From NCBI GenBank assembly GCA_002483445.1, contig DLHY01000065.1, positions 23,336-87,335 of the forward strand: a DNA stretch of 64,000 nt, in the 5' to 3' direction. Positions 1 through 64,000 of this stretch are shown here, piece after piece. The notes beneath the pieces were generated by a model, which did no database searches, was not told the DNA's origin, and saw only the letters and a program-made list of their open reading frames with translations. The translations under genes and the position numbers were made by a program. This stretch comes from Blastocatellia bacterium UBA7656. GTDB taxonomy: Bacteria; Acidobacteriota; Blastocatellia; UBA7656. How positions within the stretch are numbered: the first letter of the stretch is position 1; every line of letters begins with the position of its first letter.

Positions 1-258
1 GTTCGCGGCGATTTCACGGCCAACATCGAGTTCACGGGAGTGAGTTTCGCGGGCGAGCAGATCGACCTCAGCGGCAATGGCAGCATAAACGGACAGGTGA
101 TAGCCAAAAGCAACTCGAATGTAGCTGGCTCGCTCGTCGAAGGCCCGAACGGAGATAAGGACAGAAGCATAATAACCGGCAGCTTCGAGCTTACACTCAA
201 TGACGGAAACTCCATTGGAAGAATCAAGCTGTTTTCATGGCGACAGATCAAACGATGA
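1..258 (+). CDS. 3' end of a CDS truncated by the window start (unknown, possibly pilus-associated)
   Basis: Frame 1 is open from nt 1 to the TGA at 256-258 (VRGDFTANIEFTGVSFAGEQIDLSGNGSINGQ...FSWRQIKR). The SW-containing tail resembles the C-termini of the pseudopilin-like proteins at 2156-2626 and 3674-5689. Confidence 0.35.
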   Translation, partial: VRGDFTANIEFTGVSFAGEQIDLSGNGSINGQVIAKSNSNVAGSLVEGPNGDKDRSIITGSFELTLNDGNSIGRIKLFSWRQIKR

Positions 259-505
259 ACAGGAGAGTCAAACCCGCGGCTTCGAACCGGCCCTGATGGA
301 TTCGAATATGCCCCTCGAATCCATCAGGATGGGGCGGGAAAGCAAATTGGAAATCTTCAGCCTGAACCCTCACCGAATCAACAAAGCGCACCTAATCGCC
401 CACCCATTCGTGTCGAACTTCCCGAATGCAATCCGGCCTCTCTTGAACAAACCCCAGCACGCTGTTATCTTTCAATACGCCAGCCCAAAAGAGGAATTTC
501 AGGCA

Positions 506-1054
506 ATGTTGAATAAGACAAGCGTGATGCGTTTCATCCAGTCCTTCTTCGTCCCTGCATTTTTTTTGTCAATGGCTGCGGGCGCGCAGATAGAGTTCAG
601 TAAGCCTAAAGCGGAAAAGCCGCTTCCGAATCCTTCCATCCTGTTGGCGGCCCGCGACGAGATGCTCACTTTAGTCCGCCAGCTTCTTGAAACGCGCGAG
701 ATGCCGCTCGACAAGGAAGACTGCAACCCTACGAACGGCGAATGCACCTTCATAACCAAGCCGGTCATATTCATCAAAGGCATACATACCCGAAGCCAGC
801 TTGAGCATTACTGCGAGGTGCCTGCGGCTGCGGTGCGCAGTTGGTCGAAAGGACGTTATGTGCTGCGCATTCAAATCACCCCCGCCTCGACAAAGACCTG
901 TCAGGTCGGCGTCTACGCAAAATTCGAGGGGATGACGGAAGGAGCGACCGGCAGTCAGTGGGTGCCGCTCGTGTCCAAGGGCGCCTTCGAAGACAAGATG
1001 CTCCGCTGCATACAGGATCGTTTGCAGGGAGGAAACTGCGAAAACATAAAATGA
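506..1054 (+). CDS. secreted hypothetical protein
   Basis: An internal ATG at 506 (or 527) precedes a signal-peptide-like segment, MRFIQSFFVPAFFLSMAAGAQ. The upstream part of the 200-1054 ORF has no coding support. No recognised domain. Confidence 0.45.
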   Translation: MLNKTSVMRFIQSFFVPAFFLSMAAGAQIEFSKPKAEKPLPNPSILLAARDEMLTLVRQLLETREMPLDKEDCNPTNGECTFITKPVIFIKGIHTRSQLEHYCEVPAAAVRSWSKGRYVLRIQITPASTKTCQVGVYAKFEGMTEGATGSQWVPLVSKGAFEDKMLRCIQDRLQGGNCENIK

Positions 1055-1500
1055 AATGATGTCTCATCGCTTCTGGATCAGGGTTGTAGATGTATACCTA
1101 GAGTGTGCAATTTAGTGTCATGGATTTTGAAGAACGATTGCAGGCACAGGTTTCTCACACTACAGAAACCTGATGTTTGAGATTTATCCTTTCCAGTCCT
1201 CAAGTACCACACAAAAACGAACTTATCTCTTATTCCCAAAGCAATGCCTTGCGCAAAGGTGAACCTGATTCGGTCAAATTGAAAGCCTACTGTTTTGGGG
1301 GATGAGGACGCTCTTTTTTTCGATTATTCCCTTTCAATATAGAACTAATCCTGATAGCAGGGAGTCTTTCTGACAGGGATGGAAATATTCCGGCATAGTT
1401 ATTGCCTTTCCAACAGGCGCGGGTAACAGAATTATTGAAGGGTAGAGGCAATCGCAAACTACTCTGAAAGCTCTTCGTCAGGATGTTGGAGGAGACAGGT

Positions 1501-2085
1501 ATGAGTGATGGGACAGCGAAGAAAGAACAAGGTTTTACGGTCCTGGAGATAACGCTCGTCGTGGTGATAGCGGGCGTCGCCCTTGCGTTTGCCGTGCCGA
1601 GTATAGCGAACGCCATGCGCCAGTACAGACTCAACATGGGCATGAGGCAAACAATCGATATTCTCAACCGCGCGAAGACCGAGGCAGTGGCGCAAAGCAG
1701 ACAGGTCGGAGTTGTTATTGACCCTGGGGGTCGCAGGCTCGGCGTAGTTTTTTACCAGAATGACGCTGTCACCGTCGACAGAACCGAGTTTGTGCCATTG
1801 CCTGATGGAGTCAGCTTCGAGCGACCGGCACAGGAAGGCGCTGCGCCGGAGGGCGTAACAACCTCAGGCTATATCACTCACTACAGTGGGACGCTTGACG
1901 GCAATCCATTGCAGACTTTCACTGCGCGCGGCTTCCCAAGAGTGAATGCCGGCCCTGATGTCGTTTCCATATTCCTCGGCAACGGGAGAGATTACAGGGC
2001 CGTCACTATGAGCAGCGTCGGAGGCATACGCTCATACCGTTATGCGGAACAGGCATGGGTTAATACGAGAGCAAGAACATACTAA
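1501..2085 (+). CDS. GspH/FimT-like minor pseudopilin (prepilin-type N-terminal methylation motif)
   Basis: GGAGGAG RBS precedes ATG 1501. N-terminus is KEQGFTVLEITLVVVIAGVALAF, a class-III signal (G/FTxxE plus hydrophobic helix). Confidence 0.75.
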   Translation: MSDGTAKKEQGFTVLEITLVVVIAGVALAFAVPSIANAMRQYRLNMGMRQTIDILNRAKTEAVAQSRQVGVVIDPGGRRLGVVFYQNDAVTVDRTEFVPLPDGVSFERPAQEGAAPEGVTTSGYITHYSGTLDGNPLQTFTARGFPRVNAGPDVVSIFLGNGRDYRAVTMSSVGGIRSYRYAEQAWVNTRARTY

Positions 2086-2155
2086 ACGGACATATAAAAA
2101 CCGGGAGCGGGCCTCTATGGAAGCAGGAATCTCCGCTGATGAAGACAAGGGGAAG

Positions 2156-2626
2156 ATGATGAAAGAGATCGAAAGCAATCAAAACGGATTCACGATTCTG
2201 GAAGTGGCGATAGCCTCGATCATAACCATGGTCGGGTTGCTCTTTCTCGCCGGTCTGTTCACTCTTGCAATAGGGCAGAACCGCATGGTGAAGCAATTCA
2301 CTACGACTCTCGCGTTGGCCCAGCAAAAGCTTGAAGAATTGAACGCTCTGGAGAGGGAAGATGAGCGATTTGCGGTAGGCGGCGGGCTGACTGAAGAAAC
2401 GAAAGTAGATGACTACAGCGACGTTGTATTTGTCAATCCGTCCACAGGAACGATTACAACTGAAATCCCGGAGGGTGAGACCCCGATTTATGCGCGCTAT
2501 TGGATTATAGAGAATGATCCCACACTGACTAACACCAGGATCATTTCGGTTCGAGTAGTTGCGATTCAGGCCTCGCAAGGTCGTCAGGCAGAAGAGACTA
2601 CGCTCACGACCGCGCGTTCGTGGTGA
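2156..2626 (+). CDS. PilV/GspI-like minor pseudopilin
   Basis: NQNGFTILEVAIASIITMVGLLFLAGL prepilin motif. AAGGGGAAG lies upstream of ATG 2156. The longer ORF from 2042 overlaps the previous gene. Confidence 0.7.
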   Translation: MMKEIESNQNGFTILEVAIASIITMVGLLFLAGLFTLAIGQNRMVKQFTTTLALAQQKLEELNALEREDERFAVGGGLTEETKVDDYSDVVFVNPSTGTITTEIPEGETPIYARYWIIENDPTLTNTRIISVRVVAIQASQGRQAEETTLTTARSW

Positions 2627-2640
2627 GATGAGGAGGAGCA

Positions 2641-3666
2641 ATGATGATAGCAAGCAATGAAAGAGGATTTTCGCTTCTTGAATTGATGATGGCTGTCTTT
2701 TTGACTGTCGGGCTGATGGGCGCGATCTTTGCGCTGACGAATCAAAACCAGCAGGTTTTCGTCACCGAATCGAGCGTCACCGAAATGAATCAAAACATGC
2801 GCACAGTCGTCGATCTGCTGACGCGCGACGTTCAATCAGCAGGGATGGGAATGCCTCGCGTTAATGGCAGTTTTCCCGCCATATTCTATAAGGACGGCGC
2901 AAATGGCAATCCCGATGAAATCCTTATACTCAACGGCGACCCGTTCGCGCCCTTTACGGAAATCAGCGAGCAAACAGAATCCGCAGGCAGCGCCGTATTC
3001 CAGTGCGATATACCTGCCGGACTGCAAATAACAGGCAACGGCGATAATCAACAGATGGGCTATCTGGATCAGGATGGAAACCTGAGGCCCATTTACCAGA
3101 GCTTTCAGACTGCTCCTCGCTACTACATCTGTTACGACGATGCTAATTCGAACACCAATAATGCTATGCTGCTCGCTCTCACTGATGATGGACAGGTCGT
3201 AGGCGGGAACAGGCTTCAGCTGATACATAACCCGACGAACGCCTTGAACGCTCCGGGTATATTTGGCTCGCCGCTCGACACGGGAGAACCGGATTATGCC
3301 AACTCAAGGTTAGCTCTGCTTGGCAGCCTGATCGGGTACCGACTCAACCGCGTTACCAACGAGCTTGAGCGATCAGACGATCTGATCGCCTGGTACCCGG
3401 TCGCTCAGGGCATAACCGATTTTCAAATAGAATACCGTGTTATATCGAGAGAAAATCCTATAGGGATAGTAAGCAGCGCTCCGGCAGACCGCAGGAACAT
3501 CCGCGCAGTGACCTTCACAATAAGCGCAAAAACACTGGATTTCAATCCGGGCGATAAGGGATACCGACAGGCTATTCAGAGGTTTGAAACCAGCCCGAGA
3601 AATTTCAATCTGTTGCGCAATAATAACCTGAGCGCAAACACTGAGGAAACGTGGGACATAGATTAG
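2641..3666 (+). CDS. PilW/GspJ-like minor pseudopilin
   Basis: GAGGAGG RBS. NERGFSLLELMMAVFLTVGLMGAIF prepilin motif. Size (341 aa) is typical of PilW-like proteins. Confidence 0.7.
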   Translation: MMIASNERGFSLLELMMAVFLTVGLMGAIFALTNQNQQVFVTESSVTEMNQNMRTVVDLLTRDVQSAGMGMPRVNGSFPAIFYKDGANGNPDEILILNGDPFAPFTEISEQTESAGSAVFQCDIPAGLQITGNGDNQQMGYLDQDGNLRPIYQSFQTAPRYYICYDDANSNTNNAMLLALTDDGQVVGGNRLQLIHNPTNALNAPGIFGSPLDTGEPDYANSRLALLGSLIGYRLNRVTNELERSDDLIAWYPVAQGITDFQIEYRVISRENPIGIVSSAPADRRNIRAVTFTISAKTLDFNPGDKGYRQAIQRFETSPRNFNLLRNNNLSANTEETWDID

Positions 3667-3673
3667 GAAAATT

Positions 3674-5689
3674 ATGAAACAAGAAATCTGTCAAAAGAAA
3701 GATGAGCGCGGCGTGGCTCTCATTGTGTCCCTGCTGGCGATGACTCTGTTGCTGGCCCTTGGGATAGCCGTCGTTTCTTCGGCCACCAGAGACCAGGTCA
3801 CGACCAAAATTCATCGCGTCGGCGAACAGTCGTTTTTCATAGCCGATGCGGGCATCGGTATAGCGCGGCAGGCATTGACTCAGTCGCTCTCGGAAGAGAT
3901 CGAGAAGATACGCCTCGGTCAGGCGCCCTTCTTCAGGTCCAACCCCGCGAGCCCGGGCCAGACCTTCCCTGACGTTCAGGTAGTGCCGGACCCGGATGAC
4001 GTCAATCAGGGAGGCAACCCGTTCTATTCAGCCGTTCGCGCTCGCACCCATGAGATTTCCCGGCAGACTGCGCGCGCCCAAAAATTCGATCAACTCAACG
4101 GCAGCAGCTTCGAAATCACCCGGCTTCAAATAACCGGCAACGTATCGCAGACCCCGCCCAATAATGGGGTGGTAACTGAGGTGGTGATTTTGCGATATGC
4201 GATCGGCGTCACCGGAAGCACCACAGCAGGAGGCAGCACGTCGGTCAATGAAACCGGACAGATTTCGATAAACATCACACTGGAAGGCAGCGGGGGAGAT
4301 CCCAGTCGCAGCTTCAAGTTCTCCGGATTCGGAGCCTTCTTCGATATCGGCGACAACGGCGGAAGCGCGGCTCTGGCATCAGGGATATTCACCGGCCCCG
4401 TGCATACCAACACTCACTTCGCCTACCTTTCAAACCGAAATGTTACATTTCGCAATGTCGTGTCGCAGGTAGACGACAACATACGATATGATAGCGGTAA
4501 TCGATCCATACCGGGAACGGATATAGCAGGCATAGACATAAGCGCGGACGGCTACCAGAAAATTCCTCCGGTTCCGTTGCCGGAAAACAATTTCTCGCAG
4601 GAGTACGCGGTGATAAACGGAACTGGAATAACCGACCTGGAAGCCGATGGCTCTCCAATCGACGAGCCTGCGGTCATACCGACAAACAATCAGGGCGATC
4701 CGCTGCCAATATTCGACGCATCAGGCCGCGTTACGGCTCAAGCGTTAGCCGAGAATTTGCGCGATGCTTCAGGCGCTAAACCCAATGTCAACGGCAACTC
4801 GCTCTCTAATGGCGTTTATATTTCATCGAGCGACGGAAGCACGATGTCCGGCGCCGGAATATACGTGCAGGGAGATGCGTCGGATATGCAGCTTTACGCC
4901 GACACCAACGGGGATCAGGTTTACGTAATCAAACAAACGCAGGGCAATACCACGACGACGACGACCATTCGCACTAGCTACACCGACAACAAAACCTATA
5001 TCTCAACCGGAAACGGAACTCCGAGAGCCTTCTCCGGCGTGTTCACCGACAAGAGCGATGCGGCTAACCCCAGGCCAGCAGCATCGTTGTTCGTAAACGG
5101 CAGCATTAACAGCTTGCGCGGCGGCAAAGCCAGTTCGCAAAACAGGCCAGCCATAGCGGCCAAGACACAATTGACCATAACTGCGCAGCGAAATATCACT
5201 GTTACAGGCGATATCAAGTACGCCGATGCGGTCGTCAAATCAGACGGCTCGCCTACGAACAATGTTGATTCCGTAGCAAATGTGCTGGGCATATTCACCA
5301 ACAATGGCAACCTCAAGATGGAGCCTAATACGAGCTATGTTGGCGGACCGGGCCGCAGCCTTGAGATAGACGCGGCGGTGGTCACTTTCAACAGCAAGAC
5401 CTCAGATGACGGAGGCAGCATAGAAGGCTCGATAGTTTATACCGGCACCAAACCCGGCACTAATGACCGTTGGAAGCTGGTGGGCAGCCGCGTACAGGCA
5501 AAGATAAATAATATCGGCTACAACTATCGCGATATATTTTTCGACGTGCGATTCTCAGGAGGGAAATTCGCGCCGCCATTCTTCCCCGGCACATCCTACA
5601 GTTTAGGACCGCCGCCTGCGCCGAGTTCGGTCCAGATACAAAGGGTGGACGGGGCAGCGCCTGTCGCTATGTCCTGGTTCAGGGATTGA
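3674..5689 (+). CDS. PilX/GspK-like large pilus-associated protein
   Basis: N-terminus ERGVALIVSLLAMTLLLALGIAVVS (PilX-N-like, no G-F-T-x-E). 671 aa, Gly/Thr/Asn-rich extracellular-type composition. Last gene of the pseudopilin operon. Confidence 0.55.
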   Translation: MKQEICQKKDERGVALIVSLLAMTLLLALGIAVVSSATRDQVTTKIHRVGEQSFFIADAGIGIARQALTQSLSEEIEKIRLGQAPFFRSNPASPGQTFPDVQVVPDPDDVNQGGNPFYSAVRARTHEISRQTARAQKFDQLNGSSFEITRLQITGNVSQTPPNNGVVTEVVILRYAIGVTGSTTAGGSTSVNETGQISINITLEGSGGDPSRSFKFSGFGAFFDIGDNGGSAALASGIFTGPVHTNTHFAYLSNRNVTFRNVVSQVDDNIRYDSGNRSIPGTDIAGIDISADGYQKIPPVPLPENNFSQEYAVINGTGITDLEADGSPIDEPAVIPTNNQGDPLPIFDASGRVTAQALAENLRDASGAKPNVNGNSLSNGVYISSSDGSTMSGAGIYVQGDASDMQLYADTNGDQVYVIKQTQGNTTTTTTIRTSYTDNKTYISTGNGTPRAFSGVFTDKSDAANPRPAASLFVNGSINSLRGGKASSQNRPAIAAKTQLTITAQRNITVTGDIKYADAVVKSDGSPTNNVDSVANVLGIFTNNGNLKMEPNTSYVGGPGRSLEIDAAVVTFNSKTSDDGGSIEGSIVYTGTKPGTNDRWKLVGSRVQAKINNIGYNYRDIFFDVRFSGGKFAPPFFPGTSYSLGPPPAPSSVQIQRVDGAAPVAMSWFRD

Positions 5690-5714
5690 ACCTCTCTCAC
5701 TGCCGAACGCTCAG

Positions 5715-5750
5715 AGCCGGGTGAGTTGACTCACCCGGCTTTATCTTTTT
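5715..5750 (+). terminator. intrinsic terminator after the pseudopilin operon
   Basis: AGCCGGGTGAG-TTGA-CTCACCCGGCT forms an 11-bp stem, followed by TTTATCTTTTT, 26 nt after the stop at 5689. Confidence 0.65.
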
Positions 5751-6158
5751 ACTGCCTGCTCGCATCCCGCTCGCCGTTTGAATCGCGCTTTCTTTACCTT
5801 CTCAGTTCATAACCGATGCCAGCCGACTTTCGCCATGTTATAATTTTAGCTGTAATTTGGTTGAGATCGCTGCCCTCAGTTTTGAGTTGGAAGTCGCCCC
5901 TTAGTCCGCCGCTATCATCAGCGGTTGCGTAAAAAATTTTATGAAGCGCCCGTCGGCCAGGAGTCGGCTGGCTTCTTTCCCGGTCTTTGCTGAAGCGGAA
6001 GGGCCGCCCAGGAGAAGTATATCCATGAGGGATCATTGCCTTGCGCCATCAGGTAGCCGACCGAAAGAATGAAGAGCCGGGAGGCACGAGCCAATCGCAC
6101 AAGGCTCGGGCCTATTCTGACTCCAGATTCCAGACTCCGGACTTTTCGGAGGAGGTTT

Positions 6159-9100
6159 ATGAAGCTGCTCATAGTTGATGATGATGAGGTGATCCTGTCC
6201 ATGCTGAGCGAGATGATGAGCGCCAATGGCTACGAGGTAGTCGAGGCGCGAAACGGAGCTGAAGCTCTAAGGATTGCGCGTCGCGAGCCGATAGACCTGA
6301 TCATCACCGACGTGCTGATGCCTGTGATGGATGGCTTCGCGTTGTGTCGGGAGTGTAAAAAAGATGAGCAGTTGAAGAATATCCCGCTGGTCTTCTACAC
6401 CGCCAACTACACTGACCAAAAGGACAGAGATTTTGCGCTCAGGCTCGGCGCGCAGCGTTTCATAGCCAAGCCTGCCCATTCCGATGAGGTGGTAAGGATC
6501 ATCAGCGAGGCCATAGAAGAGCAACGAGCAGGAAGACAGATCGAGCATCTCTCGCCTGTGGAAGACGAGATGGCTTTCCTCCGCGAGCACAACGAGGCGC
6601 TCGTCCGTAAACTCGAAGATGAACTGCTCCGCCTTGAGCGGCTCAATCGCGCTCTGGAATCGGATATCCTTGAGCGCAAGCGAATTGAAGAGGCTTTGCG
6701 TGAAGGCGAAGAGAAGTTCCGCGTTCTGGCAGAAGTCTCTCCCGTAGCGATGTGCATCGTCCGGGGCGCGCAAACCGTCTATGTCAATCCCACCGCCGAG
6801 TCGATGAGCGGTTACACAAGAGATGAACTGTTGAGCATGAGTTTCTGGGATATGCTTCATCCGGATTTTCGCGATCTGGTCAGAGAGCGCGGCCTTGCCC
6901 GACAGCGCGGCGAGCCGGTTCCGTCGCGTTACGACATAAAGTATCTGACCAAATCGGGCGAAGAGCGATGGGGCGATATATCTTCAAGCGTCTTCCGCTT
7001 TCAGGCAGAGCCAGCCATACTCGCCACCATTCTCGATATCACTGACCGCAAGCGGGCTGAAGAGGCTTTGCGCAAGAGTCAGGTTGGCCTCGAACAGGCC
7101 CAGATGCGGGCGAATCTCGGAAGTTGGGAACTCGATATCAAGTCTCTGACAAACTTCTGGTCGAAGGAAATGTATCGCATATTCGGAAGAGACATCGAGC
7201 AGGGGCCGCCTTCTTCCTCCGAATTCCTCGACCTGATTCACCCCGAAGACCGGCATCTGATCGTCGATGCGCAAGACCTTGCAATGTGGAGCGACAAAGC
7301 GGTCAGCGTCGATTTTCGCACAGACCCTCGACAAGGCCCGCTCCGCTACCTCAATGGTACGTTTGAACTGATCAGAGACACCGATTCGAACCCCACGCAT
7401 CTGGTCGGCACGACTATAGATATCACCGAGCGCAAGAAGGCGGAAGAATTGCTCAAAGCCTCTGAAAACCGCTACCGCATGTTGTTCGAGCGCAATCTGG
7501 CCGGGGTCTATCGCAGCGACCTGAACGGAAACATTCACGAATGCAACGAAGCCCTCGCCCGCATATTCGGTTATGACTCTCCGCAGGAAGTCGTCAGCCT
7601 GACGGTGCGGGACTTCTACTTCGATCCTGCTGACCGGGAATCGCTTGCAGCCCGGTTGCGGGAGCAAGGGGCTTTGACTGATTTAGAGCTATGCCTCAAG
7701 CGCAAAGACGGGAGCCCGGTCTGGGTGCTGGCCAATACCAGCCTTCTGACAGACGACAGTGGTAAGCCTGTAGGCGTGCAGGGAACCATTATTGACATAA
7801 CCGAGCGCAAGCGGGCCGAAGAGTTGCTTCAAACCCACGCTCTTCAACAGGCAGCGATTGCCGAACTGGGCCAGCGCGCTCTGACCAGCATCGAGCTTTC
7901 GGCTCTGATGAATGAGGCGGCCGGAATTGCAGCGCGATGCCTCGATGTTGAGCTTTGCAGCGTCTTCGAACTGCTTCCCGACGGCGATAATCTTCTTCTG
8001 AGGGCGGGCTTTGGATGGAAAGATATGCATATCGGTCGCGCGAAGATTCGAGCGGGGACGGGATCACAGGCAGGATTCACGCTGCTTTCGGGCGAACCGA
8101 TAATAGTCGAAGACTGGATGAAGGAAACGCGATTCAGGGGGCCAAAGGCTCTGCGCGAGCATGGAGTTGTCAGCGCATTGACGGTTCTGATACCGGGCAA
8201 AGATAAACCGTTCGGCGTTATCGGAGCGCACACGACCAGAAAAAGGAAATTCACGCTCGACGATGTGAATTTCCTTCAATCTCTCGCCAATGTGATGGCC
8301 GAAGCGATAGAGCGCAAACAGGCTGAAGAAGAAATTCATAAAAGCCGTCTATGGCTCGAAGCCATCTTCGAAGCCTCACGCGACGGAATAGTTGTTGAAG
8401 AAGATGAAATCATAGTCTATGCCAACCGGGCTAATGCCTTCCTCCTCGGCTACGACACTCCGGATGAGGTTATAGGCAAACATCTTTCTTTACTCGTCTC
8501 GCCGGAAGATATCCCTCGAATCCTCGAATATGGCAAGCGGCGATTGCGCGGAGAAGCGCCCCCGTCGATTTATGAATTCAAGGGCGTGCGAAAAGACGGT
8601 TCTCTGATCGATCTCGAAGCCGCTGTTTCAGTTTTCAATATCGGCATCAAATCTTACATGGTCAAGACCGTTCGCGACATCACGGGGCGAAAACGCGCCG
8701 AAAGACGACTGCGCGCGGCTGAAGAAAAATATCGCTCGATGATTCAAAACGCCGTCTACGGAATTTATCTCTCTTCTCCCGAAGGCAGATTCGTCGAAGT
8801 AAACCCTGCGCTCGTCTCTATGCTGGGCTACGATTCAGCCGAAGAGCTTATGGCCCTCGACATTACCCGCGACATCTTTCTCGACAAGGAAGAGTGCAAA
8901 CGATTCCTGCGACAGCGGGAGGCCGAATCCTTCGAGGGAATCGAGGTCGGATGGAGGCGCAAGAACAACTCGGCGATCACAGTCCGGTTGAGCGGAAGAG
9001 CGTTGAAAAACGATCAGGGACATTACGAAGCATTAGAGGTCATCGTCGAAGACATCACCGAACGACGATCTTTGGAGGAGCAGCTTCGCCAGTCGCAGAA

Positions 9101-10211
9101 AATGGAAGCGATAGGAAGGCTGGCGGGCGGAGTGGCTCACGATTTCAACAATCTGCTCACGGCCATAAACGGTTACGCCGACATCATCATCGCGCAACTG
9201 TCCGGCAACGATTCTCTCCGCCAGGATGCCGAAGAAATACGCAAAGCGGGCAAGAGAGCCGCGATGCTGACGAGCCAACTCCTCGCCTTCAGTCGCCGCC
9301 AGGTGCTTCAGACGCGCGTGCTTGATCTCAACGAGGTCATTACCGACAGTATCAATATGCTGCGCCGACTCATCGGCGAAGATATAAACCTCGTCACCCG
9401 TCTCGACGACGACCTCGGATGGGTGAAGGCCGATCCAGGTCAGATCGAGCAGGTTATAATGAACCTGGCGGTCAACGCCCGCGACGCCATGCCGCGGGGC
9501 GGCACTCTTACAATCGAAACCGCCAATACTCTTATAGATGAAAACCACGCTCGCAAGCACGTCAGCGCCCGACTTGGCCGTTATGTGAGGCTGAAGGTGT
9601 GTGACACGGGCTGCGGGATGGATGAAGAAACCCGCCTGCGCATCTTCGAGCCTTTCTTCACCACTAAAGAGAGAGGCAAAGGTACAGGACTGGGGCTTTC
9701 GACCGTTTACGGGATCGTCAAACAAAGCGGAGGACATATCACCGTCGAGAGCCAGCCCGACAGCGGCACGACATTCAGAATTCTCCTCCCCATGGCGGAG
9801 GAAAGAGAGGCCGAATCCGTCGCTCCCGCGCAGGCGCATTCTCCCAAAGGCTCGGAGACCATACTCGTGGTCGAGGATGAAGAGGCGGTGCGCAAGCTGA
9901 CCCGTATCATTTTGAGCGTCGGAGGCTACACGGTGCTTGAAGCTGCCAACGGATTCGAGGCGCTGGAGTTGTGCGGCCAGCGATCCATAGACCTTTTACT
10001 GACTGATGTGGTGATGCCGCAGATGAGCGGGCGCGAGCTTGTTGAAAAAGTTTCCCTGATACGTCCGCGAATGAAGGTGCTTTATATGTCAGGCTACACC
10101 GACGATGCGATAGTCCGTCACGGCGTTCTGGACGCAAGCGTGCCGCTTCTGCAAAAGCCGTTTACGCCCGATGCTCTGTCGCGGAAAGTGAGAGAGATAC
10201 TCGACAATTAG
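6159..10211 (+). CDS. hybrid sensor histidine kinase (REC, multiple PAS, GAF, PAS, HisKA, HATPase, REC)
   Basis: GGAGG at 6151-6155 precedes ATG 6159. N-terminal receiver (MKLLIVDDDE...DLIITDVLMPVMDG). Repeated PAS/PAC blocks each end in DITERKRAEE-like linkers. H-box GGVAHDFNNLL. ATPase motifs DTGCGMD and GTGLGLS. C-terminal receiver (ILVVEDEE...LLLTDVVMPQMSG). Confidence 0.9.
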   Translation: MKLLIVDDDEVILSMLSEMMSANGYEVVEARNGAEALRIARREPIDLIITDVLMPVMDGFALCRECKKDEQLKNIPLVFYTANYTDQKDRDFALRLGAQRFIAKPAHSDEVVRIISEAIEEQRAGRQIEHLSPVEDEMAFLREHNEALVRKLEDELLRLERLNRALESDILERKRIEEALREGEEKFRVLAEVSPVAMCIVRGAQTVYVNPTAESMSGYTRDELLSMSFWDMLHPDFRDLVRERGLARQRGEPVPSRYDIKYLTKSGEERWGDISSSVFRFQAEPAILATILDITDRKRAEEALRKSQVGLEQAQMRANLGSWELDIKSLTNFWSKEMYRIFGRDIEQGPPSSSEFLDLIHPEDRHLIVDAQDLAMWSDKAVSVDFRTDPRQGPLRYLNGTFELIRDTDSNPTHLVGTTIDITERKKAEELLKASENRYRMLFERNLAGVYRSDLNGNIHECNEALARIFGYDSPQEVVSLTVRDFYFDPADRESLAARLREQGALTDLELCLKRKDGSPVWVLANTSLLTDDSGKPVGVQGTIIDITERKRAEELLQTHALQQAAIAELGQRALTSIELSALMNEAAGIAARCLDVELCSVFELLPDGDNLLLRAGFGWKDMHIGRAKIRAGTGSQAGFTLLSGEPIIVEDWMKETRFRGPKALREHGVVSALTVLIPGKDKPFGVIGAHTTRKRKFTLDDVNFLQSLANVMAEAIERKQAEEEIHKSRLWLEAIFEASRDGIVVEEDEIIVYANRANAFLLGYDTPDEVIGKHLSLLVSPEDIPRILEYGKRRLRGEAPPSIYEFKGVRKDGSLIDLEAAVSVFNIGIKSYMVKTVRDITGRKRAERRLRAAEEKYRSMIQNAVYGIYLSSPEGRFVEVNPALVSMLGYDSAEELMALDITRDIFLDKEECKRFLRQREAESFEGIEVGWRRKNNSAITVRLSGRALKNDQGHYEALEVIVEDITERRSLEEQLRQSQKMEAIGRLAGGVAHDFNNLLTAINGYADIIIAQLSGNDSLRQDAEEIRKAGKRAAMLTSQLLAFSRRQVLQTRVLDLNEVITDSINMLRRLIGEDINLVTRLDDDLGWVKADPGQIEQVIMNLAVNARDAMPRGGTLTIETANTLIDENHARKHVSARLGRYVRLKVCDTGCGMDEETRLRIFEPFFTTKERGKGTGLGLSTVYGIVKQSGGHITVESQPDSGTTFRILLPMAEEREAESVAPAQAHSPKGSETILVVEDEEAVRKLTRIILSVGGYTVLEAANGFEALELCGQRSIDLLLTDVVMPQMSGRELVEKVSLIRPRMKVLYMSGYTDDAIVRHGVLDASVPLLQKPFTPDALSRKVREILDN

Positions 10212-10212
10212 C

Positions 10213-10983
10213 TCATTCCGACGCTCCCGCTCTCGCCGCGTGCAGTTCCGTGCAGTAGAGCGCCGTCGCTGCGTGTGTGGCCAGCAGGTCGAACATTTCA
10301 TAGTCGACCTCCTCAAGCTCCGGCTTGTGCGAAAGCAGACTGAAAAGGGCTACGGCTCCGGTGACTTGCCCGCCGAGTTTGAGCGGGATGCAGGCCAACA
10401 GGTCGGAATACTCAAGACCCTCTGCCGCTTCACCGTGTCCTTTGATCCAGGTTTTGCCCGAAAGAGCCGCGCGTCCTATCAGACTCGAACTGGCAGAGAC
10501 GTTTTTATGCCTGTCCGCATCGATGCCGAAGGAGGCTATGAGGTGGAATGAAGTTTTGTTTTGATTCAATTCGAAGACGCCAAATTCTTCAGAGCCGATA
10601 AGGTTTATGACGATCTCCTGAAGGACTGAAAGCACCTCTTCGCGGTTGAGCGTGCCGTGCAACTGATAGCTTGCGACGTAGAGGTTGGCCAGGTTGGCGT
10701 TATGCTGTTCGACTTTCGAGTACTGATCGATAAAGCGCAGGCTTTCGGATTCGATCTCCTGCAATCGCTTTTGCAGCGAGGCCTTCTCTTTTTCGCGGCG
10801 CTCGATCTCCTGCCGCACCATCTTCGCCTGAACGTCGAGTTGAGCTTCCAGATGTCGCTTTTCATCTTCGAGGACGGCCACGGCGTTTCGCAATCTCTCG
10901 TTTTCGCCAAGCAGGTCTTTTATGTACCGCTGCGTGTCTTCGCGAACGCGATGAACATAAGAACCTTTATCCTCGTCTTTCAT
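10213..10983 (-). CDS. coiled-coil GAF-domain protein
   Basis: The N-terminal heptad-rich segment (LEDEKRHLEAQLDVQ...) is followed by a GAF-like core (LQEIVINLIGSEEFGVFEL...IPLKLGGQVTGAVALFSLL). It lies 12 nt downstream of the CheY gene. Confidence 0.65.
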   Translation of the reverse strand: MKDEDKGSYVHRVREDTQRYIKDLLGENERLRNAVAVLEDEKRHLEAQLDVQAKMVRQEIERREKEKASLQKRLQEIESESLRFIDQYSKVEQHNANLANLYVASYQLHGTLNREEVLSVLQEIVINLIGSEEFGVFELNQNKTSFHLIASFGIDADRHKNVSASSSLIGRAALSGKTWIKGHGEAAEGLEYSDLLACIPLKLGGQVTGAVALFSLLSHKPELEEVDYEMFDLLATHAATALYCTELHAARAGASE

Positions 10984-10995
10984 GTCGCTCCTTTA

Positions 10996-11364
10996 CTATT
11001 CGCCCAACAGATTTTTGATTTTGTTGAGAAGTTCGATCTTGTTGATAGGCTTTGTGACATACTCATTGCAGCCGCTCTCAAAGGCTGATTTCACAATATC
11101 CTCGCTGCCGCGCGTCGTCACCATGATGACGGGTACATCTGAGGTCGACTCGTCAGAGCGAATCATCCGACAGGCTTCGATGCCATTCATCACCGGCATC
11201 ACGATGTCGAGGAGGATCAGGTCGGGGCGTTCCACACGCGCCTTCTCCACGGCTTCCTGCCCGTCTTTGGCGATAATGAGGTCGTAGTCCCTGCCGAGTA
11301 TCATCCGCTCCATCATCAGGATGGTTTCCGCGTCATCTACGAGCAATATCTTCTTGCGAGGCAT
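10996..11364 (-). CDS. single-domain response regulator (CheY-like)
   Basis: MPRKKILLVDDAE...DLILLDIVMPVMNG...VIMVTT...KP receiver signature. ATG at 11364 is preferred over the GTG at 11385. Confidence 0.85.
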   Translation of the reverse strand: MPRKKILLVDDAETILMMERMILGRDYDLIIAKDGQEAVEKARVERPDLILLDIVMPVMNGIEACRMIRSDESTSDVPVIMVTTRGSEDIVKSAFESGCNEYVTKPINKIELLNKIKNLLGE

Positions 11365-11560
11365 CAACTGCACCTGTACTTTCACAAATTAAATGAGCAT
11401 TCGCTGTTTCGAGAGGGGCGCCCTCGGTGAAAAACCCAGGGGCAAGAATAATTCTACAAGCTTTGAGCCGTCAGTCCAGAGTTTTCGAGCCGCGCAGTTT
11501 GATTTGACTGTCTGCCTGATATATCTTCTTCCGCTTAATTCTCAGCAAGGAGAGAGATCA

Positions 11561-12568
11561 ATGAATCAGTCAATGCCTCAGACAGGCCCGGAAAAAATCA
11601 TACAGGATTTATGGATGGCAAAAGCGACTCAGGCTCTGGTTGCCGGAGTCGAGCTTGATGTCTTCACTCACATCAATGCGGGCAAACGCACGCTCAGGGA
11701 AATAGCCCGCGCCGCGCGATCATCAGAGCGCGGGATGCGACCTCTGCTCGACGCCCTCATCGCGATTGGATACCTCAACAAAAAAGGAGACCTGTACCGA
11801 CTAGAGCCTGTTGCCTCACAGTTTCTCGTCCGCGGCAAAGAACCGTTTATGGGCAATTTCGTTTATGAGACGAAGATGACCTGGGAGGGCTGGGGCCATC
11901 TTACCGATATCGTAAAAAGCGGTCGCCCCATCATCGGCGTCGACACGGAAGAAGCCGGACGCGATTTTTTTCCCAAACTCGTCGCAGCGATCTTTCCTAT
12001 GAGTTACGGCGCGGCGCAGGCGGCCTTCAATGCTTTGTCTGAAAAGACGCGCAAAAGAATTACGCGCATACTCGATGTGGCGGCAGGATCGGCGGCGTGG
12101 TCGCTGCCTTTCGCTCAGGCGAACGAGTATGCGCGAGTGACCGTAGTGGATTTCCCTGAAGTGACGGCGGTGACTCGTCAGTTCACGGATCGTTTCAATG
12201 TCTCTGATCGATACGATTACATCGAAGGCAATCTTCGACAGGTGGCTTTCGGAAAAGGATACGATCTGGCGATACTCGGCCACATAATCCATTCCGAAGG
12301 CGAGAAGTGGGGAAAGAAACTCGTCAGAAAATGCTTCGATTCGTTGAGAGACGGCGGCCTGCTTTTGATAGCCGAGATGATTCCGAACGACACGCGCACA
12401 GGCCCGCCGCTTCCGCTGCTGTTCGATTTGAACATGCTGGTTCACACCGAGCAGGGCAGCGTTTTTACGATGAAAGAATATCGCGCGTGGCTCAAAGAAG
12501 CGGGCTTTAGAAAAGTGGCGACGATAGAAGCTCCATCGCCCTCGCCACTGATACTTGCGACGAAGTAG
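11561..12568 (+). CDS. SAM-dependent O-methyltransferase (family-2 like, N-terminal dimerisation/wHTH domain)
   Basis: AAGGAGAG RBS precedes ATG 11561. SAM motif RILDVAAGSAAWS. C-terminal LLIAEMIPND...FTMKEYRAWLKEAGF is typical of this fold. Confidence 0.75.
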   Translation: MNQSMPQTGPEKIIQDLWMAKATQALVAGVELDVFTHINAGKRTLREIARAARSSERGMRPLLDALIAIGYLNKKGDLYRLEPVASQFLVRGKEPFMGNFVYETKMTWEGWGHLTDIVKSGRPIIGVDTEEAGRDFFPKLVAAIFPMSYGAAQAAFNALSEKTRKRITRILDVAAGSAAWSLPFAQANEYARVTVVDFPEVTAVTRQFTDRFNVSDRYDYIEGNLRQVAFGKGYDLAILGHIIHSEGEKWGKKLVRKCFDSLRDGGLLLIAEMIPNDTRTGPPLPLLFDLNMLVHTEQGSVFTMKEYRAWLKEAGFRKVATIEAPSPSPLILATK

Positions 12569-12673
12569 GAGTCTTATGATTGTGCTTTCAGCCAATTCGA
12601 TCTCGCGCGAGTTCGATGAATTCGCGCGAGAAACTTCCCTGCTTAGACGCAAGGCTCGATTCGACGATCAGAA

Positions 12674-12952
12674 TCACGCCAATTCTATCTTGAGATGTTT
12701 GCCAACAGCGCGGGCTAACTGTTCCAATGATTCCAACGTGATTGATGTGTTATTCGGGTCGAGCAAACGATCCACCTGTGACCGGCTGGTGTGCAATCTT
12801 TTGGCCAGCCGCGCCTTGCTGATATTGGCCTCTTCCATGATATCAGCGAGTTGGAGGACGAGCAGTCGCTTGTGCGCTTTAGCGGAGACTTCCTCAAGAA
12901 TACCTTCCTCTTCTAAAAAATCGTCGAAGCTACTCCCTGTATATTTGTTCAT
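12674..12952 (-). CDS. XRE/HTH antitoxin-like protein (HigA-like class)
   Basis: SSFDDFLEEEGILEEV...ISKARLAKRLHTSRSQVDRLLDPNNTSITLESLEQLARAVGKHLKIELA is the characteristic architecture of short HTH antitoxins. Confidence 0.7.
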   Translation of the reverse strand: MNKYTGSSFDDFLEEEGILEEVSAKAHKRLLVLQLADIMEEANISKARLAKRLHTSRSQVDRLLDPNNTSITLESLEQLARAVGKHLKIELA

Positions 12953-12967
12953 GCGTCCATGCGACTC

Positions 12968-13261
12968 TCAGCCCACCACTCGGATGGTGAATCCGACTTC
13001 CCCGCCTTCCAGTTTCACCACGAATGGCACATTCAATGTCCCTGCGCTCATGCCATGAATCTTCACTCTCACTTCGAGCCTGTCTTTTTCGTCCGCCTCG
13101 ACTTCGAATTCTCTCACTTTGGCAAAGGCGGGGCGTTGTGAGACGACATCCGTGACTTTGCCGCCGGGGACGATGACCAGACGGAATTCTTTATTGATGT
13201 TGTCGGGCATTCTGGGTTCAGGTTCGATAGATACGATCTTCCATTGGTTTGCTGTTGCCAT
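12968..13261 (-). CDS. small hypothetical protein in the toxin position upstream of the XRE antitoxin
   Basis: AAGGAG RBS (reverse complement of 13266-13271) precedes ATG 13261. The gap to the antitoxin start is 15 nt. 97 aa with beta-rich composition and no RelE/HigB motifs recognised. Confidence 0.5.
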   Translation of the reverse strand: MATANQWKIVSIEPEPRMPDNINKEFRLVIVPGGKVTDVVSQRPAFAKVREFEVEADEKDRLEVRVKIHGMSAGTLNVPFVVKLEGGEVGFTIRVVG

Positions 13262-13411
13262 TTTCCACTCCTTTATTTTATTTCTCACCTCGTTCGCTTA
13301 ACGCTCACCGTCAGGCGGTGCGGGAACGGCATTGGCGTTACGTTATGATCTGCGCTTCCCGCGCTCGCCTGTAACATGTTGTCGGCGGCTGGCGCATCAC
13401 AGGAAAGATTT

Positions 13412-14101
13412 TTACTTGTCCTTATTGAATTTATCAAAGATGCCGGTTCTATAACCGGCCAAGAAGGCGCTAAGAACTTCTCGAACCTCTCGCCGTTCGT
13501 TGCTGTCCATTCGATTCATAATCATAATAAATACCGGTATCACGAATGACATGGAAACGGCGACTAGGATTATGCCCCAGAATTGATCGTTGTTTCTGAT
13601 TTGGTGTATGCCCCAGCCAAGACCAGCAATGAACCAGATAATTATTGGAAAAGCTAAATTCATCCGAAGCTGGCGCAGTCCAATTTGCCGTTGAATCAAC
13701 TGCGTACAATTCGGCATTTTCTCAAAGACAAGCGAACGGCAGAGGTAGAATTGATCCTTTGACCATTGAGTAGCATTCTCTTGATTTGGTTTTAGTATAT
13801 TCCCAAATGCGGAAACAATATCATCCTCAAAATTGGAAAGAGGAATTGATGACTTAATGCGGGATCGCTCCTCCGGTTCCCGCCACTTGATAGCCATTTC
13901 GGAGAACCCTGAAAACACAATCCCCAAAATGAAGCTCACAATGAGAAATAGAATGCCGGTAGCAAGATCGGCGGAGAGATGTTGAAGTATATCTTTGAGC
14001 GGAGTTAATAAGAGTAAGATATACAGCCCAAGCGTGCCAACGACGCCAGGAAACATATAAGCCAGGAAATCTACGAGAGAAAAGCGATTGCTGATGTCCA
14101 T
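13412..14101 (-). CDS. 4-TM membrane protein, unknown function, in a low-GC islet
   Basis: Two N-terminal and two C-terminal hydrophobic helices (FPGVVGTLGLYILLLLTP, GILFLIVSFILGIVFSGF, LAFPIIIWFIAGLGWGI, WGIILVAVSMSFVIPVFIMIM). Sampled 60-nt lines give about 37-47% GC, against about 57% in flanking genes. Confidence 0.6.
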   Translation of the reverse strand: MDISNRFSLVDFLAYMFPGVVGTLGLYILLLLTPLKDILQHLSADLATGILFLIVSFILGIVFSGFSEMAIKWREPEERSRIKSSIPLSNFEDDIVSAFGNILKPNQENATQWSKDQFYLCRSLVFEKMPNCTQLIQRQIGLRQLRMNLAFPIIIWFIAGLGWGIHQIRNNDQFWGIILVAVSMSFVIPVFIMIMNRMDSNERREVREVLSAFLAGYRTGIFDKFNKDK

Positions 14102-14391
14102 AGATTCCTGGCTCCTTCGAGGGAAGTATTTTTAGAAGACGCTCAACTTTCAACTAACTGTTCCAAGCGCGGTCAAATTCTACGCCCGTTAGCCCTCCTG
14201 GTTCAAGAGTCGGACAGACGAAAAGCCGCAAAGCACAGCGGTTTTTAGCACGCATAAATATCAAAACAAGCACATAAAATCGGAGCAGATCATCGATCCT
14301 CAAAGAACTTGATTTATGACTGCGCGCAGTATACCTGCTTCTGAAATCCAGGGTTCCGGCAAAGTAGGTTGACACGGAGAAAATCGAGCAG

Positions 14392-14498
14392 CCTGGGAGC
14401 GCGCGCGGCTCGCGCGCTTGCTTGCGGAGTCAAAACTTTAGGGCTTTCCACAGACTCTACGTTTGAAGCCTTGCGCGCGAGCCGCGCGCGCTCCCAGG
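14392..14498. repeat. perfect 26-bp GC-rich inverted repeat with 55-nt spacer
   Basis: CCTGGGAGCGCGCGCGGCTCGCGCGC (14392-14417) is the exact reverse complement of 14473-14498. It begins 10 nt beyond the stop of the minus-strand gene 14508-14975. Confidence 0.95.
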
Positions 14499-14507
14499 GC
14501 TTTGCTT

Positions 14508-14975
14508 TCATTTACAAAACTCTCGAAGCTTTCGCGCCAGTTGATTCAATTCATACTCGAAGAGAGCCGCGTCTGTGCTGACGATGTAAACCGTGCTGCG
14601 GCATTGAAACCCTATGCGCAATGGAAAAGCTTTATTTTCCTCCGCGCTCATACCGGGCGGCTTTTCCATCAAGCGATTCAGTCGGGCGAGGGCTTCGCTT
14701 TCGCTCGCGTATACTTCTTCCGTTATCGTGAAGCGGTGATAAGTATCCGTGTAACCGGGAACAGGTTTGATGGCTTTGATGCGCCTGACTCGCTTTGTCT
14801 GAAGATTGAACTGCTCTTTTTCCCAATCGCTGGGAGCGACATCTTCGCTTTGACGGATCGAATATCCGAGTGATCTGAAGATCGAATCTTTGATCTGAAC
14901 ATTGGACGCGAGAGAGGTCGGGAAAGCCGCGACAGCCGCGATTGCGATCAAGAGGAGTCTTTGACGTACAACCAT
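14508..14975 (-). CDS. secreted hypothetical protein
   Basis: Signal-peptide-like MVVRQRLLLIAIAAVAAFPTSLAS. No recognised domain. Confidence 0.5.
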   Translation of the reverse strand: MVVRQRLLLIAIAAVAAFPTSLASNVQIKDSIFRSLGYSIRQSEDVAPSDWEKEQFNLQTKRVRRIKAIKPVPGYTDTYHRFTITEEVYASESEALARLNRLMEKPPGMSAEENKAFPLRIGFQCRSTVYIVSTDAALFEYELNQLARKLREFCK

Positions 14976-15049
14976 CGGTCAGCCTGTTTGCCTGAAAGCA
15001 TGAACATTTGGGGCATCAGCAGGCTGGCAGCCTGCTGTACATTGCAGAG

Positions 15050-16150
15050 TCAGCCGAAAATCTTTCCGAGTATTCCGCGATCAATGGCCTCGCCGTCTTC
15101 TTTTTCAAGACGAGCTAATTCTTCGATCAATCGCCGCTGCTCGCGGGTGAGAGATGTGGGGGTGACGACCACCACCTCGACGAACTGATCCCCGCGGCCG
15201 CGACCGCCCAGCACAGGCATTCCCTTCCCTTTCAAACGGAAAACTTTTCCGGTCTGCGTGCCTTCGGGGATGCGAAGCGATTCTTCCCCATCCAAAGTTC
15301 TCACTGCTATCTCAGCCCCCAGGGCGGCCTGAGTGAATGAAACGGGAGCCGTGCAGTACAGGTTCGAGTCACGCCGCTCGAAAAATTCGTGATCGTGAAC
15401 GTGTATGACCACGTAGAGATCGCCCTGTGGCGCTCCCGGCTCTCCCGCTTCGCCTTCGTTGGCTATCCTCAGTCGCGAGCCCGTGTCTACGCCCGCAGGT
15501 ATCTTGATTTCGAGCTTTCTCTCTTTTTCGACCCTTCCTTCGCCGCGGCAGTTGCGGCACACATCGCGAATGATCCTCCCTGCGCCTCGACAGGTCGAGC
15601 AGGTGCGGCTAACGGAAAAGAAGCCCTGTTGATAGCGCACCTGTCCCGCGCCCGCGCAGGTCGTGCATTTCGTGGGCTGAGACCCGGCAGCCGCGCCGCT
15701 GCCCTTGCACACGTCGCAGGTTTCAAGCCTCGGAACGCGAATCTTCGTCTTGAGTCCCGTGGCAGCTTCTTCGAGCGAGATTTCAATATCGTATCTGAGG
15801 TCTGATCCGCGGCGTGGGCCTCGCCGACGACCAGTCTGATTGAAGATATCGCCGAAGCCGAACATATCGAATATGTCTTCGAACCCGGCAAATCCCTGCC
15901 CTGCGCCCTGTCCCGCGCTCGCTCCCACGCCCGCATGTCCGTAACGGTCATAGCGCGCTCGCAGATCGGGCGAAGACAACACCTGATAAGCTTCGGCCAG
16001 CTCTTTGAATTTTTCTTCCGCTTCCTTGTCGCCGGGGTTTTTATCAGGATGGTAGGTAAGGGCGAGTCGGCGATAAGCCTGTTTGAGTTCCTGTTCGTTG
16101 GCGCTGCGCCCGACGCCGAGGATTTCGTAATAGTCTCTTTTCCCACTCAA
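15050..16150 (-). CDS. dnaJ: molecular chaperone DnaJ
   Basis: J-domain DYYEILGV...HPDKNPGD, a G/F-rich linker, and four CxxCxGxG zinc motifs ([32 protein letters not shown]). Confidence 0.96.
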
Positions 16151-16154
16151 ATTT

Positions 16155-16168
16155 CAGTTCCCAGTTCC
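16155..16168. repeat. CAGTTCC x2 heptamer pair in the dnaK-dnaJ spacer
   Basis: Tandem CAGTTCCCAGTTCC sits 5 nt beyond the dnaJ start. A partially complementary GGAAACTGAAAAC lies at 16211-16223. Confidence 0.6.
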
Positions 16169-16238
16169 CTGTAAAATTTTTGTCCGGCCTGCGATTCGAA
16201 GTTGCAGACCGGAAACTGAAAACCGATTATAGCAAACT

Positions 16239-18107
16239 CTAGGACAATTCCGACAACGGAGCCGCATCTTCTTCCTTGGGCGAGTTCGGCCCTGCCGCAA
16301 GTCCCGTCGGGCGGAACATCGCGTCGGTGATGAGTCGCGCGGCCTGCTCAAGCTGTTCGAGCGCGACGCGGACTTCCTGCGCGTCGTCCGAGAGCGCCAC
16401 ACGGCGAGAGGTGTCGAGAGTCGTGCGAACGAATTCCTGATCCGAAGACGAAAGCATCCATCCGAATTCGCCGAACGAGCGAACCGTGTTCTGAAGCAGA
16501 CCCTCAAGCCGATTGCGCGTGATGATGACTTCTTTCAATCGTTTGTCGTTTTCGACGTTGCGCCCCGCTTCTTCTATCAGGTCGTAAATCTCGGAAGCTG
16601 ACAACCCGGAGGATGGAGTGATTTTCATCGCCTGTTCGAGACCTGTCATCTTGTCGCGCGCTGCGACTGCCACTATGCCGTCGGCGTCGACTTCGAAGGT
16701 GACTTCTACCTGCGGCACTCCGCGCGGCGAGGGCGCGATGCCGACAAGCTCGAACTTGGCGAGCGAGCGATTGCCACTGGCGATTTCGCGCTCGCCCTGA
16801 AGCACGTGAACCTCGACGACCTGCTGATTATCAGCGACCGTAGTGAAGACCAGGCTCTTCTTGGTAGGGATCGTGGAGTTGCGGTCGACGATCTTGGTGA
16901 AGAGTCCGCCGCGCGTCTCGATGCCGAGAGAGAGAGGAATGACATCGAGGAGGATGAGGTCTTTCACGTCGCCCGTCAGCACGCCCGCCTGAATCGCGGC
17001 TCCGATGGCTACGACTTCATCGGGGTTGATTTCAATCGAAGGCTCGCGATTGAATATCTCCCTCACCCGGCTGATGATTATAGGCGAGCGAGTCTGACCT
17101 CCGACGAGCAGCACTTTGGTGACCTCATCGGGCTTGAGCTTCGCGTCCGCGAGAGCCTTGCGACAAGGATCGACCGTGCGCTCGACCAGATCGCGGACGA
17201 GGTCTTCGAACTTGGCGCGCGTCAAAGTTTTGTTGAAGTGCTTGGGGCCGGTCGAGTCTGCGGCGATAAACGGCAGGTTGAGTTGCGACTCGGTAGCCGT
17301 CGATAGTTCGCACTTGGCGCGCTCGGCTGCTTCCTTGAGCCGCTGAAGCGCCAATCGGTCTGAGTGAAGATCTATGCCCGTCTCCTGCTGGAAGGTCTCG
17401 ATCATCCAGTCGACTATTCGCTGATCGAAGTCTTCTCCGCCCAAAAACGAATCGCCGCAGGTGGAAAGAACTTCGAAGACTCCGTCGCTCATTTCGAGAA
17501 TAGAGATATCGAAGGTGCCTCCGCCGAGGTCATAGACGGCGACTTTTTCGTTATCGCGCTTGCCCAGCCCGTAGGCCAGAGCGGCGGCGGTCGGCTCGTT
17601 GAGAATTCGCTGTACGTTGAGACCGGCTATCTTGCCGGCGTCCTTTGTGGCCTGACGCTGGATGTCGTCGAAGTAAGCCGGGACGGTGATGATGGCTTCG
17701 GTCACTTCATCGCCGAGGAATTCTTCGGCTGCGAGTTTCAATCGCTGAAGCAGTATGGCCGATATTTCGGGCGGCGAGTAATCCCGCCCTCGAACGCGGA
17801 CGCGGCAATCGCCGTTTGGCGCTTCACTTATCTCGTAGGAACAGACCTGTCGGGCGCGTTCTATTTCCGGCGAGCGGAATTTGCGGCCCATAAGTCGCTT
17901 CACTGCGTAGATGGTATTAGCCGAATTTGTTATGGCCTGACGTTTGGCTATCTGTCCGATGAGTCGTTCGCCTTTTTCGGTAAACGCCACCACCGATGGC
18001 GTGGTGCGTCCGCCTTCTTTGTTTGGAATAATCTGAGTGACGCCGCCTTCTAGCACGGCCACGCAGGAGTTCGTTGTGCCAAGGTCTATTCCTATTACTT
18101 TGCCCAT
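16239..18107 (-). CDS. dnaK: molecular chaperone DnaK (Hsp70)
   Basis: [26 protein letters not shown] and VLLVGGQTR signatures. GGGAGG RBS precedes ATG 18107. Confidence 0.97.
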
Positions 18108-18231
18108 ATAGGTTTGTCCTCCCACCTTTAACGAGTGCAAACAGGTGTGCAGGTGTAATGAACTATTAGGGGCGGGTTGTTCGCAACAAAGAGTGACAAA
18201 CAGTGTTCAGAGTTTGCCGCTCTTCGTTTTT

Positions 18232-19077
18232 TCAATCTTCGGGGGTGGAGGCCACTTTAACTTTCGCCGGACGAAGCAGCTTGTCGCCCAGTTTGTATCC
18301 CCGTTCGAATTCCGCAATGATCGTATTCTCTTCGTGTTCGTCGGTCAATTCTGTTGCCACCGCTTCATGCACATGCGGATCGAAGGCGCAGCCTATTGCT
18401 TCGACAGGCTCAAGTCCGAGTTTCGTCAAAATATCCTTGAACTGTTTGTGTATCAGCTCAACTCCGTGGCGAAGTCCGGCGGCGTCTTCGCTGCTCGCTT
18501 CGAGGCTCGAAAGCGCCCTGTCGAAATTATCAATGACCGGCAGCAGTTCCGTTATGATATCGGCGCGGGCGCGATTATAAGTGTCCACCCGGTCGCGCTC
18601 GGTTCGCTTGCGATAGTTTTCAAACTCGGCCTGACGACGCAGCAACTGATCATAGAGCAGAGTCTTGTCGCGGGTCAGCGCATCGATCTGATTCTGAAAA
18701 TCGGCTACCGCCAGTCCGCCGTGTTCTTCAATCGCTCTCGTCGCCCCGTTGGTAGGCTGATCCTTTTTCGCAGCAGGTTCGTCGCCTGCTGCAACGGGCG
18801 GATCATTGTAATAATCCTTCAGGGAAGAATCATCCAGTTCGCTCGCGTCAATCACGATGACATCATCGTCTACGATATCATCCGCTTCCGCATCTTCTTC
18901 CGCCTGCGCAACCAGCCGCTCGCCTTCTTCGCTTTCGGAAGATTCCGGTTGCGGGGTTTGAACTTCTTCATCCGAGGAGGCGTCTTCGTCAGCGAAATCT
19001 ATCGCTATGTCTCTCGGACGGTTCTCGCTCTCCTGGTTAGCAGCTGCGCCTTTCATCTCCTGTTCGCCAGTCATCAT
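18232..19077 (-). CDS. grpE: nucleotide exchange factor GrpE with a long acidic N-terminal extension
   Basis: The C-terminal half (LLRRQAEFENYRKRTERD...GYKLGDKLLRPAKVKV) is a canonical GrpE. The first ~110 aa are Asp/Glu-rich. Confidence 0.9.
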   Translation of the reverse strand: MMTGEQEMKGAAANQESENRPRDIAIDFADEDASSDEEVQTPQPESSESEEGERLVAQAEEDAEADDIVDDDVIVIDASELDDSSLKDYYNDPPVAAGDEPAAKKDQPTNGATRAIEEHGGLAVADFQNQIDALTRDKTLLYDQLLRRQAEFENYRKRTERDRVDTYNRARADIITELLPVIDNFDRALSSLEASSEDAAGLRHGVELIHKQFKDILTKLGLEPVEAIGCAFDPHVHEAVATELTDEHEENTIIAEFERGYKLGDKLLRPAKVKVASTPED

Positions 19078-19108
19078 TATATCCCGGTATCAGTGCGTTG
19101 TAATCAGT

Positions 19109-20167
19109 TTATTGCTGTCCGAGCGTCCGCTCGAACAGTCTGGCTATATAATCCACTATGCCGATCAGTCGATCATAATCGAGTCTGGTCGGCCCGACGA
19201 CTCCCAGGCTTCCGGCCCTCACTCCCGCGTAAAAACAGGGAGAGGCTATTATCGCGCATTCACGCATATCCGTCAGCCGGTTTTCGCTGCCTATTCGGAC
19301 GGCGATGGTTTCTCGACGCGAGCTTTCAAGGCACTCGTCGAGAATCTTGACAATGCGGCTTTTCTGCTCAAGCATCTTGAAGACCGCGCGCAGCGAAGCG
19401 GTATCGCCAAAATCCGGCTTGGTCAGCAGATTGGAAGCGCCTTCTATGAAAACATCGGGCTGATCGCTACCTTCGACGCTCGGAGTGCAAAGCAAAAGGG
19501 CGTTGCGCAAAAAGCGATCATAGAGCGCCTCCGCTTCCCTGAGTCTGAGGACAAGCTCATCGCGAATTTCCGAAAGAGTCCAGCCGTGGAAACTTTCCAT
19601 CAAATATCTTGCCGTCGAGTTCAACTCGTCCTGGGTGAAGTCCGCATCGAGGCGAATGACTCGATCCTGAACCCTGCCCGCGCTCGAAACCGTTATGACC
19701 AGAATGCGACTGTCGGGCATTCGGACGAAATTTATGTGCTGGAGGCTTTCTCTCGTTATCGGCGGTGAAATCACTATGCCGATGTTGTCCGAAAGTCGCG
19801 AAAGCATCAGGCTTGCGCGCTCCATAAACCGTTCGGGGCTTATAGGAGTTTCCTCATCGAGCAATCGCTCATTGATGCGCGCCGCGTCTGCCTTTGAAAT
19901 TCGCTTGGGATGAATCAGGTTATCGACATAGTAGCGATAGCCCTTATCCGTAGGCACTCGTCCGGCAGAAGTGTGAGGATGAGTCAAATAACCTTCGCCT
20001 TCAAGCTCGGCGCAGGTGTTGCGAATGCTGGCGCTTGAAAGCCTCTCGCTCGATTTTTCCGCAAGAGTAAAAGAGCCGACCGGCTGACCTGTAGCGACGT
20101 GCGTTCTCACTATTGTTGCGAGCAGCTCTTTTTTGCGGTTGTCGAAAACCAAACCGCTCTTCCTCAT
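19109..20167 (-). CDS. hrcA: heat-inducible transcription repressor HrcA
   Basis: N-terminal wHTH (RKKELLATIVRTHVATGQPVGSFTLAEK), GYLTHPHTSAGRVPTDKGYRYYVD, and first position in the hrcA-grpE-dnaK-dnaJ order. Confidence 0.9.
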   Translation of the reverse strand: MRKSGLVFDNRKKELLATIVRTHVATGQPVGSFTLAEKSSERLSSASIRNTCAELEGEGYLTHPHTSAGRVPTDKGYRYYVDNLIHPKRISKADAARINERLLDEETPISPERFMERASLMLSRLSDNIGIVISPPITRESLQHINFVRMPDSRILVITVSSAGRVQDRVIRLDADFTQDELNSTARYLMESFHGWTLSEIRDELVLRLREAEALYDRFLRNALLLCTPSVEGSDQPDVFIEGASNLLTKPDFGDTASLRAVFKMLEQKSRIVKILDECLESSRRETIAVRIGSENRLTDMRECAIIASPCFYAGVRAGSLGVVGPTRLDYDRLIGIVDYIARLFERTLGQQ

Positions 20168-20185
20168 AGCATGTTCTTAAGGGGC

Positions 20186-20212
20186 AGACCTCGATTGGAA
20201 CTCCGAGGCTAA
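20186..20212 (-). promoter_or_regulatory. candidate degenerate CIRCE-like operator in the hrcA leader
   Basis: The minus strand reads TTAGCCTCG-N10-CGAGGTCTG, 19-45 nt upstream of the hrcA ATG. Only TTAGC and the 5-bp inverted core CCTCG/CGAGG resemble the consensus TTAGCACTC-N9-GAGTGCTAA. Confidence 0.25.
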
Positions 20213-20291
20213 CTTACCACCCCACCTCCACCCTGTCAATAATAATGACCTGAAAGGGTCACTATCAAGCGGCTCGATAATAATTGTCACT

Positions 20292-23135
20292 CTAATAGTT
20301 GTCATAAGGGTCGCGCCTCGACTTCTTTCCGCGCCTGCGACCGCCTCGCCCGCCGCCAAGCTGCGAGAACTGATCAGTCCCGAAACTTCCGAGTCCGGCA
20401 AGCGTGAAGGTGAACGAAAAGGCGCTCTCGCTTCTAAGCCCCGCCTTGAATGTGTTGTAGTTGAATTGCAATCCGCAACAGTCCCATTGATAGCCGACAA
20501 AGCTGCGCGTGTTTCTCAATCGCCCGTTCGATATCTCGTCGCCCTGGAAGCGATCCGTGAAATCATAACCTATGCGCGCCCCGCCGTAGAACCCGCGCGT
20601 CTCGTCTCCATACTGAAACGTCGTCGTAAGCTGATTGCCAGCAAAAGTACCCGGCTCGAACACATTCGGCGAAAGATCGATCCTTCGCGACAGGTTATAG
20701 CTCGCCGAGACAGTGAATTTCTCCGCCCCCACTCCTCCGCCCACCGTGAGATTGCGCACCGCCTTGTCTTCCGATCCGATGTCCATCCTGATATCGGCGA
20801 ACGTAAGCGATAGCGGGCGATAACGGATTTCCACATGAGCCGGAGAAAAACTCCTCGCCCTCCCTCCGAAGGTGAACCCGGACAGAGTGTTGATCGGATA
20901 AAACTGATTGCGACGGCCTTCCGCAAGCGCGCCTCCGAAAGTGCGGTCGAAGAAATATTTCTGCGCGACTTTGACAGTCAGAAACTCATACGCCTGAACA
21001 GGCGAGGTGTCTTCTGCTTCATCCTCATCTTCCTGATCAGATTTGTCTGCCCGCTTCTGCTCTTTCTGACGGCCCAACTCGGCCTGCTCGCCTGTTTCGA
21101 GCTTCTGCTTTTTCGCTTCAATCTGCTCAGGCGTTTCGCTTTTGGCCTCAGCGCCTTCTTTTTTTCCCTTCCTTTTCTTCTTCTCCTGATCAGGTTTCAC
21201 AGTGTCGGTTTCATCATCAGACTGATCGCGCTGACGTCGCCTTCGACGACCTATCTCGGAAGCGCGCCGCGTGATGAAGAAGCGGTTGACCAGCGCATAT
21301 TCGAATTCATTTGTGTTAGCCACCGCGTCGCGCTCGTCAAAGCGGATGATCCGGTTGAACTGGTCGCCTATTCCCCGGATCAATCGATATGTGATGTAAG
21401 GCTCTATGAGGTGCTTGAACCGTCGAGACCCGTCTTCACGCTGAAAAACTTTTTCGAGCGCGGGCGGGCGTATATCTACGGCCATCTCGAAGTAGCGACG
21501 CGACAGATTGTCAGGCGTGATTGGATTGAACTGGCTGCGATCAAACAGTTGCACATCCGGGTTGAATTCCACGCGCGTCGGGTCGAGTCTCGGATCGACG
21601 GGCAGCAGGGCGAACTTCTGCGGGTCGAATGAAGGCACGAGCGGATCGCGACTATTAGAATAAAAAGTCTCGCGCGCCGTGACAGTAGGTGTGATCGCTA
21701 TGCCTGCAAACGTGGCCAGAGGAACGGTGACTTTCGCCTGAAGGTCGAGCCGCTGAACCGCAGCCGGAGTTACCAGCACTACATTGTCGTCTACGACTTC
21801 TTCGCGCTTCAGTGCGCCGAGGCTTGCATCGAGCGAAAAATAAATCGGAAGCCGTTCGATCACGCGACGCGGATAGAGGGTCATATCGAGTTGCGGAAGC
21901 TGGCGGATTTTTATATCGAAGTTTTCGCCCGTGCGCGGCGGTAGCTCCGGGTTCTGATCTGCGTCCGGGCGGAAGAGCGTCGTCCGCTCATTGGCCATCA
22001 GAAAATGGAAACTGAAATCCCGCGTGTTGTTGTTGACATAGAAAGTAGACTCGCGGCGCGGGTCTATGACCTGACTGATGTCGTCGGAAAAGACCTGGCG
22101 AAAAGGGAGACTCGTCACAAAAGACACATTGCCCACGGCGAGCCACCCCTTTGGAAGATACTGCACGGCGTCGGCGACGAAAGCCGTTCCGCCCTGATCC
22201 GTACCCGGCTCGCCGAACAAACGGTCTTTGACCGTAAACATTCCGAGCCGCATATAAGACCGCTCATCGGTCTGCGCGCGAAACTCCGCGCCGAATCCCA
22301 GCCCTCGCGCCGTGTAGATATCGTTTCGAATAGTTATGTCGGCTGATTGTCCGAGAGTCTGGTAGTAAGCGGTTTTGAAAGTGCGCCCTTTTTGATTCGA
22401 AGTCCCGGTCGTAGGTATTAGAAATCCGCTCTTGCGCTCATTGCTCGTCGCCGGTATCCAGGCATAAGGCAGATAAAAAGCGGGCAGTCCCTTGACGCGA
22501 AAAGTGGCATTATGAAGTATGAGGCGGTCGTCCTTTTTAAGCTCGGCCCGCTTGACGGTGAAAGTCCATTTCGGAACAGTGTCTTCGCAGGCGGTCACGC
22601 TCGCTTCGTAAAGCTCGTAAGTGTCAGGGCCGGTCTTTTCGACCCTATCGGCGACGAAGTAAATGTAATCGCCCGTCTGCGTGCGATTTGTAAATCCGGT
22701 GGTCTCCCAGAAAGTGCCGCGGCGCGAGTTCCAGTTGATTTCGGCTCTACGGGCGGTGACGCGCTGATTTTCTCCCTGATCGAATATGACATTGCCTTCG
22801 GCGACCATATCGCCCGTGACCTGGTTATAAGTGGCGCGGTCGGCCTGAAGCCGCATATCCTCAAGCACAGCGTTGACGTAGCCCGTGGCTGAAAGTATGT
22901 CGCCGTTTTTCGTTTGATTGTCGGATTCGATCACGACCGCATCGGCGGGGGATGGCTTTGAATCCTTTGTGTTGGGAAGTCCTCCGTCGTCGTCAGCGCG
23001 ATCTCTGCGATCTTTCTTTTTTGTTTTTTTCTCTGATTCCTGCGGAAGCTGATCTACGAGCGCGAAAACGGATTCCGACAGAAGCGCAACGAGGAGCAGG
23101 CCGCAGAGCGCCGCAGAGAGCGTCTTTGATAACAC
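20292..23135 (-). CDS. lptD: LPS-assembly outer-membrane protein LptD (OstA family) with charged insertions
   Basis: Signal peptide, then an OstA-N-like segment (ATGYVNAVLEDMRLQADRATYNQVTGDMVAEGNVIF), then a long beta-barrel-type region rich in aromatic-x-aromatic strands. The size (947 aa) fits. Confidence 0.8.
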   Translation of the reverse strand: MLSKTLSAALCGLLLVALLSESVFALVDQLPQESEKKTKKKDRRDRADDDGGLPNTKDSKPSPADAVVIESDNQTKNGDILSATGYVNAVLEDMRLQADRATYNQVTGDMVAEGNVIFDQGENQRVTARRAEINWNSRRGTFWETTGFTNRTQTGDYIYFVADRVEKTGPDTYELYEASVTACEDTVPKWTFTVKRAELKKDDRLILHNATFRVKGLPAFYLPYAWIPATSNERKSGFLIPTTGTSNQKGRTFKTAYYQTLGQSADITIRNDIYTARGLGFGAEFRAQTDERSYMRLGMFTVKDRLFGEPGTDQGGTAFVADAVQYLPKGWLAVGNVSFVTSLPFRQVFSDDISQVIDPRRESTFYVNNNTRDFSFHFLMANERTTLFRPDADQNPELPPRTGENFDIKIRQLPQLDMTLYPRRVIERLPIYFSLDASLGALKREEVVDDNVVLVTPAAVQRLDLQAKVTVPLATFAGIAITPTVTARETFYSNSRDPLVPSFDPQKFALLPVDPRLDPTRVEFNPDVQLFDRSQFNPITPDNLSRRYFEMAVDIRPPALEKVFQREDGSRRFKHLIEPYITYRLIRGIGDQFNRIIRFDERDAVANTNEFEYALVNRFFITRRASEIGRRRRRQRDQSDDETDTVKPDQEKKKRKGKKEGAEAKSETPEQIEAKKQKLETGEQAELGRQKEQKRADKSDQEDEDEAEDTSPVQAYEFLTVKVAQKYFFDRTFGGALAEGRRNQFYPINTLSGFTFGGRARSFSPAHVEIRYRPLSLTFADIRMDIGSEDKAVRNLTVGGGVGAEKFTVSASYNLSRRIDLSPNVFEPGTFAGNQLTTTFQYGDETRGFYGGARIGYDFTDRFQGDEISNGRLRNTRSFVGYQWDCCGLQFNYNTFKAGLRSESAFSFTFTLAGLGSFGTDQFSQLGGGRGGRRRGKKSRRDPYDNY

Positions 23136-23208
23136 TGAATCGATAACCTCCGCCTTGCAGGTAGAGCAATGCGGATACTAGCACGCGCTTTGAAAGGCGG
23201 GCAACTAA

Positions 23209-23307
23209 GGCAAAAGTAAAAAGGCAAAAGGCAAAAGTTGAAAAACCGTTTCGACTATCCTCAAATAGCCTTATACTGCGCGAATTTCTGTTTTTGCCTT
23301 TTGCCTT
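23209..23307. repeat. heptamer-armed hairpin (GGCAAAA arrays / TTTTGCC arrays)
   Basis: GGCAAAA GTAAAAA GGCAAAA GGCAAAA (23209-23236) faces TTTTGCC x2 (23292-23305). This gives a 16-bp perfect stem, AAGGCAAAAGGCAAAA (23221-23236 with 23292-23307), and a 55-nt loop. Confidence 0.9.
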
Positions 23308-23315
23308 GTCGTCGA

Positions 23316-24764
23316 TCAGGCGGCTGAGACTTTGAAGGCGCGCGAGCGAATGAGATTCAAAACATCTGTGCCGAGAAACGGCTTGAACAAAACCGGAAAG
23401 TCGCGCTCGCGGCAGACCATCTCTTCTTCAGGCGCAAGATTGCCGCCCGTCATTATTATCACCCGCGTCTGAGGAACCTGACGCTGGAAATGCAGTCCGA
23501 GTTTTACGCCGTCGTCATCTCCCAGCATGTAATCGAGCAGAACGACATCAGGCTGCTGATGATTGAAAATATCGCGCGCCTGACCGGCAGACTGCGCCGT
23601 GAGCAGCGTCCACCCTTCCTGAGAGAGCAGTCGTTCAAGAAAAAGTAGCAGGTCGCGATTATCATCGACGATCAGCACAGTCGGCTTTTGAGGCGCAGCC
23701 TTCGCGCTCTCGCTCGTGACCATGTGAATGACGAGGCTCTCGCTGTCCTCGCTCATATCGAGCCGCACTCGCGCGCCCGGCTCTATCTGCCCCGTAGCGA
23801 CGAGCGTGGCAAGGGGCTGAGTCACGTGTCGATGCAAGGTGCGTTTAAGCTCCCTTGCGCCGTACTCTTCGCTCGTTCCTTTTTTGAGCAGAAACTCCTT
23901 GCTGTCGGGCGGGACTTCGAGTGTGAAGCATCGAGCGCCAAGCCGCGTGTTGACGTGGTGCTGAAGTTCATCAAGGTGCTGATCGAGTATGGTCGAGAGA
24001 GCTTCCTCATCGAGAGGCTGATAGGTGACGACGGCATCTATGCGATTGACGAATTCGGGAGAGAAGCGTTTTCTGACGGCTCCGAGCGCGATGTTTTCCA
24101 GTTTGTTCACAAGCTCGTCGCGCCTCTTTGTCACTCCGGCCTGAAATCCGAAATCGGGCCTTAGTTCTTTCATCATCTCACGCGCGCCGAGATTGGAAGT
24201 AAAAAAGATCAGGCTCTTTTCGAAATTCACCGTTGTGTTGTCGCCAAGCCTCAGTATCGCCCGGTCGAGTATGCCAAGCAAAAGACGAGTCATCGTGGGC
24301 GCGGCTTTTTCTATCTCATCGAAGAGGACTATCGCCAGATCGCACTCCTTAGTCGTTATCGAGCCGAGCGCCTGTTGGGTGAGCATGGGCGGCGTTTCGC
24401 GGTGGCCCAGATATCCGGGGGGCGAGCCGATGAGTTTTGCCACCTCGTGTTCCATCTGAAATTCGCCGCAATCGACCTTTAGAATATTCCGGGGACTGCC
24501 GTGCAGAACTTCTGCGATAGCCTCGACCGTGCGGGTTTTGCCCGTCCCAGTCGGGCCTAAGAGCAGAAACACGCCCGCGGGTCGGCCTTCGGGAGCAAGC
24601 CCCGCCTGACACATGTGTATGTATGGCACTATGCACTCGGTGGCCGCAGACTGTCCGACTACTTTCTGCGACAGGAGAGCGACAAGGTCTTTCGAGGATG
24701 AGGAAGAAGAGTCCGGCGACGATTCGTTCATTTCGTTCATTATGTTACGCACCTCCTTGATCAT
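23316..24764 (-). CDS. Clp/Hsp100 D2-type AAA+ ATPase fused to a C-terminal receiver domain
   Basis: VVGQSAA...GPTGTGKT (Walker A), IVLFDEIEKA (Walker B), GSPPGYLGH, and a ClpB-D2-small-like segment (FSPEFVNRIDAVVTYQPL...GARELKRTLHR). These are followed by a REC domain (TVLIVDDNRD...VVLLDYMLGDDDG...IIMTG...FKP). Confidence 0.8.
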   Translation of the reverse strand: MIKEVRNIMNEMNESSPDSSSSSSKDLVALLSQKVVGQSAATECIVPYIHMCQAGLAPEGRPAGVFLLLGPTGTGKTRTVEAIAEVLHGSPRNILKVDCGEFQMEHEVAKLIGSPPGYLGHRETPPMLTQQALGSITTKECDLAIVLFDEIEKAAPTMTRLLLGILDRAILRLGDNTTVNFEKSLIFFTSNLGAREMMKELRPDFGFQAGVTKRRDELVNKLENIALGAVRKRFSPEFVNRIDAVVTYQPLDEEALSTILDQHLDELQHHVNTRLGARCFTLEVPPDSKEFLLKKGTSEEYGARELKRTLHRHVTQPLATLVATGQIEPGARVRLDMSEDSESLVIHMVTSESAKAAPQKPTVLIVDDNRDLLLFLERLLSQEGWTLLTAQSAGQARDIFNHQQPDVVLLDYMLGDDDGVKLGLHFQRQVPQTRVIIMTGGNLAPEEEMVCRERDFPVLFKPFLGTDVLNLIRSRAFKVSAA

Positions 24765-25080
24765 TACAACCAGCGCGGCTTATCAGGGGAGCGGGAAGCC
24801 GCAAGTTTCAAGGGCCGAAGGAAAACCCGCGCATCGTCATTCGCGTTGGCCCATTATACCAGCAGGCGGGAGCGATTGCTGGAAAAGTTTTTTTTGCATG
24901 AAAATCATGTGCGACATGAATGTCGCGACACTTCTGAAACCCGACGGGGATTCGAGCGTGTATAGAGGGTGTTTGAAACAACAGAGTTGGTTCGGCGCAA
25001 GCGGGTTATGTTATCATTCGGCTTGCTGTCTGAAGCTTCAAAGATCAACCGGCTATCAGGCTGGTTCCGGGATAATCGCT

Positions 25081-26313
25081 ATGGCTGAATTCACCTGCCG
25101 TCTGGGCGCTCCGACGGGCGAAGTCGTGACGCGACAAATAGAAGCGACCTCTGAGAATGACCTCAGAGCCAAGCTCGAACGCGAGGGCTATCGCATATTC
25201 ACCCTCTCGGCGAGCGGTCGCGCCGGGTTGATGAGCGCGCTCAATCGCGATACAGGGCCGCGCAAAATCAAGCTCGAAGATTTTCTTCTCTTCAATCAGC
25301 AACTCTCCGCCCTTCTGCGCGCGGGGCTTCCCATACTTCAGGCCATAGGCATATTGCGCAAGCGCGTGCCGAGCGAGCAGTTGCGGATCGTACTCGAAGA
25401 CGTGGAAGAAAAAGTCCGCGCGGGGCTGGCGCTCTCGCAGGCGTTCGCCGCGCAGGGCGACACCTTCCCGCGAATCTACATAGCGACCATTCTGGCAGGC
25501 GAGCGGGCGGGCGCTTTGGATGAAGTGCTGCTTCGATATGTCAGCTATCAGAAGACCGTCACCGAAGCGCGACGCAAAATCAAAAAATCGCTCACCTATC
25601 CTACGGTGTTGATTTCAGCTTCGATGATTCTGGTGATGGTGCTTTCGACTTACGTCATACCGAAATTCATGCAGCTTTACGCCGGACAGTCCGAAGCCCT
25701 GCCCACGATCACTGTGGCAGTCGTCAGCACCGCCGAATTCATCAGCGCGAATTTGATCTGGCTGCTGCCTTCTGTGATCGGCCTCGTGATTTTTCTTCTC
25801 TTCTGGCGGCGCACTCCGCAGGGAAGATTTCAGATCGATAGCTGGATGTTGAGGACTCCCGTCGCGGGAGAAACCATAAGGCAGATGACCATAGCTCAAT
25901 TCACGCGCAGTCTGGCCACTCTGCTTGCGGGCGGAATAACTTTGCCTGAGTCTGTAGAGATAGCGAGCGAGTCGATCACCAACCGCGCCCTTCGCCGCGC
26001 AAGCGAAGGCGTGCTTGCAGGCATACGCGAAGGCCAGCCATTTACGGACAGCCTTGAGAAGTCAGGATGGGTCAGCGAGCTTGCGCTCGATATGATAGGC
26101 GTGGGCGAACGCGCGGGCGCGCTTCGCGAGATGCTCGACGAAGTAGCCAACTTCTATGACGGCGAGTTGGAAGTGCGACTCAATACCATAACCACGTTCA
26201 TCGAACCGATAATACTCATCTTCATGGGCGGGCTTGTGATGACCATACTTCTGGCTATGTACCTGCCGCTCTTCTACATGATCGGCAACCTCGGACAGGG
26301 CGGCGCGCAGTGA
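25081..26313 (+). CDS. type II secretion / type IV pilus platform protein (GspF/PilC family)
   Basis: Two T2SF repeats (LLFNQQLSALLRAGLPILQAI..., FTRSLATLLAGGITLPESV...) and three TM segments. ATG 25081 gives the usual ~410 aa; the upstream part of the ORF has no coding support. Confidence 0.9.
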   Translation: MAEFTCRLGAPTGEVVTRQIEATSENDLRAKLEREGYRIFTLSASGRAGLMSALNRDTGPRKIKLEDFLLFNQQLSALLRAGLPILQAIGILRKRVPSEQLRIVLEDVEEKVRAGLALSQAFAAQGDTFPRIYIATILAGERAGALDEVLLRYVSYQKTVTEARRKIKKSLTYPTVLISASMILVMVLSTYVIPKFMQLYAGQSEALPTITVAVVSTAEFISANLIWLLPSVIGLVIFLLFWRRTPQGRFQIDSWMLRTPVAGETIRQMTIAQFTRSLATLLAGGITLPESVEIASESITNRALRRASEGVLAGIREGQPFTDSLEKSGWVSELALDMIGVGERAGALREMLDEVANFYDGELEVRLNTITTFIEPIILIFMGGLVMTILLAMYLPLFYMIGNLGQGGAQ

Positions 26314-26420
26314 TGGGAGATGGGGTGAGAAGAATGGGCGAAAGAGAGAATGGGAGAATGGGAGACGAAAATTCATTTCTCCCATTCCCCCATTCTCCCA
26401 CTCCCCCACTCTCCCATCAC
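26310..26420. repeat. long imperfect hairpin of GGGAGA-type heptamer repeats filling the GspF-GspE spacer
   Basis: The outer 11-bp stem is perfect: GTGATGGGAGA (26310-26320) with TCTCCCATCAC (26410-26420). The inner stem matches 17/18: GAATGGGAGAATGGGAGA (26348-26365) with 26378-26395. The loop is 12 nt. The upstream TGA stop (26311-26313) lies inside the left arm. Confidence 0.9.
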
Positions 26421-26434
26421 AACGGGAGATTCTG

Positions 26435-28096
26435 ATGAGCGAAACGAGCGAACAAATAAACAAACCGAACGGAAATGCAGACATCGCTCCGCCTGGCGCG
26501 GCGAGTCAGGAAGAAGCGGCGGCCAGAGAGCTTGCGCGCCGCTACCGTCTGCCTTTCGTCCGTCTCAGTCCCGAAGAGCTTGATTACCATCTCGTCCACG
26601 ATCTGCCTGTAGACCTGATGGTGCGCCATAACTTCGTGCCTCTTCGCCGCGAAGGCGACATATTGCACGTCGCTATGGCTGACCCAACTGACCTCAACCT
26701 GATCGATGAGCTTGAAGCGCAACTTTCGGTCAGGCTCAAGACCGCAGTGGCGACGCGCTCTGCGATAGAAGAGGCTCTCAAGCGCGGAGACACGGCGGCG
26801 CGAATACTTCAGACCGCGACCGCCGGATTCCGCACCGATGCTATGACGCTCCTGCGCGAAACGGAACAGGGCGAAGAAGTACTCGACATCGACCGGCTGG
26901 CGGGCGATGAAGAGATGGCTCCCATCATCAAGCTCGTCGACACGGTCGTACTCAACGCGCTTGAACGCCGCGCTTCCGACATACACATCGAGACGCGCGA
27001 TTCGGATGTGATGGTCAAGTACCGAATCGACGGCGCGCTCTATCGCGCCGCAGACCCGATCGATATCTCTCATCATCAGGCTATCATTCAGCGCATCAAG
27101 GTTATGAGCGAACTCAACATCGCAGATCGCCGCATTCCGCAGGACGGGCGTTTCCGTATGCGGATTCGCGGGCGCAAGATCGATTTCCGCGTATCGATCA
27201 TGCCCACCATCCACGGCGAGAACTGCGTCATCCGTATTCTGGACAAGGAGCAGATCAACGAGTCGTTCCACGATCTCAATTTGGATGTTGTCGGATTCGC
27301 TCCGCAGGATTTGAAAAAGTTTCGCAAGTTCATAGCCGAGCCTTACGGGATGGTGCTCGTAACCGGGCCGACCGGTTCGGGAAAAACGACGACGCTTTAC
27401 GGCGCGCTGAACGAAATCAAAAACGAAGAAGACAAAATCATCACCATCGAAGACCCGGTTGAGTATCAGCTTCAGGGCATCACTCAGATTCCTGTGAATG
27501 AAAAGAAGGGACTGACCTTCGCGCGAGGGCTTCGCAGCATACTTCGGCACGACCCGGACAAGATAATGGTCGGCGAAATCCGCGACAACGAAACCGCGCA
27601 GATAGCCATTCAGTCGGCGCTCACGGGCCATCTCGTATTCACCACCGTACACGCCAACAACGTAATCGATGTCATCGGGCGATTCCTCAACATGGGCGTC
27701 GAACCTTACAACTTCGTGTCGAGCCTCAACTGCGTGCTGGCTCAACGCCTGGTGCGTATGCTGTGCCTGCATTGCAGGCGGGATTATCAGGCTGCGGATC
27801 AGGAACTGGCGGAATCGGGCCTCGACCTGGATAAGTATCGCAACGAGATTTTCTACAACGCCGTCGGATGCGAAGTGTGCAACTTCACAGGCTATCGCGG
27901 TCGAACCGCAATACACGAACTGCTGGACGTGACCGATCATATTCGCGAGATCATTCTTGAGCGAAGGCCCGGATCGGAAGTGCGTCGCGCTGCAAGAAGC
28001 GAGGGGCTGACTTCGCTGCGCGAATCGGCTGTGGCGAAAGTGTTCGCAGGCGTGACCACGCTTCACGAAATCAATCGCGTCACGTTCGTTGAATAG
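26435..28096 (+). CDS. type II secretion / type IV pilus assembly ATPase (GspE/PilB family)
   Basis: N-terminal T2SE-N region (RRYRLPFVRL...), Walker A GPTGSGKTTT, Asp box, Walker B KIMVGEIRD, His box, and a tetracysteine motif (CLHC...CEVC). Confidence 0.94.
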   Translation: MSETSEQINKPNGNADIAPPGAASQEEAAARELARRYRLPFVRLSPEELDYHLVHDLPVDLMVRHNFVPLRREGDILHVAMADPTDLNLIDELEAQLSVRLKTAVATRSAIEEALKRGDTAARILQTATAGFRTDAMTLLRETEQGEEVLDIDRLAGDEEMAPIIKLVDTVVLNALERRASDIHIETRDSDVMVKYRIDGALYRAADPIDISHHQAIIQRIKVMSELNIADRRIPQDGRFRMRIRGRKIDFRVSIMPTIHGENCVIRILDKEQINESFHDLNLDVVGFAPQDLKKFRKFIAEPYGMVLVTGPTGSGKTTTLYGALNEIKNEEDKIITIEDPVEYQLQGITQIPVNEKKGLTFARGLRSILRHDPDKIMVGEIRDNETAQIAIQSALTGHLVFTTVHANNVIDVIGRFLNMGVEPYNFVSSLNCVLAQRLVRMLCLHCRRDYQAADQELAESGLDLDKYRNEIFYNAVGCEVCNFTGYRGRTAIHELLDVTDHIREIILERRPGSEVRRAARSEGLTSLRESAVAKVFAGVTTLHEINRVTFVE

Positions 28097-28180
28097 TCCG
28101 TTGTCATTAGTCCCTTGTCCTTTGTCATCGCTCAATATGTTGTCTTCCCACTGCAAAGGACGAAGGACGAATGAGGACAT
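28096..28180. repeat. imperfect hairpin of GTCCTTT-type heptamers in the GspE-secretin spacer
   Basis: GTCCGTT GTCATTA GTCCCTT GTCCTTT GTCATCG (28096-28130; the first G is the last base of the TAG stop) faces AAAGGAC GAAGGAC GAATGAGGAC (28155-28178). Confidence 0.85.
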
Positions 28181-28265
28181 TGAAGATTTCTTTTGAAACC
28201 GGAGCGTGGTACAGTAGTTTAACCTTTAGTAGTCGCTCCCGAGATCAATATCGAGGACTTGCATT

Positions 28266-30872
28266 ATGGCAAAAAGTGGTTTGCTTCAGAAGGCACTGGC
28301 ATTGGCGCTGGCAGGTTTGTTCATAGCTCCGACGGCGGCATTGGCCGCCGATGGCAAGAAGCACTTCAAGGAAGGATTGAAGTACGAAGAGAATCGCCAG
28401 TGGGACAAGGCCGCCGAGAAATTCGTGATGGCGGTAGCCGAAAAGCCTTCGAACGTCGAGTATCAGTTGCATCTTCAGCGCGCTCTGGTAAACGCCGCCG
28501 TCATGTTAGTCGAGCGCGGCGACCTGCTTGCCGAAAAGAAAGAGTATAACGCCGCGTATCAGTCATACCGGCAGGCTTACGCTTTCGACCGCAACAACGA
28601 GTTTGCGAAGGTGAAGATGCGACGGATGATGGAAGCCCTGGGTCTTCCCATAGATTCCGAAAGCGGCCCGAACAAATCCGCATCAGACGCTAATGTGAAG
28701 ACGAAGTACACGGGCAAAGCTTCTATCCGGGCCATAGATATTCCGGCCACGCGCAAGTTCCAGAAGACCAGCGTCATCTCGCGCGAGCCTACCAGCCTTA
28801 TGTCGTTTATAGAGCAACTGGGCCAGACCATGGACCTCAACGTCGTCTTCGATCAGCAGGTCGTCAATCAGTTGAGAAGCCAGAGGCTCCAGATCGAACT
28901 GCGCGATATCACCTATCCCAAAGCGCTTGAGATAATTCTCAAGACCAACAACCTCATGTATGCGCAACTCGATTCGCGCACGATAGTCATCGCGCTCGAC
29001 AACCCGGCTGCGCGTCAGCGTTACGAGCCTTATGCCGTGCGCACTTTCTACATCAAGAACACCGACGCTACCGAAGTGCGCACCGCCATACAACAGACTC
29101 TGCAGACGAAAAACATTGTCAATGTCAAACAACTCAACGCCCTTATAATCCGCGATACGCCCACCAATCTGGAACTGATCGCGGCGATGATCCGCTCGCT
29201 CGACAAGAGCAAGGCTGAAGTTCTAATCGATGTGAACATCTATGAAGTCACGCACAGCGATATGATTCAAATCGGCAATCAGTTCCTCACTCCCGATCCG
29301 CAGAGAACCGGTCAGGCAATCGATCTCGGCGGGCTGGGCGGATTCGGACAGGGAAGATTCGTCGGCTCTTCGCTGAGAACGGATATGATCAGGGGGGCCA
29401 AGGGATTCGCGCTCGGTATTCCTACCAGTCTCATAAGCTTCTTTCAGGACAAGAGCAAGGCGAAGCTTCTCGCATCGACTCAAATTCATGCGTTCGACAA
29501 TGAGCCGAACGCCATTCGCATAGGCCAGAGAGTACCCATTCGAACTGCAACTTTTCCGACCGGAATCACCTCGGTTCAAAATCCTCCGAACACTCCGGGC
29601 AACCCGAACAACCCGAATAATCCCAACAATCCCAACAATCCCAACTTCAACGGCGGCTTCAGCGGCTTCGGCGCGGAACAGATTCAGTATGAAAACGTCG
29701 GTCTCAACATCGATGTCACGCCGCAGGTGTTCGGAGATGAAATCTACATGAAGATGAAGATCGAATCTTCATCCGTAGACAATCCCAACACGCTCACTCC
29801 GACCTTTTCTCAGCGCACTATGCAATCGAGCGCGCGCATCAAGGACGGACAGCCCACGCTCATTGCGGGGGTGAGCCAGAATCAGGAAGCGAAATCGGTT
29901 CGCGGCATTCCGATCATAGGATTGATCCCGATACTTGGGCGATTCTTCGCCACTCCCAGCACCACGAATCGTCAAAGCGATGTCGTGATAACTGTCACTC
30001 CGCATGTGCTGCGCGCGGCTGACATCACTGAAGAAGACCACCTGGCAAAAGATGCAGGCACGGCCAACGACGCAAATGCGCGACTGACTCTCGAAGAGAT
30101 TCTCTACCTTTCAGACATGGAAGAAACTGAGAAGAGTCAGACGGCAGCCGCGCCCCCTGCTGCCGATACGAGCAAAACGCCGACGACGGTGCCGACCGGA
30201 TTGCAGCCCGCGGGACAGACAAAAGAAGGAGTGGTCGTAACTCCGCCTCCCAGACAGACGATTCAGCCCAGAGTGGAAAACATGGTCGTTCAGAATGTGG
30301 GCGTCGAAGTCAAACCGCCTCCTCGCAAGGGCGAAGAAAACAAGCCTCGCCCGAATGAAGAAACCAAACCTCGCCCCGATGAAGAGCGGACGACTGCTCG
30401 CCGTCCGCCTCCGCCTGATGATGATGACGAAGAAGATGATGAGGAAGACGAGGAAGAAACCGCGCAGGCGCTCGTCACCCTGAGCGTGCGCAGCGCGTCG
30501 GCGGTGGCGACTAAGGGGCAGGACTTCTACGTTGCCATAATCGCCAACGGCAACTCTGAGCTTTACAGCGCAAACCTGTCGCTTTCTTATGACGCCAGCG
30601 TGATCGAAGTCAAGGCTGTGCGCGACGGCGGACTGCTTCGCAATCCATCGCTTCAGTTCCATGCTGAAAACGGATTGCTCAGCATTCAGATGGAGCGTCC
30701 CCAGGGGTCGGGCGGAGTTCCCGCGCGAGGGCAGTTGTTGCTGGTGATTTTCACCGTCAAGGGACAGGGGCAGTCGCCTCTCACGCTCAACGAGGGGCAG
30801 AACTTCCTGCGCACCTCGGCGGGCCAGTTGATCAACGTAAGACTTCAATCCTCTCAGATCGAGGTGAGATGA
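28266..30872 (+). CDS. secretin (GspD/PilQ family) with N-terminal TPR-like region and C-terminal cohesin-like domain
   Basis: Signal peptide. Secretin core (VLIDVNIYEV...KLLASTQIHAFDNEPNAIRIGQRVPI...GLNIDVTPQV...IPIIGLIPILGRFF...VVITVTPHVL). Then a Pro/acidic linker (PPPPDDDDEEDDEEDEEE) and a beta-sandwich-like tail (FYVAIIANGNSELYSANLSLSYDASVIEVKAV). Confidence 0.85.
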   Translation: MAKSGLLQKALALALAGLFIAPTAALAADGKKHFKEGLKYEENRQWDKAAEKFVMAVAEKPSNVEYQLHLQRALVNAAVMLVERGDLLAEKKEYNAAYQSYRQAYAFDRNNEFAKVKMRRMMEALGLPIDSESGPNKSASDANVKTKYTGKASIRAIDIPATRKFQKTSVISREPTSLMSFIEQLGQTMDLNVVFDQQVVNQLRSQRLQIELRDITYPKALEIILKTNNLMYAQLDSRTIVIALDNPAARQRYEPYAVRTFYIKNTDATEVRTAIQQTLQTKNIVNVKQLNALIIRDTPTNLELIAAMIRSLDKSKAEVLIDVNIYEVTHSDMIQIGNQFLTPDPQRTGQAIDLGGLGGFGQGRFVGSSLRTDMIRGAKGFALGIPTSLISFFQDKSKAKLLASTQIHAFDNEPNAIRIGQRVPIRTATFPTGITSVQNPPNTPGNPNNPNNPNNPNNPNFNGGFSGFGAEQIQYENVGLNIDVTPQVFGDEIYMKMKIESSSVDNPNTLTPTFSQRTMQSSARIKDGQPTLIAGVSQNQEAKSVRGIPIIGLIPILGRFFATPSTTNRQSDVVITVTPHVLRAADITEEDHLAKDAGTANDANARLTLEEILYLSDMEETEKSQTAAAPPAADTSKTPTTVPTGLQPAGQTKEGVVVTPPPRQTIQPRVENMVVQNVGVEVKPPPRKGEENKPRPNEETKPRPDEERTTARRPPPPDDDDEEDDEEDEEETAQALVTLSVRSASAVATKGQDFYVAIIANGNSELYSANLSLSYDASVIEVKAVRDGGLLRNPSLQFHAENGLLSIQMERPQGSGGVPARGQLLLVIFTVKGQGQSPLTLNEGQNFLRTSAGQLINVRLQSSQIEVR

Positions 30873-30876
30873 AGCG

Positions 30877-31356
30877 ATGCACAAACGGCAGGGCGGTTTC
30901 ACGCTGCTCGAAATCATCATAGTGATAACGATTCTCGCGGTGCTGACCACAGCCGCTATTCCCATGGTTCGCAATTCGGTCAAGCGCGAGCGCGAGATAG
31001 AACTGAGGCTTGCGCTCAGGGAACTGCGTCGGGCCATTGACGCCTACAAGCTCTACCACGACCAGACAGGCGGCGGGGCCATACCCATAGAGTGGAAGAC
31101 GCCGAGCGGCTATCCCAAAACGCTTGAAATCCTCGTAGAAGGATTCATACCGGCAAACCTCGTCGGCACGAGCGGCAATCTCAAGCGATTCCTGCGGCGC
31201 ATTCCCATCAATCCGATGACCGGAGACACGGAATGGGCGCTGCGCTCTTACAAGGACAAACCGGATTCGACTTCCTGGGGCGGCGAGGATGTTTTCGATG
31301 TTTACTGCAAAAGCGACCAGATCGCGCTCAACGGCTCGAAGTATAGTGACTGGTGA
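30877..31356 (+). CDS. GspG-like major pseudopilin
   Basis: RQGGFTLLEIIIVITILAVLTTAAIP prepilin motif, followed by GspG-type ELRLALRELRRAIDAYK and RIPINPMTG. Confidence 0.8.
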   Translation: MHKRQGGFTLLEIIIVITILAVLTTAAIPMVRNSVKREREIELRLALRELRRAIDAYKLYHDQTGGGAIPIEWKTPSGYPKTLEILVEGFIPANLVGTSGNLKRFLRRIPINPMTGDTEWALRSYKDKPDSTSWGGEDVFDVYCKSDQIALNGSKYSDW

Positions 31357-31373
31357 AGTGATGAGTGATGAGT
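31353..31373. repeat. GTGAAGT GATGAGT GATGAGT heptamer array starting at the stop codon
   Basis: The TGA stop of the pseudopilin gene (31354-31356) is inside the first unit. This is the same unit family as the arrays at 31830 and 32260. Confidence 0.9.
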
Positions 31374-31408
31374 AAAAAAATTTCAACGCTCGTCGGTTGT
31401 GAAGAAGT

Positions 31409-31828
31409 ATGAAAAGCATTATCAGAAAATCGAATTCTCCGCTGGCGGCTCGGCAGCATGGATTCACTTTGCTTGAACTCATAATGGTGATGACCATCAT
31501 GGTCATACTCGTGGCGGTCAGTGTGAGCGCCTATCAGCAGATTCAACTCAAGGCGAAGGAGACCATACTCAAAGAAAACCTTCGCGTGATGCGGCGGGCC
31601 ATAGATATGTACGCCGCCGACAAGGAGCAGTTGCCGCAATCGGTCGAAGACCTGGCAACGGCGGGCTATATTCGCGCTGTGCCGATTGATCCCATAACAG
31701 ACCAGGCCGACTGGTCTGTGGAGACGGGCGAAGACACTGTAGCGCGCGAAGGCGGAGAGGGAATGGTCGACGTTCGCAGCAGCGCCGAGGGTACGGGGAC
31801 GGACGGCAGAGCTTACAGGGAATACTGA
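31409..31828 (+). CDS. GspG-like pseudopilin (second copy)
   Basis: RQHGFTLLELIMVMTIMVILVAVSV prepilin motif, LRVMRRAIDMYAADK and VPIDPITD. Confidence 0.8.
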   Translation: MKSIIRKSNSPLAARQHGFTLLELIMVMTIMVILVAVSVSAYQQIQLKAKETILKENLRVMRRAIDMYAADKEQLPQSVEDLATAGYIRAVPIDPITDQADWSVETGEDTVAREGGEGMVDVRSSAEGTGTDGRAYREY

Positions 31829-31829
31829 A

Positions 31830-31857
31830 GTGATGAGTGATGAGTGATGAGTGATGA
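31830..31857. repeat. (GTGATGA) x4 perfect tandem array, left arm of a 28-bp inverted repeat
   Basis: Four exact heptamers begin 2 nt after the TGA at 31826-31828. They contain the GTG/ATG start of the next gene. TGA, ATG and GTG occur in all three frames. Confidence 0.95.
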
Positions 31858-32234
31858 GCGGGAGAATAGAGAGATTTGAAGATTTCATCGCGTGGCAAAA
31901 AGCGCGCAAGCTGACCGCTGCTATTTACAAAGTTACCGATCAGGGAAAGTTCTCGCGGGATTACGGACTCAGAGACCAGATTCGTCGAGCCGCTGTTTCC
32001 ATAATGTCAAACATTGCCGAAGGGTTTGAGAGAGGGCGAGCTTCCGAATTCCACCAATTCATTTCTATCGCTAAAGCGTCCTGCGCCGAAGTGCGCTCGC
32101 AGCTTTATGTGGCGATGGATGCCGGTTACCTCGATCAGGAATCTTTCGACGTTTTGCACGAGCAGGCGAAGGAAGTCGGGAGAATCATTGGTGGACTCCG
32201 CGCTTCCGTAGAAAGGAAACGAGACGAGCGATGA
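31854..32234 (+). CDS. four-helix-bundle protein (23S rRNA intervening-sequence / Avd-like family)
   Basis: [13 protein letters not shown]...[50 protein letters not shown] matches the family signature (W-Q-x-A, Q-x-x-R-A-x-x-S-I-x-x-N-I-A-E-G, F-x-x-I-A-x-x-S-x-x-E). Confidence 0.88.
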
Positions 32235-32259
32235 ATGATGAACGGTGAGGAATAAACAC

Positions 32260-32287
32260 TCATCACTCATCACTCATCACTCATCAC
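32260..32287. repeat. (TCATCAC) x4 perfect tandem array, right arm of the 28-bp inverted repeat
   Basis: It is the exact reverse complement of 31830-31857. It ends 7 nt before the ATG of the PilM-like gene (32295). Confidence 0.95.
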
Positions 32288-32294
32288 TTAAAAA

Positions 32295-33233
32295 ATGTCA
32301 GTTCTTCAGAAATACCTTTTCACTCCACATGCGCCGAACACGGCGGCAGGTTTCACGGACGACAGTTTTTCGGTAGTCGATCTCGGTCGGGGTCGCGGCG
32401 CATTCTCACTGGCGTCGAGCGCAGTGACCGAATTGCCTCGCGGAGTCCTGAGCGCGTCTTTCGATGAGCCGAATATTCAAAACCGGGATGAACTGATAGA
32501 TATCATGCTCGGCACGGTGGAGGCCGCCGGACTTCGCAATAAAAAGCGATGGTCGGTCGCCCTGCCCGAAGGCGCGGCGCGAACCCTAATCGTCGCGCTT
32601 GAGAGCAAACCTTCAAGCCGGAAGGAACTTTCCGAAGTGCTTTCGTGGAAAATAGAGCGCGTGATAGCCGCTCCCGCTTCCCAGTTGCGAGTGAGCCGAC
32701 AGCGGCTTTCGCGCGAAGCGGGACAGGAACGTTATCTCGTCACGGTAGCGCACGAAGAAGTCATCGCCGAATATGAAGATATATTCGAGGCCATAGGCTG
32801 GCAGGCAGGACTGATCGCGCCGCGACATCTGGGCGAGGCGCAATGGCTTGCATGGGCCGATTCCGCAGGCGAAGGCATGATGATATCGGCCAACCGTCTG
32901 GGGTTCAGCGGAGTGATAGTCAAAGGCGGCGAGCCTGTGATGGTGCGAGTCTCGACATGCGAGCCTGAAGCGAGGATAGATGAACTGCACCGATTCGCGC
33001 TCTATTATCGCGACCGCGTTGAAGAATCGAGCAAAGCAGCGGTAGAGATGAACTGCCTGCTGGTGCTGGGCGACATTGACGAAAATGAAGCGCAAAGCGC
33101 AGTCGCAGACGCGCTCGGCAATCGCCCGCGGCTGATCTCGGCAGCCGGGTTCGGATTCGATCTCGCGGGCCAGCCTATAAAATTCGAGCAACTGGCCGCA
33201 GCCGCAGGACTAGCGACGATGGCATGGCAATGA
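32295..33233 (+). CDS. PilM/GspL-like pilus assembly protein (actin-like fold, tentative)
   Basis: Position after the pseudopilins. The N-terminal pattern (FSVVDLGRGRGAFSLASSAVTELPRGVL...) and the size (312 aa) resemble PilM-type proteins. No strong motif recognised. Confidence 0.45.
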   Translation: MSVLQKYLFTPHAPNTAAGFTDDSFSVVDLGRGRGAFSLASSAVTELPRGVLSASFDEPNIQNRDELIDIMLGTVEAAGLRNKKRWSVALPEGAARTLIVALESKPSSRKELSEVLSWKIERVIAAPASQLRVSRQRLSREAGQERYLVTVAHEEVIAEYEDIFEAIGWQAGLIAPRHLGEAQWLAWADSAGEGMMISANRLGFSGVIVKGGEPVMVRVSTCEPEARIDELHRFALYYRDRVEESSKAAVEMNCLLVLGDIDENEAQSAVADALGNRPRLISAAGFGFDLAGQPIKFEQLAAAAGLATMAWQ

Positions 33234-33237
33234 TTCA

Positions 33238-33453
33238 TGGAAGAACCTAAACCTCTTACCCGGCAGTGTCCTCACTGTGCGGCAGACGCTCGATATGCAT
33301 GTGCAGTTGTTCAAAAGTTACTATAACCTCTGCCTTGCACATCCGAGCCTGAAAGGTCAGACGCCAGCACAAGGAGCCTGCCTGACCTCTCATCAATGGA
33401 GTGTGCGAGAGTTGTTAACTTTCGGCGCTTCCAATATTTCAAAGATCACGTAG
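33238..33453 (+). pseudogene. C-terminal relic of a DDE transposase/integrase
   Basis: Frame 1 reads WKNLNLLPGSVLTVRQTLDMHVQLFKSYYNLCLAHPSLKGQTPAQGACLTSHQWSVRELLTFG and then a stop. This is the characteristic YN-x-x-R/L-x-H-x-S-L-x-G-x-T-P-A...W-S-x-x-E-L-L tail of several IS families. There is no catalytic core or start codon. Confidence 0.5.
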
Positions 33454-33468
33454 GGAGTACCTGCGCTT

Positions 33469-36400
33469 TCACGACAGCAATAATTCCAAGTCTTCGCGGG
33501 CCAGAGTGCGTAGGAGTGAGTTGTCCGCGTTGATGATCGCGTCGGCCAGGTCGCGCTTGGTCTTCTGAAGCTCAAGCACTTTTTCTTCAACCGTGTCGCG
33601 GGCGATCAAGCGATAAGCGAATACCTGCTCCCTCTGGCCTATGCGATGCGCGCGGTCTATGGCCTGCGCCTCGACAGCCGGATTCCACCACGGGTCGAGC
33701 AGAAAAACATACTCCGCCGCCGTGAGATTCAATCCCAAACCGCCCGCCTTGAGGCTTATCAGAAACAAGCGACAGTCCGGGTCGTTTTGAAACCGATTCA
33801 CTTTCGATTGTCGGTCGCGCGTCTTCCCGTCGAGATATTCGTAAACGATCTGCTCTTCATCGAGGCGGCTGCGAAGTATCGAGAGAAAACTCGTGAACTG
33901 AGAGAAGACCAGCGCCTTGTGGCCCTCGTCTATGACCTCCGAAATCTGCGGCACCAGGACATCGAGCTTCGCGCTGGGCTGGGCGAATTTCATTTTATCG
34001 ATCAGTCCCGGATGACAGGCGGCCTGTCGCAATCGGAGCAGTGCTTCGAGTATTTGAATCTTCGCTCTCCCCATCCCGCTCTTTTCTACGAGGCCCAGAA
34101 GCGAACTGCGATAATGATCGCGAAGCTCGTCGTAAAGTTTTCGCTGCGTCTCTTCCATATCGCAGTAAATAGTCTGCTCGATCTTCGCGGGCAGTTCTTT
34201 GGCCACCTGTTCTTTCGTTCGGCGAAGTATGAACGGGCGCAATCCTTTGGCGAGCAGTTGGCGGGTGTCCTCATCGGGATTGCGCGAGTTGCCGAGTTGA
34301 AAAACCGAAGCCGCGCCCAGGAGTCCCGGATTGAGGAATTCGAACAGGCTCCACAATTCGCCCAGATGGTTTTCTATCGGCGTGCCGCTCAAGGCGAGCT
34401 TGTAATTTCCGCGAAGCAGGCGCGCGGCTTTCGCCGATTCCGAAGAAGCGTTTTTGATCGCCTGCGCTTCGTCGAGTATGACGTAATCGAAATGGAAATC
34501 CTTGAAGTCGAGCGCGTCTCGTCGAAGAGTGCCATAAGTGGTGATGACGAAATCGTAATCTTTGAAGTGGTCGCATCCTTTGACGCGCTTCATCCCCGTA
34601 TGATCGAGCGCGCGCAGATGAGGAGTGAAGCGCGCGGCTTCCTCCATCCAGTTGAAGACGAGCGAGCGCGGGACGACGACCAGCGAAGGCGCTACAGGTG
34701 TTCCATTATTCTTTCGCTTCGATTTCTGTTTCGCTCTCATCTCCCTTCTCGCTTCAAGCAGCGCAAGCACCTGCACGGTTTTACCAAGTCCCATGTCATC
34801 TGCCAGACAGCCGCCAAAGCCGAATCGCTGAAGAAATGAGATCCAGCCGAGACCTTCCTTCTGATAGCTGCGCAACTCGCCCTCGAAGCCTTCGGTCGCT
34901 TCCTGAGCGCGGATGCCGTCGAAGGTCTGCAACTCGTGGCGGGCGCGGGCGAACGTCTCATCGAAACTCACACTCGGTTGCGAGGCGAGCAGCGCGTCGA
35001 GCAATCCCGTCTGGCTTCGTTTGAATCGGAGGCTTTCGCCTTCGACCTCTCCCAATCCGGCGAGCATACCGTATTTTTTCAGCCACTCTTCGGGCAATAG
35101 TCCGAAAGTCCCGTCGTCGAGTTGAACGGTGTTTTCACCGCGACGAAGCGCGGCCAGAAGTGTGGGAAGGCTTGCGCTCACGCCTCCGAAATCGACTACT
35201 CCGTTGAGATCGAACCAGTCGATGCCTGAAGTGACTTCCATTCGGAATTCGCCCGGCTGGCGATAGAGCTTGCCTTCGGCTTCGACCAGCCATCCTTCGG
35301 ATACAAGCTCGCGCGCCGCTTTCGGCAACTTGCTCGGCGAAAGCTCAAGCACAGGGCCTACGGAGTAGTAACTGTTTTGCTTGAATCCGGCCCGCGACAA
35401 TCGATCCGCGAATCGCCTCTCGGCATCCTTGTCGCGAAGCATCAGTTGCCGCGTCTCGCGATTGAACAGGCCGTGACTGGCCTCGCTGCGCGAGACTATC
35501 CTTCCGTCGTAATCGAAAGAAAGCTCGCCCCACAGAGTCTCATTCCCCCTGTAAGAAAATCGCGACTCTCCCTTTTTTACTTTCAGCCTCGGCTTGGGCG
35601 TCACCTGGATTTCTTCGAATTTCAACTCATCAGGCAAATCCATCGCGGGCAGGCGCGGCATCTGAAGCAGTTCTTCAAGAAGATCATCCGCATGATTCAT
35701 CGGCGCATAAAGCGCGCCCTGTTTTCGCAAATAGCCTATCCATGGGAATGCGCCGCCGTCATCGAGGCGGGCCACTCGGTCTTGAAAAAACACGAGTCCG
35801 CCCGTCACCATCAGCACGGGCGCGGACAACTCCACGCGCTCATCGCCTCGATGGAGCGAGCCGGTGATGACTAACTGGTTGCTGGCTTCGCCCATTCGCG
35901 CTGCCAGCCTGAACTCCCACCGAGGGCCATCGTCCCACTCTAAAACGGAAGGAGCAGGGTCGAATGAATCACGTCGCAGCCAGCAGCGACCGGTCGCGCA
36001 CATCATCGGCACAAGGGTTTGTTCGAGCGGATGACGGAGCTTGTACCGCGAAGGAGTCCGTGAATAGTATGAAGAGTAGTAATAACCCGACGAGTAGGAG
36101 TCGGTATCCGCGCCTTTCATCAGAGAGAGAATCGAGAGGTCGGACGCAGGCAGATCAGTCGTTCGATCCAACTCGAATCCTCTCGCCTTCGGAATGCTCC
36201 ACTCGCCGTTTTTCTTTCGCGAGCGCAAAGCAGTTTCGACCATGAGGCTCTGGCCCTTGAGCGTGAGATCGACATCGATCAGGTAAAGAATCTCTTTGTC
36301 AGTCGATTCTGCGGCGACCGAAGCGGGAGGAGATTCCCTCAATGCTTTGGATAACTGAGCGAGTTGTTGTTTCCATGCCTGTGGCTTCGGCGGTTTGTCA

Positions 36401-36789
36401 GCAGGTGATGTGGACGCGCTTGCGCGAAACCGCACGGGACGGCTTTCGTCATAGTCATCATCATAGTCATCGTCCTCATCATAAATGATGCGCGCGGGCG
36501 TTGAATCCGCGTCGGAGAGATAGCCGCCGCTTTCGGCTTTTAGCATCGTCGCCCAGATGTGTTTGCAGACCTCGACGTTGTCATCGAAGTAGGGACAGTC
36601 GCAATCGACCACCAGCCCGTTATCGGCGATTTCGAGGTTCACCTCATAGTTGCTCGTGCCGCGAACTCTCGCTCTGACCGAATCATCGCGCCCTTTGGTT
36701 ATCGATACTCTTCCCTGACGGAAATACTGTTCTCCGCGCCCTCTTATGACGCTATCGACGAGTCTGGAAAATTTCTTTGTAAGCCACAT
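33469..36789 (-). CDS. SNF2-family helicase with N-terminal SWIM zinc finger
   Basis: SWIM motif CDCPYFDDNVEVCKHIWA. Helicase motifs LADDMGLGKTVQ (I), ILDEAQAIKN (II, DEAQ), ALSGTPIEN (III), and the C-terminal block LISLKAGGLGLNLTAA...DPWWNPAVEAQAIDRAHRIGQ. Confidence 0.92.
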   Translation of the reverse strand: MWLTKKFSRLVDSVIRGRGEQYFRQGRVSITKGRDDSVRARVRGTSNYEVNLEIADNGLVVDCDCPYFDDNVEVCKHIWATMLKAESGGYLSDADSTPARIIYDEDDDYDDDYDESRPVRFRASASTSPADKPPKPQAWKQQLAQLSKALRESPPASVAAESTDKEILYLIDVDLTLKGQSLMVETALRSRKKNGEWSIPKARGFELDRTTDLPASDLSILSLMKGADTDSYSSGYYYSSYYSRTPSRYKLRHPLEQTLVPMMCATGRCWLRRDSFDPAPSVLEWDDGPRWEFRLAARMGEASNQLVITGSLHRGDERVELSAPVLMVTGGLVFFQDRVARLDDGGAFPWIGYLRKQGALYAPMNHADDLLEELLQMPRLPAMDLPDELKFEEIQVTPKPRLKVKKGESRFSYRGNETLWGELSFDYDGRIVSRSEASHGLFNRETRQLMLRDKDAERRFADRLSRAGFKQNSYYSVGPVLELSPSKLPKAARELVSEGWLVEAEGKLYRQPGEFRMEVTSGIDWFDLNGVVDFGGVSASLPTLLAALRRGENTVQLDDGTFGLLPEEWLKKYGMLAGLGEVEGESLRFKRSQTGLLDALLASQPSVSFDETFARARHELQTFDGIRAQEATEGFEGELRSYQKEGLGWISFLQRFGFGGCLADDMGLGKTVQVLALLEARREMRAKQKSKRKNNGTPVAPSLVVVPRSLVFNWMEEAARFTPHLRALDHTGMKRVKGCDHFKDYDFVITTYGTLRRDALDFKDFHFDYVILDEAQAIKNASSESAKAARLLRGNYKLALSGTPIENHLGELWSLFEFLNPGLLGAASVFQLGNSRNPDEDTRQLLAKGLRPFILRRTKEQVAKELPAKIEQTIYCDMEETQRKLYDELRDHYRSSLLGLVEKSGMGRAKIQILEALLRLRQAACHPGLIDKMKFAQPSAKLDVLVPQISEVIDEGHKALVFSQFTSFLSILRSRLDEEQIVYEYLDGKTRDRQSKVNRFQNDPDCRLFLISLKAGGLGLNLTAAEYVFLLDPWWNPAVEAQAIDRAHRIGQREQVFAYRLIARDTVEEKVLELQKTKRDLADAIINADNSLLRTLAREDLELLLS

Positions 36790-36977
36790 GAATCACCTCT
36801 GACGCAGGCCACAAACAGACATCAAACCAAATTCAGGTTGTAATTTCAAGCTGAGGAAAATTCGTCGCCTGCATTTACATTTTGCCCTCCTGATGGCTTA
36901 TGCTATGGCTCTCGCTCAAGGCGACCGCAATCGCTCTGCGGTCGCTAACATCAACACTTCGCATGAAAGAGGTTTCT

Positions 36978-37565
36978 ATGAAACGAACACTTTTGGCCAT
37001 CCTGCTCATCACGGTCACTGCTCTTGCCGCCGGACAGCGCCCGCACCTTGTCGATAAAGCCCATAGCCAGATCAACTTCGTCGCCGAGGCGAAATTCATT
37101 TCGGCCCACGGGTACTTCGACAAGTGGGAAGCTGAAGTTATGCTTGACCCTCAAAAGGTGGAAGACTCGACGCTCAAGATCACCATCGATGCCGCAAGCA
37201 TAAATACACGGGTTCAGATGCGTGATAATCACCTCAGAAGCAGTGATTTCTTCTCGGTCGAGCAGTACCCGCAAGTCACCTTCGTGTCGAAAAAGATTTC
37301 GAAAGTCGCCGACAGGAAATTCAAGGTGCTGGGCGATCTCACGCTTCGCGGCGTGACGAAAGAAATCGAGATTCCTGTCGATCAGGTCTTCTATGAAAAC
37401 AATCGCGGTCGCTTCCGCAGCGAGTTTCAAATCAATCGCAGGGATTTCGGCATCACTTTCCAGTCCAACTTCAACCCCATCGAAGATATGGTCAAAGTGC
37501 AGTTCGACATAAACGTGCAGGACAAGGAAGCTGTCGAGAAATCCCAGAGGCCGAAATCAAACTGA
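36978..37565 (+). CDS. YceI-family periplasmic polyisoprenoid-binding protein
   Basis: Signal peptide MKRTLLAILLITVTALAA. Also SQINFVAEAKFISAHGYFDKWE, RDNHLRSSDFFSVEQYPQVTF and LTLRGVTKEI. Confidence 0.8.
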   Translation: MKRTLLAILLITVTALAAGQRPHLVDKAHSQINFVAEAKFISAHGYFDKWEAEVMLDPQKVEDSTLKITIDAASINTRVQMRDNHLRSSDFFSVEQYPQVTFVSKKISKVADRKFKVLGDLTLRGVTKEIEIPVDQVFYENNRGRFRSEFQINRRDFGITFQSNFNPIEDMVKVQFDINVQDKEAVEKSQRPKSN

Positions 37566-37582
37566 CGGGAGAGATAAAACGA

Positions 37583-38608
37583 ATGAAATATATCAGCACG
37601 CTCCCTGTCATCGCGTTTGCCGCGATGCTCGCTGCCTGTGTGAGCGCGCCGACTGATCAGTCGAAAAAAACCGACGCTGTTCGCATAGGATTTTCCATGG
37701 ACACGCTCAAGGAAGAACGATGGCAGCGCGACCGCGATCTTTTCGTCAGTCGTGCGAAGGAACTCGGCGCGGAAGTTCTCGTTCAATCCGCTAACGGCGA
37801 CGACGCGGTTCAGTTGCAGCAGGCTGAAAATCTGCTCTCGCAAGGCGTGGATGTTCTGGTAGTCGTGCCGCACAATGCCGAAGTCGCCGCTTCGATAGTC
37901 GAAGCGGCTCGTCGCCAGCGTGTGCCTGTCCTCAGCTATGATCGCTTGATCCGCAACAGCGATGTCGATCTTTACATCTCGTTTGATAACATCAAGGTCG
38001 GAGAGCTTCAGGCGCGCTATCTTTTCGAGCGCGCTCCGCGCGGCAACTACGTGCTGATTGGCGGCGCTCCGACCGACAACAACGCGCAGATGTTGCGCGA
38101 AGGTCAGTTGAAAATACTTCAGCCCGCTGTTGATCGAGGCGATATAAAAATCGTCGCTAACCAGTGGGCCAAAGACTGGCAGGCGAGCGAGGCATTGAAG
38201 ATAGCTGAGAACGCGCTCACGCAGGCGCGAAACGATGTCGTGGCGATGGTCGTTTCGAACGACGGCACGGCGGGCGGAGCGATTCAGGCTCTCGAAGAAC
38301 AGAAGCTTGCCGGGAGTGTGCTGGTCTCAGGACAGGACGCTGATCTCGCCGCGCTGCAACGCATCGTCGAGAACAAACAATCGATGACCGTTTATAAACC
38401 CATTGACAAACTCGCGCGCCGCGCCGCCGAAGCCGCAGTCTCGCTCGCTCGGCGAGAACCCCCCGGCGCAACCTCGACGGTCGCCAATGGTCGAAAGGAT
38501 GTGCCATCGATACTGCTCGAACCCATTGCGGTCGATAAGAACAACATCGCCGAGACGATAATCAAAGACGGATTTCACAAACGAGAAGACATTTACCGGC
38601 AGCGGTAG
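37583..38608 (+). CDS. xylF: D-xylose ABC transporter substrate-binding protein
   Basis: Near-colinear with the remembered E. coli XylF blocks: ERWQRDRDLF, VQSANG, GVDVLVV, YISFDN.KVGELQA, DNNA, SNDGTAGGAIQAL, SGQDADLA, MTVYKPI, IKDGFHK. Confidence 0.88.
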   Translation: MKYISTLPVIAFAAMLAACVSAPTDQSKKTDAVRIGFSMDTLKEERWQRDRDLFVSRAKELGAEVLVQSANGDDAVQLQQAENLLSQGVDVLVVVPHNAEVAASIVEAARRQRVPVLSYDRLIRNSDVDLYISFDNIKVGELQARYLFERAPRGNYVLIGGAPTDNNAQMLREGQLKILQPAVDRGDIKIVANQWAKDWQASEALKIAENALTQARNDVVAMVVSNDGTAGGAIQALEEQKLAGSVLVSGQDADLAALQRIVENKQSMTVYKPIDKLARRAAEAAVSLARREPPGATSTVANGRKDVPSILLEPIAVDKNNIAETIIKDGFHKREDIYRQR

Positions 38609-38610
38609 AA

Positions 38611-38657
38611 GTCAGGGGTCAGGGGTCAGGGGTCAGGGGTCAGGGGTCAGGGGTCAG
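38611..38657. repeat. (GTCAGGG) x6 perfect tandem heptamer array in the xylF-xylG spacer
   Basis: Six exact units at 38611-38652 plus a partial GTCAG. The array starts 2 nt after the xylF TAG (38606-38608). Confidence 0.95.
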
Positions 38658-38689
38658 AAGATACGGGGCTTGCGTTGCGATTCGTTTTT

Positions 38690-40210
38690 ATGTCCGACAG
38701 AAACGATTCTTTCATCCTTGAGATGCGGGGCATCTCGAAAAGCTTTCCGGGCGTGCGCGCGCTCGACCGGGTTTCATTCGATCTTCGCGCGGGAGAGATT
38801 CACGCTTTGGTCGGCGAAAACGGCGCGGGCAAAACGACGCTGATGAAAATCCTCGGCGGAGTCTACCCGCAGTACGAAGGCGAAATTTATCTCGACGGAC
38901 AGAGTGAACGATTCAAAAACGTGCGCGACTCCGCCCGATCAGGCATCGCCATCATCTATCAGGAGCTTTCGCTCGTTTTGGACATGAGCGTGGCCGAAAA
39001 TATCTTTCTTGGCCGTCTGCCTCATCGCTCAGGTTTCGTTCGATGGAACAAACTATACAAGGATACAGACGAATTGCTCGCGAGACTGAATCTGCGCCTC
39101 GACCCGCGCACCGTCGTGCGCAATCTAGGAATCGGCCAGCAGCAGATGATCGAAATAGCAAAGGCGCTGTCCCAGCGATCTGGAATACTTGTGCTGGACG
39201 AACCGACAGCCGCGCTCACAGACTCGGAGACGGAAACGCTCTTCGCCATTCTCAACAAACTGAGAGATGAGGGCGTCGCGATGATTTACATCTCGCACAA
39301 GCTCAAAGAAGTTTTTCGTATCAGCGACCGCATCACCACTCTTCGCGACGGGCGAGTGGTCGAGGCATGTGACACAACAGACACGAGTGAATCGCGAGTG
39401 ATAGCAGGGATGGTCGGGCGAGAGGTCAGCCGTGTTTTTCCTGAGCGCGCAAGCGCGCCGGGTGAAGTGATTTTCGAAGCGCGCGACATAACAGTTCGCG
39501 ACCGGGTTCTTTCTGACAGAGTGCTGGTCGAGCGCGTAAGCCTCTCGGTGAGGCGCGGCGAGGCGCTTGGAATCGCGGGGCTGATGGGCGCGGGCCGTAG
39601 TGATTTACTGATGGCTCTCTTCGGCGCGCACGCGGGTCGGGTTACGGGAGAAATTTTCATCGAAGGTCGGAGGGCGCGCATAGCGTCTCCCGCCGATGCG
39701 ATCAGACATGGGATAGGATTCGTCACCGAAGACAGGAAACGATACGGGCTTGTGATGGATCAGACGATTCTCAAAAACATAACACTTGCCGCGCTGAGGC
39801 GGCTTTCGGGCCGGTTCATAACTCGCCGGGAGCGCGAGGCCGCGGCGGGCAATCAGGTTATTAGCGATCTCAGGATCAAAACGCCTTCGCTTCAATCAAT
39901 CGCCGGGAGTCTTTCGGGAGGCAATCAACAGAAAACCGTGCTTGCGAAATGGCTGCTGACTGCGCCGCGCGTGCTGCTGCTCGACGAGCCGACGCGAGGA
40001 ATAGATGTCGGCGCGAAGCAGGAAATCTACGCGCTGATAAATCGATTGGCCGCAGAAGGGCTGGCCATCATTCTGGTTTCGTCGGAGTTGCCCGAAGTCG
40101 TGGGACTTTGCGACCGCGTGATTGTATTGCGCGAGGGCCGCATCGCGGGCGAATTTGCGCGCCTTGAGGCCACGTCTGAAAAAGTAATGCAATGCGCGAT
40201 GGGAGGGTGA
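38690..40210 (+). CDS. xylG: sugar (xylose) ABC transporter ATP-binding protein, duplicated ATPase
   Basis: Two ABC cassettes: GENGAGKTTLMK / LSLGQQQMIEIAKAL / LVLDEPT, and a degenerate second Walker A (GLMGAGRS) / LSGGNQQK / LLLDEPTRGID. Confidence 0.88.
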   Translation: MSDRNDSFILEMRGISKSFPGVRALDRVSFDLRAGEIHALVGENGAGKTTLMKILGGVYPQYEGEIYLDGQSERFKNVRDSARSGIAIIYQELSLVLDMSVAENIFLGRLPHRSGFVRWNKLYKDTDELLARLNLRLDPRTVVRNLGIGQQQMIEIAKALSQRSGILVLDEPTAALTDSETETLFAILNKLRDEGVAMIYISHKLKEVFRISDRITTLRDGRVVEACDTTDTSESRVIAGMVGREVSRVFPERASAPGEVIFEARDITVRDRVLSDRVLVERVSLSVRRGEALGIAGLMGAGRSDLLMALFGAHAGRVTGEIFIEGRRARIASPADAIRHGIGFVTEDRKRYGLVMDQTILKNITLAALRRLSGRFITRREREAAAGNQVISDLRIKTPSLQSIAGSLSGGNQQKTVLAKWLLTAPRVLLLDEPTRGIDVGAKQEIYALINRLAAEGLAIILVSSELPEVVGLCDRVIVLREGRIAGEFARLEATSEKVMQCAMGG

Positions 40211-40250
40211 TGGGTGTTAGGGGATGGGTGTTAGGGGATGGGTGATGGGT
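40209..40250. repeat. (GATGGGTGTTAGGG) x2 plus (GATGGGT) x2 array bridging xylG and xylH
   Basis: The array starts inside the xylG TGA (40208-40210) and contains the candidate xylH start codons (ATG at 40224, 40238, 40245). Confidence 0.92.
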
Positions 40251-41405
40251 CAGGATTTGACTGAAACGAAAAAGCGATCAGGTGAATTCAATTCTGCGCT
40301 TAGGACTTACTCGATGGTGATCGCGCTCGTCATTGTGTGGGCGATATTCGCTTACACGACTGACGGCGTATTTCTTGAAGCGAGAAATTTTTCAAACCTG
40401 ATGCGGCAATCGACCATCACCGCCATTCTTTCGGTCGGCATGTTGATGGTGATCGTGACAGGCCACATCGATCTTTCGGTCGGCTCGCTGGTGGGGATTG
40501 CGGGAGGAGTGGCCGCAGTCGCGCAGGCGTGGTTAGGCTGGGGGCTTGAATTGTCCATACTCGCATCGCTGGCGACTGCGCTTCTCATCGGCGCGCTTCA
40601 GGGCTTTCTCGTTGCTTATCTCAACATCCCGGCATTCATAGTCACGCTCGGCGGGTTGCTCGCCTGGCGCGGAGCGATCAAAGGCATCTCTCAAGGCAAC
40701 ACGATTCCCGTTCAGATACCGGCTTTCAAATCAATCGGGCAGGGTTACATCGCGGCTGCTGTGGGCATAGCTCTGGCAATCGCGGCAGTAATCGCAATCG
40801 TCGGCGTCGCGCTCTGGCGCGAGCGTTCGCGCCGCCGACACGGATTCGGCTCCGGGAGCCAGTTTCGGCTTGCCGCTCGGATTCTCATTCCTTCGATTCT
40901 CGTCGTCGCTTTGGTTTGGGCATTCAATCGTTATGCAGGGGTTCCGGTTCCTGTATTGATTCTGGTCGTGGTCGCTCTCGCGGGCGCGATGCTCGTCGAG
41001 GGGACTACCTTCGGTCGATATCTTTATGCGATAGGCGGCAACACAGATGCGGCGCGGCTTTCCGGGGTCAACGTCCGCCGCCATACGCTTGCGGCCTTCT
41101 CGATCATGGGCGCGCTGGCAGGGCTTGCCAGCATCATCTACACGGCTCGTGTTGGGAGCGCCGCGCCTGACGCAGGGCGGTTGCTTGAACTTGACGCTAT
41201 AGCTGCGTGCGTAATCGGGGGGACGAGTCTGATGGGCGGGCGGGGATCGGTTCAGGGCGCGTGTCTCGGCGCGTTGTTTATGGCCAGCCTCGATAACGGG
41301 ATGTCACTGGAAAATTATCAGGACTTCGCTCAGGACATTGTGAAAGGAATTATTCTCGTGGCCGCCGTCGGGATTGATATGATTGGCAGACGCAAAAATG
41401 GGTGA
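40245..41405 (+). CDS. xylH: xylose ABC transporter permease
   Basis: TTDGVFLEARNFSNLMRQSTITAILSVGMLMVIVTGHIDLSVGS parallels the XylH N-terminal block. About 10 TM segments. Start choice among the in-repeat ATGs is uncertain. Confidence 0.85.
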   Translation: MGQDLTETKKRSGEFNSALRTYSMVIALVIVWAIFAYTTDGVFLEARNFSNLMRQSTITAILSVGMLMVIVTGHIDLSVGSLVGIAGGVAAVAQAWLGWGLELSILASLATALLIGALQGFLVAYLNIPAFIVTLGGLLAWRGAIKGISQGNTIPVQIPAFKSIGQGYIAAAVGIALAIAAVIAIVGVALWRERSRRRHGFGSGSQFRLAARILIPSILVVALVWAFNRYAGVPVPVLILVVVALAGAMLVEGTTFGRYLYAIGGNTDAARLSGVNVRRHTLAAFSIMGALAGLASIIYTARVGSAAPDAGRLLELDAIAACVIGGTSLMGGRGSVQGACLGALFMASLDNGMSLENYQDFAQDIVKGIILVAAVGIDMIGRRKNG

Positions 41406-41429
41406 TGGGTGATGGGTGATGGGTGATGG
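41402..41429. repeat. (GTGATGG) x4 perfect tandem array, left arm of inverted repeat
   Basis: The xylH TGA stop (41403-41405) is inside the first unit. The array is 27/28 complementary to 41816-41843. Confidence 0.95.
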
Positions 41430-41436
41430 GTGTCAG

Positions 41437-41808
41437 CTATCTTTGCCTTGTAAGAGAATTTCGCAGTGCGTAAAGCTGTTTGGACAAAGAGATCATCTGT
41501 TGTGTGTGACGATCAGAGGTTTCCGGCGAGATGTAATTCAACCGTCTGGCTATTTCGATTTGCGTTTGCAATTCCGACAGAGACCCGATGGCAATTGATA
41601 TAAAGTGAAGATACTCGTTGATGTGTTCTCGCGTATGTCCTTCCGCAATATTTGATGGAATGGATACGGCTGCCCGACGCATCTGACTTGTGAGTCCATA
41701 AATTTCGTGGGATGGAAATGACTCAGTGAAACGATACACCTGTACAACCATATCCATTCCCGACTGCCAGACTCGCAAATCGCGAAAATCATTGATGGCC
41801 ATCTTCAT
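41437..41808 (-). CDS. four-helix-bundle protein (23S rRNA IVS / Avd-like family), second copy
   Basis: FRDLRVWQSGMDM...GLTSQMRRAAVSIPSNIAEGHTREHINEYLHFISIAIGSLSELQTQIEIA. GGGAGGG RBS (reverse complement of 41811-41817). The start is ATG 41808, or 41802 with better SD spacing. Confidence 0.88.
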   Translation of the reverse strand: MKMAINDFRDLRVWQSGMDMVVQVYRFTESFPSHEIYGLTSQMRRAAVSIPSNIAEGHTREHINEYLHFISIAIGSLSELQTQIEIARRLNYISPETSDRHTQQMISLSKQLYALRNSLTRQR

Positions 41809-41815
41809 TGCCCTC

Positions 41816-41843
41816 CCATCACCTATCACCCATCACCCATCAC
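41816..41843. repeat. CCATCAC CTATCAC CCATCAC CCATCAC array, right arm of inverted repeat
   Basis: It is the reverse complement of the (GTGATGG) x4 array with one substitution. It contains the TGA stop (reverse complement of 41840-41842) of the upstream minus-strand gene. Confidence 0.95.
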
Positions 41844-42979
41844 GTCGTATCTCTCGACCACTTTTTGCGCTCCATCAGGATTCGCAATCGGCCCTGCAAC
41901 TCCTCGATCAATGCGCGAGCTTCTTCGGGAGTCATAACCATCCGCTCTTCCCTGCTGAGTCCGCCGCTCGTCGCGCTCATGTTCGAAGCTACGGCGCGGC
42001 GGATTTTCACTTCGATGGTCGGCTGATAGTCCCAGTCGTCGAGCATCGAGTAGACGCTCTCGCCCGCGCGGATTTCCATTTCGCTCTCGCCCACTCTCAG
42101 GCTTTCGGCGTCGCGCCCTTCCCGTTTCAGTTTTTCGAGCGTCTCTTCGATGCCGCCTTTCAATGCTTCGAAGAAAAGCAGATGTCCTGTCGAGAGGCTC
42201 ACTCGCGCCGCGAATTCCAGCCCGCAGTTCTGGCATCGCCCGTCCCACGCATAATGCCACGGATAGCGACCGTTCTCGCTGTGATAATAAGCCCGCTTAT
42301 TGCGCGCCTGGGTGACAGGCTTTCCGCACTCAGGGCAGGGCGGAGCCAGACGCGCCGCGCCGCAGTAGGGGCAGGCGACGAAGCTTTCCTGAATGGGTTC
42401 TTCGCACTCGAAGCAGCGGACTTCCCGCGCTTCTTCCTTAACCGCGCTCTCGGCTCTGAACTGAGGCGAAAGCCAGTCGGCCATCTCTCCGAATACTTCT
42501 TCGGACTCTGACTTGGGCCACACGCCGCGAATGTTTATATCGGTTTGAAGCACGGGCAGGGCGCGCGAGAATTCATCCGCCGTCAGAGTCCACAGCATAT
42601 CGCGGTCGAGGACTTCGACGATGGTTTGATAGGGCGCGCTCTGTTCGCCCGGCCAGCCCTGCGCAAGCTCCAGCAACGCGAAGCACGCGGATGAAGTTTT
42701 GGTGATCCAGCGAACGATGTAATCGACCTGAGTTCCCTTGTCGGGATGAACAAGCTTCAGGAGAGGCTCGCTTTGCTCCATCCATCTCCTCGCTATCGGG
42801 ACTCGCGTGAATGGAGAAACCATTTCGAGCGCGGGCGGAGAGGCAAGCGCCAATCCTCGCCATTCGATATAGACGCGCTGTGAGGCCGGGTCTTCGAGTT
42901 GAACAGGCACGGCCAGCATGTGAGAAAGCCCGCTGCCTATCACCTCGCCCGATGATTGATCGCCCTCTCCGGTTTCCAT
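41840..42979 (-). CDS. hypothetical protein with central triple zinc-ribbon region
   Basis: GAAGGAG RBS. CFECEEPIQESFVACPYCGAARLAPPCPECGKPV...CQNCGLEF gives CxxC pairs typical of zinc ribbons. The flanking domains are unrecognised. Confidence 0.6.
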   Translation of the reverse strand: METGEGDQSSGEVIGSGLSHMLAVPVQLEDPASQRVYIEWRGLALASPPALEMVSPFTRVPIARRWMEQSEPLLKLVHPDKGTQVDYIVRWITKTSSACFALLELAQGWPGEQSAPYQTIVEVLDRDMLWTLTADEFSRALPVLQTDINIRGVWPKSESEEVFGEMADWLSPQFRAESAVKEEAREVRCFECEEPIQESFVACPYCGAARLAPPCPECGKPVTQARNKRAYYHSENGRYPWHYAWDGRCQNCGLEFAARVSLSTGHLLFFEALKGGIEETLEKLKREGRDAESLRVGESEMEIRAGESVYSMLDDWDYQPTIEVKIRRAVASNMSATSGGLSREERMVMTPEEARALIEELQGRLRILMERKKWSRDTT

Positions 42980-42999
42980 AAAAAATTCTCCTTCAAAAA

Positions 43000-43034
43000 C
43001 AGAAATCAGAAGTCAGAAGTCAGAAGTCAGAATA
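43000..43034. repeat. CAGAAGT-type heptamer array (5 units, 3 exact)
   Basis: CAGAAAT CAGAAGT CAGAAGT CAGAAGT CAGAATA lies between the dihydropyrimidinase stop (43053) and the start of the next minus-strand gene (42979). On the coding (minus) strand TGA recurs every 7 nt. Confidence 0.93.
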
Positions 43035-43052
43035 AAACAACTGAAAACTGCC

Positions 43053-44435
43053 TTACTGACCGCTGAACGTCGAGCGGCGAATGAACTGGCCGTCTCCCGC
43101 GCGGCCTGTGTACTTGCCGTCTTCTATTATTACCCGCCCGCGAGAGAGAACCGTCTTCGTCACGCCGCGAACTTTCATGCCTTCATACGCGCTGTAGTCG
43201 ACGTTCATGTGATGAGTTGCGGCAGAGATGACCATCTCTTCCGCGGGGTCGAATATCACGATGTCGGCGTCCGATCCTACGGCGATGGTTCCTTTTCGCG
43301 GGAAGAGTCCGAACAGTTTTGCCGCAGAAGTCGAGGTGAGTTCGACGAATCGATTCACGCTGATACGGTTTCCGACAACGCCGCCGTTGTAGACGAGGCT
43401 CATTCGATGCTCGACTCCGGGGCCGCCGTTCGGAATCTTCGTGAAATCATCCCGGCCCAGTTCCTTCTGCTCCTTGAAGCAGAACGGACAATGATCCGTA
43501 GAAATCACTTGCAGGTCATTTCCGCGAAGACCCTGCCACAACTTGTCCTGATTCCACTTTTCCCGCAGCGGCGGAGTCATCACCCACTTCGCCCCCTCGA
43601 ATCCTTCTCGCTCATAGAGGCTGTAATCCAAAAAAAGATACTGCGGGCAGGTTTCGGCATAAGCGGGGATGCCGACATCGCGCGCATGGCGGACTTCTTC
43701 GAGCGCGTCCGCGCAACTCAGATGCACGATATAAACGGGAGAGTCGGCCATCTCCGCAATAGCGATTGCGCGATGCACTCCTTCGGCTTCTGCTTTCGTC
43801 GGACGGGTGAGCGCGTGATAACGCGGCGCGGTTTTTCCTTCCGCCAGAGCGTTCTTGATTATCTCGTTTATGATTATTCCGTTTTCGGCGTGCATACATA
43901 TCAAGCCGCCCGCTTGGCTCGCCGACTTCATCGCGCGGTAGATTGTTGCGTCATCGACTAAAAACACGCCGGGATAAGCCATGAAAAGTTTGAAGCTCGT
44001 CACGCCCTCGCGGATGAGTTGCTTCATTTCAGGGATTTTTTCGTCAGGCAGTTGGGTCGTTATGAGGTGAAAGCTGTAATCTATCGCGGTCTTGCCTTCG
44101 GCCTTGCGGTGCCAGTTATCGACGGCCTCGACGAGCGATTCGCCGTGATACTGAACAGCGAAATCGATTATCGTGGTCGTCCCTCCGTGCGCGGCGGCAA
44201 TGGTGCCGGTGCGAAAATCGTCCGAGGCGAAAGTTCCGCCGAAAGGCAACTCCATGTGCGTGTGCGGATCGATGCCTCCGGGGATGACCAGACGGTTCGC
44301 GGCGTCGATTATTTTATCGGCTTCCATATCGAGTCGCGCGCCGATGAGTGAAACCCTGCCGTCTTCGATAAGAATATCGGCTGTGTAGTTATCGACCGCA
44401 GTGACGATGTTTCCGTTTTTGATCAGAATTTTCAT
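43053..44435 (-). CDS. dihydropyrimidinase / D-hydantoinase (cyclic amidohydrolase)
   Basis: GGIDPHTHMELPFGG metal-binding HxH motif, FKLFMAY (carboxylated Lys region), ICMHAENG, YIVHLS and ISTDHCPF are all hallmark blocks of the family. Confidence 0.92.
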   Translation of the reverse strand: MKILIKNGNIVTAVDNYTADILIEDGRVSLIGARLDMEADKIIDAANRLVIPGGIDPHTHMELPFGGTFASDDFRTGTIAAAHGGTTTIIDFAVQYHGESLVEAVDNWHRKAEGKTAIDYSFHLITTQLPDEKIPEMKQLIREGVTSFKLFMAYPGVFLVDDATIYRAMKSASQAGGLICMHAENGIIINEIIKNALAEGKTAPRYHALTRPTKAEAEGVHRAIAIAEMADSPVYIVHLSCADALEEVRHARDVGIPAYAETCPQYLFLDYSLYEREGFEGAKWVMTPPLREKWNQDKLWQGLRGNDLQVISTDHCPFCFKEQKELGRDDFTKIPNGGPGVEHRMSLVYNGGVVGNRISVNRFVELTSTSAAKLFGLFPRKGTIAVGSDADIVIFDPAEEMVISAATHHMNVDYSAYEGMKVRGVTKTVLSRGRVIIEDGKYTGRAGDGQFIRRSTFSGQ

Positions 44436-44460
44436 GGCAGACCTCTTTCTTCGAGCTTGC

Positions 44461-46080
44461 TCAAAAATTTTTCGTCAGCCCCTGCTGGGCCGCGATGAAG
44501 TAGAGAAAGTAGTCGTTGAAATGCAGATGCGCAAGCTCCTCGGGAGGAGACGCTGGAGGCGGCCCTTCGATCAGCACCGGCAGGATTTCAGGCGCGGCCA
44601 TTTCATCCCCGTTCTTGCGACGGAGCGCATAGCGCACCTCTTCCATCACCCAACGGGACTGGCGAGCCGACTGAGACCAGAAGAGCAGAAACAGATCGCT
44701 CTCATCGATGTGGCGATAAAGCTCGCGCTCCCATCGCGTGCCCGGCTCAAGCGCCAGCACATCCTGAAAGAAATCAATTCTCAGTCGCGCGAGCATCTGC
44801 ACGCGCTTTAGAACCTCCTGGCGATCCTCGGAGGCATAGGATATGAAAGCTTTTCTGTAAGCGCGCCCGTTGCCCGTGGGCGCGGATGCTTCAGGCAGCG
44901 CGAGTTGATCCCACGCGATAACTTTGATCTTGAATTTGATATGTCCTACGGGGATGGAATCCTGACTGACGGTTACGGTTCCGATGACGGTTCCAAGTTT
45001 GGCGTTGACAGGAAGGATGGCTTCGAATTGAACGGATGCCGGAGCGCCGCGCCATACGAGCGACTGCGCCGGGTCAGCGATTTCAAGTCCCGGCATCGAG
45101 AGATGAAACATCAGTCGCGATCCGCGCCGGATTTCAGTTTCGAGGCTCTTGAACCCGCGCCGCGCGGCTTCGGAGTCGAACTCGCGCGCAAGCCTGGCGG
45201 CGGCGGCGTCCTGTTCGGGCATGTGCGCGAAGACCTGAACGAAAAGGCTCTCGCCCTGCTGCGCTTCTGATCGCGAAAAGACCGTGCAATCTACGGGGTC
45301 GCTCCGGGGGTCTGCGGTCAGTCTCGGTCTCGCTCGCGGAAGCTCTCCTGAAGAATCGTTGAGCCGGTCGGTCGGCGCAACCAATGCAGGGTCAATCGAT
45401 TGGCACTCGTCGAGAGGATCAGGCTGCGCGCCTGAATTTGCGGGCGGCCTTGCGCCGGCTGTTGGGGGTTCGTCCAGTGACCCTGATGATTTACCGCTGC
45501 CGCCCATAGCATTCAGCATGTCCCCATAAATCGAATTAAGCGTCCCTGGCGGGCGGTCACTGCTTCGGGGGGCAGACGCTCTGCGCTGTGTGCCGCAGTG
45601 CGGGCAGAATTTTGCAGCCGCTCTCACAGCGCCCCCGCAATTAAAACAATAGGCTCTCTCGGACACGGCAGGGCGCGACGCTCTTTCGAGTCGTTCTTTG
45701 ATCTGAGCGGCAAGCTCGCGGAGTTGCCACACTGCGAGGTCGGTCAGTGTGCAAATCGGCGGGCCGATAAAAAACTGAATGTTCGGATCGATTACGGTTC
45801 CTGCAAGGCATATTGGGATTACGGGTATTCCATTTTTGACTGCGTACTCCAGTTCGCGAATCAGCGACACGAACTTGTTTGCGTTTGTCGAAAGCAGGAG
45901 CATCATCAGGCGGGTTTGAGACAAAACTTCGCATACGACTGCCGATTGCTCTGCGGTCAGTCTGGTCGAGCCTCGCGGCGCGATGACGCAACTGATTTTT
46001 TCAGTCGCCAGAGCCGCGCTGATTATCTCAGCGATCTCTTTGTCAGAAGGAGCGTGACTGATGAATACATCGTAGGACAT
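44461..46080 (-). CDS. double-TIR-domain protein with central zinc ribbon
   Basis: N-terminal TIR-like domain (YDVFISHAPSDKEIAE...LMMLLLSTNANKFVSLIRELEYA). Zinc ribbon CFNCGG...CPHCG. A disordered Pro/Ser linker, then a beta-rich middle domain. C-terminal TIR-like domain (KAFISYASEDRQ...LFLLFWSQSARQSRWVMEEVRYAL). Confidence 0.8.
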   Translation of the reverse strand: MSYDVFISHAPSDKEIAEIISAALATEKISCVIAPRGSTRLTAEQSAVVCEVLSQTRLMMLLLSTNANKFVSLIRELEYAVKNGIPVIPICLAGTVIDPNIQFFIGPPICTLTDLAVWQLRELAAQIKERLERASRPAVSERAYCFNCGGAVRAAAKFCPHCGTQRRASAPRSSDRPPGTLNSIYGDMLNAMGGSGKSSGSLDEPPTAGARPPANSGAQPDPLDECQSIDPALVAPTDRLNDSSGELPRARPRLTADPRSDPVDCTVFSRSEAQQGESLFVQVFAHMPEQDAAAARLAREFDSEAARRGFKSLETEIRRGSRLMFHLSMPGLEIADPAQSLVWRGAPASVQFEAILPVNAKLGTVIGTVTVSQDSIPVGHIKFKIKVIAWDQLALPEASAPTGNGRAYRKAFISYASEDRQEVLKRVQMLARLRIDFFQDVLALEPGTRWERELYRHIDESDLFLLFWSQSARQSRWVMEEVRYALRRKNGDEMAAPEILPVLIEGPPPASPPEELAHLHFNDYFLYFIAAQQGLTKNF

Positions 46081-46278
46081 AGCCTTACACAGAGAAGCAA
46101 ATCATCGATATTCAACCTGCAAACGATGCGAACCGAATATCGAAGTGTGTCTCTTCGCGTCTTTTGCGGATCAGTATCAGGCAGGCAAATTAAACATCAG
46201 GCGGAGTCAGGCGTCAACAGACGAGCGAATGCGTGACCGACTTATTGATACAGCGATCCTCTGGCAGAAACGCCTGAC

Positions 46279-46836
46279 TCACGAAGCGGCGCAAGCGGAA
46301 TCTCTATGACTTCGCTTGCGCCGCTTCGTTTGATCACACGGTTGGATACGCCCTAGTTGTCGAGGCTCACGAAGTCGTGAACACTTTTTGATGTTCGTAT
46401 AGTTGGAGCAGGGATCAGGAAGTCGCAAACACTCGGAGCTATAACAAGGCTGAAAATGCACCTTTTGCTGCTCATTTTTCGATATTTGTTCACGAGTTCT
46501 GAGCCTTCGCTCAACTATTTTGTTCACGACTTCGTGATCCCTGACAAGCAGGCTCTTCCATTGCTGATAAGCAAGCTCAGAATCCGGTCTGACCGAGATG
46601 AGGCGCTCGATGAGCCTCACTTTTCTTGACGTATCATCGACCGTGAAACCATACCCACCCCGCGCTGTGGCAGGGCGAGTGCAAACATTCCAAAACTCCG
46701 AGATGTTTTGCGTCAAAGTCAAAAGATGCTCGCCGCGAGATTTGAGAATCTTTATGCTGCGGCGCACCTCAGAGTGCAGCGCGTCGGAAGGGATAACCAG
46801 GCGCAGAAGAATTCCCGCATCAACAAGGATGTCCAT
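46279..46836 (-). pseudogene. PIN-domain (VapC-like) toxin gene, apparently truncated after ~105 codons
   Basis: The N-terminal ILVDAGILLRL...QNISEFWNVCTRP...WKSLLVRDHEVV matches the PIN family. That family normally continues with G-K-Q-V-H-D-A-x-L-V-A. Here the ORF instead runs into palindrome-rich sequence and a 17-bp hairpin with no PIN C-terminal motifs in any frame. Confidence 0.5.
46281..46329. terminator. strong 17-bp hairpin (possible bidirectional terminator) overlapping the last codons of the PIN ORF
   Basis: ACGAAGCGGCGCAAGCG (46281-46297) pairs perfectly with CGCTTGCGCCGCTTCGT (46313-46329). U-rich tracts follow on both strands (TTTGAT on plus, GTTTCTG on minus). Confidence 0.5.
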
Positions 46837-47094
46837 TTAATCGTGGTCGAAGTAAATATCCTCGCGCGAAAAACTCGCAGGCAGCGGCGATACGCCTTCA
46901 CCGCCTCGCGCCAGATCATCAAGGACTGCATCGATCTCTGCAGCGGCCATCTCTGAACTGGGCTCGATCCCGTCTCCGGTCTCAGCCATCAGGCGAAGAT
47001 AGGCATCAAGCGACAGACCACTTGCTTCAGCCTTTGCTTTCAAAATCTCGGCTGTGCGCTGCTCAATTTTTATCGTTGTCATCCTTGATCCCAT
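46837..47094 (-). CDS. ribbon-helix-helix antitoxin-like protein (VapB-like)
   Basis: MTTIKIEQRTAEILKAKAEASGLSLDAYLRLM is an RHH-type N-terminus. The stop abuts the PIN gene start (46836). Confidence 0.55.
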   Translation of the reverse strand: MGSRMTTIKIEQRTAEILKAKAEASGLSLDAYLRLMAETGDGIEPSSEMAAAEIDAVLDDLARGGEGVSPLPASFSREDIYFDHD

Positions 47095-47122
47095 AGCTTC
47101 GCCTCTCGTCTTCGATGAGGCT

Positions 47123-48430
47123 CTATATCATAGCAAAAGCTCCGTCGAGAGCCGCAACAAGTTCATCGATATCGGATTTCGTAGCGATGAGCGGCGGCCC
47201 AAGTCTTATGATGTTGCCATAGAGTCCGCCCTTGCCTATGAGTACCCCTCGTCGTCGCGTCTCTTCGAATACTTTCAGCACTGCCTGCGGGTGAGGCTCT
47301 TTCGTCTCGCGATCACGGACGCACTCAATCGCCTGCATCAATCCCATACCGCGCACGTCGCCTATCGTCTGGTATTTCTCTTTCAACTCTTCGAGCTTCC
47401 CTCTGAGGTAATCGCCCACCATGCGAGCATTGCGCGGCAGATCGTTTTCTTCAATCACACGAATCGTGGCATTGGCGGCGGCGCACGTTACCGGATTTCC
47501 GCCGAAGGTGGAAAAGGTAAGCGACGGATATTTGTCGGCGACTTCCGGGATGGCCGTCGTGCAACCTATCGGCGAGCCGTTTGCCATGCCTTTAGCGAAA
47601 GTCATCACTTCAGGCTCGACTTCCCAATGCTCTATGCCGCACCAGCGGTCGCCCGTCCGCCCCCAGCCCGTTTGCACTTCGTCACAGATGAAGATGCCGC
47701 CATAGCGACGCACGATTTCGGTTACGACTTTGAAATAATCTTTCGGAGGAGTGATGAATCCGCCGACTCCGAGTATTGGTTCGGCAATGAGCGCGGCCAC
47801 ACGTCCCGTGGTTGAAGTCTGAATCAATTCTTCCATATCGCGAGCGCATTCGAGAGAGCAGGTTTCGGGCCTAAGACCGAACGGGCAGCGATAGCAGTAA
47901 GGCGCTGCGGCGTGAACGACGCCTGCGGCAAGTGAAGGGCCGTGCTTCCACGGCGCGTGACCCGTAGCGGTCATGTTCATAACCGACCGCCCGTGATAGG
48001 CGTGGCGGAGGGCGATGATTTCGGTGTTGCCCGTGTAGATGCGCGCCAGAACCATGGCGGTTTCATCGGCTTCGGTTCCGCTGTTGGTGAAAAAACTTTT
48101 CTTCAAACGACCGGGCGTTATCTGAGCGATTTTTTCAGCGAGGTCGGCCTGCGGTTCATTGACGTAAAGAGTCGATGTGTGAGCGACGCGCGCGACCTGT
48201 CGGCTTACGGCATCGACGACTTCCGGGCGAGCGTGGCCTACGGAAGTGGTCAGCACGCCGCCGAAGCAATCGAGATAGCGGTTGTCATCCGTGTCCCACA
48301 CATACATGCCTTCGCCGTGAGAGAGAGCCAGCGGGTGTTCATAATAAGTAGCGGCGCATGGCCAGACGTATTCCTTGTGTTTGGCTATGAGATCAGCGGT
48401 TGAAGACGGTTGAGTTTCATGAGCAGTCAT
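47123..48430 (-). CDS. class-III (omega) aminotransferase, PLP-dependent
   Basis: YLDCFGGVLTTSVGHARPEV, FTNSGTEADE, FICDEVQTGWGRTG and TFAKGMANG (PLP lysine) blocks. ATG 48430 (MTAHETQ...) is preferred over the extended ORF. Confidence 0.9.
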   Translation of the reverse strand: MTAHETQPSSTADLIAKHKEYVWPCAATYYEHPLALSHGEGMYVWDTDDNRYLDCFGGVLTTSVGHARPEVVDAVSRQVARVAHTSTLYVNEPQADLAEKIAQITPGRLKKSFFTNSGTEADETAMVLARIYTGNTEIIALRHAYHGRSVMNMTATGHAPWKHGPSLAAGVVHAAAPYCYRCPFGLRPETCSLECARDMEELIQTSTTGRVAALIAEPILGVGGFITPPKDYFKVVTEIVRRYGGIFICDEVQTGWGRTGDRWCGIEHWEVEPEVMTFAKGMANGSPIGCTTAIPEVADKYPSLTFSTFGGNPVTCAAANATIRVIEENDLPRNARMVGDYLRGKLEELKEKYQTIGDVRGMGLMQAIECVRDRETKEPHPQAVLKVFEETRRRGVLIGKGGLYGNIIRLGPPLIATKSDIDELVAALDGAFAMI

Positions 48431-48670
48431 TGCAAGCCCCCCGAAAGAAAAATGCTTGGCGCGAATTGCGCCTTCATTTAACAACACCCGTGAGAGTGCG
48501 TCAATGGTCGGGCTTGGGCCAAATCCCAACAGTGTCGTCTTGATCGCATAAAAGCTCAGGCGTATCATTGCGCCGTCATCGGCTGAGGTTGATCAGAGCG
48601 ATGATGAAAAGTGCGCGGCCCTCTCAATTCATATTCAGGTGAACGAATACACTCAGCAAAAGAAAAAGCC

Positions 48671-49072
48671 ATGAACCCACTCGAAGCTCGCGTCAAAAAA
48701 TCCTATTACGTCAGAGTCGCCATCATAGGCGTACTCGCATTCCTTCCCTCTCTCGTCCTGCTGTTTCAGCTTCCGGGCTGGACGAAGACACTCACCCTGA
48801 TCTTCCTAAGCCCTCCGTTCATTATGTTGTTTCTACAACGTCGCTGGGCAAAGACGTTCGACGACGCGGGAGTGACGCGCCGCGATGGCAGGCAGTTTCG
48901 GTGGAGCGACCTGAAAGACATAAAATATGTTCGCGTTCGTCTCAGGTCGGGGCAGGAAGTCTTGAATCACGTCGAAGTGATTTTCGATGGCGGCAAGGCT
49001 ATGGTTTTTCACCTCATGCTGGAAAATGCGAATGAAGTGATGGGTCTCATCGAAAGCCTTCGAAGCAGATGA
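48671..49072 (+). CDS. small 2-TM membrane protein, unknown function
   Basis: MNPLEARVKKSYYVRVAIIGVLAFLPSLVLLFQLPGWTKTLTLIFLSPPFIMLF is followed by a soluble ~70-aa tail. No recognised motif. Confidence 0.45.
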   Translation: MNPLEARVKKSYYVRVAIIGVLAFLPSLVLLFQLPGWTKTLTLIFLSPPFIMLFLQRRWAKTFDDAGVTRRDGRQFRWSDLKDIKYVRVRLRSGQEVLNHVEVIFDGGKAMVFHLMLENANEVMGLIESLRSR

Positions 49073-49176
49073 CCTCCCGATTGAGGGGCGGTCACAAATC
49101 CAGAGGATAAAATTTTTCAGCCAAAGCTTCGCGTTTAATCAAGCCTCAGCAAGCGGAACGCCTGAAACCATTCGGC

Positions 49177-49203
49177 TTAATCAAGATTAATCATTATTAA
49201 ACC
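49177..49203 (+). promoter_or_regulatory. three 10-bp-phased direct repeats TTAATCA / TTAATCA / TTAAACC (candidate wHTH activator site)
   Basis: Repeats start at 49177, 49187 and 49197. An extra TTAATCA is at 49135. A TATAGA/TAGAAT -10-like hexamer lies ~21 nt downstream. A near-identical block occurs at 60563-60589. Confidence 0.45.
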
Positions 49204-49484
49204 CGGTTCAGGGCAGTCATTGTATAGAATCCTTCTTCATCACCTGCAAATCATTATGAGGGTGACGGGTTCGGCCACTTGTGAATAAGGATATTCGGCC
49301 TTGAAGGTGCCAGTTCGTCCTCAGCGGACGAGATCAGTTCGGCAATTCCTGAGTGCGAATCGTTGCGACATCAGTTCGTCCCGGTGTGCGGTTCTCTCAG
49401 TCCGGTCTTCTGGAAACCGAACCGCGCAATTACAGAGCAGATGCGCAAGGGCTGACGATAAAACCAAACGATAGGAGGCATACC

Positions 49485-51965
49485 ATGAAGATTTCATCTG
49501 CGCTCATAAGGGGAAGGGTAAGACAGTTTGTTTTCAAACGCAGATTTTCGGTCGCGCTGACGGCGACTCTGCTGGGTTTGTTGCTGGTGGCTCTGTTGCT
49601 TCAGAGCGCGGCATCGATAAACGGTAGCGCAAGTGCGCGCGAGGCGAAAGCGATTCTCGCGCTGATGGCGACTGAGCAAGCCAAGCTGACAGATACAATG
49701 GATGGGGAGATGAACGATGAATTCGGCTTTTCGGTAGCGGTATCAGGCGATACGGCTATAGTCGGAGTTCCTCGTGATGAGTCAGGCGGGAATCAACGCG
49801 GTTCGGCATTGATCTTCACGCGCTCAGGCTCGATGTGGTCGTTGCAGCAAAAGCTGACAGCCATGGATGGCGCCGATGGAGACCTGTATGGATGGTCAGT
49901 CGCCATAGACGGCGACACGGCTGTAGTCGCGGCGCGAAACGACGACATCACAGTCGGTATGATAACGAACGCCGATCAAGGTTCCGTGTATGTGTATACG
50001 CGCAGCGGCGGGGTCTGGACCCAGCAACAGAAACTTACGGCAAGCGATGGCGGGCCGAGTGATCTGTTCGGGCATGACACAGATATAGACGGCGATACCT
50101 TGATAGCAGGAACACTTACTGAAGACGCAGCTTATGTCTTCACGCGCAGCGGCGGGGTATGGGCGCAGCAACAAAAGTTGCCGAAGCCCGCGATAGCGGG
50201 AGGGAATGCCGGAGGATTCGGGAATGCAGTCGGCGTAGATGCGGATACTGCGATCATCGGAGCGCCCAATGCCAGCCTCGATTCAAACACCAACTTTGAA
50301 GGCGCTGCCTTTGTATTCACACGCAGCGGCGGTGTCTGGACTCAACAACAGATGCTGACCGGCGAAGCGCCTGCAGATCCGTCTGCCGAGTTCGGCGTCT
50401 CGGTTGGAATCAGCGGAGATAGCGTCATCATCGGCTCTCCTAGCGATGTTGCCATGGGTGAGTTTATAGCGCAGGGCGCGGCTTATGTTTTTACCCGCTC
50501 GGGGATGACGTGGACGCTTCAGCAAAGAATTGATGCGTCAGACAACTCAGGCGTCGGGAGAACGGTTGCCATAGACGGAGATCAGTGTGTCACCGCACAG
50601 CCTTTCAATACGGTCGGGATGAATACGGCTCAGGGAGCAGCGTTCTTCTACGAGCGAGTGGCGGGCGTGTGGGGTTCGGAGCAAAAGCTCACAGGCAGCG
50701 ACAGCGCTGCGATGGATCGATTCGGCACTTCGATTGATGTGAACAACTGCACCGTCATCGCTGGCGCTCCGTTTGACGACATCTCGGCGAACGCGGATCA
50801 GGGATCGGCTTATGTCCTGCTCGCTTGTACTCCTCCCGTAGTTGCGGATTTGCAAATTACCAAGAGTGATAGCGCCGATCCTGTCATCGGCGGCAGCAGT
50901 CTGACCTACACTCTGACGGTCACAAACAACGGCCCCGATGATGCAACGGGTGTCGTCGTCACCGATATGCTTCCGGCAGGCGTGAGCTACGTTTCGGACA
51001 CATGCGGCGCTGGCCCTCCTGTGGGAAGCACGCTCACCTGGAACATCGGCAATCTGGCAAACGGCGCGACCGTTATGTGTCAGGTGACGGTCACGGTTTC
51101 TCCCATCATGACTTGCAGCGCGATGCTTTCAAACACGGCATCAGTGACCGGCACAGAAACCGATTCCAATGTGGCGAATAATTCCGACATGGAAACGACG
51201 ATGGTCGTCAATTCGCCTCTCATTTCCTGCCCAGCAAACATCACCGTCAATGCCGCAGCGGGGCAATGCGCGGCATCAGTTCCATTTTCTGTAACGGCGA
51301 TGGGCAATCCGTCGCCGACCGTCACTTGCAAAATCGGAATGACCACGATCACCTCTCCGCACACTTTCCCTGTCGGAGTGACGACCGTAGATTGCACAGC
51401 TACTAACGGGTGTATGCCCGACGCGATGTGCAGTTTCACCGTCACGGTCAACGACAACCAGCCGCCGCAGATAGTCTGTCCGCCCACACAGGTCGTGCCG
51501 CCCGGAGTGGTCAATTATCCTGCGCCTACTCCGACTGACAACTGCTCAATCGCTCAGACAGTCTGCACGCCCCCTTCAGGCTCGGTCTTCCCCGCCGGAG
51601 TGACGACTGTCACCTGCACGACGACCGATGCGAGCGGCAATATGTCGAGTTGCAGTTTTGCGGTCACTACCTTCGATCTATCGATTACGAGCGACAGCGG
51701 AGGAGGCAAAATAATGATCAACACCGTGACGGGCGATTACCTCATCTGCTGCGGCGGGATGACGGTCAGCGGCAAGGGGACGATTACGAAGAAGGGATGC
51801 ACGCTGACGCTGACGCACAATCCGCAGGACAGAAGGGTGACAGCCATCTACGACACGTGTCGAAAGACGGGGCAGGGGACGTTGCAGATGCCGCCGGGTA
51901 CGGTGAAGTGTTCGTTTACGGACAGGAACACTGTCGATAGCACGGTGTCGAGTTGTGGCAGTTGA
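49485..51965 (+). CDS. secreted FG-GAP-repeat, DUF11-like, HYR-domain surface protein
   Basis: AGGAGG RBS and an N-terminal anchor/signal. About 8 repeats of the F-G-x-S-V-x-x-x-G-D-T-x-x-x-G-A...G-x-x-Y-V-F-T-R-S-G type. One DUF11-like Ig domain (LQITKSDSADPV...TNNGPDDATGVVVTDMLP). Two HYR-like units (CPANITV...CSFTVTV). A Cys-rich C-terminal module. Confidence 0.8.
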   Translation: MKISSALIRGRVRQFVFKRRFSVALTATLLGLLLVALLLQSAASINGSASAREAKAILALMATEQAKLTDTMDGEMNDEFGFSVAVSGDTAIVGVPRDESGGNQRGSALIFTRSGSMWSLQQKLTAMDGADGDLYGWSVAIDGDTAVVAARNDDITVGMITNADQGSVYVYTRSGGVWTQQQKLTASDGGPSDLFGHDTDIDGDTLIAGTLTEDAAYVFTRSGGVWAQQQKLPKPAIAGGNAGGFGNAVGVDADTAIIGAPNASLDSNTNFEGAAFVFTRSGGVWTQQQMLTGEAPADPSAEFGVSVGISGDSVIIGSPSDVAMGEFIAQGAAYVFTRSGMTWTLQQRIDASDNSGVGRTVAIDGDQCVTAQPFNTVGMNTAQGAAFFYERVAGVWGSEQKLTGSDSAAMDRFGTSIDVNNCTVIAGAPFDDISANADQGSAYVLLACTPPVVADLQITKSDSADPVIGGSSLTYTLTVTNNGPDDATGVVVTDMLPAGVSYVSDTCGAGPPVGSTLTWNIGNLANGATVMCQVTVTVSPIMTCSAMLSNTASVTGTETDSNVANNSDMETTMVVNSPLISCPANITVNAAAGQCAASVPFSVTAMGNPSPTVTCKIGMTTITSPHTFPVGVTTVDCTATNGCMPDAMCSFTVTVNDNQPPQIVCPPTQVVPPGVVNYPAPTPTDNCSIAQTVCTPPSGSVFPAGVTTVTCTTTDASGNMSSCSFAVTTFDLSITSDSGGGKIMINTVTGDYLICCGGMTVSGKGTITKKGCTLTLTHNPQDRRVTAIYDTCRKTGQGTLQMPPGTVKCSFTDRNTVDSTVSSCGS

Positions 51966-52137
51966 AAGAGAACCTGACAAGGCAAAGCCCTGGGTTGATC
52001 TTGTCAGGAGCCGGGGAGTCAGGTCGGCGCAATGAAGGGTGTGAGGGCAACCTTCTGATGCCTGCCTGACTCCGCGAGTTCAATAGTATTGCTGCGTCCC
52101 GTCCATAATTTGTTCAATCTCTAGGAGGAATTCCTCA

Positions 52138-55100
52138 ATGTCTCTACCATCAAGCTTGAGGGATCGGCTTGTCTTTCCCTTTCTCATAACCATCATCCTT
52201 GCAGCCTTTCTTTTCTGGTCGCAGAATCCTTCCCCCTATCTCGAATCATCCGGGGTTGAAATGCCCCATTTGCAAGGCGAAGCGGCAAAGGCTTATCTCA
52301 AACAAAACGGATTTTATGAACCCATCATCGAGCGAGTGAATGCCTCTCGATATGAGATCGAATCAAATGAGCGGGTCGGCGCGTCGAGCAGAGGCATTGA
52401 CTACGAGGCCGCCAACCCGCGACAGGGTTATCGCACCCTTTTCACGCCCGATCAGATAGCAGTGATGTCTGAGAAAGAAAACGAGCAGAGATGGCGACTG
52501 GGGTTGAAGCTGAAAGGTTATGGCTACGGAGAGCGATTGATTGAGGTAGGCGAAAGCAGGATCAGGGCAGATGGAAACCGTGTCGAGATGATCAAAGCAG
52601 CAGTCCCTCACAACTACGGATCGCTTTTACCTTCGATGACAGCAAGCCGATGGCCAATTAACGATCATCGACCCACGATCACCGAGTGGTATGTCAACCG
52701 ACCAGAAGGGCTGGAACAGGGATTTACCGTCAACGCGCCGCCGGAAGCGCGAGGCATTGACGAACGATTGCAAGTCGCGCTCGAAGTGAGCGGCGACTGG
52801 CGCGCGGAACTACAAGAAGGCGGACAGGCGATCAGGCTGAGAAACGCCGAGGGCGTCACGCTGCTTTACAACAAACTGGTCGCTTTCGACGCGCATGGGC
52901 GGGCGCTGGAATCGCGCATGATGGTCGGCAGTGACGAAATCCGCCTGGAAGTCTACGACGAGGAAGCAGCCTATCCGGTGACGATAGACCCGATTCTGAC
53001 CTTCGTTCAGGAAATTCATGCAAGCGATCCCGGCCCCGGCACCTTTGAGGTTTTCGGATCGAGTGTTGCCATAGATGGCGACACGATCGTTGTCGGAGCT
53101 TCTAACAAAGATGATCCAGTGAAAGGCGCGAATTCAGGCGCGGCTTACGTATTCGTCCGGTCAGGAGGGATGTGGGTTCAGGAGGCGAAGCTTCTGGGAA
53201 GTGATATCGGCGTAAACAATCAGTTCGGAACATCTATCGACATGAGCGGCGACACAATCGTTGTCGGCACTCCATTCAATGCGGAAAAGGGATTTAATGC
53301 AGGAGCGGCTTATGTGTTTGTAAGAAACGCGGGCGTTTGGACACAGCAGCAGAAATTGACAGGCATCGATACATCAGCCTCTGACATTTTTGGCGTAGAT
53401 GTCAGTATAGATGGAGATAACATTCTCATAGGCGCTTCCACCGACCGTATCGGAGCGGTCTTTGCGGGTTCAGCTTTTGTATTCGTGCGGAACGCAGGCG
53501 TGTGGACACAACAGGCGAAACTGATAGCGAGCGGAGCGCCGATAAATCAACGATTTGCAGCTTCCGTCGCGATTGAAGGCAACAGAGCGGTCATTACGGC
53601 TCCTCTTGCCGATGATGTGGCAACGAATTCCGGCGCATTTTATATCTTTGAGAGATCGGGTACGACGTGGACAGAACAGGCGAGACTCAAAACAAGTGAT
53701 GCAGAGGCAGAACAGATGTTAGGGGTGGGGAGTAACTCCTGCGCTATCAATGGCGACACGATAATCGTTTCGACGATACGCGATGATGATCCGATCGTCG
53801 GGCAGGATGTTGGCGCGGCTTATGTCTTCGTCAACAGTGGCGGCGTATGGATGGAGCAACAAAAGCTGACTCCACCCGATCCGAGGCTTATCGGATTTTT
53901 CGGCACATCTGTAGCAATCGAAGGAGACACTGTCTATATTGGCATGATACGAGACGCGCCTTTCGGTAAACTGGGAGCAGGTTCTGTTTATGTATATACC
54001 CGCGCAGGCGGCGTCTGGACATTTGACCAAAAACTCATAGCGCCTGATGCCATAGGTTTTGAAGAATTTGGCAACGCCATTTCAGTTGATAATCAAAACC
54101 TGGTGATCGGAGCGTGGATGAGCAGCGATTCGGCTCAGTTTTCAGGCTCGGCCTATATCTTTTCGGGCCCCTCTCTGCCAACGCTCAATTGTCCGACGGA
54201 AATAGTCCGAAGCACCGATCCCGGAATGTGTTCAGCCATCATCAATCTCTCGTTGATGCCGGGCGGCAACCCAACCCCTACGGTCACTTGTACACCGCCT
54301 TCCGGGTCTTCTTTCCCCCTCGGCGTGACGACAGTCGCCTGCACTGCGGATAATGGCAATCCAACTACGGCATCGTGTACTTTCACGGTCAGAGTCGTTG
54401 ATAGTCAGGCACCTGTACTCACTTGCCCGCTGGTCATCCGGCAAAACAACGGTATGGGACAATGCTCTGCGATTGTCAGTTATACGGCTACCGCTCTTGA
54501 TGCGTGCGACGGCTCGGTGACGCCTTCGTGCAATCCCGCTTCAGGCACTTCGTTTCCCGTTGGCATAACGACAGTGACCTGCTCGGCGACCGATGTCGCG
54601 GGCAATACTGGAACCTGTTCGTTTAATGTCGAAATCGCCGACAGGCAGTCGCCTGCCATCACTTGTCCCACCGTAAACATAAGCCTGAATACCGAACCCG
54701 GACAATGCACAGCGGTGGCGACGTACACCATCGCGGCTAACGATAACTGCGACGGTCCGCTGACCCCAACTTGCAATTTTGCGTCCGGTCACGCTTTTCC
54801 AAAAGGTCTGACAACGGTCAGATGTGATGTGACGGATGCTGCGGGAAATCTGACCAGTTGCGGTTTTATCGTCACTGTCACTGATAATGAAAACCCGACG
54901 CTGGCCTGCCCGTCGAACATTACGACAACCACAGACAATGGGGTGTGCGCATCTGCTGTCAACTATTCGCTGCCTGTCGCCTCGGATAACTGCCCCGACG
55001 TAGGGATGCCTTCCTGTAACCCTGCGAGCGGCTCGGCATTCCCCAGAGGCGTGACGACAGTGACCTGTTCGGTCAGCGACGCGGCGGGCAACGCGGGCAA

Positions 55101-56361
55101 CTGCTCATTCACCGTGACAGTGAATGATGATGACGCTCCTTCGCTCGTATGTCCGCCTAACCAGACAGTGGGAACCAGAGCGAGCGACTGCATGGCTGTG
55201 GCTAACTTCACTGCGACAGCCAATGATATCTGCGACGGCGCGATCACTCCGACCTGCAACCCTCTGTCGGGATCAACCTTCACGCGAGGTGTCGCGACAG
55301 TGAACTGCTCGGCGACGGATGCCGCAGGCAATACGGCGAATTGCTCGTTTACAGTGACAGTCCTTGATGACGACGCGCCGATTGTCGCCTGCCCCGCGCC
55401 CGTGACAGCAGGAACGGCAGGGGGCGGTTGCTCGGCTATCGCCGGTTTCACTGCAACGGTTACAGACAACTGCGACGGTGCGATTGCGCCTAATTGCTCG
55501 CCCGCGTCCGGTTCCGTATTTCCGAAAGGCATCACGACAGTCACCTGCTCGGCGACCGACACGGCAGGCAACACAGGCAATTGCTCGTTCACCGTTACCG
55601 TAATCGATGACGATGCGCCGATGATAGCGTGTCCTGCAAACATCAGCAGAAACAATGACGCGGGACTGTGCTCGGCAGTAGTCATGTTCACCGCAACGGC
55701 AACAGACAACTGCGCGCTTGCGGGCGTGGTTGCCAGCCCCCCGTCAGGCACAGCCTTCCCCGTCGGAGTGACTACGGTCAGCGTGACGGCTACCGATACA
55801 TCTGGGAACCAATCGGTCTGTATGTTCACGGTGACGGTGACAGATAACGAAGCGGCGCAGATCGTCTGTCCGCCGACTCAGTTCGTGATGCAGGGGGCAG
55901 TGACTTATCCCAATCCGACTATTTCCGACAACTGCGCGGGAGCGAGTTTCGCCTGCGCACCGCCGTCAGGATCGATCTTCCCAGCCGGTATTTCGACCGT
56001 CACCTGCGCGGCGACCGACGCAAGCGGCAACACGTCGAGTTGCAGTTTCGCAGTTACGACCTTCGATGTCTGTTTGCAAGACGATGCCAATTCCCGCAAC
56101 AAGCTCTTCTTCCTCTCGACGACGGGCGACTATATGTTCTGCTGCGCCGACGGAACTACTGTATCGGGGAAAGGCATAGCGATGATTTCGGGATGCACAG
56201 TCACCTTGAATCACCTGATAGGCGCTCATCGAGTGCAGGCAAATGTGAGTCGCTGCTCGATCAATAAGGGAACAGCAGTGCTGCAAATGCCGGTAGGCGT
56301 AACCAAGTGCCAGATAACTGACCGGAATACGACTAACAACTTCTGCGCCTGCGGAAACTGA
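52138..56361 (+). CDS. large FG-GAP-repeat / 8x HYR-domain surface protein (paralog of 49485-51965)
   Basis: AGGAGG RBS and an N-terminal TM anchor. About 8 FG-GAP-like repeats. Eight ~80-aa HYR-like units (about 54175-56065), each CP...C...D.CD...C.P.SG..FP.G.TTV.C...D..GN...CSF.V.V.D. The C-terminal Cys-rich module is the same as in the paralog. Confidence 0.82.
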   Translation: MSLPSSLRDRLVFPFLITIILAAFLFWSQNPSPYLESSGVEMPHLQGEAAKAYLKQNGFYEPIIERVNASRYEIESNERVGASSRGIDYEAANPRQGYRTLFTPDQIAVMSEKENEQRWRLGLKLKGYGYGERLIEVGESRIRADGNRVEMIKAAVPHNYGSLLPSMTASRWPINDHRPTITEWYVNRPEGLEQGFTVNAPPEARGIDERLQVALEVSGDWRAELQEGGQAIRLRNAEGVTLLYNKLVAFDAHGRALESRMMVGSDEIRLEVYDEEAAYPVTIDPILTFVQEIHASDPGPGTFEVFGSSVAIDGDTIVVGASNKDDPVKGANSGAAYVFVRSGGMWVQEAKLLGSDIGVNNQFGTSIDMSGDTIVVGTPFNAEKGFNAGAAYVFVRNAGVWTQQQKLTGIDTSASDIFGVDVSIDGDNILIGASTDRIGAVFAGSAFVFVRNAGVWTQQAKLIASGAPINQRFAASVAIEGNRAVITAPLADDVATNSGAFYIFERSGTTWTEQARLKTSDAEAEQMLGVGSNSCAINGDTIIVSTIRDDDPIVGQDVGAAYVFVNSGGVWMEQQKLTPPDPRLIGFFGTSVAIEGDTVYIGMIRDAPFGKLGAGSVYVYTRAGGVWTFDQKLIAPDAIGFEEFGNAISVDNQNLVIGAWMSSDSAQFSGSAYIFSGPSLPTLNCPTEIVRSTDPGMCSAIINLSLMPGGNPTPTVTCTPPSGSSFPLGVTTVACTADNGNPTTASCTFTVRVVDSQAPVLTCPLVIRQNNGMGQCSAIVSYTATALDACDGSVTPSCNPASGTSFPVGITTVTCSATDVAGNTGTCSFNVEIADRQSPAITCPTVNISLNTEPGQCTAVATYTIAANDNCDGPLTPTCNFASGHAFPKGLTTVRCDVTDAAGNLTSCGFIVTVTDNENPTLACPSNITTTTDNGVCASAVNYSLPVASDNCPDVGMPSCNPASGSAFPRGVTTVTCSVSDAAGNAGNCSFTVTVNDDDAPSLVCPPNQTVGTRASDCMAVANFTATANDICDGAITPTCNPLSGSTFTRGVATVNCSATDAAGNTANCSFTVTVLDDDAPIVACPAPVTAGTAGGGCSAIAGFTATVTDNCDGAIAPNCSPASGSVFPKGITTVTCSATDTAGNTGNCSFTVTVIDDDAPMIACPANISRNNDAGLCSAVVMFTATATDNCALAGVVASPPSGTAFPVGVTTVSVTATDTSGNQSVCMFTVTVTDNEAAQIVCPPTQFVMQGAVTYPNPTISDNCAGASFACAPPSGSIFPAGISTVTCAATDASGNTSSCSFAVTTFDVCLQDDANSRNKLFFLSTTGDYMFCCADGTTVSGKGIAMISGCTVTLNHLIGAHRVQANVSRCSINKGTAVLQMPVGVTKCQITDRNTTNNFCACGN

Positions 56362-56444
56362 ATTTCGTCCGGGTTGCGAGTATCAGGGGTTTGTTCGAGC
56401 GACGCAAAACAGGTTTTCACGGCTGGTCTTTTCCTCAACCAGCA

Positions 56445-56477
56445 GGGCGATCATCGAAAGATGGTCGCCCTTTTTTT
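56445..56477 (+). terminator. intrinsic terminator after the second FG-GAP/HYR gene
   Basis: GGGCGATCAT-CGAAAG-ATGGTCGCCC forms a 10-bp stem with one G-U pair, followed by TTTTTTT. Confidence 0.7.
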
Positions 56478-58383
56478 ACGGGAATCCGATTCGGCGGAGC
56501 AAGTCCTGAAACCTTTCATCCGAGCGTAGAGGGTTGAATCGCGGATCGACCTTCAAATAAACAAGCAGTTCCTGACGATCCGCATAAGCTTTTTCGAGCA
56601 GGCGCATCGTTTTATCTCTGTCTCCGAGTCCGGCGTAAACTCCCGCGATCCCGTACAACACACGCGGTTCCTCTTTAGCCATCTCCTCGTAAGGTTTGAT
56701 TATCTGCAATGCCCGCTTTTTCCTTCCTGAGACGGCCAGGATGTGCGCAATGCGAGACGGGTACAACTTCTCCATGTCTTTATATTTGAACTGAGCGAGA
56801 GACTCTTCATACATGCCCTTTGCTTCAAAAGCGAGGCCGAGAGCGAGGCGCGCGACTACGAAGTCCGGCTCCATCTCAATCGTCCTGCGGCATTGGTTTA
56901 TGGCCTCGTCGTAGTCGCCAGCGTAGTAGAGTATCCATGCCAGATCGCTGTTTATGATGACCGAAAGCGGATCGATATCCAAAGCCCTCCGCATCTCAGC
57001 TACGGCCTCTTCCGTCTTCCCCGTGAAGGTGAGATATTCGCCGTACCAGTGATGTGCCGTAGCGTAATTCGGATTCAGGTCAAGTGCGCGTTTGAACGAT
57101 TCTTCGGCTCCCTTCCAGTCCCAGTAATAACGCATCCGGGTGTAAGCGAGCGAATTATGGGCTTCGGCAAGCATGGGATCGATCTCAAGAGCTTTCATCG
57201 CTGCGGCTTTCGCTTTAGGGTATGTATCGTGCCGATTGGCGTCGCCGAAAATGGTAAGCAGATTATAAGCGTCTGCCAGCCCCGCGTATGCCATCGCATA
57301 GACCGGATCGAGTTCTATCGCCTTCTCGAAAAGTTCTTTGGCTTTCTGAAGGCCTTCGCCTGTTCTCTTGTTCCAGAAATATCTTCCTTTTATATAAGCC
57401 TGATACGCTTCCACGTTTTCCGTGTAGTGTTTCGCAAGCCTGTTTTCTTCTTCGGCATTGAGTTTTGCGCTCACGGCCTTCGCCACTCGTCTCGATATTG
57501 AATCTTCTATGGCGAAGATATCGGTGAATTTTTCGTCGAATGATTCGGCCCACAGCGCCGATCCGTCCTCGACTTTCAACATCTGCACAGTGACTCGAAT
57601 TCTCTCGCCCGATCTTTGAATTTTCCCTTCGAGCAAAAGATTCGCGCCCAGTTCGCGGCCTGCTCGAAGAGAATCCGCTTCCGCGCTGTCATATCTCAGC
57701 ACTGCGCTTGTCGGGCGAACCACTATTTGTTTTATGTTGCTGAGTTTCGTTATCAGCGCATCGGCCATACCGAGACCGATGTGATCGTCGGCCTCCGGAG
57801 ACAACTCTTTGAAAGGGAGGACTGCGATTATGTTGGCCGACGGCTGAAGGTCGGCAGGTCGTCGGGTTGCCGCTATCCAGAGGTAAGAGACGACAGCGAT
57901 AACGATGAGCGACAAAGCGGGCAGGATGAATATTCGACGGCTGAGAAAAGAGGGCGGAGAAAGAACAGTGCTGACAGAAGAATCTTCTCTCTCCGCCTCG
58001 GATTCCTGCGCGCTCGATTGATATGGGGTTTCGATTGGCGCATCCACATCAGAGATCAAAGCGCCATCGCCATTGGCAGACTTCTTAACCGTCGCCACGA
58101 AACTGTAACCGCGGCGCGGAACGGTGACGATATAACTATGTTCATCAGGTTGCTCGCCCAGCGCCTTCCTGAGAGAAGATACATGCACGTTGAGATTTAT
58201 TTGCTCGACGAAGGTATCGGGCCAGAGCTTCTCCATCAATTCGTTTCTATCGACGACGCGGCCGCTGTTTTCTACGAGCAGCAGCAGCAGGTCGAATGCC
58301 TTAGGTGGAAGAGACACGCCTTGCTGTTCGCGAAAAAGAAGGCGCTTGACGGGATCAAGCTGGAATGGTCCGAAGTGGTACAA
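56476..58383 (-). CDS. CadC-like transcriptional activator: OmpR/PhoB-type wHTH, TM, TolB-N-like and TPR domains
   Basis: FGPFQLDPVKRLLFREQQ...LPPKAFDLLLLLVENSGRVVDRNELMEKLWPD...LRKALGE...VTVPRRGYSF (trans_reg_C), one TM segment (IFILPALSLIVIAVVSYLWI), IAVLPFKELS..., then multiple TPRs. Confidence 0.87.
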   Translation of the reverse strand: MYHFGPFQLDPVKRLLFREQQGVSLPPKAFDLLLLLVENSGRVVDRNELMEKLWPDTFVEQINLNVHVSSLRKALGEQPDEHSYIVTVPRRGYSFVATVKKSANGDGALISDVDAPIETPYQSSAQESEAEREDSSVSTVLSPPSFLSRRIFILPALSLIVIAVVSYLWIAATRRPADLQPSANIIAVLPFKELSPEADDHIGLGMADALITKLSNIKQIVVRPTSAVLRYDSAEADSLRAGRELGANLLLEGKIQRSGERIRVTVQMLKVEDGSALWAESFDEKFTDIFAIEDSISRRVAKAVSAKLNAEEENRLAKHYTENVEAYQAYIKGRYFWNKRTGEGLQKAKELFEKAIELDPVYAMAYAGLADAYNLLTIFGDANRHDTYPKAKAAAMKALEIDPMLAEAHNSLAYTRMRYYWDWKGAEESFKRALDLNPNYATAHHWYGEYLTFTGKTEEAVAEMRRALDIDPLSVIINSDLAWILYYAGDYDEAINQCRRTIEMEPDFVVARLALGLAFEAKGMYEESLAQFKYKDMEKLYPSRIAHILAVSGRKKRALQIIKPYEEMAKEEPRVLYGIAGVYAGLGDRDKTMRLLEKAYADRQELLVYLKVDPRFNPLRSDERFQDLLRRIGFP

Positions 58384-58563
58384 CGCTCGCTACTCCCTTC
58401 CGTCGCTCTTCGATAACTATAGTAGAGAACAACGCTTCATCAAAATCCTGCCCTTCGAAATGCGCAAAGGATCGATCATCTCAGGCCACAGATAAATGAC
58501 TCAATGACTATCCCAGTCAAAGATACAAAGAGCCAGAAGACTTTTGAAGAACAATTCGCATAA

Positions 58564-60489
58564 TCAGGCTTCCAGTCTCATTCGACGCAGAAGCTCCGCG
58601 AATCTCGGATCGGATCGAAGGTTGTCGAGCCTGGGATTGACCTTTATATAAAGCAGGTTTGAATTGCGATTCTGAAAGGCTTTTTCCAGCCAGTTGAAGG
58701 CGTCGTCTTTTTGTCCGAGTGCGGCATAAGTTTCCGCCATAGCGAACGAGTAACCCATATCTTCCTGCAAGAATCGGCGATAAGTTTCTATGGCTTTGAC
58801 GGCCTCCTTCTTGTTCCCCGAAGCAGCGAGCATCGGGCCATCCGGCCCGGTCATGGCTTTTACCTTTGCCTGTTCGATGAGGGCTTCTCTGTGCATTCCC
58901 TTCTGCTCGAAACTCCGCGAAAGGCCCAGCAAAGCCGAAGAGTAACGGGGATTGAGATCGAGCGATTCGCGGAAGTGCGCGATGGCTTCGTCGTATCGGC
59001 GGCCCCAGTACGAAGCCCAGCCGAGTTTGGCGATAGTCGCCGGAGAAAGCGGATCGACCTCTTTGGCCTGTCGCATCTCCTCTATCGCCTCATCCGTCTT
59101 CCCCATCGTCAGAAGAAGGTCTGCGTACCAGTAACGAGCAGCCGGGTAGTTCGCATTGAGCGCGAGCGCGCGTCGAAACTCCGATTCGGCCCCCGTCCAG
59201 TCCCAGTCGCTGCGCATCAGAGCAAAGGCCAGAGAGGCGTGAGCCTCAGCAAGAGAATCATCCGTTTCCACAGCCTTTAACGCCGCAGACCTGGCTTTCA
59301 AAATCAGGTCTTCCGAATTTTCTTCCCCTAAGATGGCCAGCACATTCAAAGCATCGGCCAGACCCGAATATGCGAGTGCATAGGATGGCTCGATTTCTAT
59401 GGCCTCGGTGAAATACTTTATGGCCTTCTCAATGTCTTTGGTCGATCTCTTGTTCCAGAAATAGCGACCTCTTACATAAGCCTGATATGCTTCGAGTTTG
59501 CCTGTGTGCTTTCGGGCAAGCATCTCCTTTTCCTGCGCGTTCAACTTCACTCGGACAGCCTCGGCCACTCGTAGCGAGATCGAATCCTGAACGTCGAAGA
59601 TATTGGAGAAGCTTTCCTCGAACGACTCGGCCCAAAGGGGAGCGCCGTCGCTGACTCTGAGCATCTGCACAGTGACTCGAAGCCGTTCTCCCGTGCGTTG
59701 AATCTTTCCTTCCAGCACCATCTCGACTTTCATCTCACGGCCTGCCGCCAGAGAATCGGCTTCCGGGTTGTCATATCTTATAACCGCGCTCGTCGGCCTG
59801 ACGGTCATACTTTTTATGTTGCTCAACTTCGTGATGAGAGCGTCGGCCATGCCGAGACCGAGATATTCCTCATCCTCTGATGACAGGTGCTTGAAGGGAA
59901 GGACGGCTATCGTTGCGCCGGGAGACGAAGCATGAAATTGCGGTCTTGTAGCTGAAACCCAGAGAAAGAAGGCCGAGGCGATGGCGAGCAGCAATCCTGA
60001 GATGGCGACAGCCATGCGTCGCCCTCGACTTGAAACAAAACGCCGCGTCACGGGAGCCGGAACATCGTTGCCTTTCTGAAGCGTAGGGTGTGATGCGGGG
60101 GGCTCGACCTCTGGCGAAGATGAGTCGGAAGCGATCAACGAATCGCCGTCGCCGATTTCGATTCTGGAAACCGGGGCGACGAAGCTGTAGCCGCGACGCG
60201 GGACTGTGACAATGTAGCGGTGATCGGAAGGATTCTCTCCGAGTGCTTTTCTGAGCGAGGAGATGTGGACGTTGAGGTTTATCTCCTCGACGAAAGTATC
60301 AGGCCAGAGCTTTTCCATCAGTTCGTTTCTATCGACGACGCGACCGCTGTTTTCGAGAAGGATCAAAAGCGCGTCGAAAGCCTTTGGGGGCAAAGCGACC
60401 GGAGAACCATCTCTGAGAAGAAGGCGCTTGAGCGGATCGATGCGAAACGACCCGAATTCATAATACTTGCCATTGCTGTCCTGCATCAT
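58564..60489 (-). CDS. CadC-like wHTH-TM-TPR transcriptional activator (paralog)
   Basis: Same architecture as 56476-58383 and colinear with it: FGSFRIDPLKRLLLRDGS...VTVPRRGYSF, a TM segment, IAVLPFKHLS and TPRs. Confidence 0.87.
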   Translation of the reverse strand: MMQDSNGKYYEFGSFRIDPLKRLLLRDGSPVALPPKAFDALLILLENSGRVVDRNELMEKLWPDTFVEEINLNVHISSLRKALGENPSDHRYIVTVPRRGYSFVAPVSRIEIGDGDSLIASDSSSPEVEPPASHPTLQKGNDVPAPVTRRFVSSRGRRMAVAISGLLLAIASAFFLWVSATRPQFHASSPGATIAVLPFKHLSSEDEEYLGLGMADALITKLSNIKSMTVRPTSAVIRYDNPEADSLAAGREMKVEMVLEGKIQRTGERLRVTVQMLRVSDGAPLWAESFEESFSNIFDVQDSISLRVAEAVRVKLNAQEKEMLARKHTGKLEAYQAYVRGRYFWNKRSTKDIEKAIKYFTEAIEIEPSYALAYSGLADALNVLAILGEENSEDLILKARSAALKAVETDDSLAEAHASLAFALMRSDWDWTGAESEFRRALALNANYPAARYWYADLLLTMGKTDEAIEEMRQAKEVDPLSPATIAKLGWASYWGRRYDEAIAHFRESLDLNPRYSSALLGLSRSFEQKGMHREALIEQAKVKAMTGPDGPMLAASGNKKEAVKAIETYRRFLQEDMGYSFAMAETYAALGQKDDAFNWLEKAFQNRNSNLLYIKVNPRLDNLRSDPRFAELLRRMRLEA

Positions 60490-60562
60490 CAGCCTTAAAC
60501 GATGATCCGATTTTGAGGTTCGAAGGAAATCTCCGCATCAGATATTACGGACTCTCTCCGAC

Positions 60563-60589
60563 TTAATGAAGTTTAATCATTATTAAATA
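60563..60589 (+). promoter_or_regulatory. three 10-bp-phased direct repeats TTAATGA / TTAATCA / TTAAATA in the divergent regulator / radical-SAM promoter region
   Basis: Repeats start at 60563, 60573 and 60583. The 26-nt block CTTAATGAAGTTTAATCATTATTAAA differs at 2 positions from 49176-49201. A TATCAT -10-like hexamer lies ~23 nt downstream. Confidence 0.45.
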
Positions 60590-60738
60590 CGAGGTTCGAG
60601 CAACCATCAGTATCATACCAGCAGTCCAGGCGATTCCCTTTCAGGTAATACACAATTTTGGAGTTGCAGCTTGGTGGCCAGGATACATCGGGCTGTTTCT
60701 TATGAGGGGAAATTTGTTCAACAGGAGGTCTGAATCGT

Positions 60739-61827
60739 ATGAAACCTTTGTGTCCGACGCTTTCGATGCTAGTGACTTATCAGTGCAATATCGAATGTGC
60801 GCACTGCGGCCCATACTGCGGCCCCAACGAAAAAGAATGGATGACTCTCAATGAAATGAAAAACCTCATCTCTCAGGCCGCTGAACTGGGAGCATATAAT
60901 GTGGTTTTTACAGGCGGTGAGCCTACACTGCTGAAGCAGGATTTGATTACGCTTCTCCGGTTCATCAAGGAAGAAACCACGATTCAGGCGACCCGGATCG
61001 TCACCAACGGCAAGTGGGCGACGAGTTACGCCGCCGCTTACCGCAAACTCAAGGGATGGCAAGAGGCAGGGCTTGATGAACTCAATGTCAGTTGCGGCGA
61101 ATACCATCAGGAATTCGTCCCTATCTCTTCAGTGGCTAATGCTTTCCTTGCCGGAAGAGATCTCGGTTACAAGACCGTTCTTCTAGCCGCAGAATTTCTG
61201 GCTGAAGGCAAGGGCAAATACACCGCGCAGATGTTCAAAGATGCCGTGGGCGAAGACCTGCTTCCGCCCGAACTAATGAGTCCTTTCGTTTCGGAGGCGC
61301 ACGGCCTCTCGTGCGGGGCGGCCATGAATTACGGGCGCGGCGCAACCATGCTCAACCCTGAAAATCTTGTCTATAAAGAATATGATGAGATATCGAGCCT
61401 ATGCCCTGACGTTCTGACCGCGATAACAGTTCATCCCAACGGCAATACCACAGCCTGCTGTGGAATCATGGTCAGAGACGAGTCTCTGCTCAACATCGGC
61501 AACTGGCGCGAACAGGGATTGAGAGAAATTCTCGAATCTGCCCACGAAGACCTGATCCTCAACTGGATTCGTTATGTTGGCGTTAAAGACATGAAGGACT
61601 GGCTGCTGACGAAAGACCCAAGCCTGAAGTTCAGCGATAAATTCCTCAACATCTGCGATCTATGCGCGCAGATAGTCTACAACAAGCGCGCCCAGGAAAT
61701 ACTCGTTCAACTGAGCTATGAGCGCGCAGGCGATATCATTGCCAACAAGGTCGCTCAGGACGCAGCCGTTTATGATACCGGGCGATTCAACTACGGTCCG
61801 ACGGCTGCGCATGAGGTACAGCAATAA
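60739..61827 (+). CDS. radical SAM enzyme with twitch/SPASM-like C-terminal extension
   Basis: CNIECAHC (CxxxCxxC) near the N-terminus and a GGEPTL SAM-binding motif. The C-terminal CPDVLTAITVHPNGNTTAC fits C-x12-G-x4-C, and there is a CDLC pair. Confidence 0.85.
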   Translation: MKPLCPTLSMLVTYQCNIECAHCGPYCGPNEKEWMTLNEMKNLISQAAELGAYNVVFTGGEPTLLKQDLITLLRFIKEETTIQATRIVTNGKWATSYAAAYRKLKGWQEAGLDELNVSCGEYHQEFVPISSVANAFLAGRDLGYKTVLLAAEFLAEGKGKYTAQMFKDAVGEDLLPPELMSPFVSEAHGLSCGAAMNYGRGATMLNPENLVYKEYDEISSLCPDVLTAITVHPNGNTTACCGIMVRDESLLNIGNWREQGLREILESAHEDLILNWIRYVGVKDMKDWLLTKDPSLKFSDKFLNICDLCAQIVYNKRAQEILVQLSYERAGDIIANKVAQDAAVYDTGRFNYGPTAAHEVQQ

Positions 61828-62459
61828 TGGTCTCCAAGGAACAGACAAAAAGTATTTCAAGCGGTTACTATGTGGCGAGACTGCCGACCAACAACGAGGT
61901 GATCGCCTACGACCAGTTTGAAATAAAAAGGCAGGCGGATGGAATCGTCATCGATTCCATCCACAATATTCTGATTGCCGAAGTACCCCAGCAGATCGCG
62001 CGCTTCGAGATGGACGAGGACTGGACTCCGCGAAGACTGAAGATAGAAGCTGGGCCATTGTTTTCTGCAATGGTTGAGTTCGGAGAAAGCGAAATAGTAC
62101 TTGATTCCAGAAGCATTCAGGGAGAAAACACAACACGCTACCCGATAAGTCGATTCAGAGCCTACTTTATGATGAACGGCGCAGCTTATTTCCCTTTACA
62201 CATAGTCCGCCGCTTCGATTTCGACAACCGAGAGCCGCAACGCTTCGATATTGTGCCTGAAGGCGAGTGTTGGGCAGTGCGAATAGGAGATATCGTCGAA
62301 CAGGGAGAAACCCTCGCTCAGATAGAAGTGAGGTTTTCTTTCCTGGGAAAGAGCGACCTGATGAGCCTGTTGATCAACACGAGAGGCGATCTTATTCGAT
62401 ATAGTGTGAGAAATCAAAATCTTATAGTTACTCTGGAGGACAAAGCCCCATCATGTTGA
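61827..62459 (+). CDS. hypothetical protein, translationally coupled within the radical-SAM operon
   Basis: The ATG overlaps the preceding TAA (ATAATGG) and its 3' end overlaps the next ATG by 7 nt. 210 aa with beta-rich composition and no recognised motif. Confidence 0.6.
   Translation: MVSKEQTKSISSGYYVARLPTNNEVIAYDQFEIKRQADGIVIDSIHNILIAEVPQQIARFEMDEDWTPRRLKIEAGPLFSAMVEFGESEIVLDSRSIQGENTTRYPISRFRAYFMMNGAAYFPLHIVRRFDFDNREPQRFDIVPEGECWAVRIGDIVEQGETLAQIEVRFSFLGKSDLMSLLINTRGDLIRYSVRNQNLIVTLEDKAPSC

Positions 62460-64000: not shown

Follow-up and report, generated by a model that had tools for sequence, protein, structure and literature searches.

A four-helix-bundle gene bracketed by inverted heptamer arrays in a Blastocatellia operon: a probable IVS-type cassette in mRNA

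Our analysis points to a selfish cassette of the intervening sequence (IVS) type that quite probably lives in an mRNA, with a stem that is a likely substrate of RNase III. This element (cassette 1) occupies positions 31828-32289 of the 64,000-nucleotide stretch of Blastocatellia bacterium UBA7656 DNA analysed here (the window) and consists of a gene of the PF05635/TIGR02436 family in the loop of an inverted repeat built of tandem heptamers. Comparison with relatives shows, at the level of genome sequence, that the gene and its arrays travel as one unit, which was gained in this lineage. The window holds a second cassette of the same design (41398-41843), whose genomic context is unrelated to that of cassette 1 (Table 1).

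Two cassettes in one window

Profile searches place cassette 1 in a T2SS/type-IV-pilus-like operon with a T2SSE ATPase, a secretin and two prepilin-type genes, the setting that an earlier reading of the letters alone (the sequence-only reading) had proposed. That reading had called the gene downstream of the cassette PilM-like; because 32295-33233 has no sequence match in Pfam, NCBIfam or PDB, this label is positional only. The left array, (GTGATGA)x4 at 31830-31857, and the right array at 32260-32287 were correctly described as exact reverse complements, and TRF reports 4.3 and 4.6 copies with 100% match. The inverted repeat is indeed perfect, but once the flanking bases are counted it measures 31 nt (31828-31858 / 32259-32289, with 400 nt between the arms) instead of the 30 bp given before. 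The window contains 7 occurrences of the doubled heptamer (a 14-mer, at most one mismatch) versus 0.01 expected from shuffles, and the predicted RNA fold closes on the 31-bp stem (z = -6.4; the same value was obtained for cassette 2). The stem starts on the final A of the gspG2-like stop codon (TGA, 31826-31828), and the start codon of the downstream host gene (ATG at 32295) is located 7 nt past the right array, as already noted, and 5 nt past the right arm of the stem. Judging from its letters, a degenerate direct copy of the unit (32227-32242) could pair locally with the right arm.

The family assignment of the cassette 1 gene holds, with matches far above the cut-offs for both PF05635 (E 6.8e-38, 129.6 bits, cut-off 33.8) and TIGR02436 (E 1e-35, 122.3 bits, cut-off 24). 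The length of 127 aa reported for its product is correct when counted from GTG 31851; homologue alignments begin at ATG 31854, which we therefore take as the start, giving 126 aa. The protein is basic (pI 9.2), and its monomer model (pLDDT 88) has helices at residues 12-28, 39-59, 63-89 and 95-124. The fold resembles that of XCC0516 and BT_0352: Foldseek returned as top PDB matches 2GSC (TM 0.8-0.9), an entry with five chains, and 2RLD, followed by Avd of diversity-generating retroelements (4DWL/8UB7, TM about 0.7-0.8). Avd is a pentamer binding RNA and a polymerase. It shares the four-helix-bundle fold and the basic charge character with the cassette protein, whereas sequence identity is 16-18% and Avd genes have not been described as bracketed by arrays. 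The term Avd-like, used for this gene in the sequence-only reading, is thus appropriate at fold level only, with Avd HMM scores below the cut-offs (bAvd 32 bits versus 40; DivGenRetAVD 29 bits versus 80). By the dN/dS values of the cassette genes sampled (0.04-0.11), the cassette protein is maintained by purifying selection; its putative role is most likely the binding of the repeat-built stem or of its single strands. The cassette 2 protein is 37% identical to that of cassette 1. Exact-protein look-ups gave no match for either, and a metagenome scan found no near-identical copy of the cassette, the best relative having 78% aa identity.

The gene is absent from the gspG2/next-gene junction in all nine relatives compared, so the comparison of this junction suggested by the sequence-only reading comes out in favor of an insertion. 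In the closest relative (84-87% aa identity), both positions that hold a cassette in the window are clean empty sites, and the gspG2/next-gene site (L002) reads ...TGAAAAATG...; cassette 2 is absent from L091 and L092. No hairpin is present at either empty site, so the arrays and the gene arrived together, or the arrays came after the gene. There is no clear target-site duplication at cassette 1: the filled junction TGA|A...TT|AAAAAATG, set against the empty TGAAAAATG, allows a duplicated A of 0-2 bp (A-run). No transposase, integrase or reverse transcriptase was found in or next to the cassette.

Table 1. Coordinates of cassettes, host genes and further array features in the window
Feature	Position	Strand	Remarks
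Gene-less array hairpin	26310..26420	+	upstream of T2SSE gene; begins right after TGA stop; outer units GTGATGG-like
Gene-less heptamer-array hairpin	28096..28171	+	between T2SSE and secretin
Prepilin-type (GspG-like) gene 1	30877..31356	+	N_methyl domain; GspG equivalog under cut-off
Solitary array, cassette 1 unit	31357..31373	+	AGTGATG x2.4; directly after gspG1-like stop, one gene upstream
Prepilin-type (GspG-like) gene 2, upstream host gene of cassette 1	31409..31828	+	profile match
Left arm, cassette 1	31828..31858	+	(AGTGATG)x4.3; contains cassette gene ATG (31854)
Four-helix-bundle gene, cassette 1	31854..32234	+	PF05635/TIGR02436; 126 aa from ATG 31854; 127 aa from GTG 31851
Degenerate direct copy of cassette 1 unit	32227..32242	+	AGCGATGAATGATGAA; covers ORF 3' end and stop; 81%
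Right arm, cassette 1	32259..32289	+	(CACTCAT)x4.6; exact reverse complement of left arm
Downstream host gene	32295..33233	+	312 aa; conserved in this operon in Blastocatellia
Solitary array, cassette 2 unit	40204..40250	+	GGGTGAT x6.6; ABC ATPase/permease junction, one gene upstream
Cassette 2 arm beside ABC permease	41398..41432	+	(ATGGGTG)x5; permease stop TGA 41403-41405 inside array
Cassette 2 gene	41437..41808	-	123 aa from ATG; PF05635 E 1.6e-38, 131.6 bits
Cassette 2 second arm	41815..41843	+	(CCCATCA)x4.1; 97% complementary; 379-aa gene stop 41840-41842 inside array

Family-wide association of gene and arrays

The association between family genes and bracketing inverted heptamer arrays, a test of which the sequence-only reading had proposed, is strong. 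Across genomes and metagenomes, an inverted repeat (score at least 14) brackets 101 of the 140 analysable family genes versus 2 of 1058 random placements, and the arms are tandem 7-9-mers in 81/140 versus none among the random-placement controls. In the species-genome set the repeat is found at 57/73 genes versus 1/798 placements (tandem arms of period 7-9: 42/73 versus 0/798), and the result was replicated in metagenomes (44/67 versus 1/260; tandem arms 39/67 versus 0/260). Viral contigs likewise contain bracketed family genes (14/21 versus 0/110 controls), and reverse-complementary array pairs detected by TRF flank 52 of 82 family genes. The number of units per array in the cassettes has its mode at 4. 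The loops of inverted array pairs are bimodal: those of 0-90 nt hold no gene, those of about 310-630 nt a family gene, and in the loops surveyed no gene type outside the PF05635/TIGR02436 family was encountered. About a fifth of the family genes have no convincing bracketing repeat. Family loci were sampled through two conserved peptide motifs, so that the most divergent members are under-represented, and most sequences are MAGs. Many of the contigs sampled end at cassettes.

Under a neutral rule the upstream neighbor is co-oriented with the cassette gene in 34/39 cases (p 2e-6) and the downstream neighbor in 32/41. No promoter-like or terminator-like sites were found in or at the cassettes; a cassette gene in host-gene orientation without such signals of its own is most simply transcribed by read-through. 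The repeat unit tracks the protein phylogeny across phyla (rho -0.35; 0/2000 permutations): closely homologous proteins have identical or nearly identical units even when their hosts belong to different phyla, and the unit AGGACTG is common to four phyla. Host-specific units were rejected, since the cassettes of one genome mostly carry unrelated units, even with different periods; the near-identical pair of the window is an exception. The first arm is richer in G than in C in 31 loci versus 3. Array polarity relative to the gene was dropped as evidence, since every inverted repeat, on whichever strand it is read, gives X...rc(X), and an enrichment of stop triplets in the units was too weak (27/42 versus about 22 expected, P 0.055).

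The association is one-way. Most heptamer arrays lack a family gene, and array hairpins with an empty loop greatly outnumber it. In an array-first sample, i.e. the listed matches to the Coxiella heptamer pattern (true IVSs of Propionivibrio are among them, that of Coxiella is not), a family gene lies next to 4 of the 120 GACAGAT arrays among the matches listed, and the first 80 listed include 12 gene-less hairpins. About 30 gene-less array hairpins were found in the sequence surveyed.

Relation to known elements and rival readings

ORF-bearing 23S rRNA IVSs, known since 1993, occur in Leptospira, Coxiella burnetii and Haemophilus/Pasteurellaceae; rRNA IVSs are found at the tip of helix 25 or helix 45. 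Like the window cassette they are about 410-460 nt long, carry a PF05635 four-helix-bundle ORF in the loop, and end in an inverted repeat of about 28-31 bp, each arm of which consists of about 4 heptamers in tandem; these reach the start codon, and heptamer copy number varies between strains. In contrast, the window cassette is flanked by protein-coding genes of an operon and not by helix 45 or 25, and no Rfam match was found anywhere in the 64-kb window. Among the sampled loci, a 413-nt insert in the LSU rRNA of Propionivibrio (L207/L194) reads (GACAGAW)x4 - ORF - (WTCTGTC)x4-5, and an alphaproteobacterial locus (L180) is a true 23S rRNA IVS of similar architecture. The 23S rRNA sequence motifs against which loci L011-L090 were checked later detected true rRNA loci. 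The Coxiella IVS has a 28-bp stem with GACAGAT repeats (x2-3), and a cut by RNase III at the first repeat has been shown experimentally (PMC4990558). That these true IVSs have the same array-built stem supports the description of cassette 1 as IVS-like. The sequence-only reading had also been aware of no description of such cassettes: our literature search, which did not extend to subscription journals, found no paper on the association of the family with arrays, yet the tandem heptamers of one IVS, that of Coxiella, were already noted in 2016 (PMC4990558). The Coxiella ORF is reported to be decaying and untranslated, whereas purifying selection acts on the cassette genes of our sample.

Under the IVS-type reading, the two arms would pair in the polycistronic RNA into a perfect 31-bp duplex, which would bury the cassette start codon and abut the upstream stop codon. 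By analogy with the 28-bp stem of Coxiella, this duplex may serve as an RNase III substrate. Cleavage would excise the cassette RNA, part the pseudopilin message from that of the downstream assembly genes and leave half-stems at the new RNA ends. While 23S rRNA fragments stay joined in the ribosome after cleavage, an mRNA carrying the cassette would split into separate messages.

Alternatively, the array hairpins could be a feature of the host's own operon spacers, e.g. hairpins protecting or attenuating 3' ends after pilin genes, and the gene a passenger that landed in or was captured by their loops, as rRNA IVSs at helix tips. Since arrays vastly outnumber family genes and gene-less hairpins exist at the same junction, the gene could be exploiting such a feature: gene-less array hairpins occupy the gspG2/next-gene junction in four relatives (L003, L005, L009 and L010), and L004 and L006 have non-array hairpins there. 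The array counts given above point in the same direction, as does the T2SSE/secretin hairpin (28096-28171), which is orthologous in L002 with diverged units and pairing kept. We nevertheless consider a host origin of the hairpins rather unlikely. The closest relative has no hairpin at either insertion site, the sharing of units among close homologues across phyla speaks against it, and the unrelated units and different periods among the cassettes of one genome would not be predicted by host-made hairpins.

The excess of short tandem heptamer arrays in bacterial intergenic DNA has been known since 1990. The heptamer arrays of the window are simple repeats like the STRR of cyanobacteria, being intergenic with few head-to-tail 7-nt units. 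As in the window, published arrays comprise few intergenic units, are often located immediately downstream of a stop codon or upstream of a start codon, often form convergent inverted pairs, and vary in length between close relatives. The published studies made no link to a gene in the loop, while here one gene family fills the long loops. Examples are the intergenic tandem TAACTGA repeats of Beggiatoaceae (MacGregor 2015, PMC4679880) and the GGGAATC arrays of Xanthomonas campestris (Rehm et al. 2015, PMC4692102), which number 186, with 70 in inverted pairs. The start codon of XCC0516, the family gene of this species and the best structural match of the cassette protein, lies under a 28-nt array of 4 GGGAATC units, which is the published Xanthomonas array #15.

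The Xanthomonas case would fit a system resembling REPIN/RAYT. In such a system the four-helix-bundle protein would act in trans: it would recognise the repeat unit that belongs to it and help array hairpins to form, spread or persist. The cassettes would be the 'master' copies, from which gene-less arrays and hairpins would descend as non-autonomous progeny. In REP/REPIN elements with their RAYT transposase, inverted copies of a short repeat flank one gene and are also dispersed through intergenic regions without it, and the cassettes may follow the same plan. Of the additional arrays lying no more than 4 kb from a cassette, 18/63 have the unit of that cassette versus 3% expected, a solitary same-unit array lies one gene upstream of each window cassette, and the gene-less hairpin 26310-26420 is absent from L002 and thus itself an insertion relative to this relative. 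The protein, basic, under purifying selection and with the fold of the RNA- and polymerase-holding Avd pentamer, would also suit such a partner, although it is a 120-aa helical bundle without nuclease or polymerase motif. REP/REPIN repeats are single palindromes where those of the cassette are tandem arrays, and the cassette gene lacks HUH/Y1 transposase motifs: no HUH/Y1 (IS200/IS605-like) transposase was matched, PF05635/TIGR02436 being its only family matches. Many window arrays, moreover, have units unlike those of cassette 1 or cassette 2, and the arms at the L152 gene are related to, yet different from, the adjacent arrays. On balance such a partnership appears improbable.

In principle, inversion at a perfect 31-bp repeat is conceivable, with the two arms as the ends of a phase-variation switch, and a long hairpin can delay or halt transcription as a terminator or attenuator, but both are rejected as very improbable: no recombinase gene is nearby, a switch would give co-orientation in about half of the cases instead of 34/39, the stem is followed by TTAAAAAATG without a U-tract, no terminator-like site was found, and the 400-nt loop encodes a protein under selection. 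Scarcely worth considering, and also rejected, is an Avd accessory protein of a diversity-generating retroelement, to which the weak HMM matches and the similarity to 4DWL/8UB7 might point, given that the scores are under the cut-offs, no reverse transcriptase is among the ORFs within 5 kb (neighbors are pseudopilins, the 312-aa operon gene and a SNF2 helicase), no template/variable direct repeat exists in 31000-33000, and the best structural matches, 2GSC and 2RLD, are non-DGR proteins.

Implications

In a wider and distinctly speculative scenario, which we think unlikely, PF05635/TIGR02436 proteins and tandem heptamer arrays would be one widespread system and a new class of transposase-less element. 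A predicted-pentameric Avd-fold protein would recognise its own unit and drive, or be needed for, the creation, spread or upkeep of array hairpins in intergenic DNA and rRNA, the cassettes being masters and the gene-less arrays and hairpins their progeny. If true, such a protein-driven system would account for the excess of heptamer repeats in bacteria and for the origin of rRNA IVSs.

The design of gene plus arrays spans many bacterial phyla as well as true 23S rRNA IVSs. Cassettes disrupt short-read assemblies and are better annotated as units than as stray hypothetical genes. Three unexplained features, the ORF-bearing 23S rRNA IVSs, the large 'four helix bundle protein' family and the excess of intergenic heptamer arrays, may be one element, and if so the function of the family becomes directly testable through binding of the own repeat, RNase III cleavage in mRNA, and movement. 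The cassettes would then be built-in RNA processing sites able to uncouple the genes of an operon.

Two cassettes in one window

Re-reading the sequence confirmed the repeat arrays that the sequence-only reading had described around a small gene (table below). In cassette 1 both arrays match their units at 100% (TRF) and form a perfect 31-nt inverted repeat with arms 400 nt apart (repeat finder); the window contains 7 occurrences of its doubled heptamer, versus 0.01 expected. The enclosed ORF belongs, as claimed, to the PF05635/TIGR02436 family (E 6.8e-38 and 1e-35, respectively), and the alignment with its homologues begins at an ATG that is part of the left arm's final heptamer. The term "Avd-like" holds for the fold only: the protein model (pLDDT 88) is a four-helix bundle matching 2GSC and 2RLD best and then DGR Avd (TM ~0.7-0.8), but Avd models scored the protein below their cut-offs. 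In the predicted RNA fold of 31815-32300 (-180 kcal/mol, z = -6.4), the 31-bp stem is the closing helix.

The pilus/T2SS operon setting was borne out by a T2SSE ATPase, a secretin and two prepilin-type genes. Searches of Pfam, NCBIfam and PDB sequences gave no match for the gene downstream of the cassette; "PilM-like" is therefore a positional label only. At its C-terminus the secretin has a cohesin domain, and it also contains low-complexity PNNPNN and acidic repeats, an architecture unusual for a T2SS/T4P secretin.

Cassette 2 encodes a protein 37% identical to that of cassette 1. Its arms form a 29-nt inverted repeat (97% complementary), and its predicted RNA fold also rests on the terminal stem (z = -6.4). 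Its surroundings are unrelated to those of cassette 1: an ABC sugar-type transporter operon on one side and a 379-aa zinc-ribbon gene on the other converge on it, and its arrays contain the stop codons of both host genes. No promoter-like or terminator-like sites were found in either window cassette. All solitary arrays and gene-less hairpins (inverted array pairs without a family gene) of the window are intergenic, and the majority begin at a stop codon. The window also holds a perfect G+C-rich inverted repeat, CCTGGGAGCGCGCGCGGCTCGCGCGC, which lacks tandem units and is thus an element of another kind, and a TIR-domain protein that is possibly defence-related.

Cassettes, arrays and other features of the window
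Feature	Position	Strand	Description
Secretin	28266-30872	+	cohesin domain
Stop of upstream prepilin-type gene	31826-31828		TGA
Cassette 1 left array	31829-31858		(AGTGATG)x4.3
Cassette 1 gene start	31854	+	ATG
Cassette 1 right array	32257-32288		(CACTCAT)x4.6
Cassette 1 inverted repeat	31828-31858 / 32259-32289		31 nt
Start of downstream gene	32295
Cassette 2 arm	41398-41432		(ATGGGTG)x5
Cassette 2 gene	41437-41808	-	123 aa; PF05635 E 1.6e-38
Cassette 2 second arm	41815-41843		(CCCATCA)x4.1
Solitary array, cassette 1 unit	31357-31373		one gene upstream of cassette 1
Solitary array, cassette 2 unit	40204-40250		one gene upstream of cassette 2
Gene-less hairpin	23207-23307		inverted 7- or 8-nt arrays
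Gene-less hairpin	26310-26420		inverted 7- or 8-nt arrays; junction of secretion operon
Gene-less hairpin	28096-28171		inverted 7- or 8-nt arrays; T2SSE/secretin junction
Solitary array, other unit	6119-6143		GACTCCA x3.6
Solitary array, other unit	38611-38657		GTCAGGG x6.7; G-rich, directly after stop codon
Solitary array, other unit	43000-43032		CAGAAGT x4.7
Inverted repeat without units	14392-14498		26 nt, 55-nt loop, intergenic
TIR-domain protein	44461-46080	-	539 aa; C-terminal TIR_2, E 9e-30, weakly ThsB-like; zinc-ribbon

Inverted tandem arrays across the family

The association of the family with such arrays was examined in 80 loci encoding relatives (39-77% identity) in species-representative genomes of many phyla, scoring the best ungapped inverted repeat between the two flanks of each gene against same-size placements in the same loci. 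A score of at least 14 was reached by 57 of 73 genes versus 1 of 798 placements, the controls being random placements rather than matched small genes and the loci, mostly MAGs, having been sampled by two conserved peptide motifs. Tandem arms of period 6-9 accompanied the inverted repeat in 42/73 genes versus 0/798 placements (Fisher p 5e-52), with periods of 7 (30 loci), 8 (8) and 9 (4). In an independent TRF analysis, 52 of 82 genes lay between paired arrays that are reverse complements of each other. The association was replicated in 80 independent metagenome loci (inverted repeat at least 14, 44/67 vs 1/260; tandem arms, 39/67 vs 0/260), and inverted heptamer arrays flank family genes on viral contigs (22 IMG/VR loci; 14/21 vs 0/110); phages may be vehicles of the cassettes. 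Copy number of 7-mer arrays peaks at 4 units (109/251; median 4.4), and the first arm is the G-rich one in 31 loci versus 3. Five family genes, each with arrays around it, lie within 8 kb of a Patescibacteria MAG, a tiny-genome CPR bacterium (L090, 1800-7800), and two non-rRNA cassettes have GACAGAT-like arms expanded to ~200-350 nt on both sides of the gene (L175, 600-1450; L193, 1650-2430). Short-read contigs (L001, many of L011-L293) often end at or within arrays beside family genes, as does L001, whose sequence begins 35 nt upstream of the downstream gene; it seems that assembly breaks at the cassettes.

Unit distance falls as protein identity rises (Spearman -0.35; 0/2000 permutations as extreme), the mean difference being 1.1 positions at 65% or more amino acid identity versus ~3.4 below 45%. 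AGGACTG is common to the flanks of close homologues in Acidobacteriota, Syntrophobacteraceae, Thermodesulfovibrionales and Burkholderiales, and the window's own subfamily uses NNN-TGAG units. Cassettes of the same genome have mostly unrelated units, sometimes even of different periods. Where further arrays lie within 4 kb of a cassette, they carry its unit in 18 of 63 cases; among arrays from other loci the share is 3% (p 4e-13). The arrays thus belong to the cassette, and gene and arrays are inherited and transferred as a unit.

The 728 kb surveyed hold 106 inverted array pairs, with loops that are either 0-90 nt long and gene-free or ~310-630 nt long and occupied by a family gene; longer loops are few and combine arms of neighbouring elements, and no other gene type was found in the loops of these pairs. 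Among the matches listed for 120 loci picked solely by (GACAGAT)2GACAGAA, a family gene stood at the array in 4, gene-less hairpins occurred in 12 of the first 80, and most loci were solitary arrays. The gene therefore almost always implies arrays, and arrays rarely imply the gene.

The cassette is oriented with host transcription and encodes a protein under selection. With the longest ORF within 300 nt beyond each arm taken as the neighbour, the cassette gene shared its orientation with the upstream neighbour in 34/39 cases (p 2e-6) and with the downstream one in 32/41, and the upstream host stop lay -5 to +25 nt from the array start in ~22/39 cases. dN/dS is 0.04 (L012/L013) and 0.11 (L014/L015); in more distant pairs synonymous sites are saturated and pN is 0.18-0.27. 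Family proteins are basic (median pI 9.2).

Empty sites in relatives

A search with the downstream gene gave nine relatives, all Acidobacteriota of class Blastocatellia. The order T2SSE-secretin-gspG1-gspG2-next gene is kept in all nine, and none has the family gene at the gspG2/next-gene junction. The closest, MAG146 (84% amino acid identity), presents a clean empty site, GAATAT TGA AAAATG versus GAATAC TGA AGTGATGA...TCATCACTT AAAAAATG in the window; the A-run is compatible with a target duplication of 0-2 bp. At this junction four more distant relatives (L003, L005, L009, L010) have gene-less inverted heptamer-array hairpins with other units, and two further relatives ordinary hairpins. At the cassette 2 site, orthologues of the 379-aa gene (MAG146, 87% identity; L092) end in ...ACT TGA, with an ordinary hairpin behind it; the window array begins exactly at the stop, ...ACG TGA TGGGTGATGG. 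Both cassettes were gained in the window lineage, at two sites. The hairpin at 26310-26420 is an insertion relative to MAG146, and that at the T2SSE/secretin junction is orthologous there, with units diverged and complementarity kept. MAG146 contig 38 also holds a partial second copy of the 379-aa gene (L093, 4001-4267; 83% identity over the C-terminal 89 residues), at a distance of ~6 kb from the complete gene and with downstream synteny unlike that of the window.

Kinship with 23S rRNA intervening sequences

Two of the four gene-bearing loci picked by array are Propionivibrio 23S rRNA genes with a 413-nt insert, ...GAUCAGAG (GACAGAW)x4 - ORF - (WUCUGUC)x4-5 CUGAUGG..., and a comparable insert, with GGCAGAW arms, lies in the 23S gene of an alphaproteobacterium. 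The rrn operon of the latter (L180) has, besides this IVS, a separate GACAGAT array at 3155, between the genes for 5S rRNA and a tRNA. In the Coxiella IVS (428 nt, 28-bp terminal stem) the ATG of the ORF is immediately preceded by GACAGAT repeats, two or three of them according to strain, plus a degenerate copy; the RNase III cut falls where the first repeat begins (PMC4990558). The suggestion of an IVS-like cassette thus stands: the window cassettes are discrete, a gene within an array-built inverted repeat, and share this design with ORF-bearing 23S IVSs.

IVSs with an ORF of the family, tandem heptamers in one of them (Coxiella) and intergenic heptamer arrays including inverted pairs were already known. 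In the searchable literature, subscription journals and family notes of databases lying outside its scope, we found neither the general bracketing of the family by inverted tandem arrays nor family cassettes as operon insertions, unit-protein co-inheritance or the bimodal loop content.

In Xanthomonas, repeat #15 is a 28-nt array of 4 GGGAATC units 6 nt from bccP (Rehm et al., supplementary table, PMC4692102) and in that table overlaps the start codon of XCC0516 (PDB 2GSC), which matches the window protein best in both sequence and fold; that genome has 186 GGGAATC arrays, 70 of them in inverted pairs. Family protein and dispersed arrays may stand in a REPIN/RAYT-like relation. The main rival scenario, in which the hairpins belong to the host and the gene is a passenger, is weakened by empty sites without any hairpin, by unit conservation across phyla and by the cassette specificity of units.

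For a cassette built of gene and arrays, the arms would pair in the operon transcript and sequester the start codon of the cassette gene, and the putative role of the family protein would be to act on repeat-built nucleic acid. By analogy with the 23S IVSs, RNase III may cut the paired arms; the cassette RNA would then be released and the pseudopilin message separated from the downstream one.

Follow-up and report, generated by a model that had tools for sequence, protein, structure and literature searches.

Within the 64,000-nucleotide stretch of DNA analysed here (the window), an xylH-like ABC permease gene and a zinc-ribbon gene run towards each other, and the segment between their stop codons holds a four-helix-bundle protein gene enclosed by two tandem heptamer arrays. 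This segment, 41398-41843, is referred to as cassette 2, and its features are the following.

41403-41405, plus strand: TGA stop of the xylH-like ABC permease gene (40224-41405), within the first repeat unit
41398-41432: left heptamer array (Tandem Repeats Finder, TRF: ATGGGTG, period 7, 5.0 copies, 100% matches)
41437-41808, minus strand: four-helix-bundle protein gene (PF05635 / TIGR02436 / NF008911; 121-123 aa)
41812-41817, minus strand: Shine-Dalgarno-like GGGAGG, located between start codon and 5' arm, whose inner end it overlaps (read from the sequence)
41815-41843: right heptamer array (TRF: CCCATCA, 4.1 copies)
41840-41842, minus strand: TGA stop of the zinc-ribbon gene (41840-42979, upstream and co-directional), within the outermost repeat unit

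The left array contains GTGATGG four times (41402-41429, read from the sequence), and the right array reads CCATCAC/CTATCAC/CCATCAC/CCATCAC (41816-41843), with CTATCAC as the single variant. As the sequence-only reading had described, the two are complementary and both neighbouring stop codons fall inside them, in the outermost repeat unit in each case. The arms form an inverted repeat of 29 nt with 97% complementarity, in which 41815-41843 pairs with 41402-41430; 384 nt lie between the arms and the total length is 442 nt. On the strand of the gene (minus), the right array is a G-rich 5' arm (GTGATGG) and the left array a C-rich 3' arm (CCATCAC). A chance origin of the heptamer arrays is excluded, since GTGATGRGTGATGR with at most one mismatch is found at 15 places in the window, whereas shuffling predicts 0.05. 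In the minimum-free-energy structure the sense RNA of cassette 2 folds with the arms as its closing stem (-165 kcal/mol, z -6.6). Cassette 2 does not lie inside a 23S or 16S rRNA gene, and an Rfam search at gathering thresholds and a tRNA scan of the window returned no family, rRNA included, and no tRNA. The 121-aa helical bundle is its sole ORF, with no transposase, and its flanks GCAAAAATG and GTCGTATCT have no target-site duplication in common.

The gap between the zinc-ribbon gene and the cassette gene is 31 nt and is filled by just the array and the Shine-Dalgarno sequence. Between 41300 and 43100 neither a promoter nor a terminator consensus was detected, and among related cassettes the upstream gene and the cassette gene share their direction in 82 of 90 cases, where the background is 66% (p 4e-8). 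Together these observations indirectly support co-transcription of the cassette 2 gene with the zinc-ribbon gene, which had been proposed as a check.

The cassette 2 protein matches PF05635 (E 1.6e-38, 131.6 bits, cut-off 33.8), TIGR02436 (E 3.9e-37, 126.8 bits, cut-off 24) and NF008911 (140.3 bits, cut-off 137), in agreement with its original designation as a four-helix bundle. PF05635 and TIGR02436 describe the 23S rRNA intervening-sequence protein, whose family was originally discovered in such rRNA insertions and is large, with at least 7961 matches at E<=1e-10 among 8000 candidates scored. The true start is likely the second ATG at 41802, giving 121 aa, because homologues start there and GGGAGG is then well spaced. 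An exact-protein look-up of the 123-aa form found no match because the catalogued form begins at this second ATG. The gene has a GC content of 44.9%, while its two neighbours have 57.6% and 59.2%. In the AF2 model (pLDDT 89.4) helices span residues 6-26, 37-57, 61-87 and 93-119, and the best Foldseek matches are 2GSC (E 2.5e-7, 51% identity) and 2RLD (E 3e-4), crystal entries with five chains each as deposited. 2GSC, which is XCC0516 of Xanthomonas, is also matched by phmmer (E 2.4e-29). An HEPN-like RNase was considered on the basis of R-x4-7-H after a conserved NIAEG motif, and was discarded when the fold search returned just family members, Avd and generic helical bundles. A role in anti-phage defence was likewise dropped, as PADLOC gave no match for either four-helix-bundle protein of the window or for the zinc-ribbon protein.

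A second family gene and several further arrays are present in the window.

26310-26423: gene-less hairpin of the same repeat kind, GTGATGGGAGATGGGG...loop...CTCCCATCAC, between convergent genes
31829-31858: 5' arm of cassette 1 (AGTGATG x4.3, TRF), directly after the TGA of a pseudopilin-like gene (31409-31828)
31854-32234, plus strand: four-helix-bundle gene of cassette 1 (PF05635, E 6.6e-38)
32257-32288: 3' arm of cassette 1 (CACTCAT x4.6); the next gene begins 7 nt downstream
38611-38657: single array (GTCAGGG x6.7) at the xylF/xylG junction
40204-40250: single array (~6.6 copies) of GGGTGAT/GGGGATG, the unit type of cassette 2, where xylG meets xylH; one gene separates it from cassette 2

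Cassette 1 has the same architecture with a different heptamer, as first noted: its arms make a perfect 31-bp stem (z -6.4), and its 5' arm contains the ATG of its gene. The two cassette proteins, described earlier as homologous but diverged, are 37% identical. The gene-less hairpin folds at -67.6 kcal/mol (z -8). Arrays occur at further junctions of the window (6119, 23207, 28096, 38611, 40204 and 43000), and the neighbours across both cassettes include ABC transporter genes, zinc-ribbon, dihydropyrimidinase, TIR protein, pseudopilin and SNF2 helicase.

To place these cassettes in the family, 84 evaluable family genes from ~10 phyla were surveyed, drawn from 115 fetched loci plus the window and taking in several protein subfamilies, cultured cyanobacterial plasmids and one real 23S rRNA intervening sequence (IVS). 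Paired inverted heptamer arms flank 56 of the 84 family genes (67%) but only 2 of 271 control genes of the same loci (0.7%), and the remaining third or so of family genes have no detectable second arm. The array-gene-array arrangement is thus general across phyla and protein subfamilies, and the proposal of a recurring unit rather than a coincidence is borne out. Array density within 150 nt of a family gene is 2.7/kb and 2.1/kb, against ~0.2/kb in flanking sequence, and in related genomes an array is found at 32% of junctions next to a family gene and at 10.6% of other junctions. Spacing is bimodal: all 27 inverted-array pairs 300-600 nt apart enclose a family gene, and all 12 pairs less than 100 nt apart are gene-less. 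Empty hairpins with the same units are found in other genomes (AGTGATG in L005, GTGATAG in L010, AAGGCAA in L019). The elements, with ~4 heptamers per array, have a median length of 471 nt (typically 430-530 nt) and begin close behind the upstream gene (median distance from stop codon to 5' arm 4.5 nt), in operons as unrelated as xyl, acc, cas and pilus/secretion. The estimated dN/dS of 0.05-0.11 shows that the family protein is under purifying selection.

The unit differs from locus to locus, while both arms within one locus agree. Complementarity between the 5' and 3' arms of the same cassette averages 15.3, against 8.8 across loci, a value reached in 0 of 5000 permutations (p<2e-4). Syntenic Bryobacterales orthologues, for example, carry GGTGGTG, GGGTGCT, GGGATTT or GGGGTTG, matched on both sides. 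Arm similarity also correlates with protein similarity (rho 0.25, Mantel p 5e-4). The sequence-only reading had named such covariation as a test for selection for pairing, and the arms do covary. The comparison of loci shows concerted change of the arms, but selection for pairing does not follow from covariation alone, and at least part of the signal comes from replacement of whole cassettes, as between the Bryobacterales loci L042 and L069. Both arms change together faster than point mutation plus selection would allow, and this needs a DNA-level process, either replacement or conversion. Arm mismatches on the strand of the gene comprise 46 G.U and 41 A.C (p 0.67); with no G.U excess in the operon cassettes, RNA-level constraint on this strand is not visible, unlike in the rRNA copy described below. 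Three syntenic Bryobacterales orthologues retain the gene without a 3' arm, and pairing is therefore not needed for gene retention. Stop codons in all three frames were examined as a cause of the G/T-rich-first polarity of the arms and rejected, since GTGATGG and GGGGTTA fit but many units, such as GGGGTCA, GGGTGTC and GGTGGTG, are stop-free. Judged from the units themselves, repeat-encoded stops account for the stop codons found within the present arrays but not for arm polarity in general.

Close relatives differ in the presence and content of the cassette. In L082, which is 86% identical and syntenic, cassette 2 is absent and a 103-nt gene-less heptamer hairpin replaces window positions 41410-41826. 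In a third genome (L084) a cassette sits between xylF and xylG, another junction of the same xyl operon, where the window has a single array. The flanks of L042 and L069 are 90-98% identical but their cassettes just 55-77%, a swap of a ~35% divergent allele between conserved flanks. The break points of both the window/L082 indel and the L042/L069 replacement fall inside the outermost repeat unit. Many cassettes are, however, stably syntenic across an order. The more distant xyl loci L083-L090, compared to polarise the window/L082 difference as a gain or a loss, show no arrays and a different downstream synteny and so point to neither. Since the package is found again in many phyla, and since close relatives may have it, lack it or carry another version, these comparisons indicate that the cassette is a discrete, compact exchangeable element and not a coincidence.

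The closest known counterpart is the ORF-bearing IVS of 23S rRNA. The IVS of Coxiella burnetii is 428-444 nt long; it has tandem GACAGAT heptamers and an S23p ORF, its stem measures 28 bp, and RNase III cuts it at the first repeat (PMC4990558). On plasmid AZO_p2 of Azospirillum lipoferum 4B (L116) a family ORF lies inside 23S rRNA (Rfam LSU, 2140 bits), in a 469-nt element with heptamer-periodic arms of 30 nt (GGACGGA/TGACAGA) whose 3 mismatches are all G.U on the rRNA strand. ORF-bearing 23S rRNA IVSs reportedly occur in Leptospira as well (Ralph & McClelland 1993, cited in PMC4990558). A further link is Xanthomonas XCC0516 (2GSC), whose start codon is covered by a 4-unit GGGAATC array 6 nt after bccP (PMC4692102). 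With IVSs defined by a PF05635 ORF, a stem of ~28-30 bp made of terminal inverted repeats and a length of ~430-760 nt, all of these traits are found in cassette 2. It shares with the Coxiella and Azospirillum elements the PF05635 ORF and the size (442 nt here, 428-469 nt there), a 28-30 nt terminal inverted repeat of tandem heptamers that closes the ORF in a loop, an ORF in sense to the host transcript, and a GC content below that of the host. It differs in its host, which is an mRNA or operon spacer right behind a stop codon rather than helix 45 of 23S rRNA, in its cleaner and more variable arrays, and in the strong purifying selection on its protein, whereas the Coxiella ORF is reported as decaying and unexpressed (PMC4990558).

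The cassette is best read as the same type of element as the ORF-bearing 23S rRNA IVS, except that it follows a protein-coding gene where the IVS occupies an rRNA helix. Segment 41398-41843 would then be one copy of a widespread class of promoterless, IVS-type stem-loop cassettes in operon spacers, a reading to which we give a probability of roughly 0.6. In read-through RNA the two arms probably pair and so present RNase III with a substrate. Such cleavage was demonstrated experimentally in the Coxiella IVS, while cassette 2 offers ~29 bp of near-perfect predicted double-stranded RNA. Read-through from the zinc-ribbon gene would transcribe cassette 2, the arms would form a ~29-bp helix closing the 384-nt loop with the ORF, and RNase III, by analogy with Coxiella, would cut this helix and free the cassette RNA from the host transcript. 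We propose that insertion is tolerated inside operons because the cassette RNA is released in this way. A ribosome completing translation of the upstream gene, whose end borders the arm, could open the helix and so allow coupled translation, the protein may form a pentameric nucleic-acid-binding barrel like its homologue Avd, and recombination within the arrays may account for the spread and exchange of cassettes. The position of the cassette 1 start codon in the stem counts against the RNase III model. In Coxiella the ribosome-binding site is believed to be lost through the RNase III cut, and the IVS protein was not detected (PMC4990558), which fits poorly with the strong purifying selection seen here.

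Alternatively, the arms may act at the DNA level, with the heptamer arrays as recombination sites or terminal inverted repeats, perhaps via hairpin or cruciform DNA. Cassettes would be inserted, exchanged and deleted via the arrays, gene-less hairpins would be landing pads or MITE-like remnants, and RNA pairing would be incidental. This alternative partly overlaps the IVS-type reading and does not exclude it; on its own we regard it as possible but clearly the less probable of the two. It is favoured by the break points within the outermost repeat unit, the lack of strand bias between G.U and A.C mismatches, the bimodal array spacing, which resembles that of non-autonomous and autonomous elements, the empty hairpins with the same units in other genomes, and the way arm similarity follows protein similarity. 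There are parallels with integron cassettes, REP/BIME and MITEs, in that a promoterless short ORF with a hairpin-forming repeat lies in sense behind other genes and gene-less hairpin relatives are scattered in intergenic spacers. However, no integrase, RAYT, recombinase or transposase was found in or beside the cassette, nor any attC- or REP-like conserved sequence or target-site duplication. Unlike in those systems, the arms are tandem arrays of freely varying sequence. The protein is a 120-aa helical bundle with no known catalytic motif, many cassettes stay in place across an order rather than hopping, and the strong sense-orientation bias behind the upstream gene and the rRNA IVS precedent both favour a role in RNA.

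It is highly improbable that the arrays are ordinary intergenic, G-quadruplex-forming regulatory repeats whose place around the gene is meaningless. Tandem heptamers of this kind, namely the G-rich repeats of Xanthomonas and Nostoc (Rehm et al. 2015, PMC4692102), the cyanobacterial STRR and the TAACTGA repeats (PMC4679880), are mostly intergenic, between co-directional ORFs and near stop or start codons, with a modal ~4 units (a preference reported in PMC4692102), frequent inverted pairs in Xanthomonas and copy numbers that differ between relatives. An array listed in PMC4692102 overlaps the start of XCC0516, a close homologue of the cassette 2 protein. Cassette 2 resembles these repeats in its tandem heptamer of ~4 units, intergenic and near ORF ends, its (GGGTGAT)n matches the G3N4 quadruplex pattern, and arrays do occur at many window junctions and at a tenth of ordinary junctions in related genomes. 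On the other side stand the difference between family and control genes in paired arms (67% against 0.7%), the within-locus covariation of the arms and the spacing of the inverted arrays, by which this reading is contradicted. At least four G-tracts of three or more G are present in cassette 2 (GGGTGAT repeated) but absent in cassette 1, L084 and L114, the units of the last two not being G-rich. The AGTGATG unit of cassette 1 has no G-tract, and therefore no quadruplex is possible there, yet the architecture is identical. In those studies the repeats were treated as stand-alone quadruplex or regulatory elements, unlinked to PF05635 or IVSs, whereas in the cassettes the gene and its pair of arrays belong together as a single entity, in which non-G-rich units work equally well. 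A literature search, mostly outside subscription journals, found no paper linking paired heptamer arrays to PF05635 genes generally.

Avd, the accessory variability determinant of diversity-generating retroelements (DGRs), binds structured RNA beside its own gene. That the cassette gene is such an Avd, with the repeats as part of a DGR, is most improbable and was rejected: the "Avd-like" label of the sequence-only reading holds at the level of fold (Foldseek matches to 4DWL and 8UB*, 8UB7 among them, at TM ~0.64; five-chain 2GSC and 2RLD resembling pentameric Avd) and of distant homology (PHROG 3206, "Avd protein of DGR", 27.6 and 35 bits), but sequence identity to Avd is 8%, NF033474 (DivGenRetAVD) reaches 22.8 bits where its cut-off is 80, bAvd PF22296 is below its cut-off for cassette 1, no reverse transcriptase is found among the neighbours of either cassette, and no direct repeat of at least 40 nt (TR/VR) occurs within 26000-48000.

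The cassette ties the PF05635 family, intergenic heptamer repeats and rRNA IVSs into one simple testable architecture. To our knowledge no function has been assigned to PF05635/TIGR02436 proteins outside DGRs, catalogues of intergenic heptamer repeats go back 35 years but give no mechanism, and the origin of rRNA IVSs has been an open question since 1990. Cultured and tractable carriers are available in Xanthomonas campestris (XCC0516), Nostoc punctiforme (pNPUN01) and Anabaena sp. 90 (pANA02). For annotation, the cassettes are a warning, since their presence within unrelated operons can give spurious "associations", such as that of "23S rRNA IVP" among CRISPR-linked domains. More tentatively, PF05635 cassettes and heptamer hairpins that lack a gene may be two forms, with and without the gene, of a single class of small mobile or exchangeable elements that spans phyla and has so far gone unrecognised. 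In the boldest version of this idea, the Avd-like protein would act with an enzyme from elsewhere in the genome, such as a reverse transcriptase, and use a short template to renew or copy the arrays, which if true would explain both the joint switching of unit in the two arms and the G-rich-arm-first polarity. A single class of this kind, if real, would explain the origin of rRNA intervening sequences, the abundant intergenic heptamers (STRR, GGGNATC, TAACTGA) of cyanobacteria, Xanthomonas, Bacteroidota, Acidobacteriota and Chloroflexota, and the large paralogous expansions of "four helix bundle" genes.

The second four-helix-bundle gene of the window is bracketed by two inverted heptamer arrays, as the sequence-only reading had claimed, and the TGA stop codons of both neighbours, an xylH-like permease gene and a zinc-ribbon gene, do lie inside the arrays. 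The features are as follows.

40224-41405, xylH-like permease gene (PF02653), TGA in the outermost repeat unit
41398-41432, left array, perfect tandem of ATGGGTG x5.0 (GTGATGG x4 at 41402-41429)
41437-41808, minus strand, four-helix-bundle ORF matching PF05635, TIGR02436 and NF008911
41815-41843, right array, reverse complement of the left array with a single substitution (CTATCAC)
41840-42979, minus strand, zinc-ribbon gene, TGA in the outermost repeat unit

With a repeat finder, the arms are 29 nt long, 97% complementary and separated by 384 nt, giving a cassette of 442 nt in total. They form the closing helix in the computed fold of the sense RNA (-165 kcal/mol, z -6.6). The window contains 15 copies of GTGATGRGTGATGR when up to one mismatch is allowed, vs 0.05 expected from shuffles. 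The second ATG of the ORF (41802) is the start in the catalogued identical protein and in homologues, and GGGAGG at 41812-41817 is well spaced from it. The GC content of the gene (44.9%) is well under that of its neighbours (about 58%). The first cassette has the layout originally described (array 31829-31858, gene 31854-32234, array 32257-32288), and its protein is homologous to that of the second but diverged (37% identity).

The ORF product scores 131.6 bits with PF05635, 126.8 bits with TIGR02436 and 140.3 bits with NF008911. It had been called an Avd-like four-helix bundle, after the accessory variability determinant of diversity-generating retroelements (DGRs). The bundle is upheld by the family models and by a confident AF2 model, but the likeness to Avd is not borne out by the DGR-specific model, with which the product scores 22.8 bits (cut-off 80). 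A DGR reading of the cassette is rejected; the genes beside the two cassettes include no reverse transcriptase, and 26000-48000 holds no direct repeat (TR/VR) of 40 nt or more. Structural neighbours of the AF2 model include XCC0516 of Xanthomonas campestris (2GSC, 51% identity) and BT_0352 (2RLD), while Avd itself is a distant one (TM about 0.64, 8% identity). Database matches at E<=1e-10 number at least 7961, and the closest named homologues among those listed are from Pyrinomonadaceae (Acidobacteriota, Blastocatellia; 64-72% identity). A scan of species-representative genomes gave 337 relatives, the best 80 of which (55-72% identity) were kept; these are from Acidobacteriota, Chloroflexota, Cyanobacteriota, Armatimonadota, Methylomirabilota, Desulfobacterota-type MAGs, Binatia and Nitrospirota.

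The paired-array arrangement is general in the PF05635/TIGR02436 gene family and specific to it. Across the 80 loci, heptamer arrays have a density of 2.7/kb in the 150 nt before the family gene and 2.1/kb in the 150 nt after it, vs about 0.2/kb elsewhere in the 3-kb flanks, and an array is present at 32% of gene junctions beside a family gene vs 10.6% of other junctions. Other family members were found to have paired arms too: when these are defined as an inverted repeat between the two flanks of a gene with a score of at least 14, they surround 56 of 84 evaluable family genes vs 2/271 other genes of the same loci, and the median stem length is 29 nt. Over 658 kb, two spacing classes of inverted array pairs are seen, with none between: 12 pairs less than 100 nt apart, all gene-less, and 27 pairs 300-600 nt apart, every one of which (27/27) encloses a family gene. 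In this subfamily the leading arm is the G/T-rich one (31/32 and 23/24), and paired arms are likewise seen in other protein subfamilies (loci L050, L053, L081, L077 and L084). Cultured cyanobacteria also carry cassettes, on plasmid pNPUN01 of Nostoc punctiforme (28-nt arms, 431 nt) and on pANA02 of Anabaena sp. 90 (cas6-cassette-cas4). In X. campestris, a four-unit GGGAATC array spans the start codon of XCC0516, 6 nt past bccP (table of Rehm et al., PMC4692102).

The heptamer unit varies by locus (GGGGTTR, GGGGTCR, GGGTGTC, GGGTGAT, GGGATTT, GGTGGTG, GGTGCTG, GGCAGGA, GTCCAAT and TCAGGAG), and identical units reappear in different phyla. The proposed covariation of left and right arms is found: mean complementarity is 15.3 within a locus vs 8.8 across loci, and the within-locus mean was reached in 0 of 5000 permutations. 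Syntenic orthologues in Bryobacterales have common flanking genes and different units, each matched on both sides, and the 3' arm is gone in 3/7 of them. The more similar two proteins are, the more similar are their arms (rho 0.25, Mantel p 5e-4); thus, the arms move together with the gene, yet evolve more quickly. Some homologues (P0026, P0053 and P0120 in alignment A1) have C-terminal tails such as NPQPPTPN, a translated CCCCAAC array: here the reading frame continues into the 3' arm, which is stop-free on that strand.

Comparison of related loci shows the cassette to be a discrete unit that can be exchanged. One metagenome contig, L082, matches window 36229-45430 in gene order and at 86% identity, but 41410-41826 is missing from it. 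The 103 nt found there instead form a hairpin without a gene, made up of other heptamers (GGGAACAGGTTACAGG / CCTGTCACCTGTAACCTGTTCCC), and on each side the match to the window picks up again within the outermost repeat unit. No suitable outgroup was found to polarise this difference as gain or loss. A more distant xyl operon (L084) has a cassette of another subfamily, with (GTCCAAT)n arms, at the xylF/xylG junction, where the window has a (GTCAGGG)x6.7 array alone. Two Bryobacterales loci, L042 and L069 (each at about 2960-3400), share 90-98% identity in the flanks but 55-77% in the cassettes, whose units differ; the break points fall inside the arms. This is allelic replacement of a whole cassette.

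Further arrays, hairpins and neighbouring genes of the window are listed here.

23207-23309 and 28096-28174, intergenic gene-less hairpins
26310-26423, gene-less hairpin between convergent genes (-67.6 kcal/mol, z -8)
31357-31373, short third AGTGATG array, one gene upstream of the first cassette
33469-36789, minus strand, 1106-aa SNF2 helicase with strong DpdE/ZorD-like PADLOC matches
38611-38657, single array of GTCAGGG x6.7, internal xylFGH junction
40204-40250, single array of GGGTGAT/GGGGATG about x6.6, internal xylFGH junction
43000-43032, CAGAAGT x4.7 array just upstream of the zinc-ribbon gene start
44461-46080, minus strand, 539-aa protein with a C-terminal TIR_2 domain (ThsB-like matches) and a zinc ribbon

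The three hairpins consist of inverted heptamer or octamer arrays and are 'empty' counterparts of cassettes. The AGTGATG array and the first cassette together leave the pseudopilin gene bracketed by direct arrays. Both internal xylFGH junctions carry single arrays in the window and also in L082 (2385-2420, 3965-4005), where copy numbers are lower and some of the units differ (GTCAGAA-type). The arrays thus grow, shrink and switch unit rapidly. Like the array at 43000-43032, L082 and the pNPUN01 arms have the GTCAGAA unit. The TIR_2 protein and the SNF2 helicase are possible defence genes, and no link of either to the two cassettes was detectable. In a Chloroflexota MAG (L011, 3001-3791), a second PF05635-like ORF with a very weak match (20 bits) directly follows the main cassette's 3' arm; it is perhaps a tandem cassette or one that has decayed.

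Cassettes are embedded in operons and their protein is functional. The upstream neighbour of the family gene is co-directional in 82/90 cases, vs a background of 66% (p 4e-8), and the downstream neighbour in 64/81. The 5' arm starts a median of 4.5 nt past the upstream stop codon, and the median loop and whole element are 412 nt and 471 nt. In the window, the 31 nt from the zinc-ribbon stop to the start codon hold the array and a Shine-Dalgarno sequence and nothing more, and no promoter or terminator consensus was found in 41300-43100. Among syntenic orthologues, dN/dS of the family gene is 0.05-0.11.

The best-supported reading, built on analogy and on this geometry, is that read-through from the upstream gene would transcribe the cassette, the arms would pair as a dsRNA helix of about 29 bp, and RNase III would cut this helix, uncoupling the cassette RNA from the host message; an upstream ribosome terminating at the arm edge could open the helix, allowing coupled translation. 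Alternatively, the arrays may be recombination sites, with the gene-less hairpins as landing pads or remnants. This keeps substantial weight because three points oppose a purely RNA-level role: arm mismatches on the gene's strand show no excess of G.U over A.C (46 vs 41), the second arm is absent in some orthologues, and the joint change of unit in the two arms, whose break points fall inside arrays, needs replacement or conversion at the DNA level. The two may be complementary rather than exclusive. A quadruplex or generic-repeat origin is rejected, as the arms covary within each locus, paired arms flank just 2/271 other genes, and the AGTGATG unit of the first cassette has no G-tract.

Intervening sequences (IVSs) of 23S rRNA in Coxiella and Leptospira, G-rich heptamer repeats and TAACTGA repeats are already published, as three separate things. 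The Coxiella burnetii IVS (428-444 nt) has a 28-bp terminal stem and an S23p (PF05635) ORF preceded by two or three tandem GACAGAT heptamers, and RNase III cleaves it at the first repeat (PMC4990558). G-rich heptamer repeats of Xanthomonas and Nostoc show a preference for four units, and inverted pairs (PMC4692102); TAACTGA repeats were described separately (PMC4679880). In a literature search of incomplete coverage, no paper was found to report that covarying inverted heptamer arrays enclose PF05635 genes in general, or that such cassettes occupy operon spacers and are exchanged between relatives. A large clustering study lists '23S rRNA IVP' among CRISPR-linked domains (PMC10910872), which may be explained by insertions like that of Anabaena sp. 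90 (L113, NC_019429.1 43089-45833), where an ACAGGTG-armed cassette occupies the cas6/cas4 junction of a type I-D CRISPR-cas operon. With tblastn, a PF05635 ORF was found within a 23S rRNA gene of Azospirillum lipoferum 4B (L116, plasmid AZO_p2, NC_016586.1 13189-15930; Rfam LSU, 2140 bits). This is a bona fide IVS of 469 nt, with 30-nt heptamer-periodic arms (GGACGGA/TGACAGA) whose mismatches are all G.U on the rRNA strand (3/3). It is without annotation in the plasmid table, and its arms resemble the Coxiella unit. The window cassette has the same anatomy as rRNA IVSs, but its host transcript is not rRNA; it is therefore classed as a non-rRNA variant of the IVS-type element and not as an IVS.
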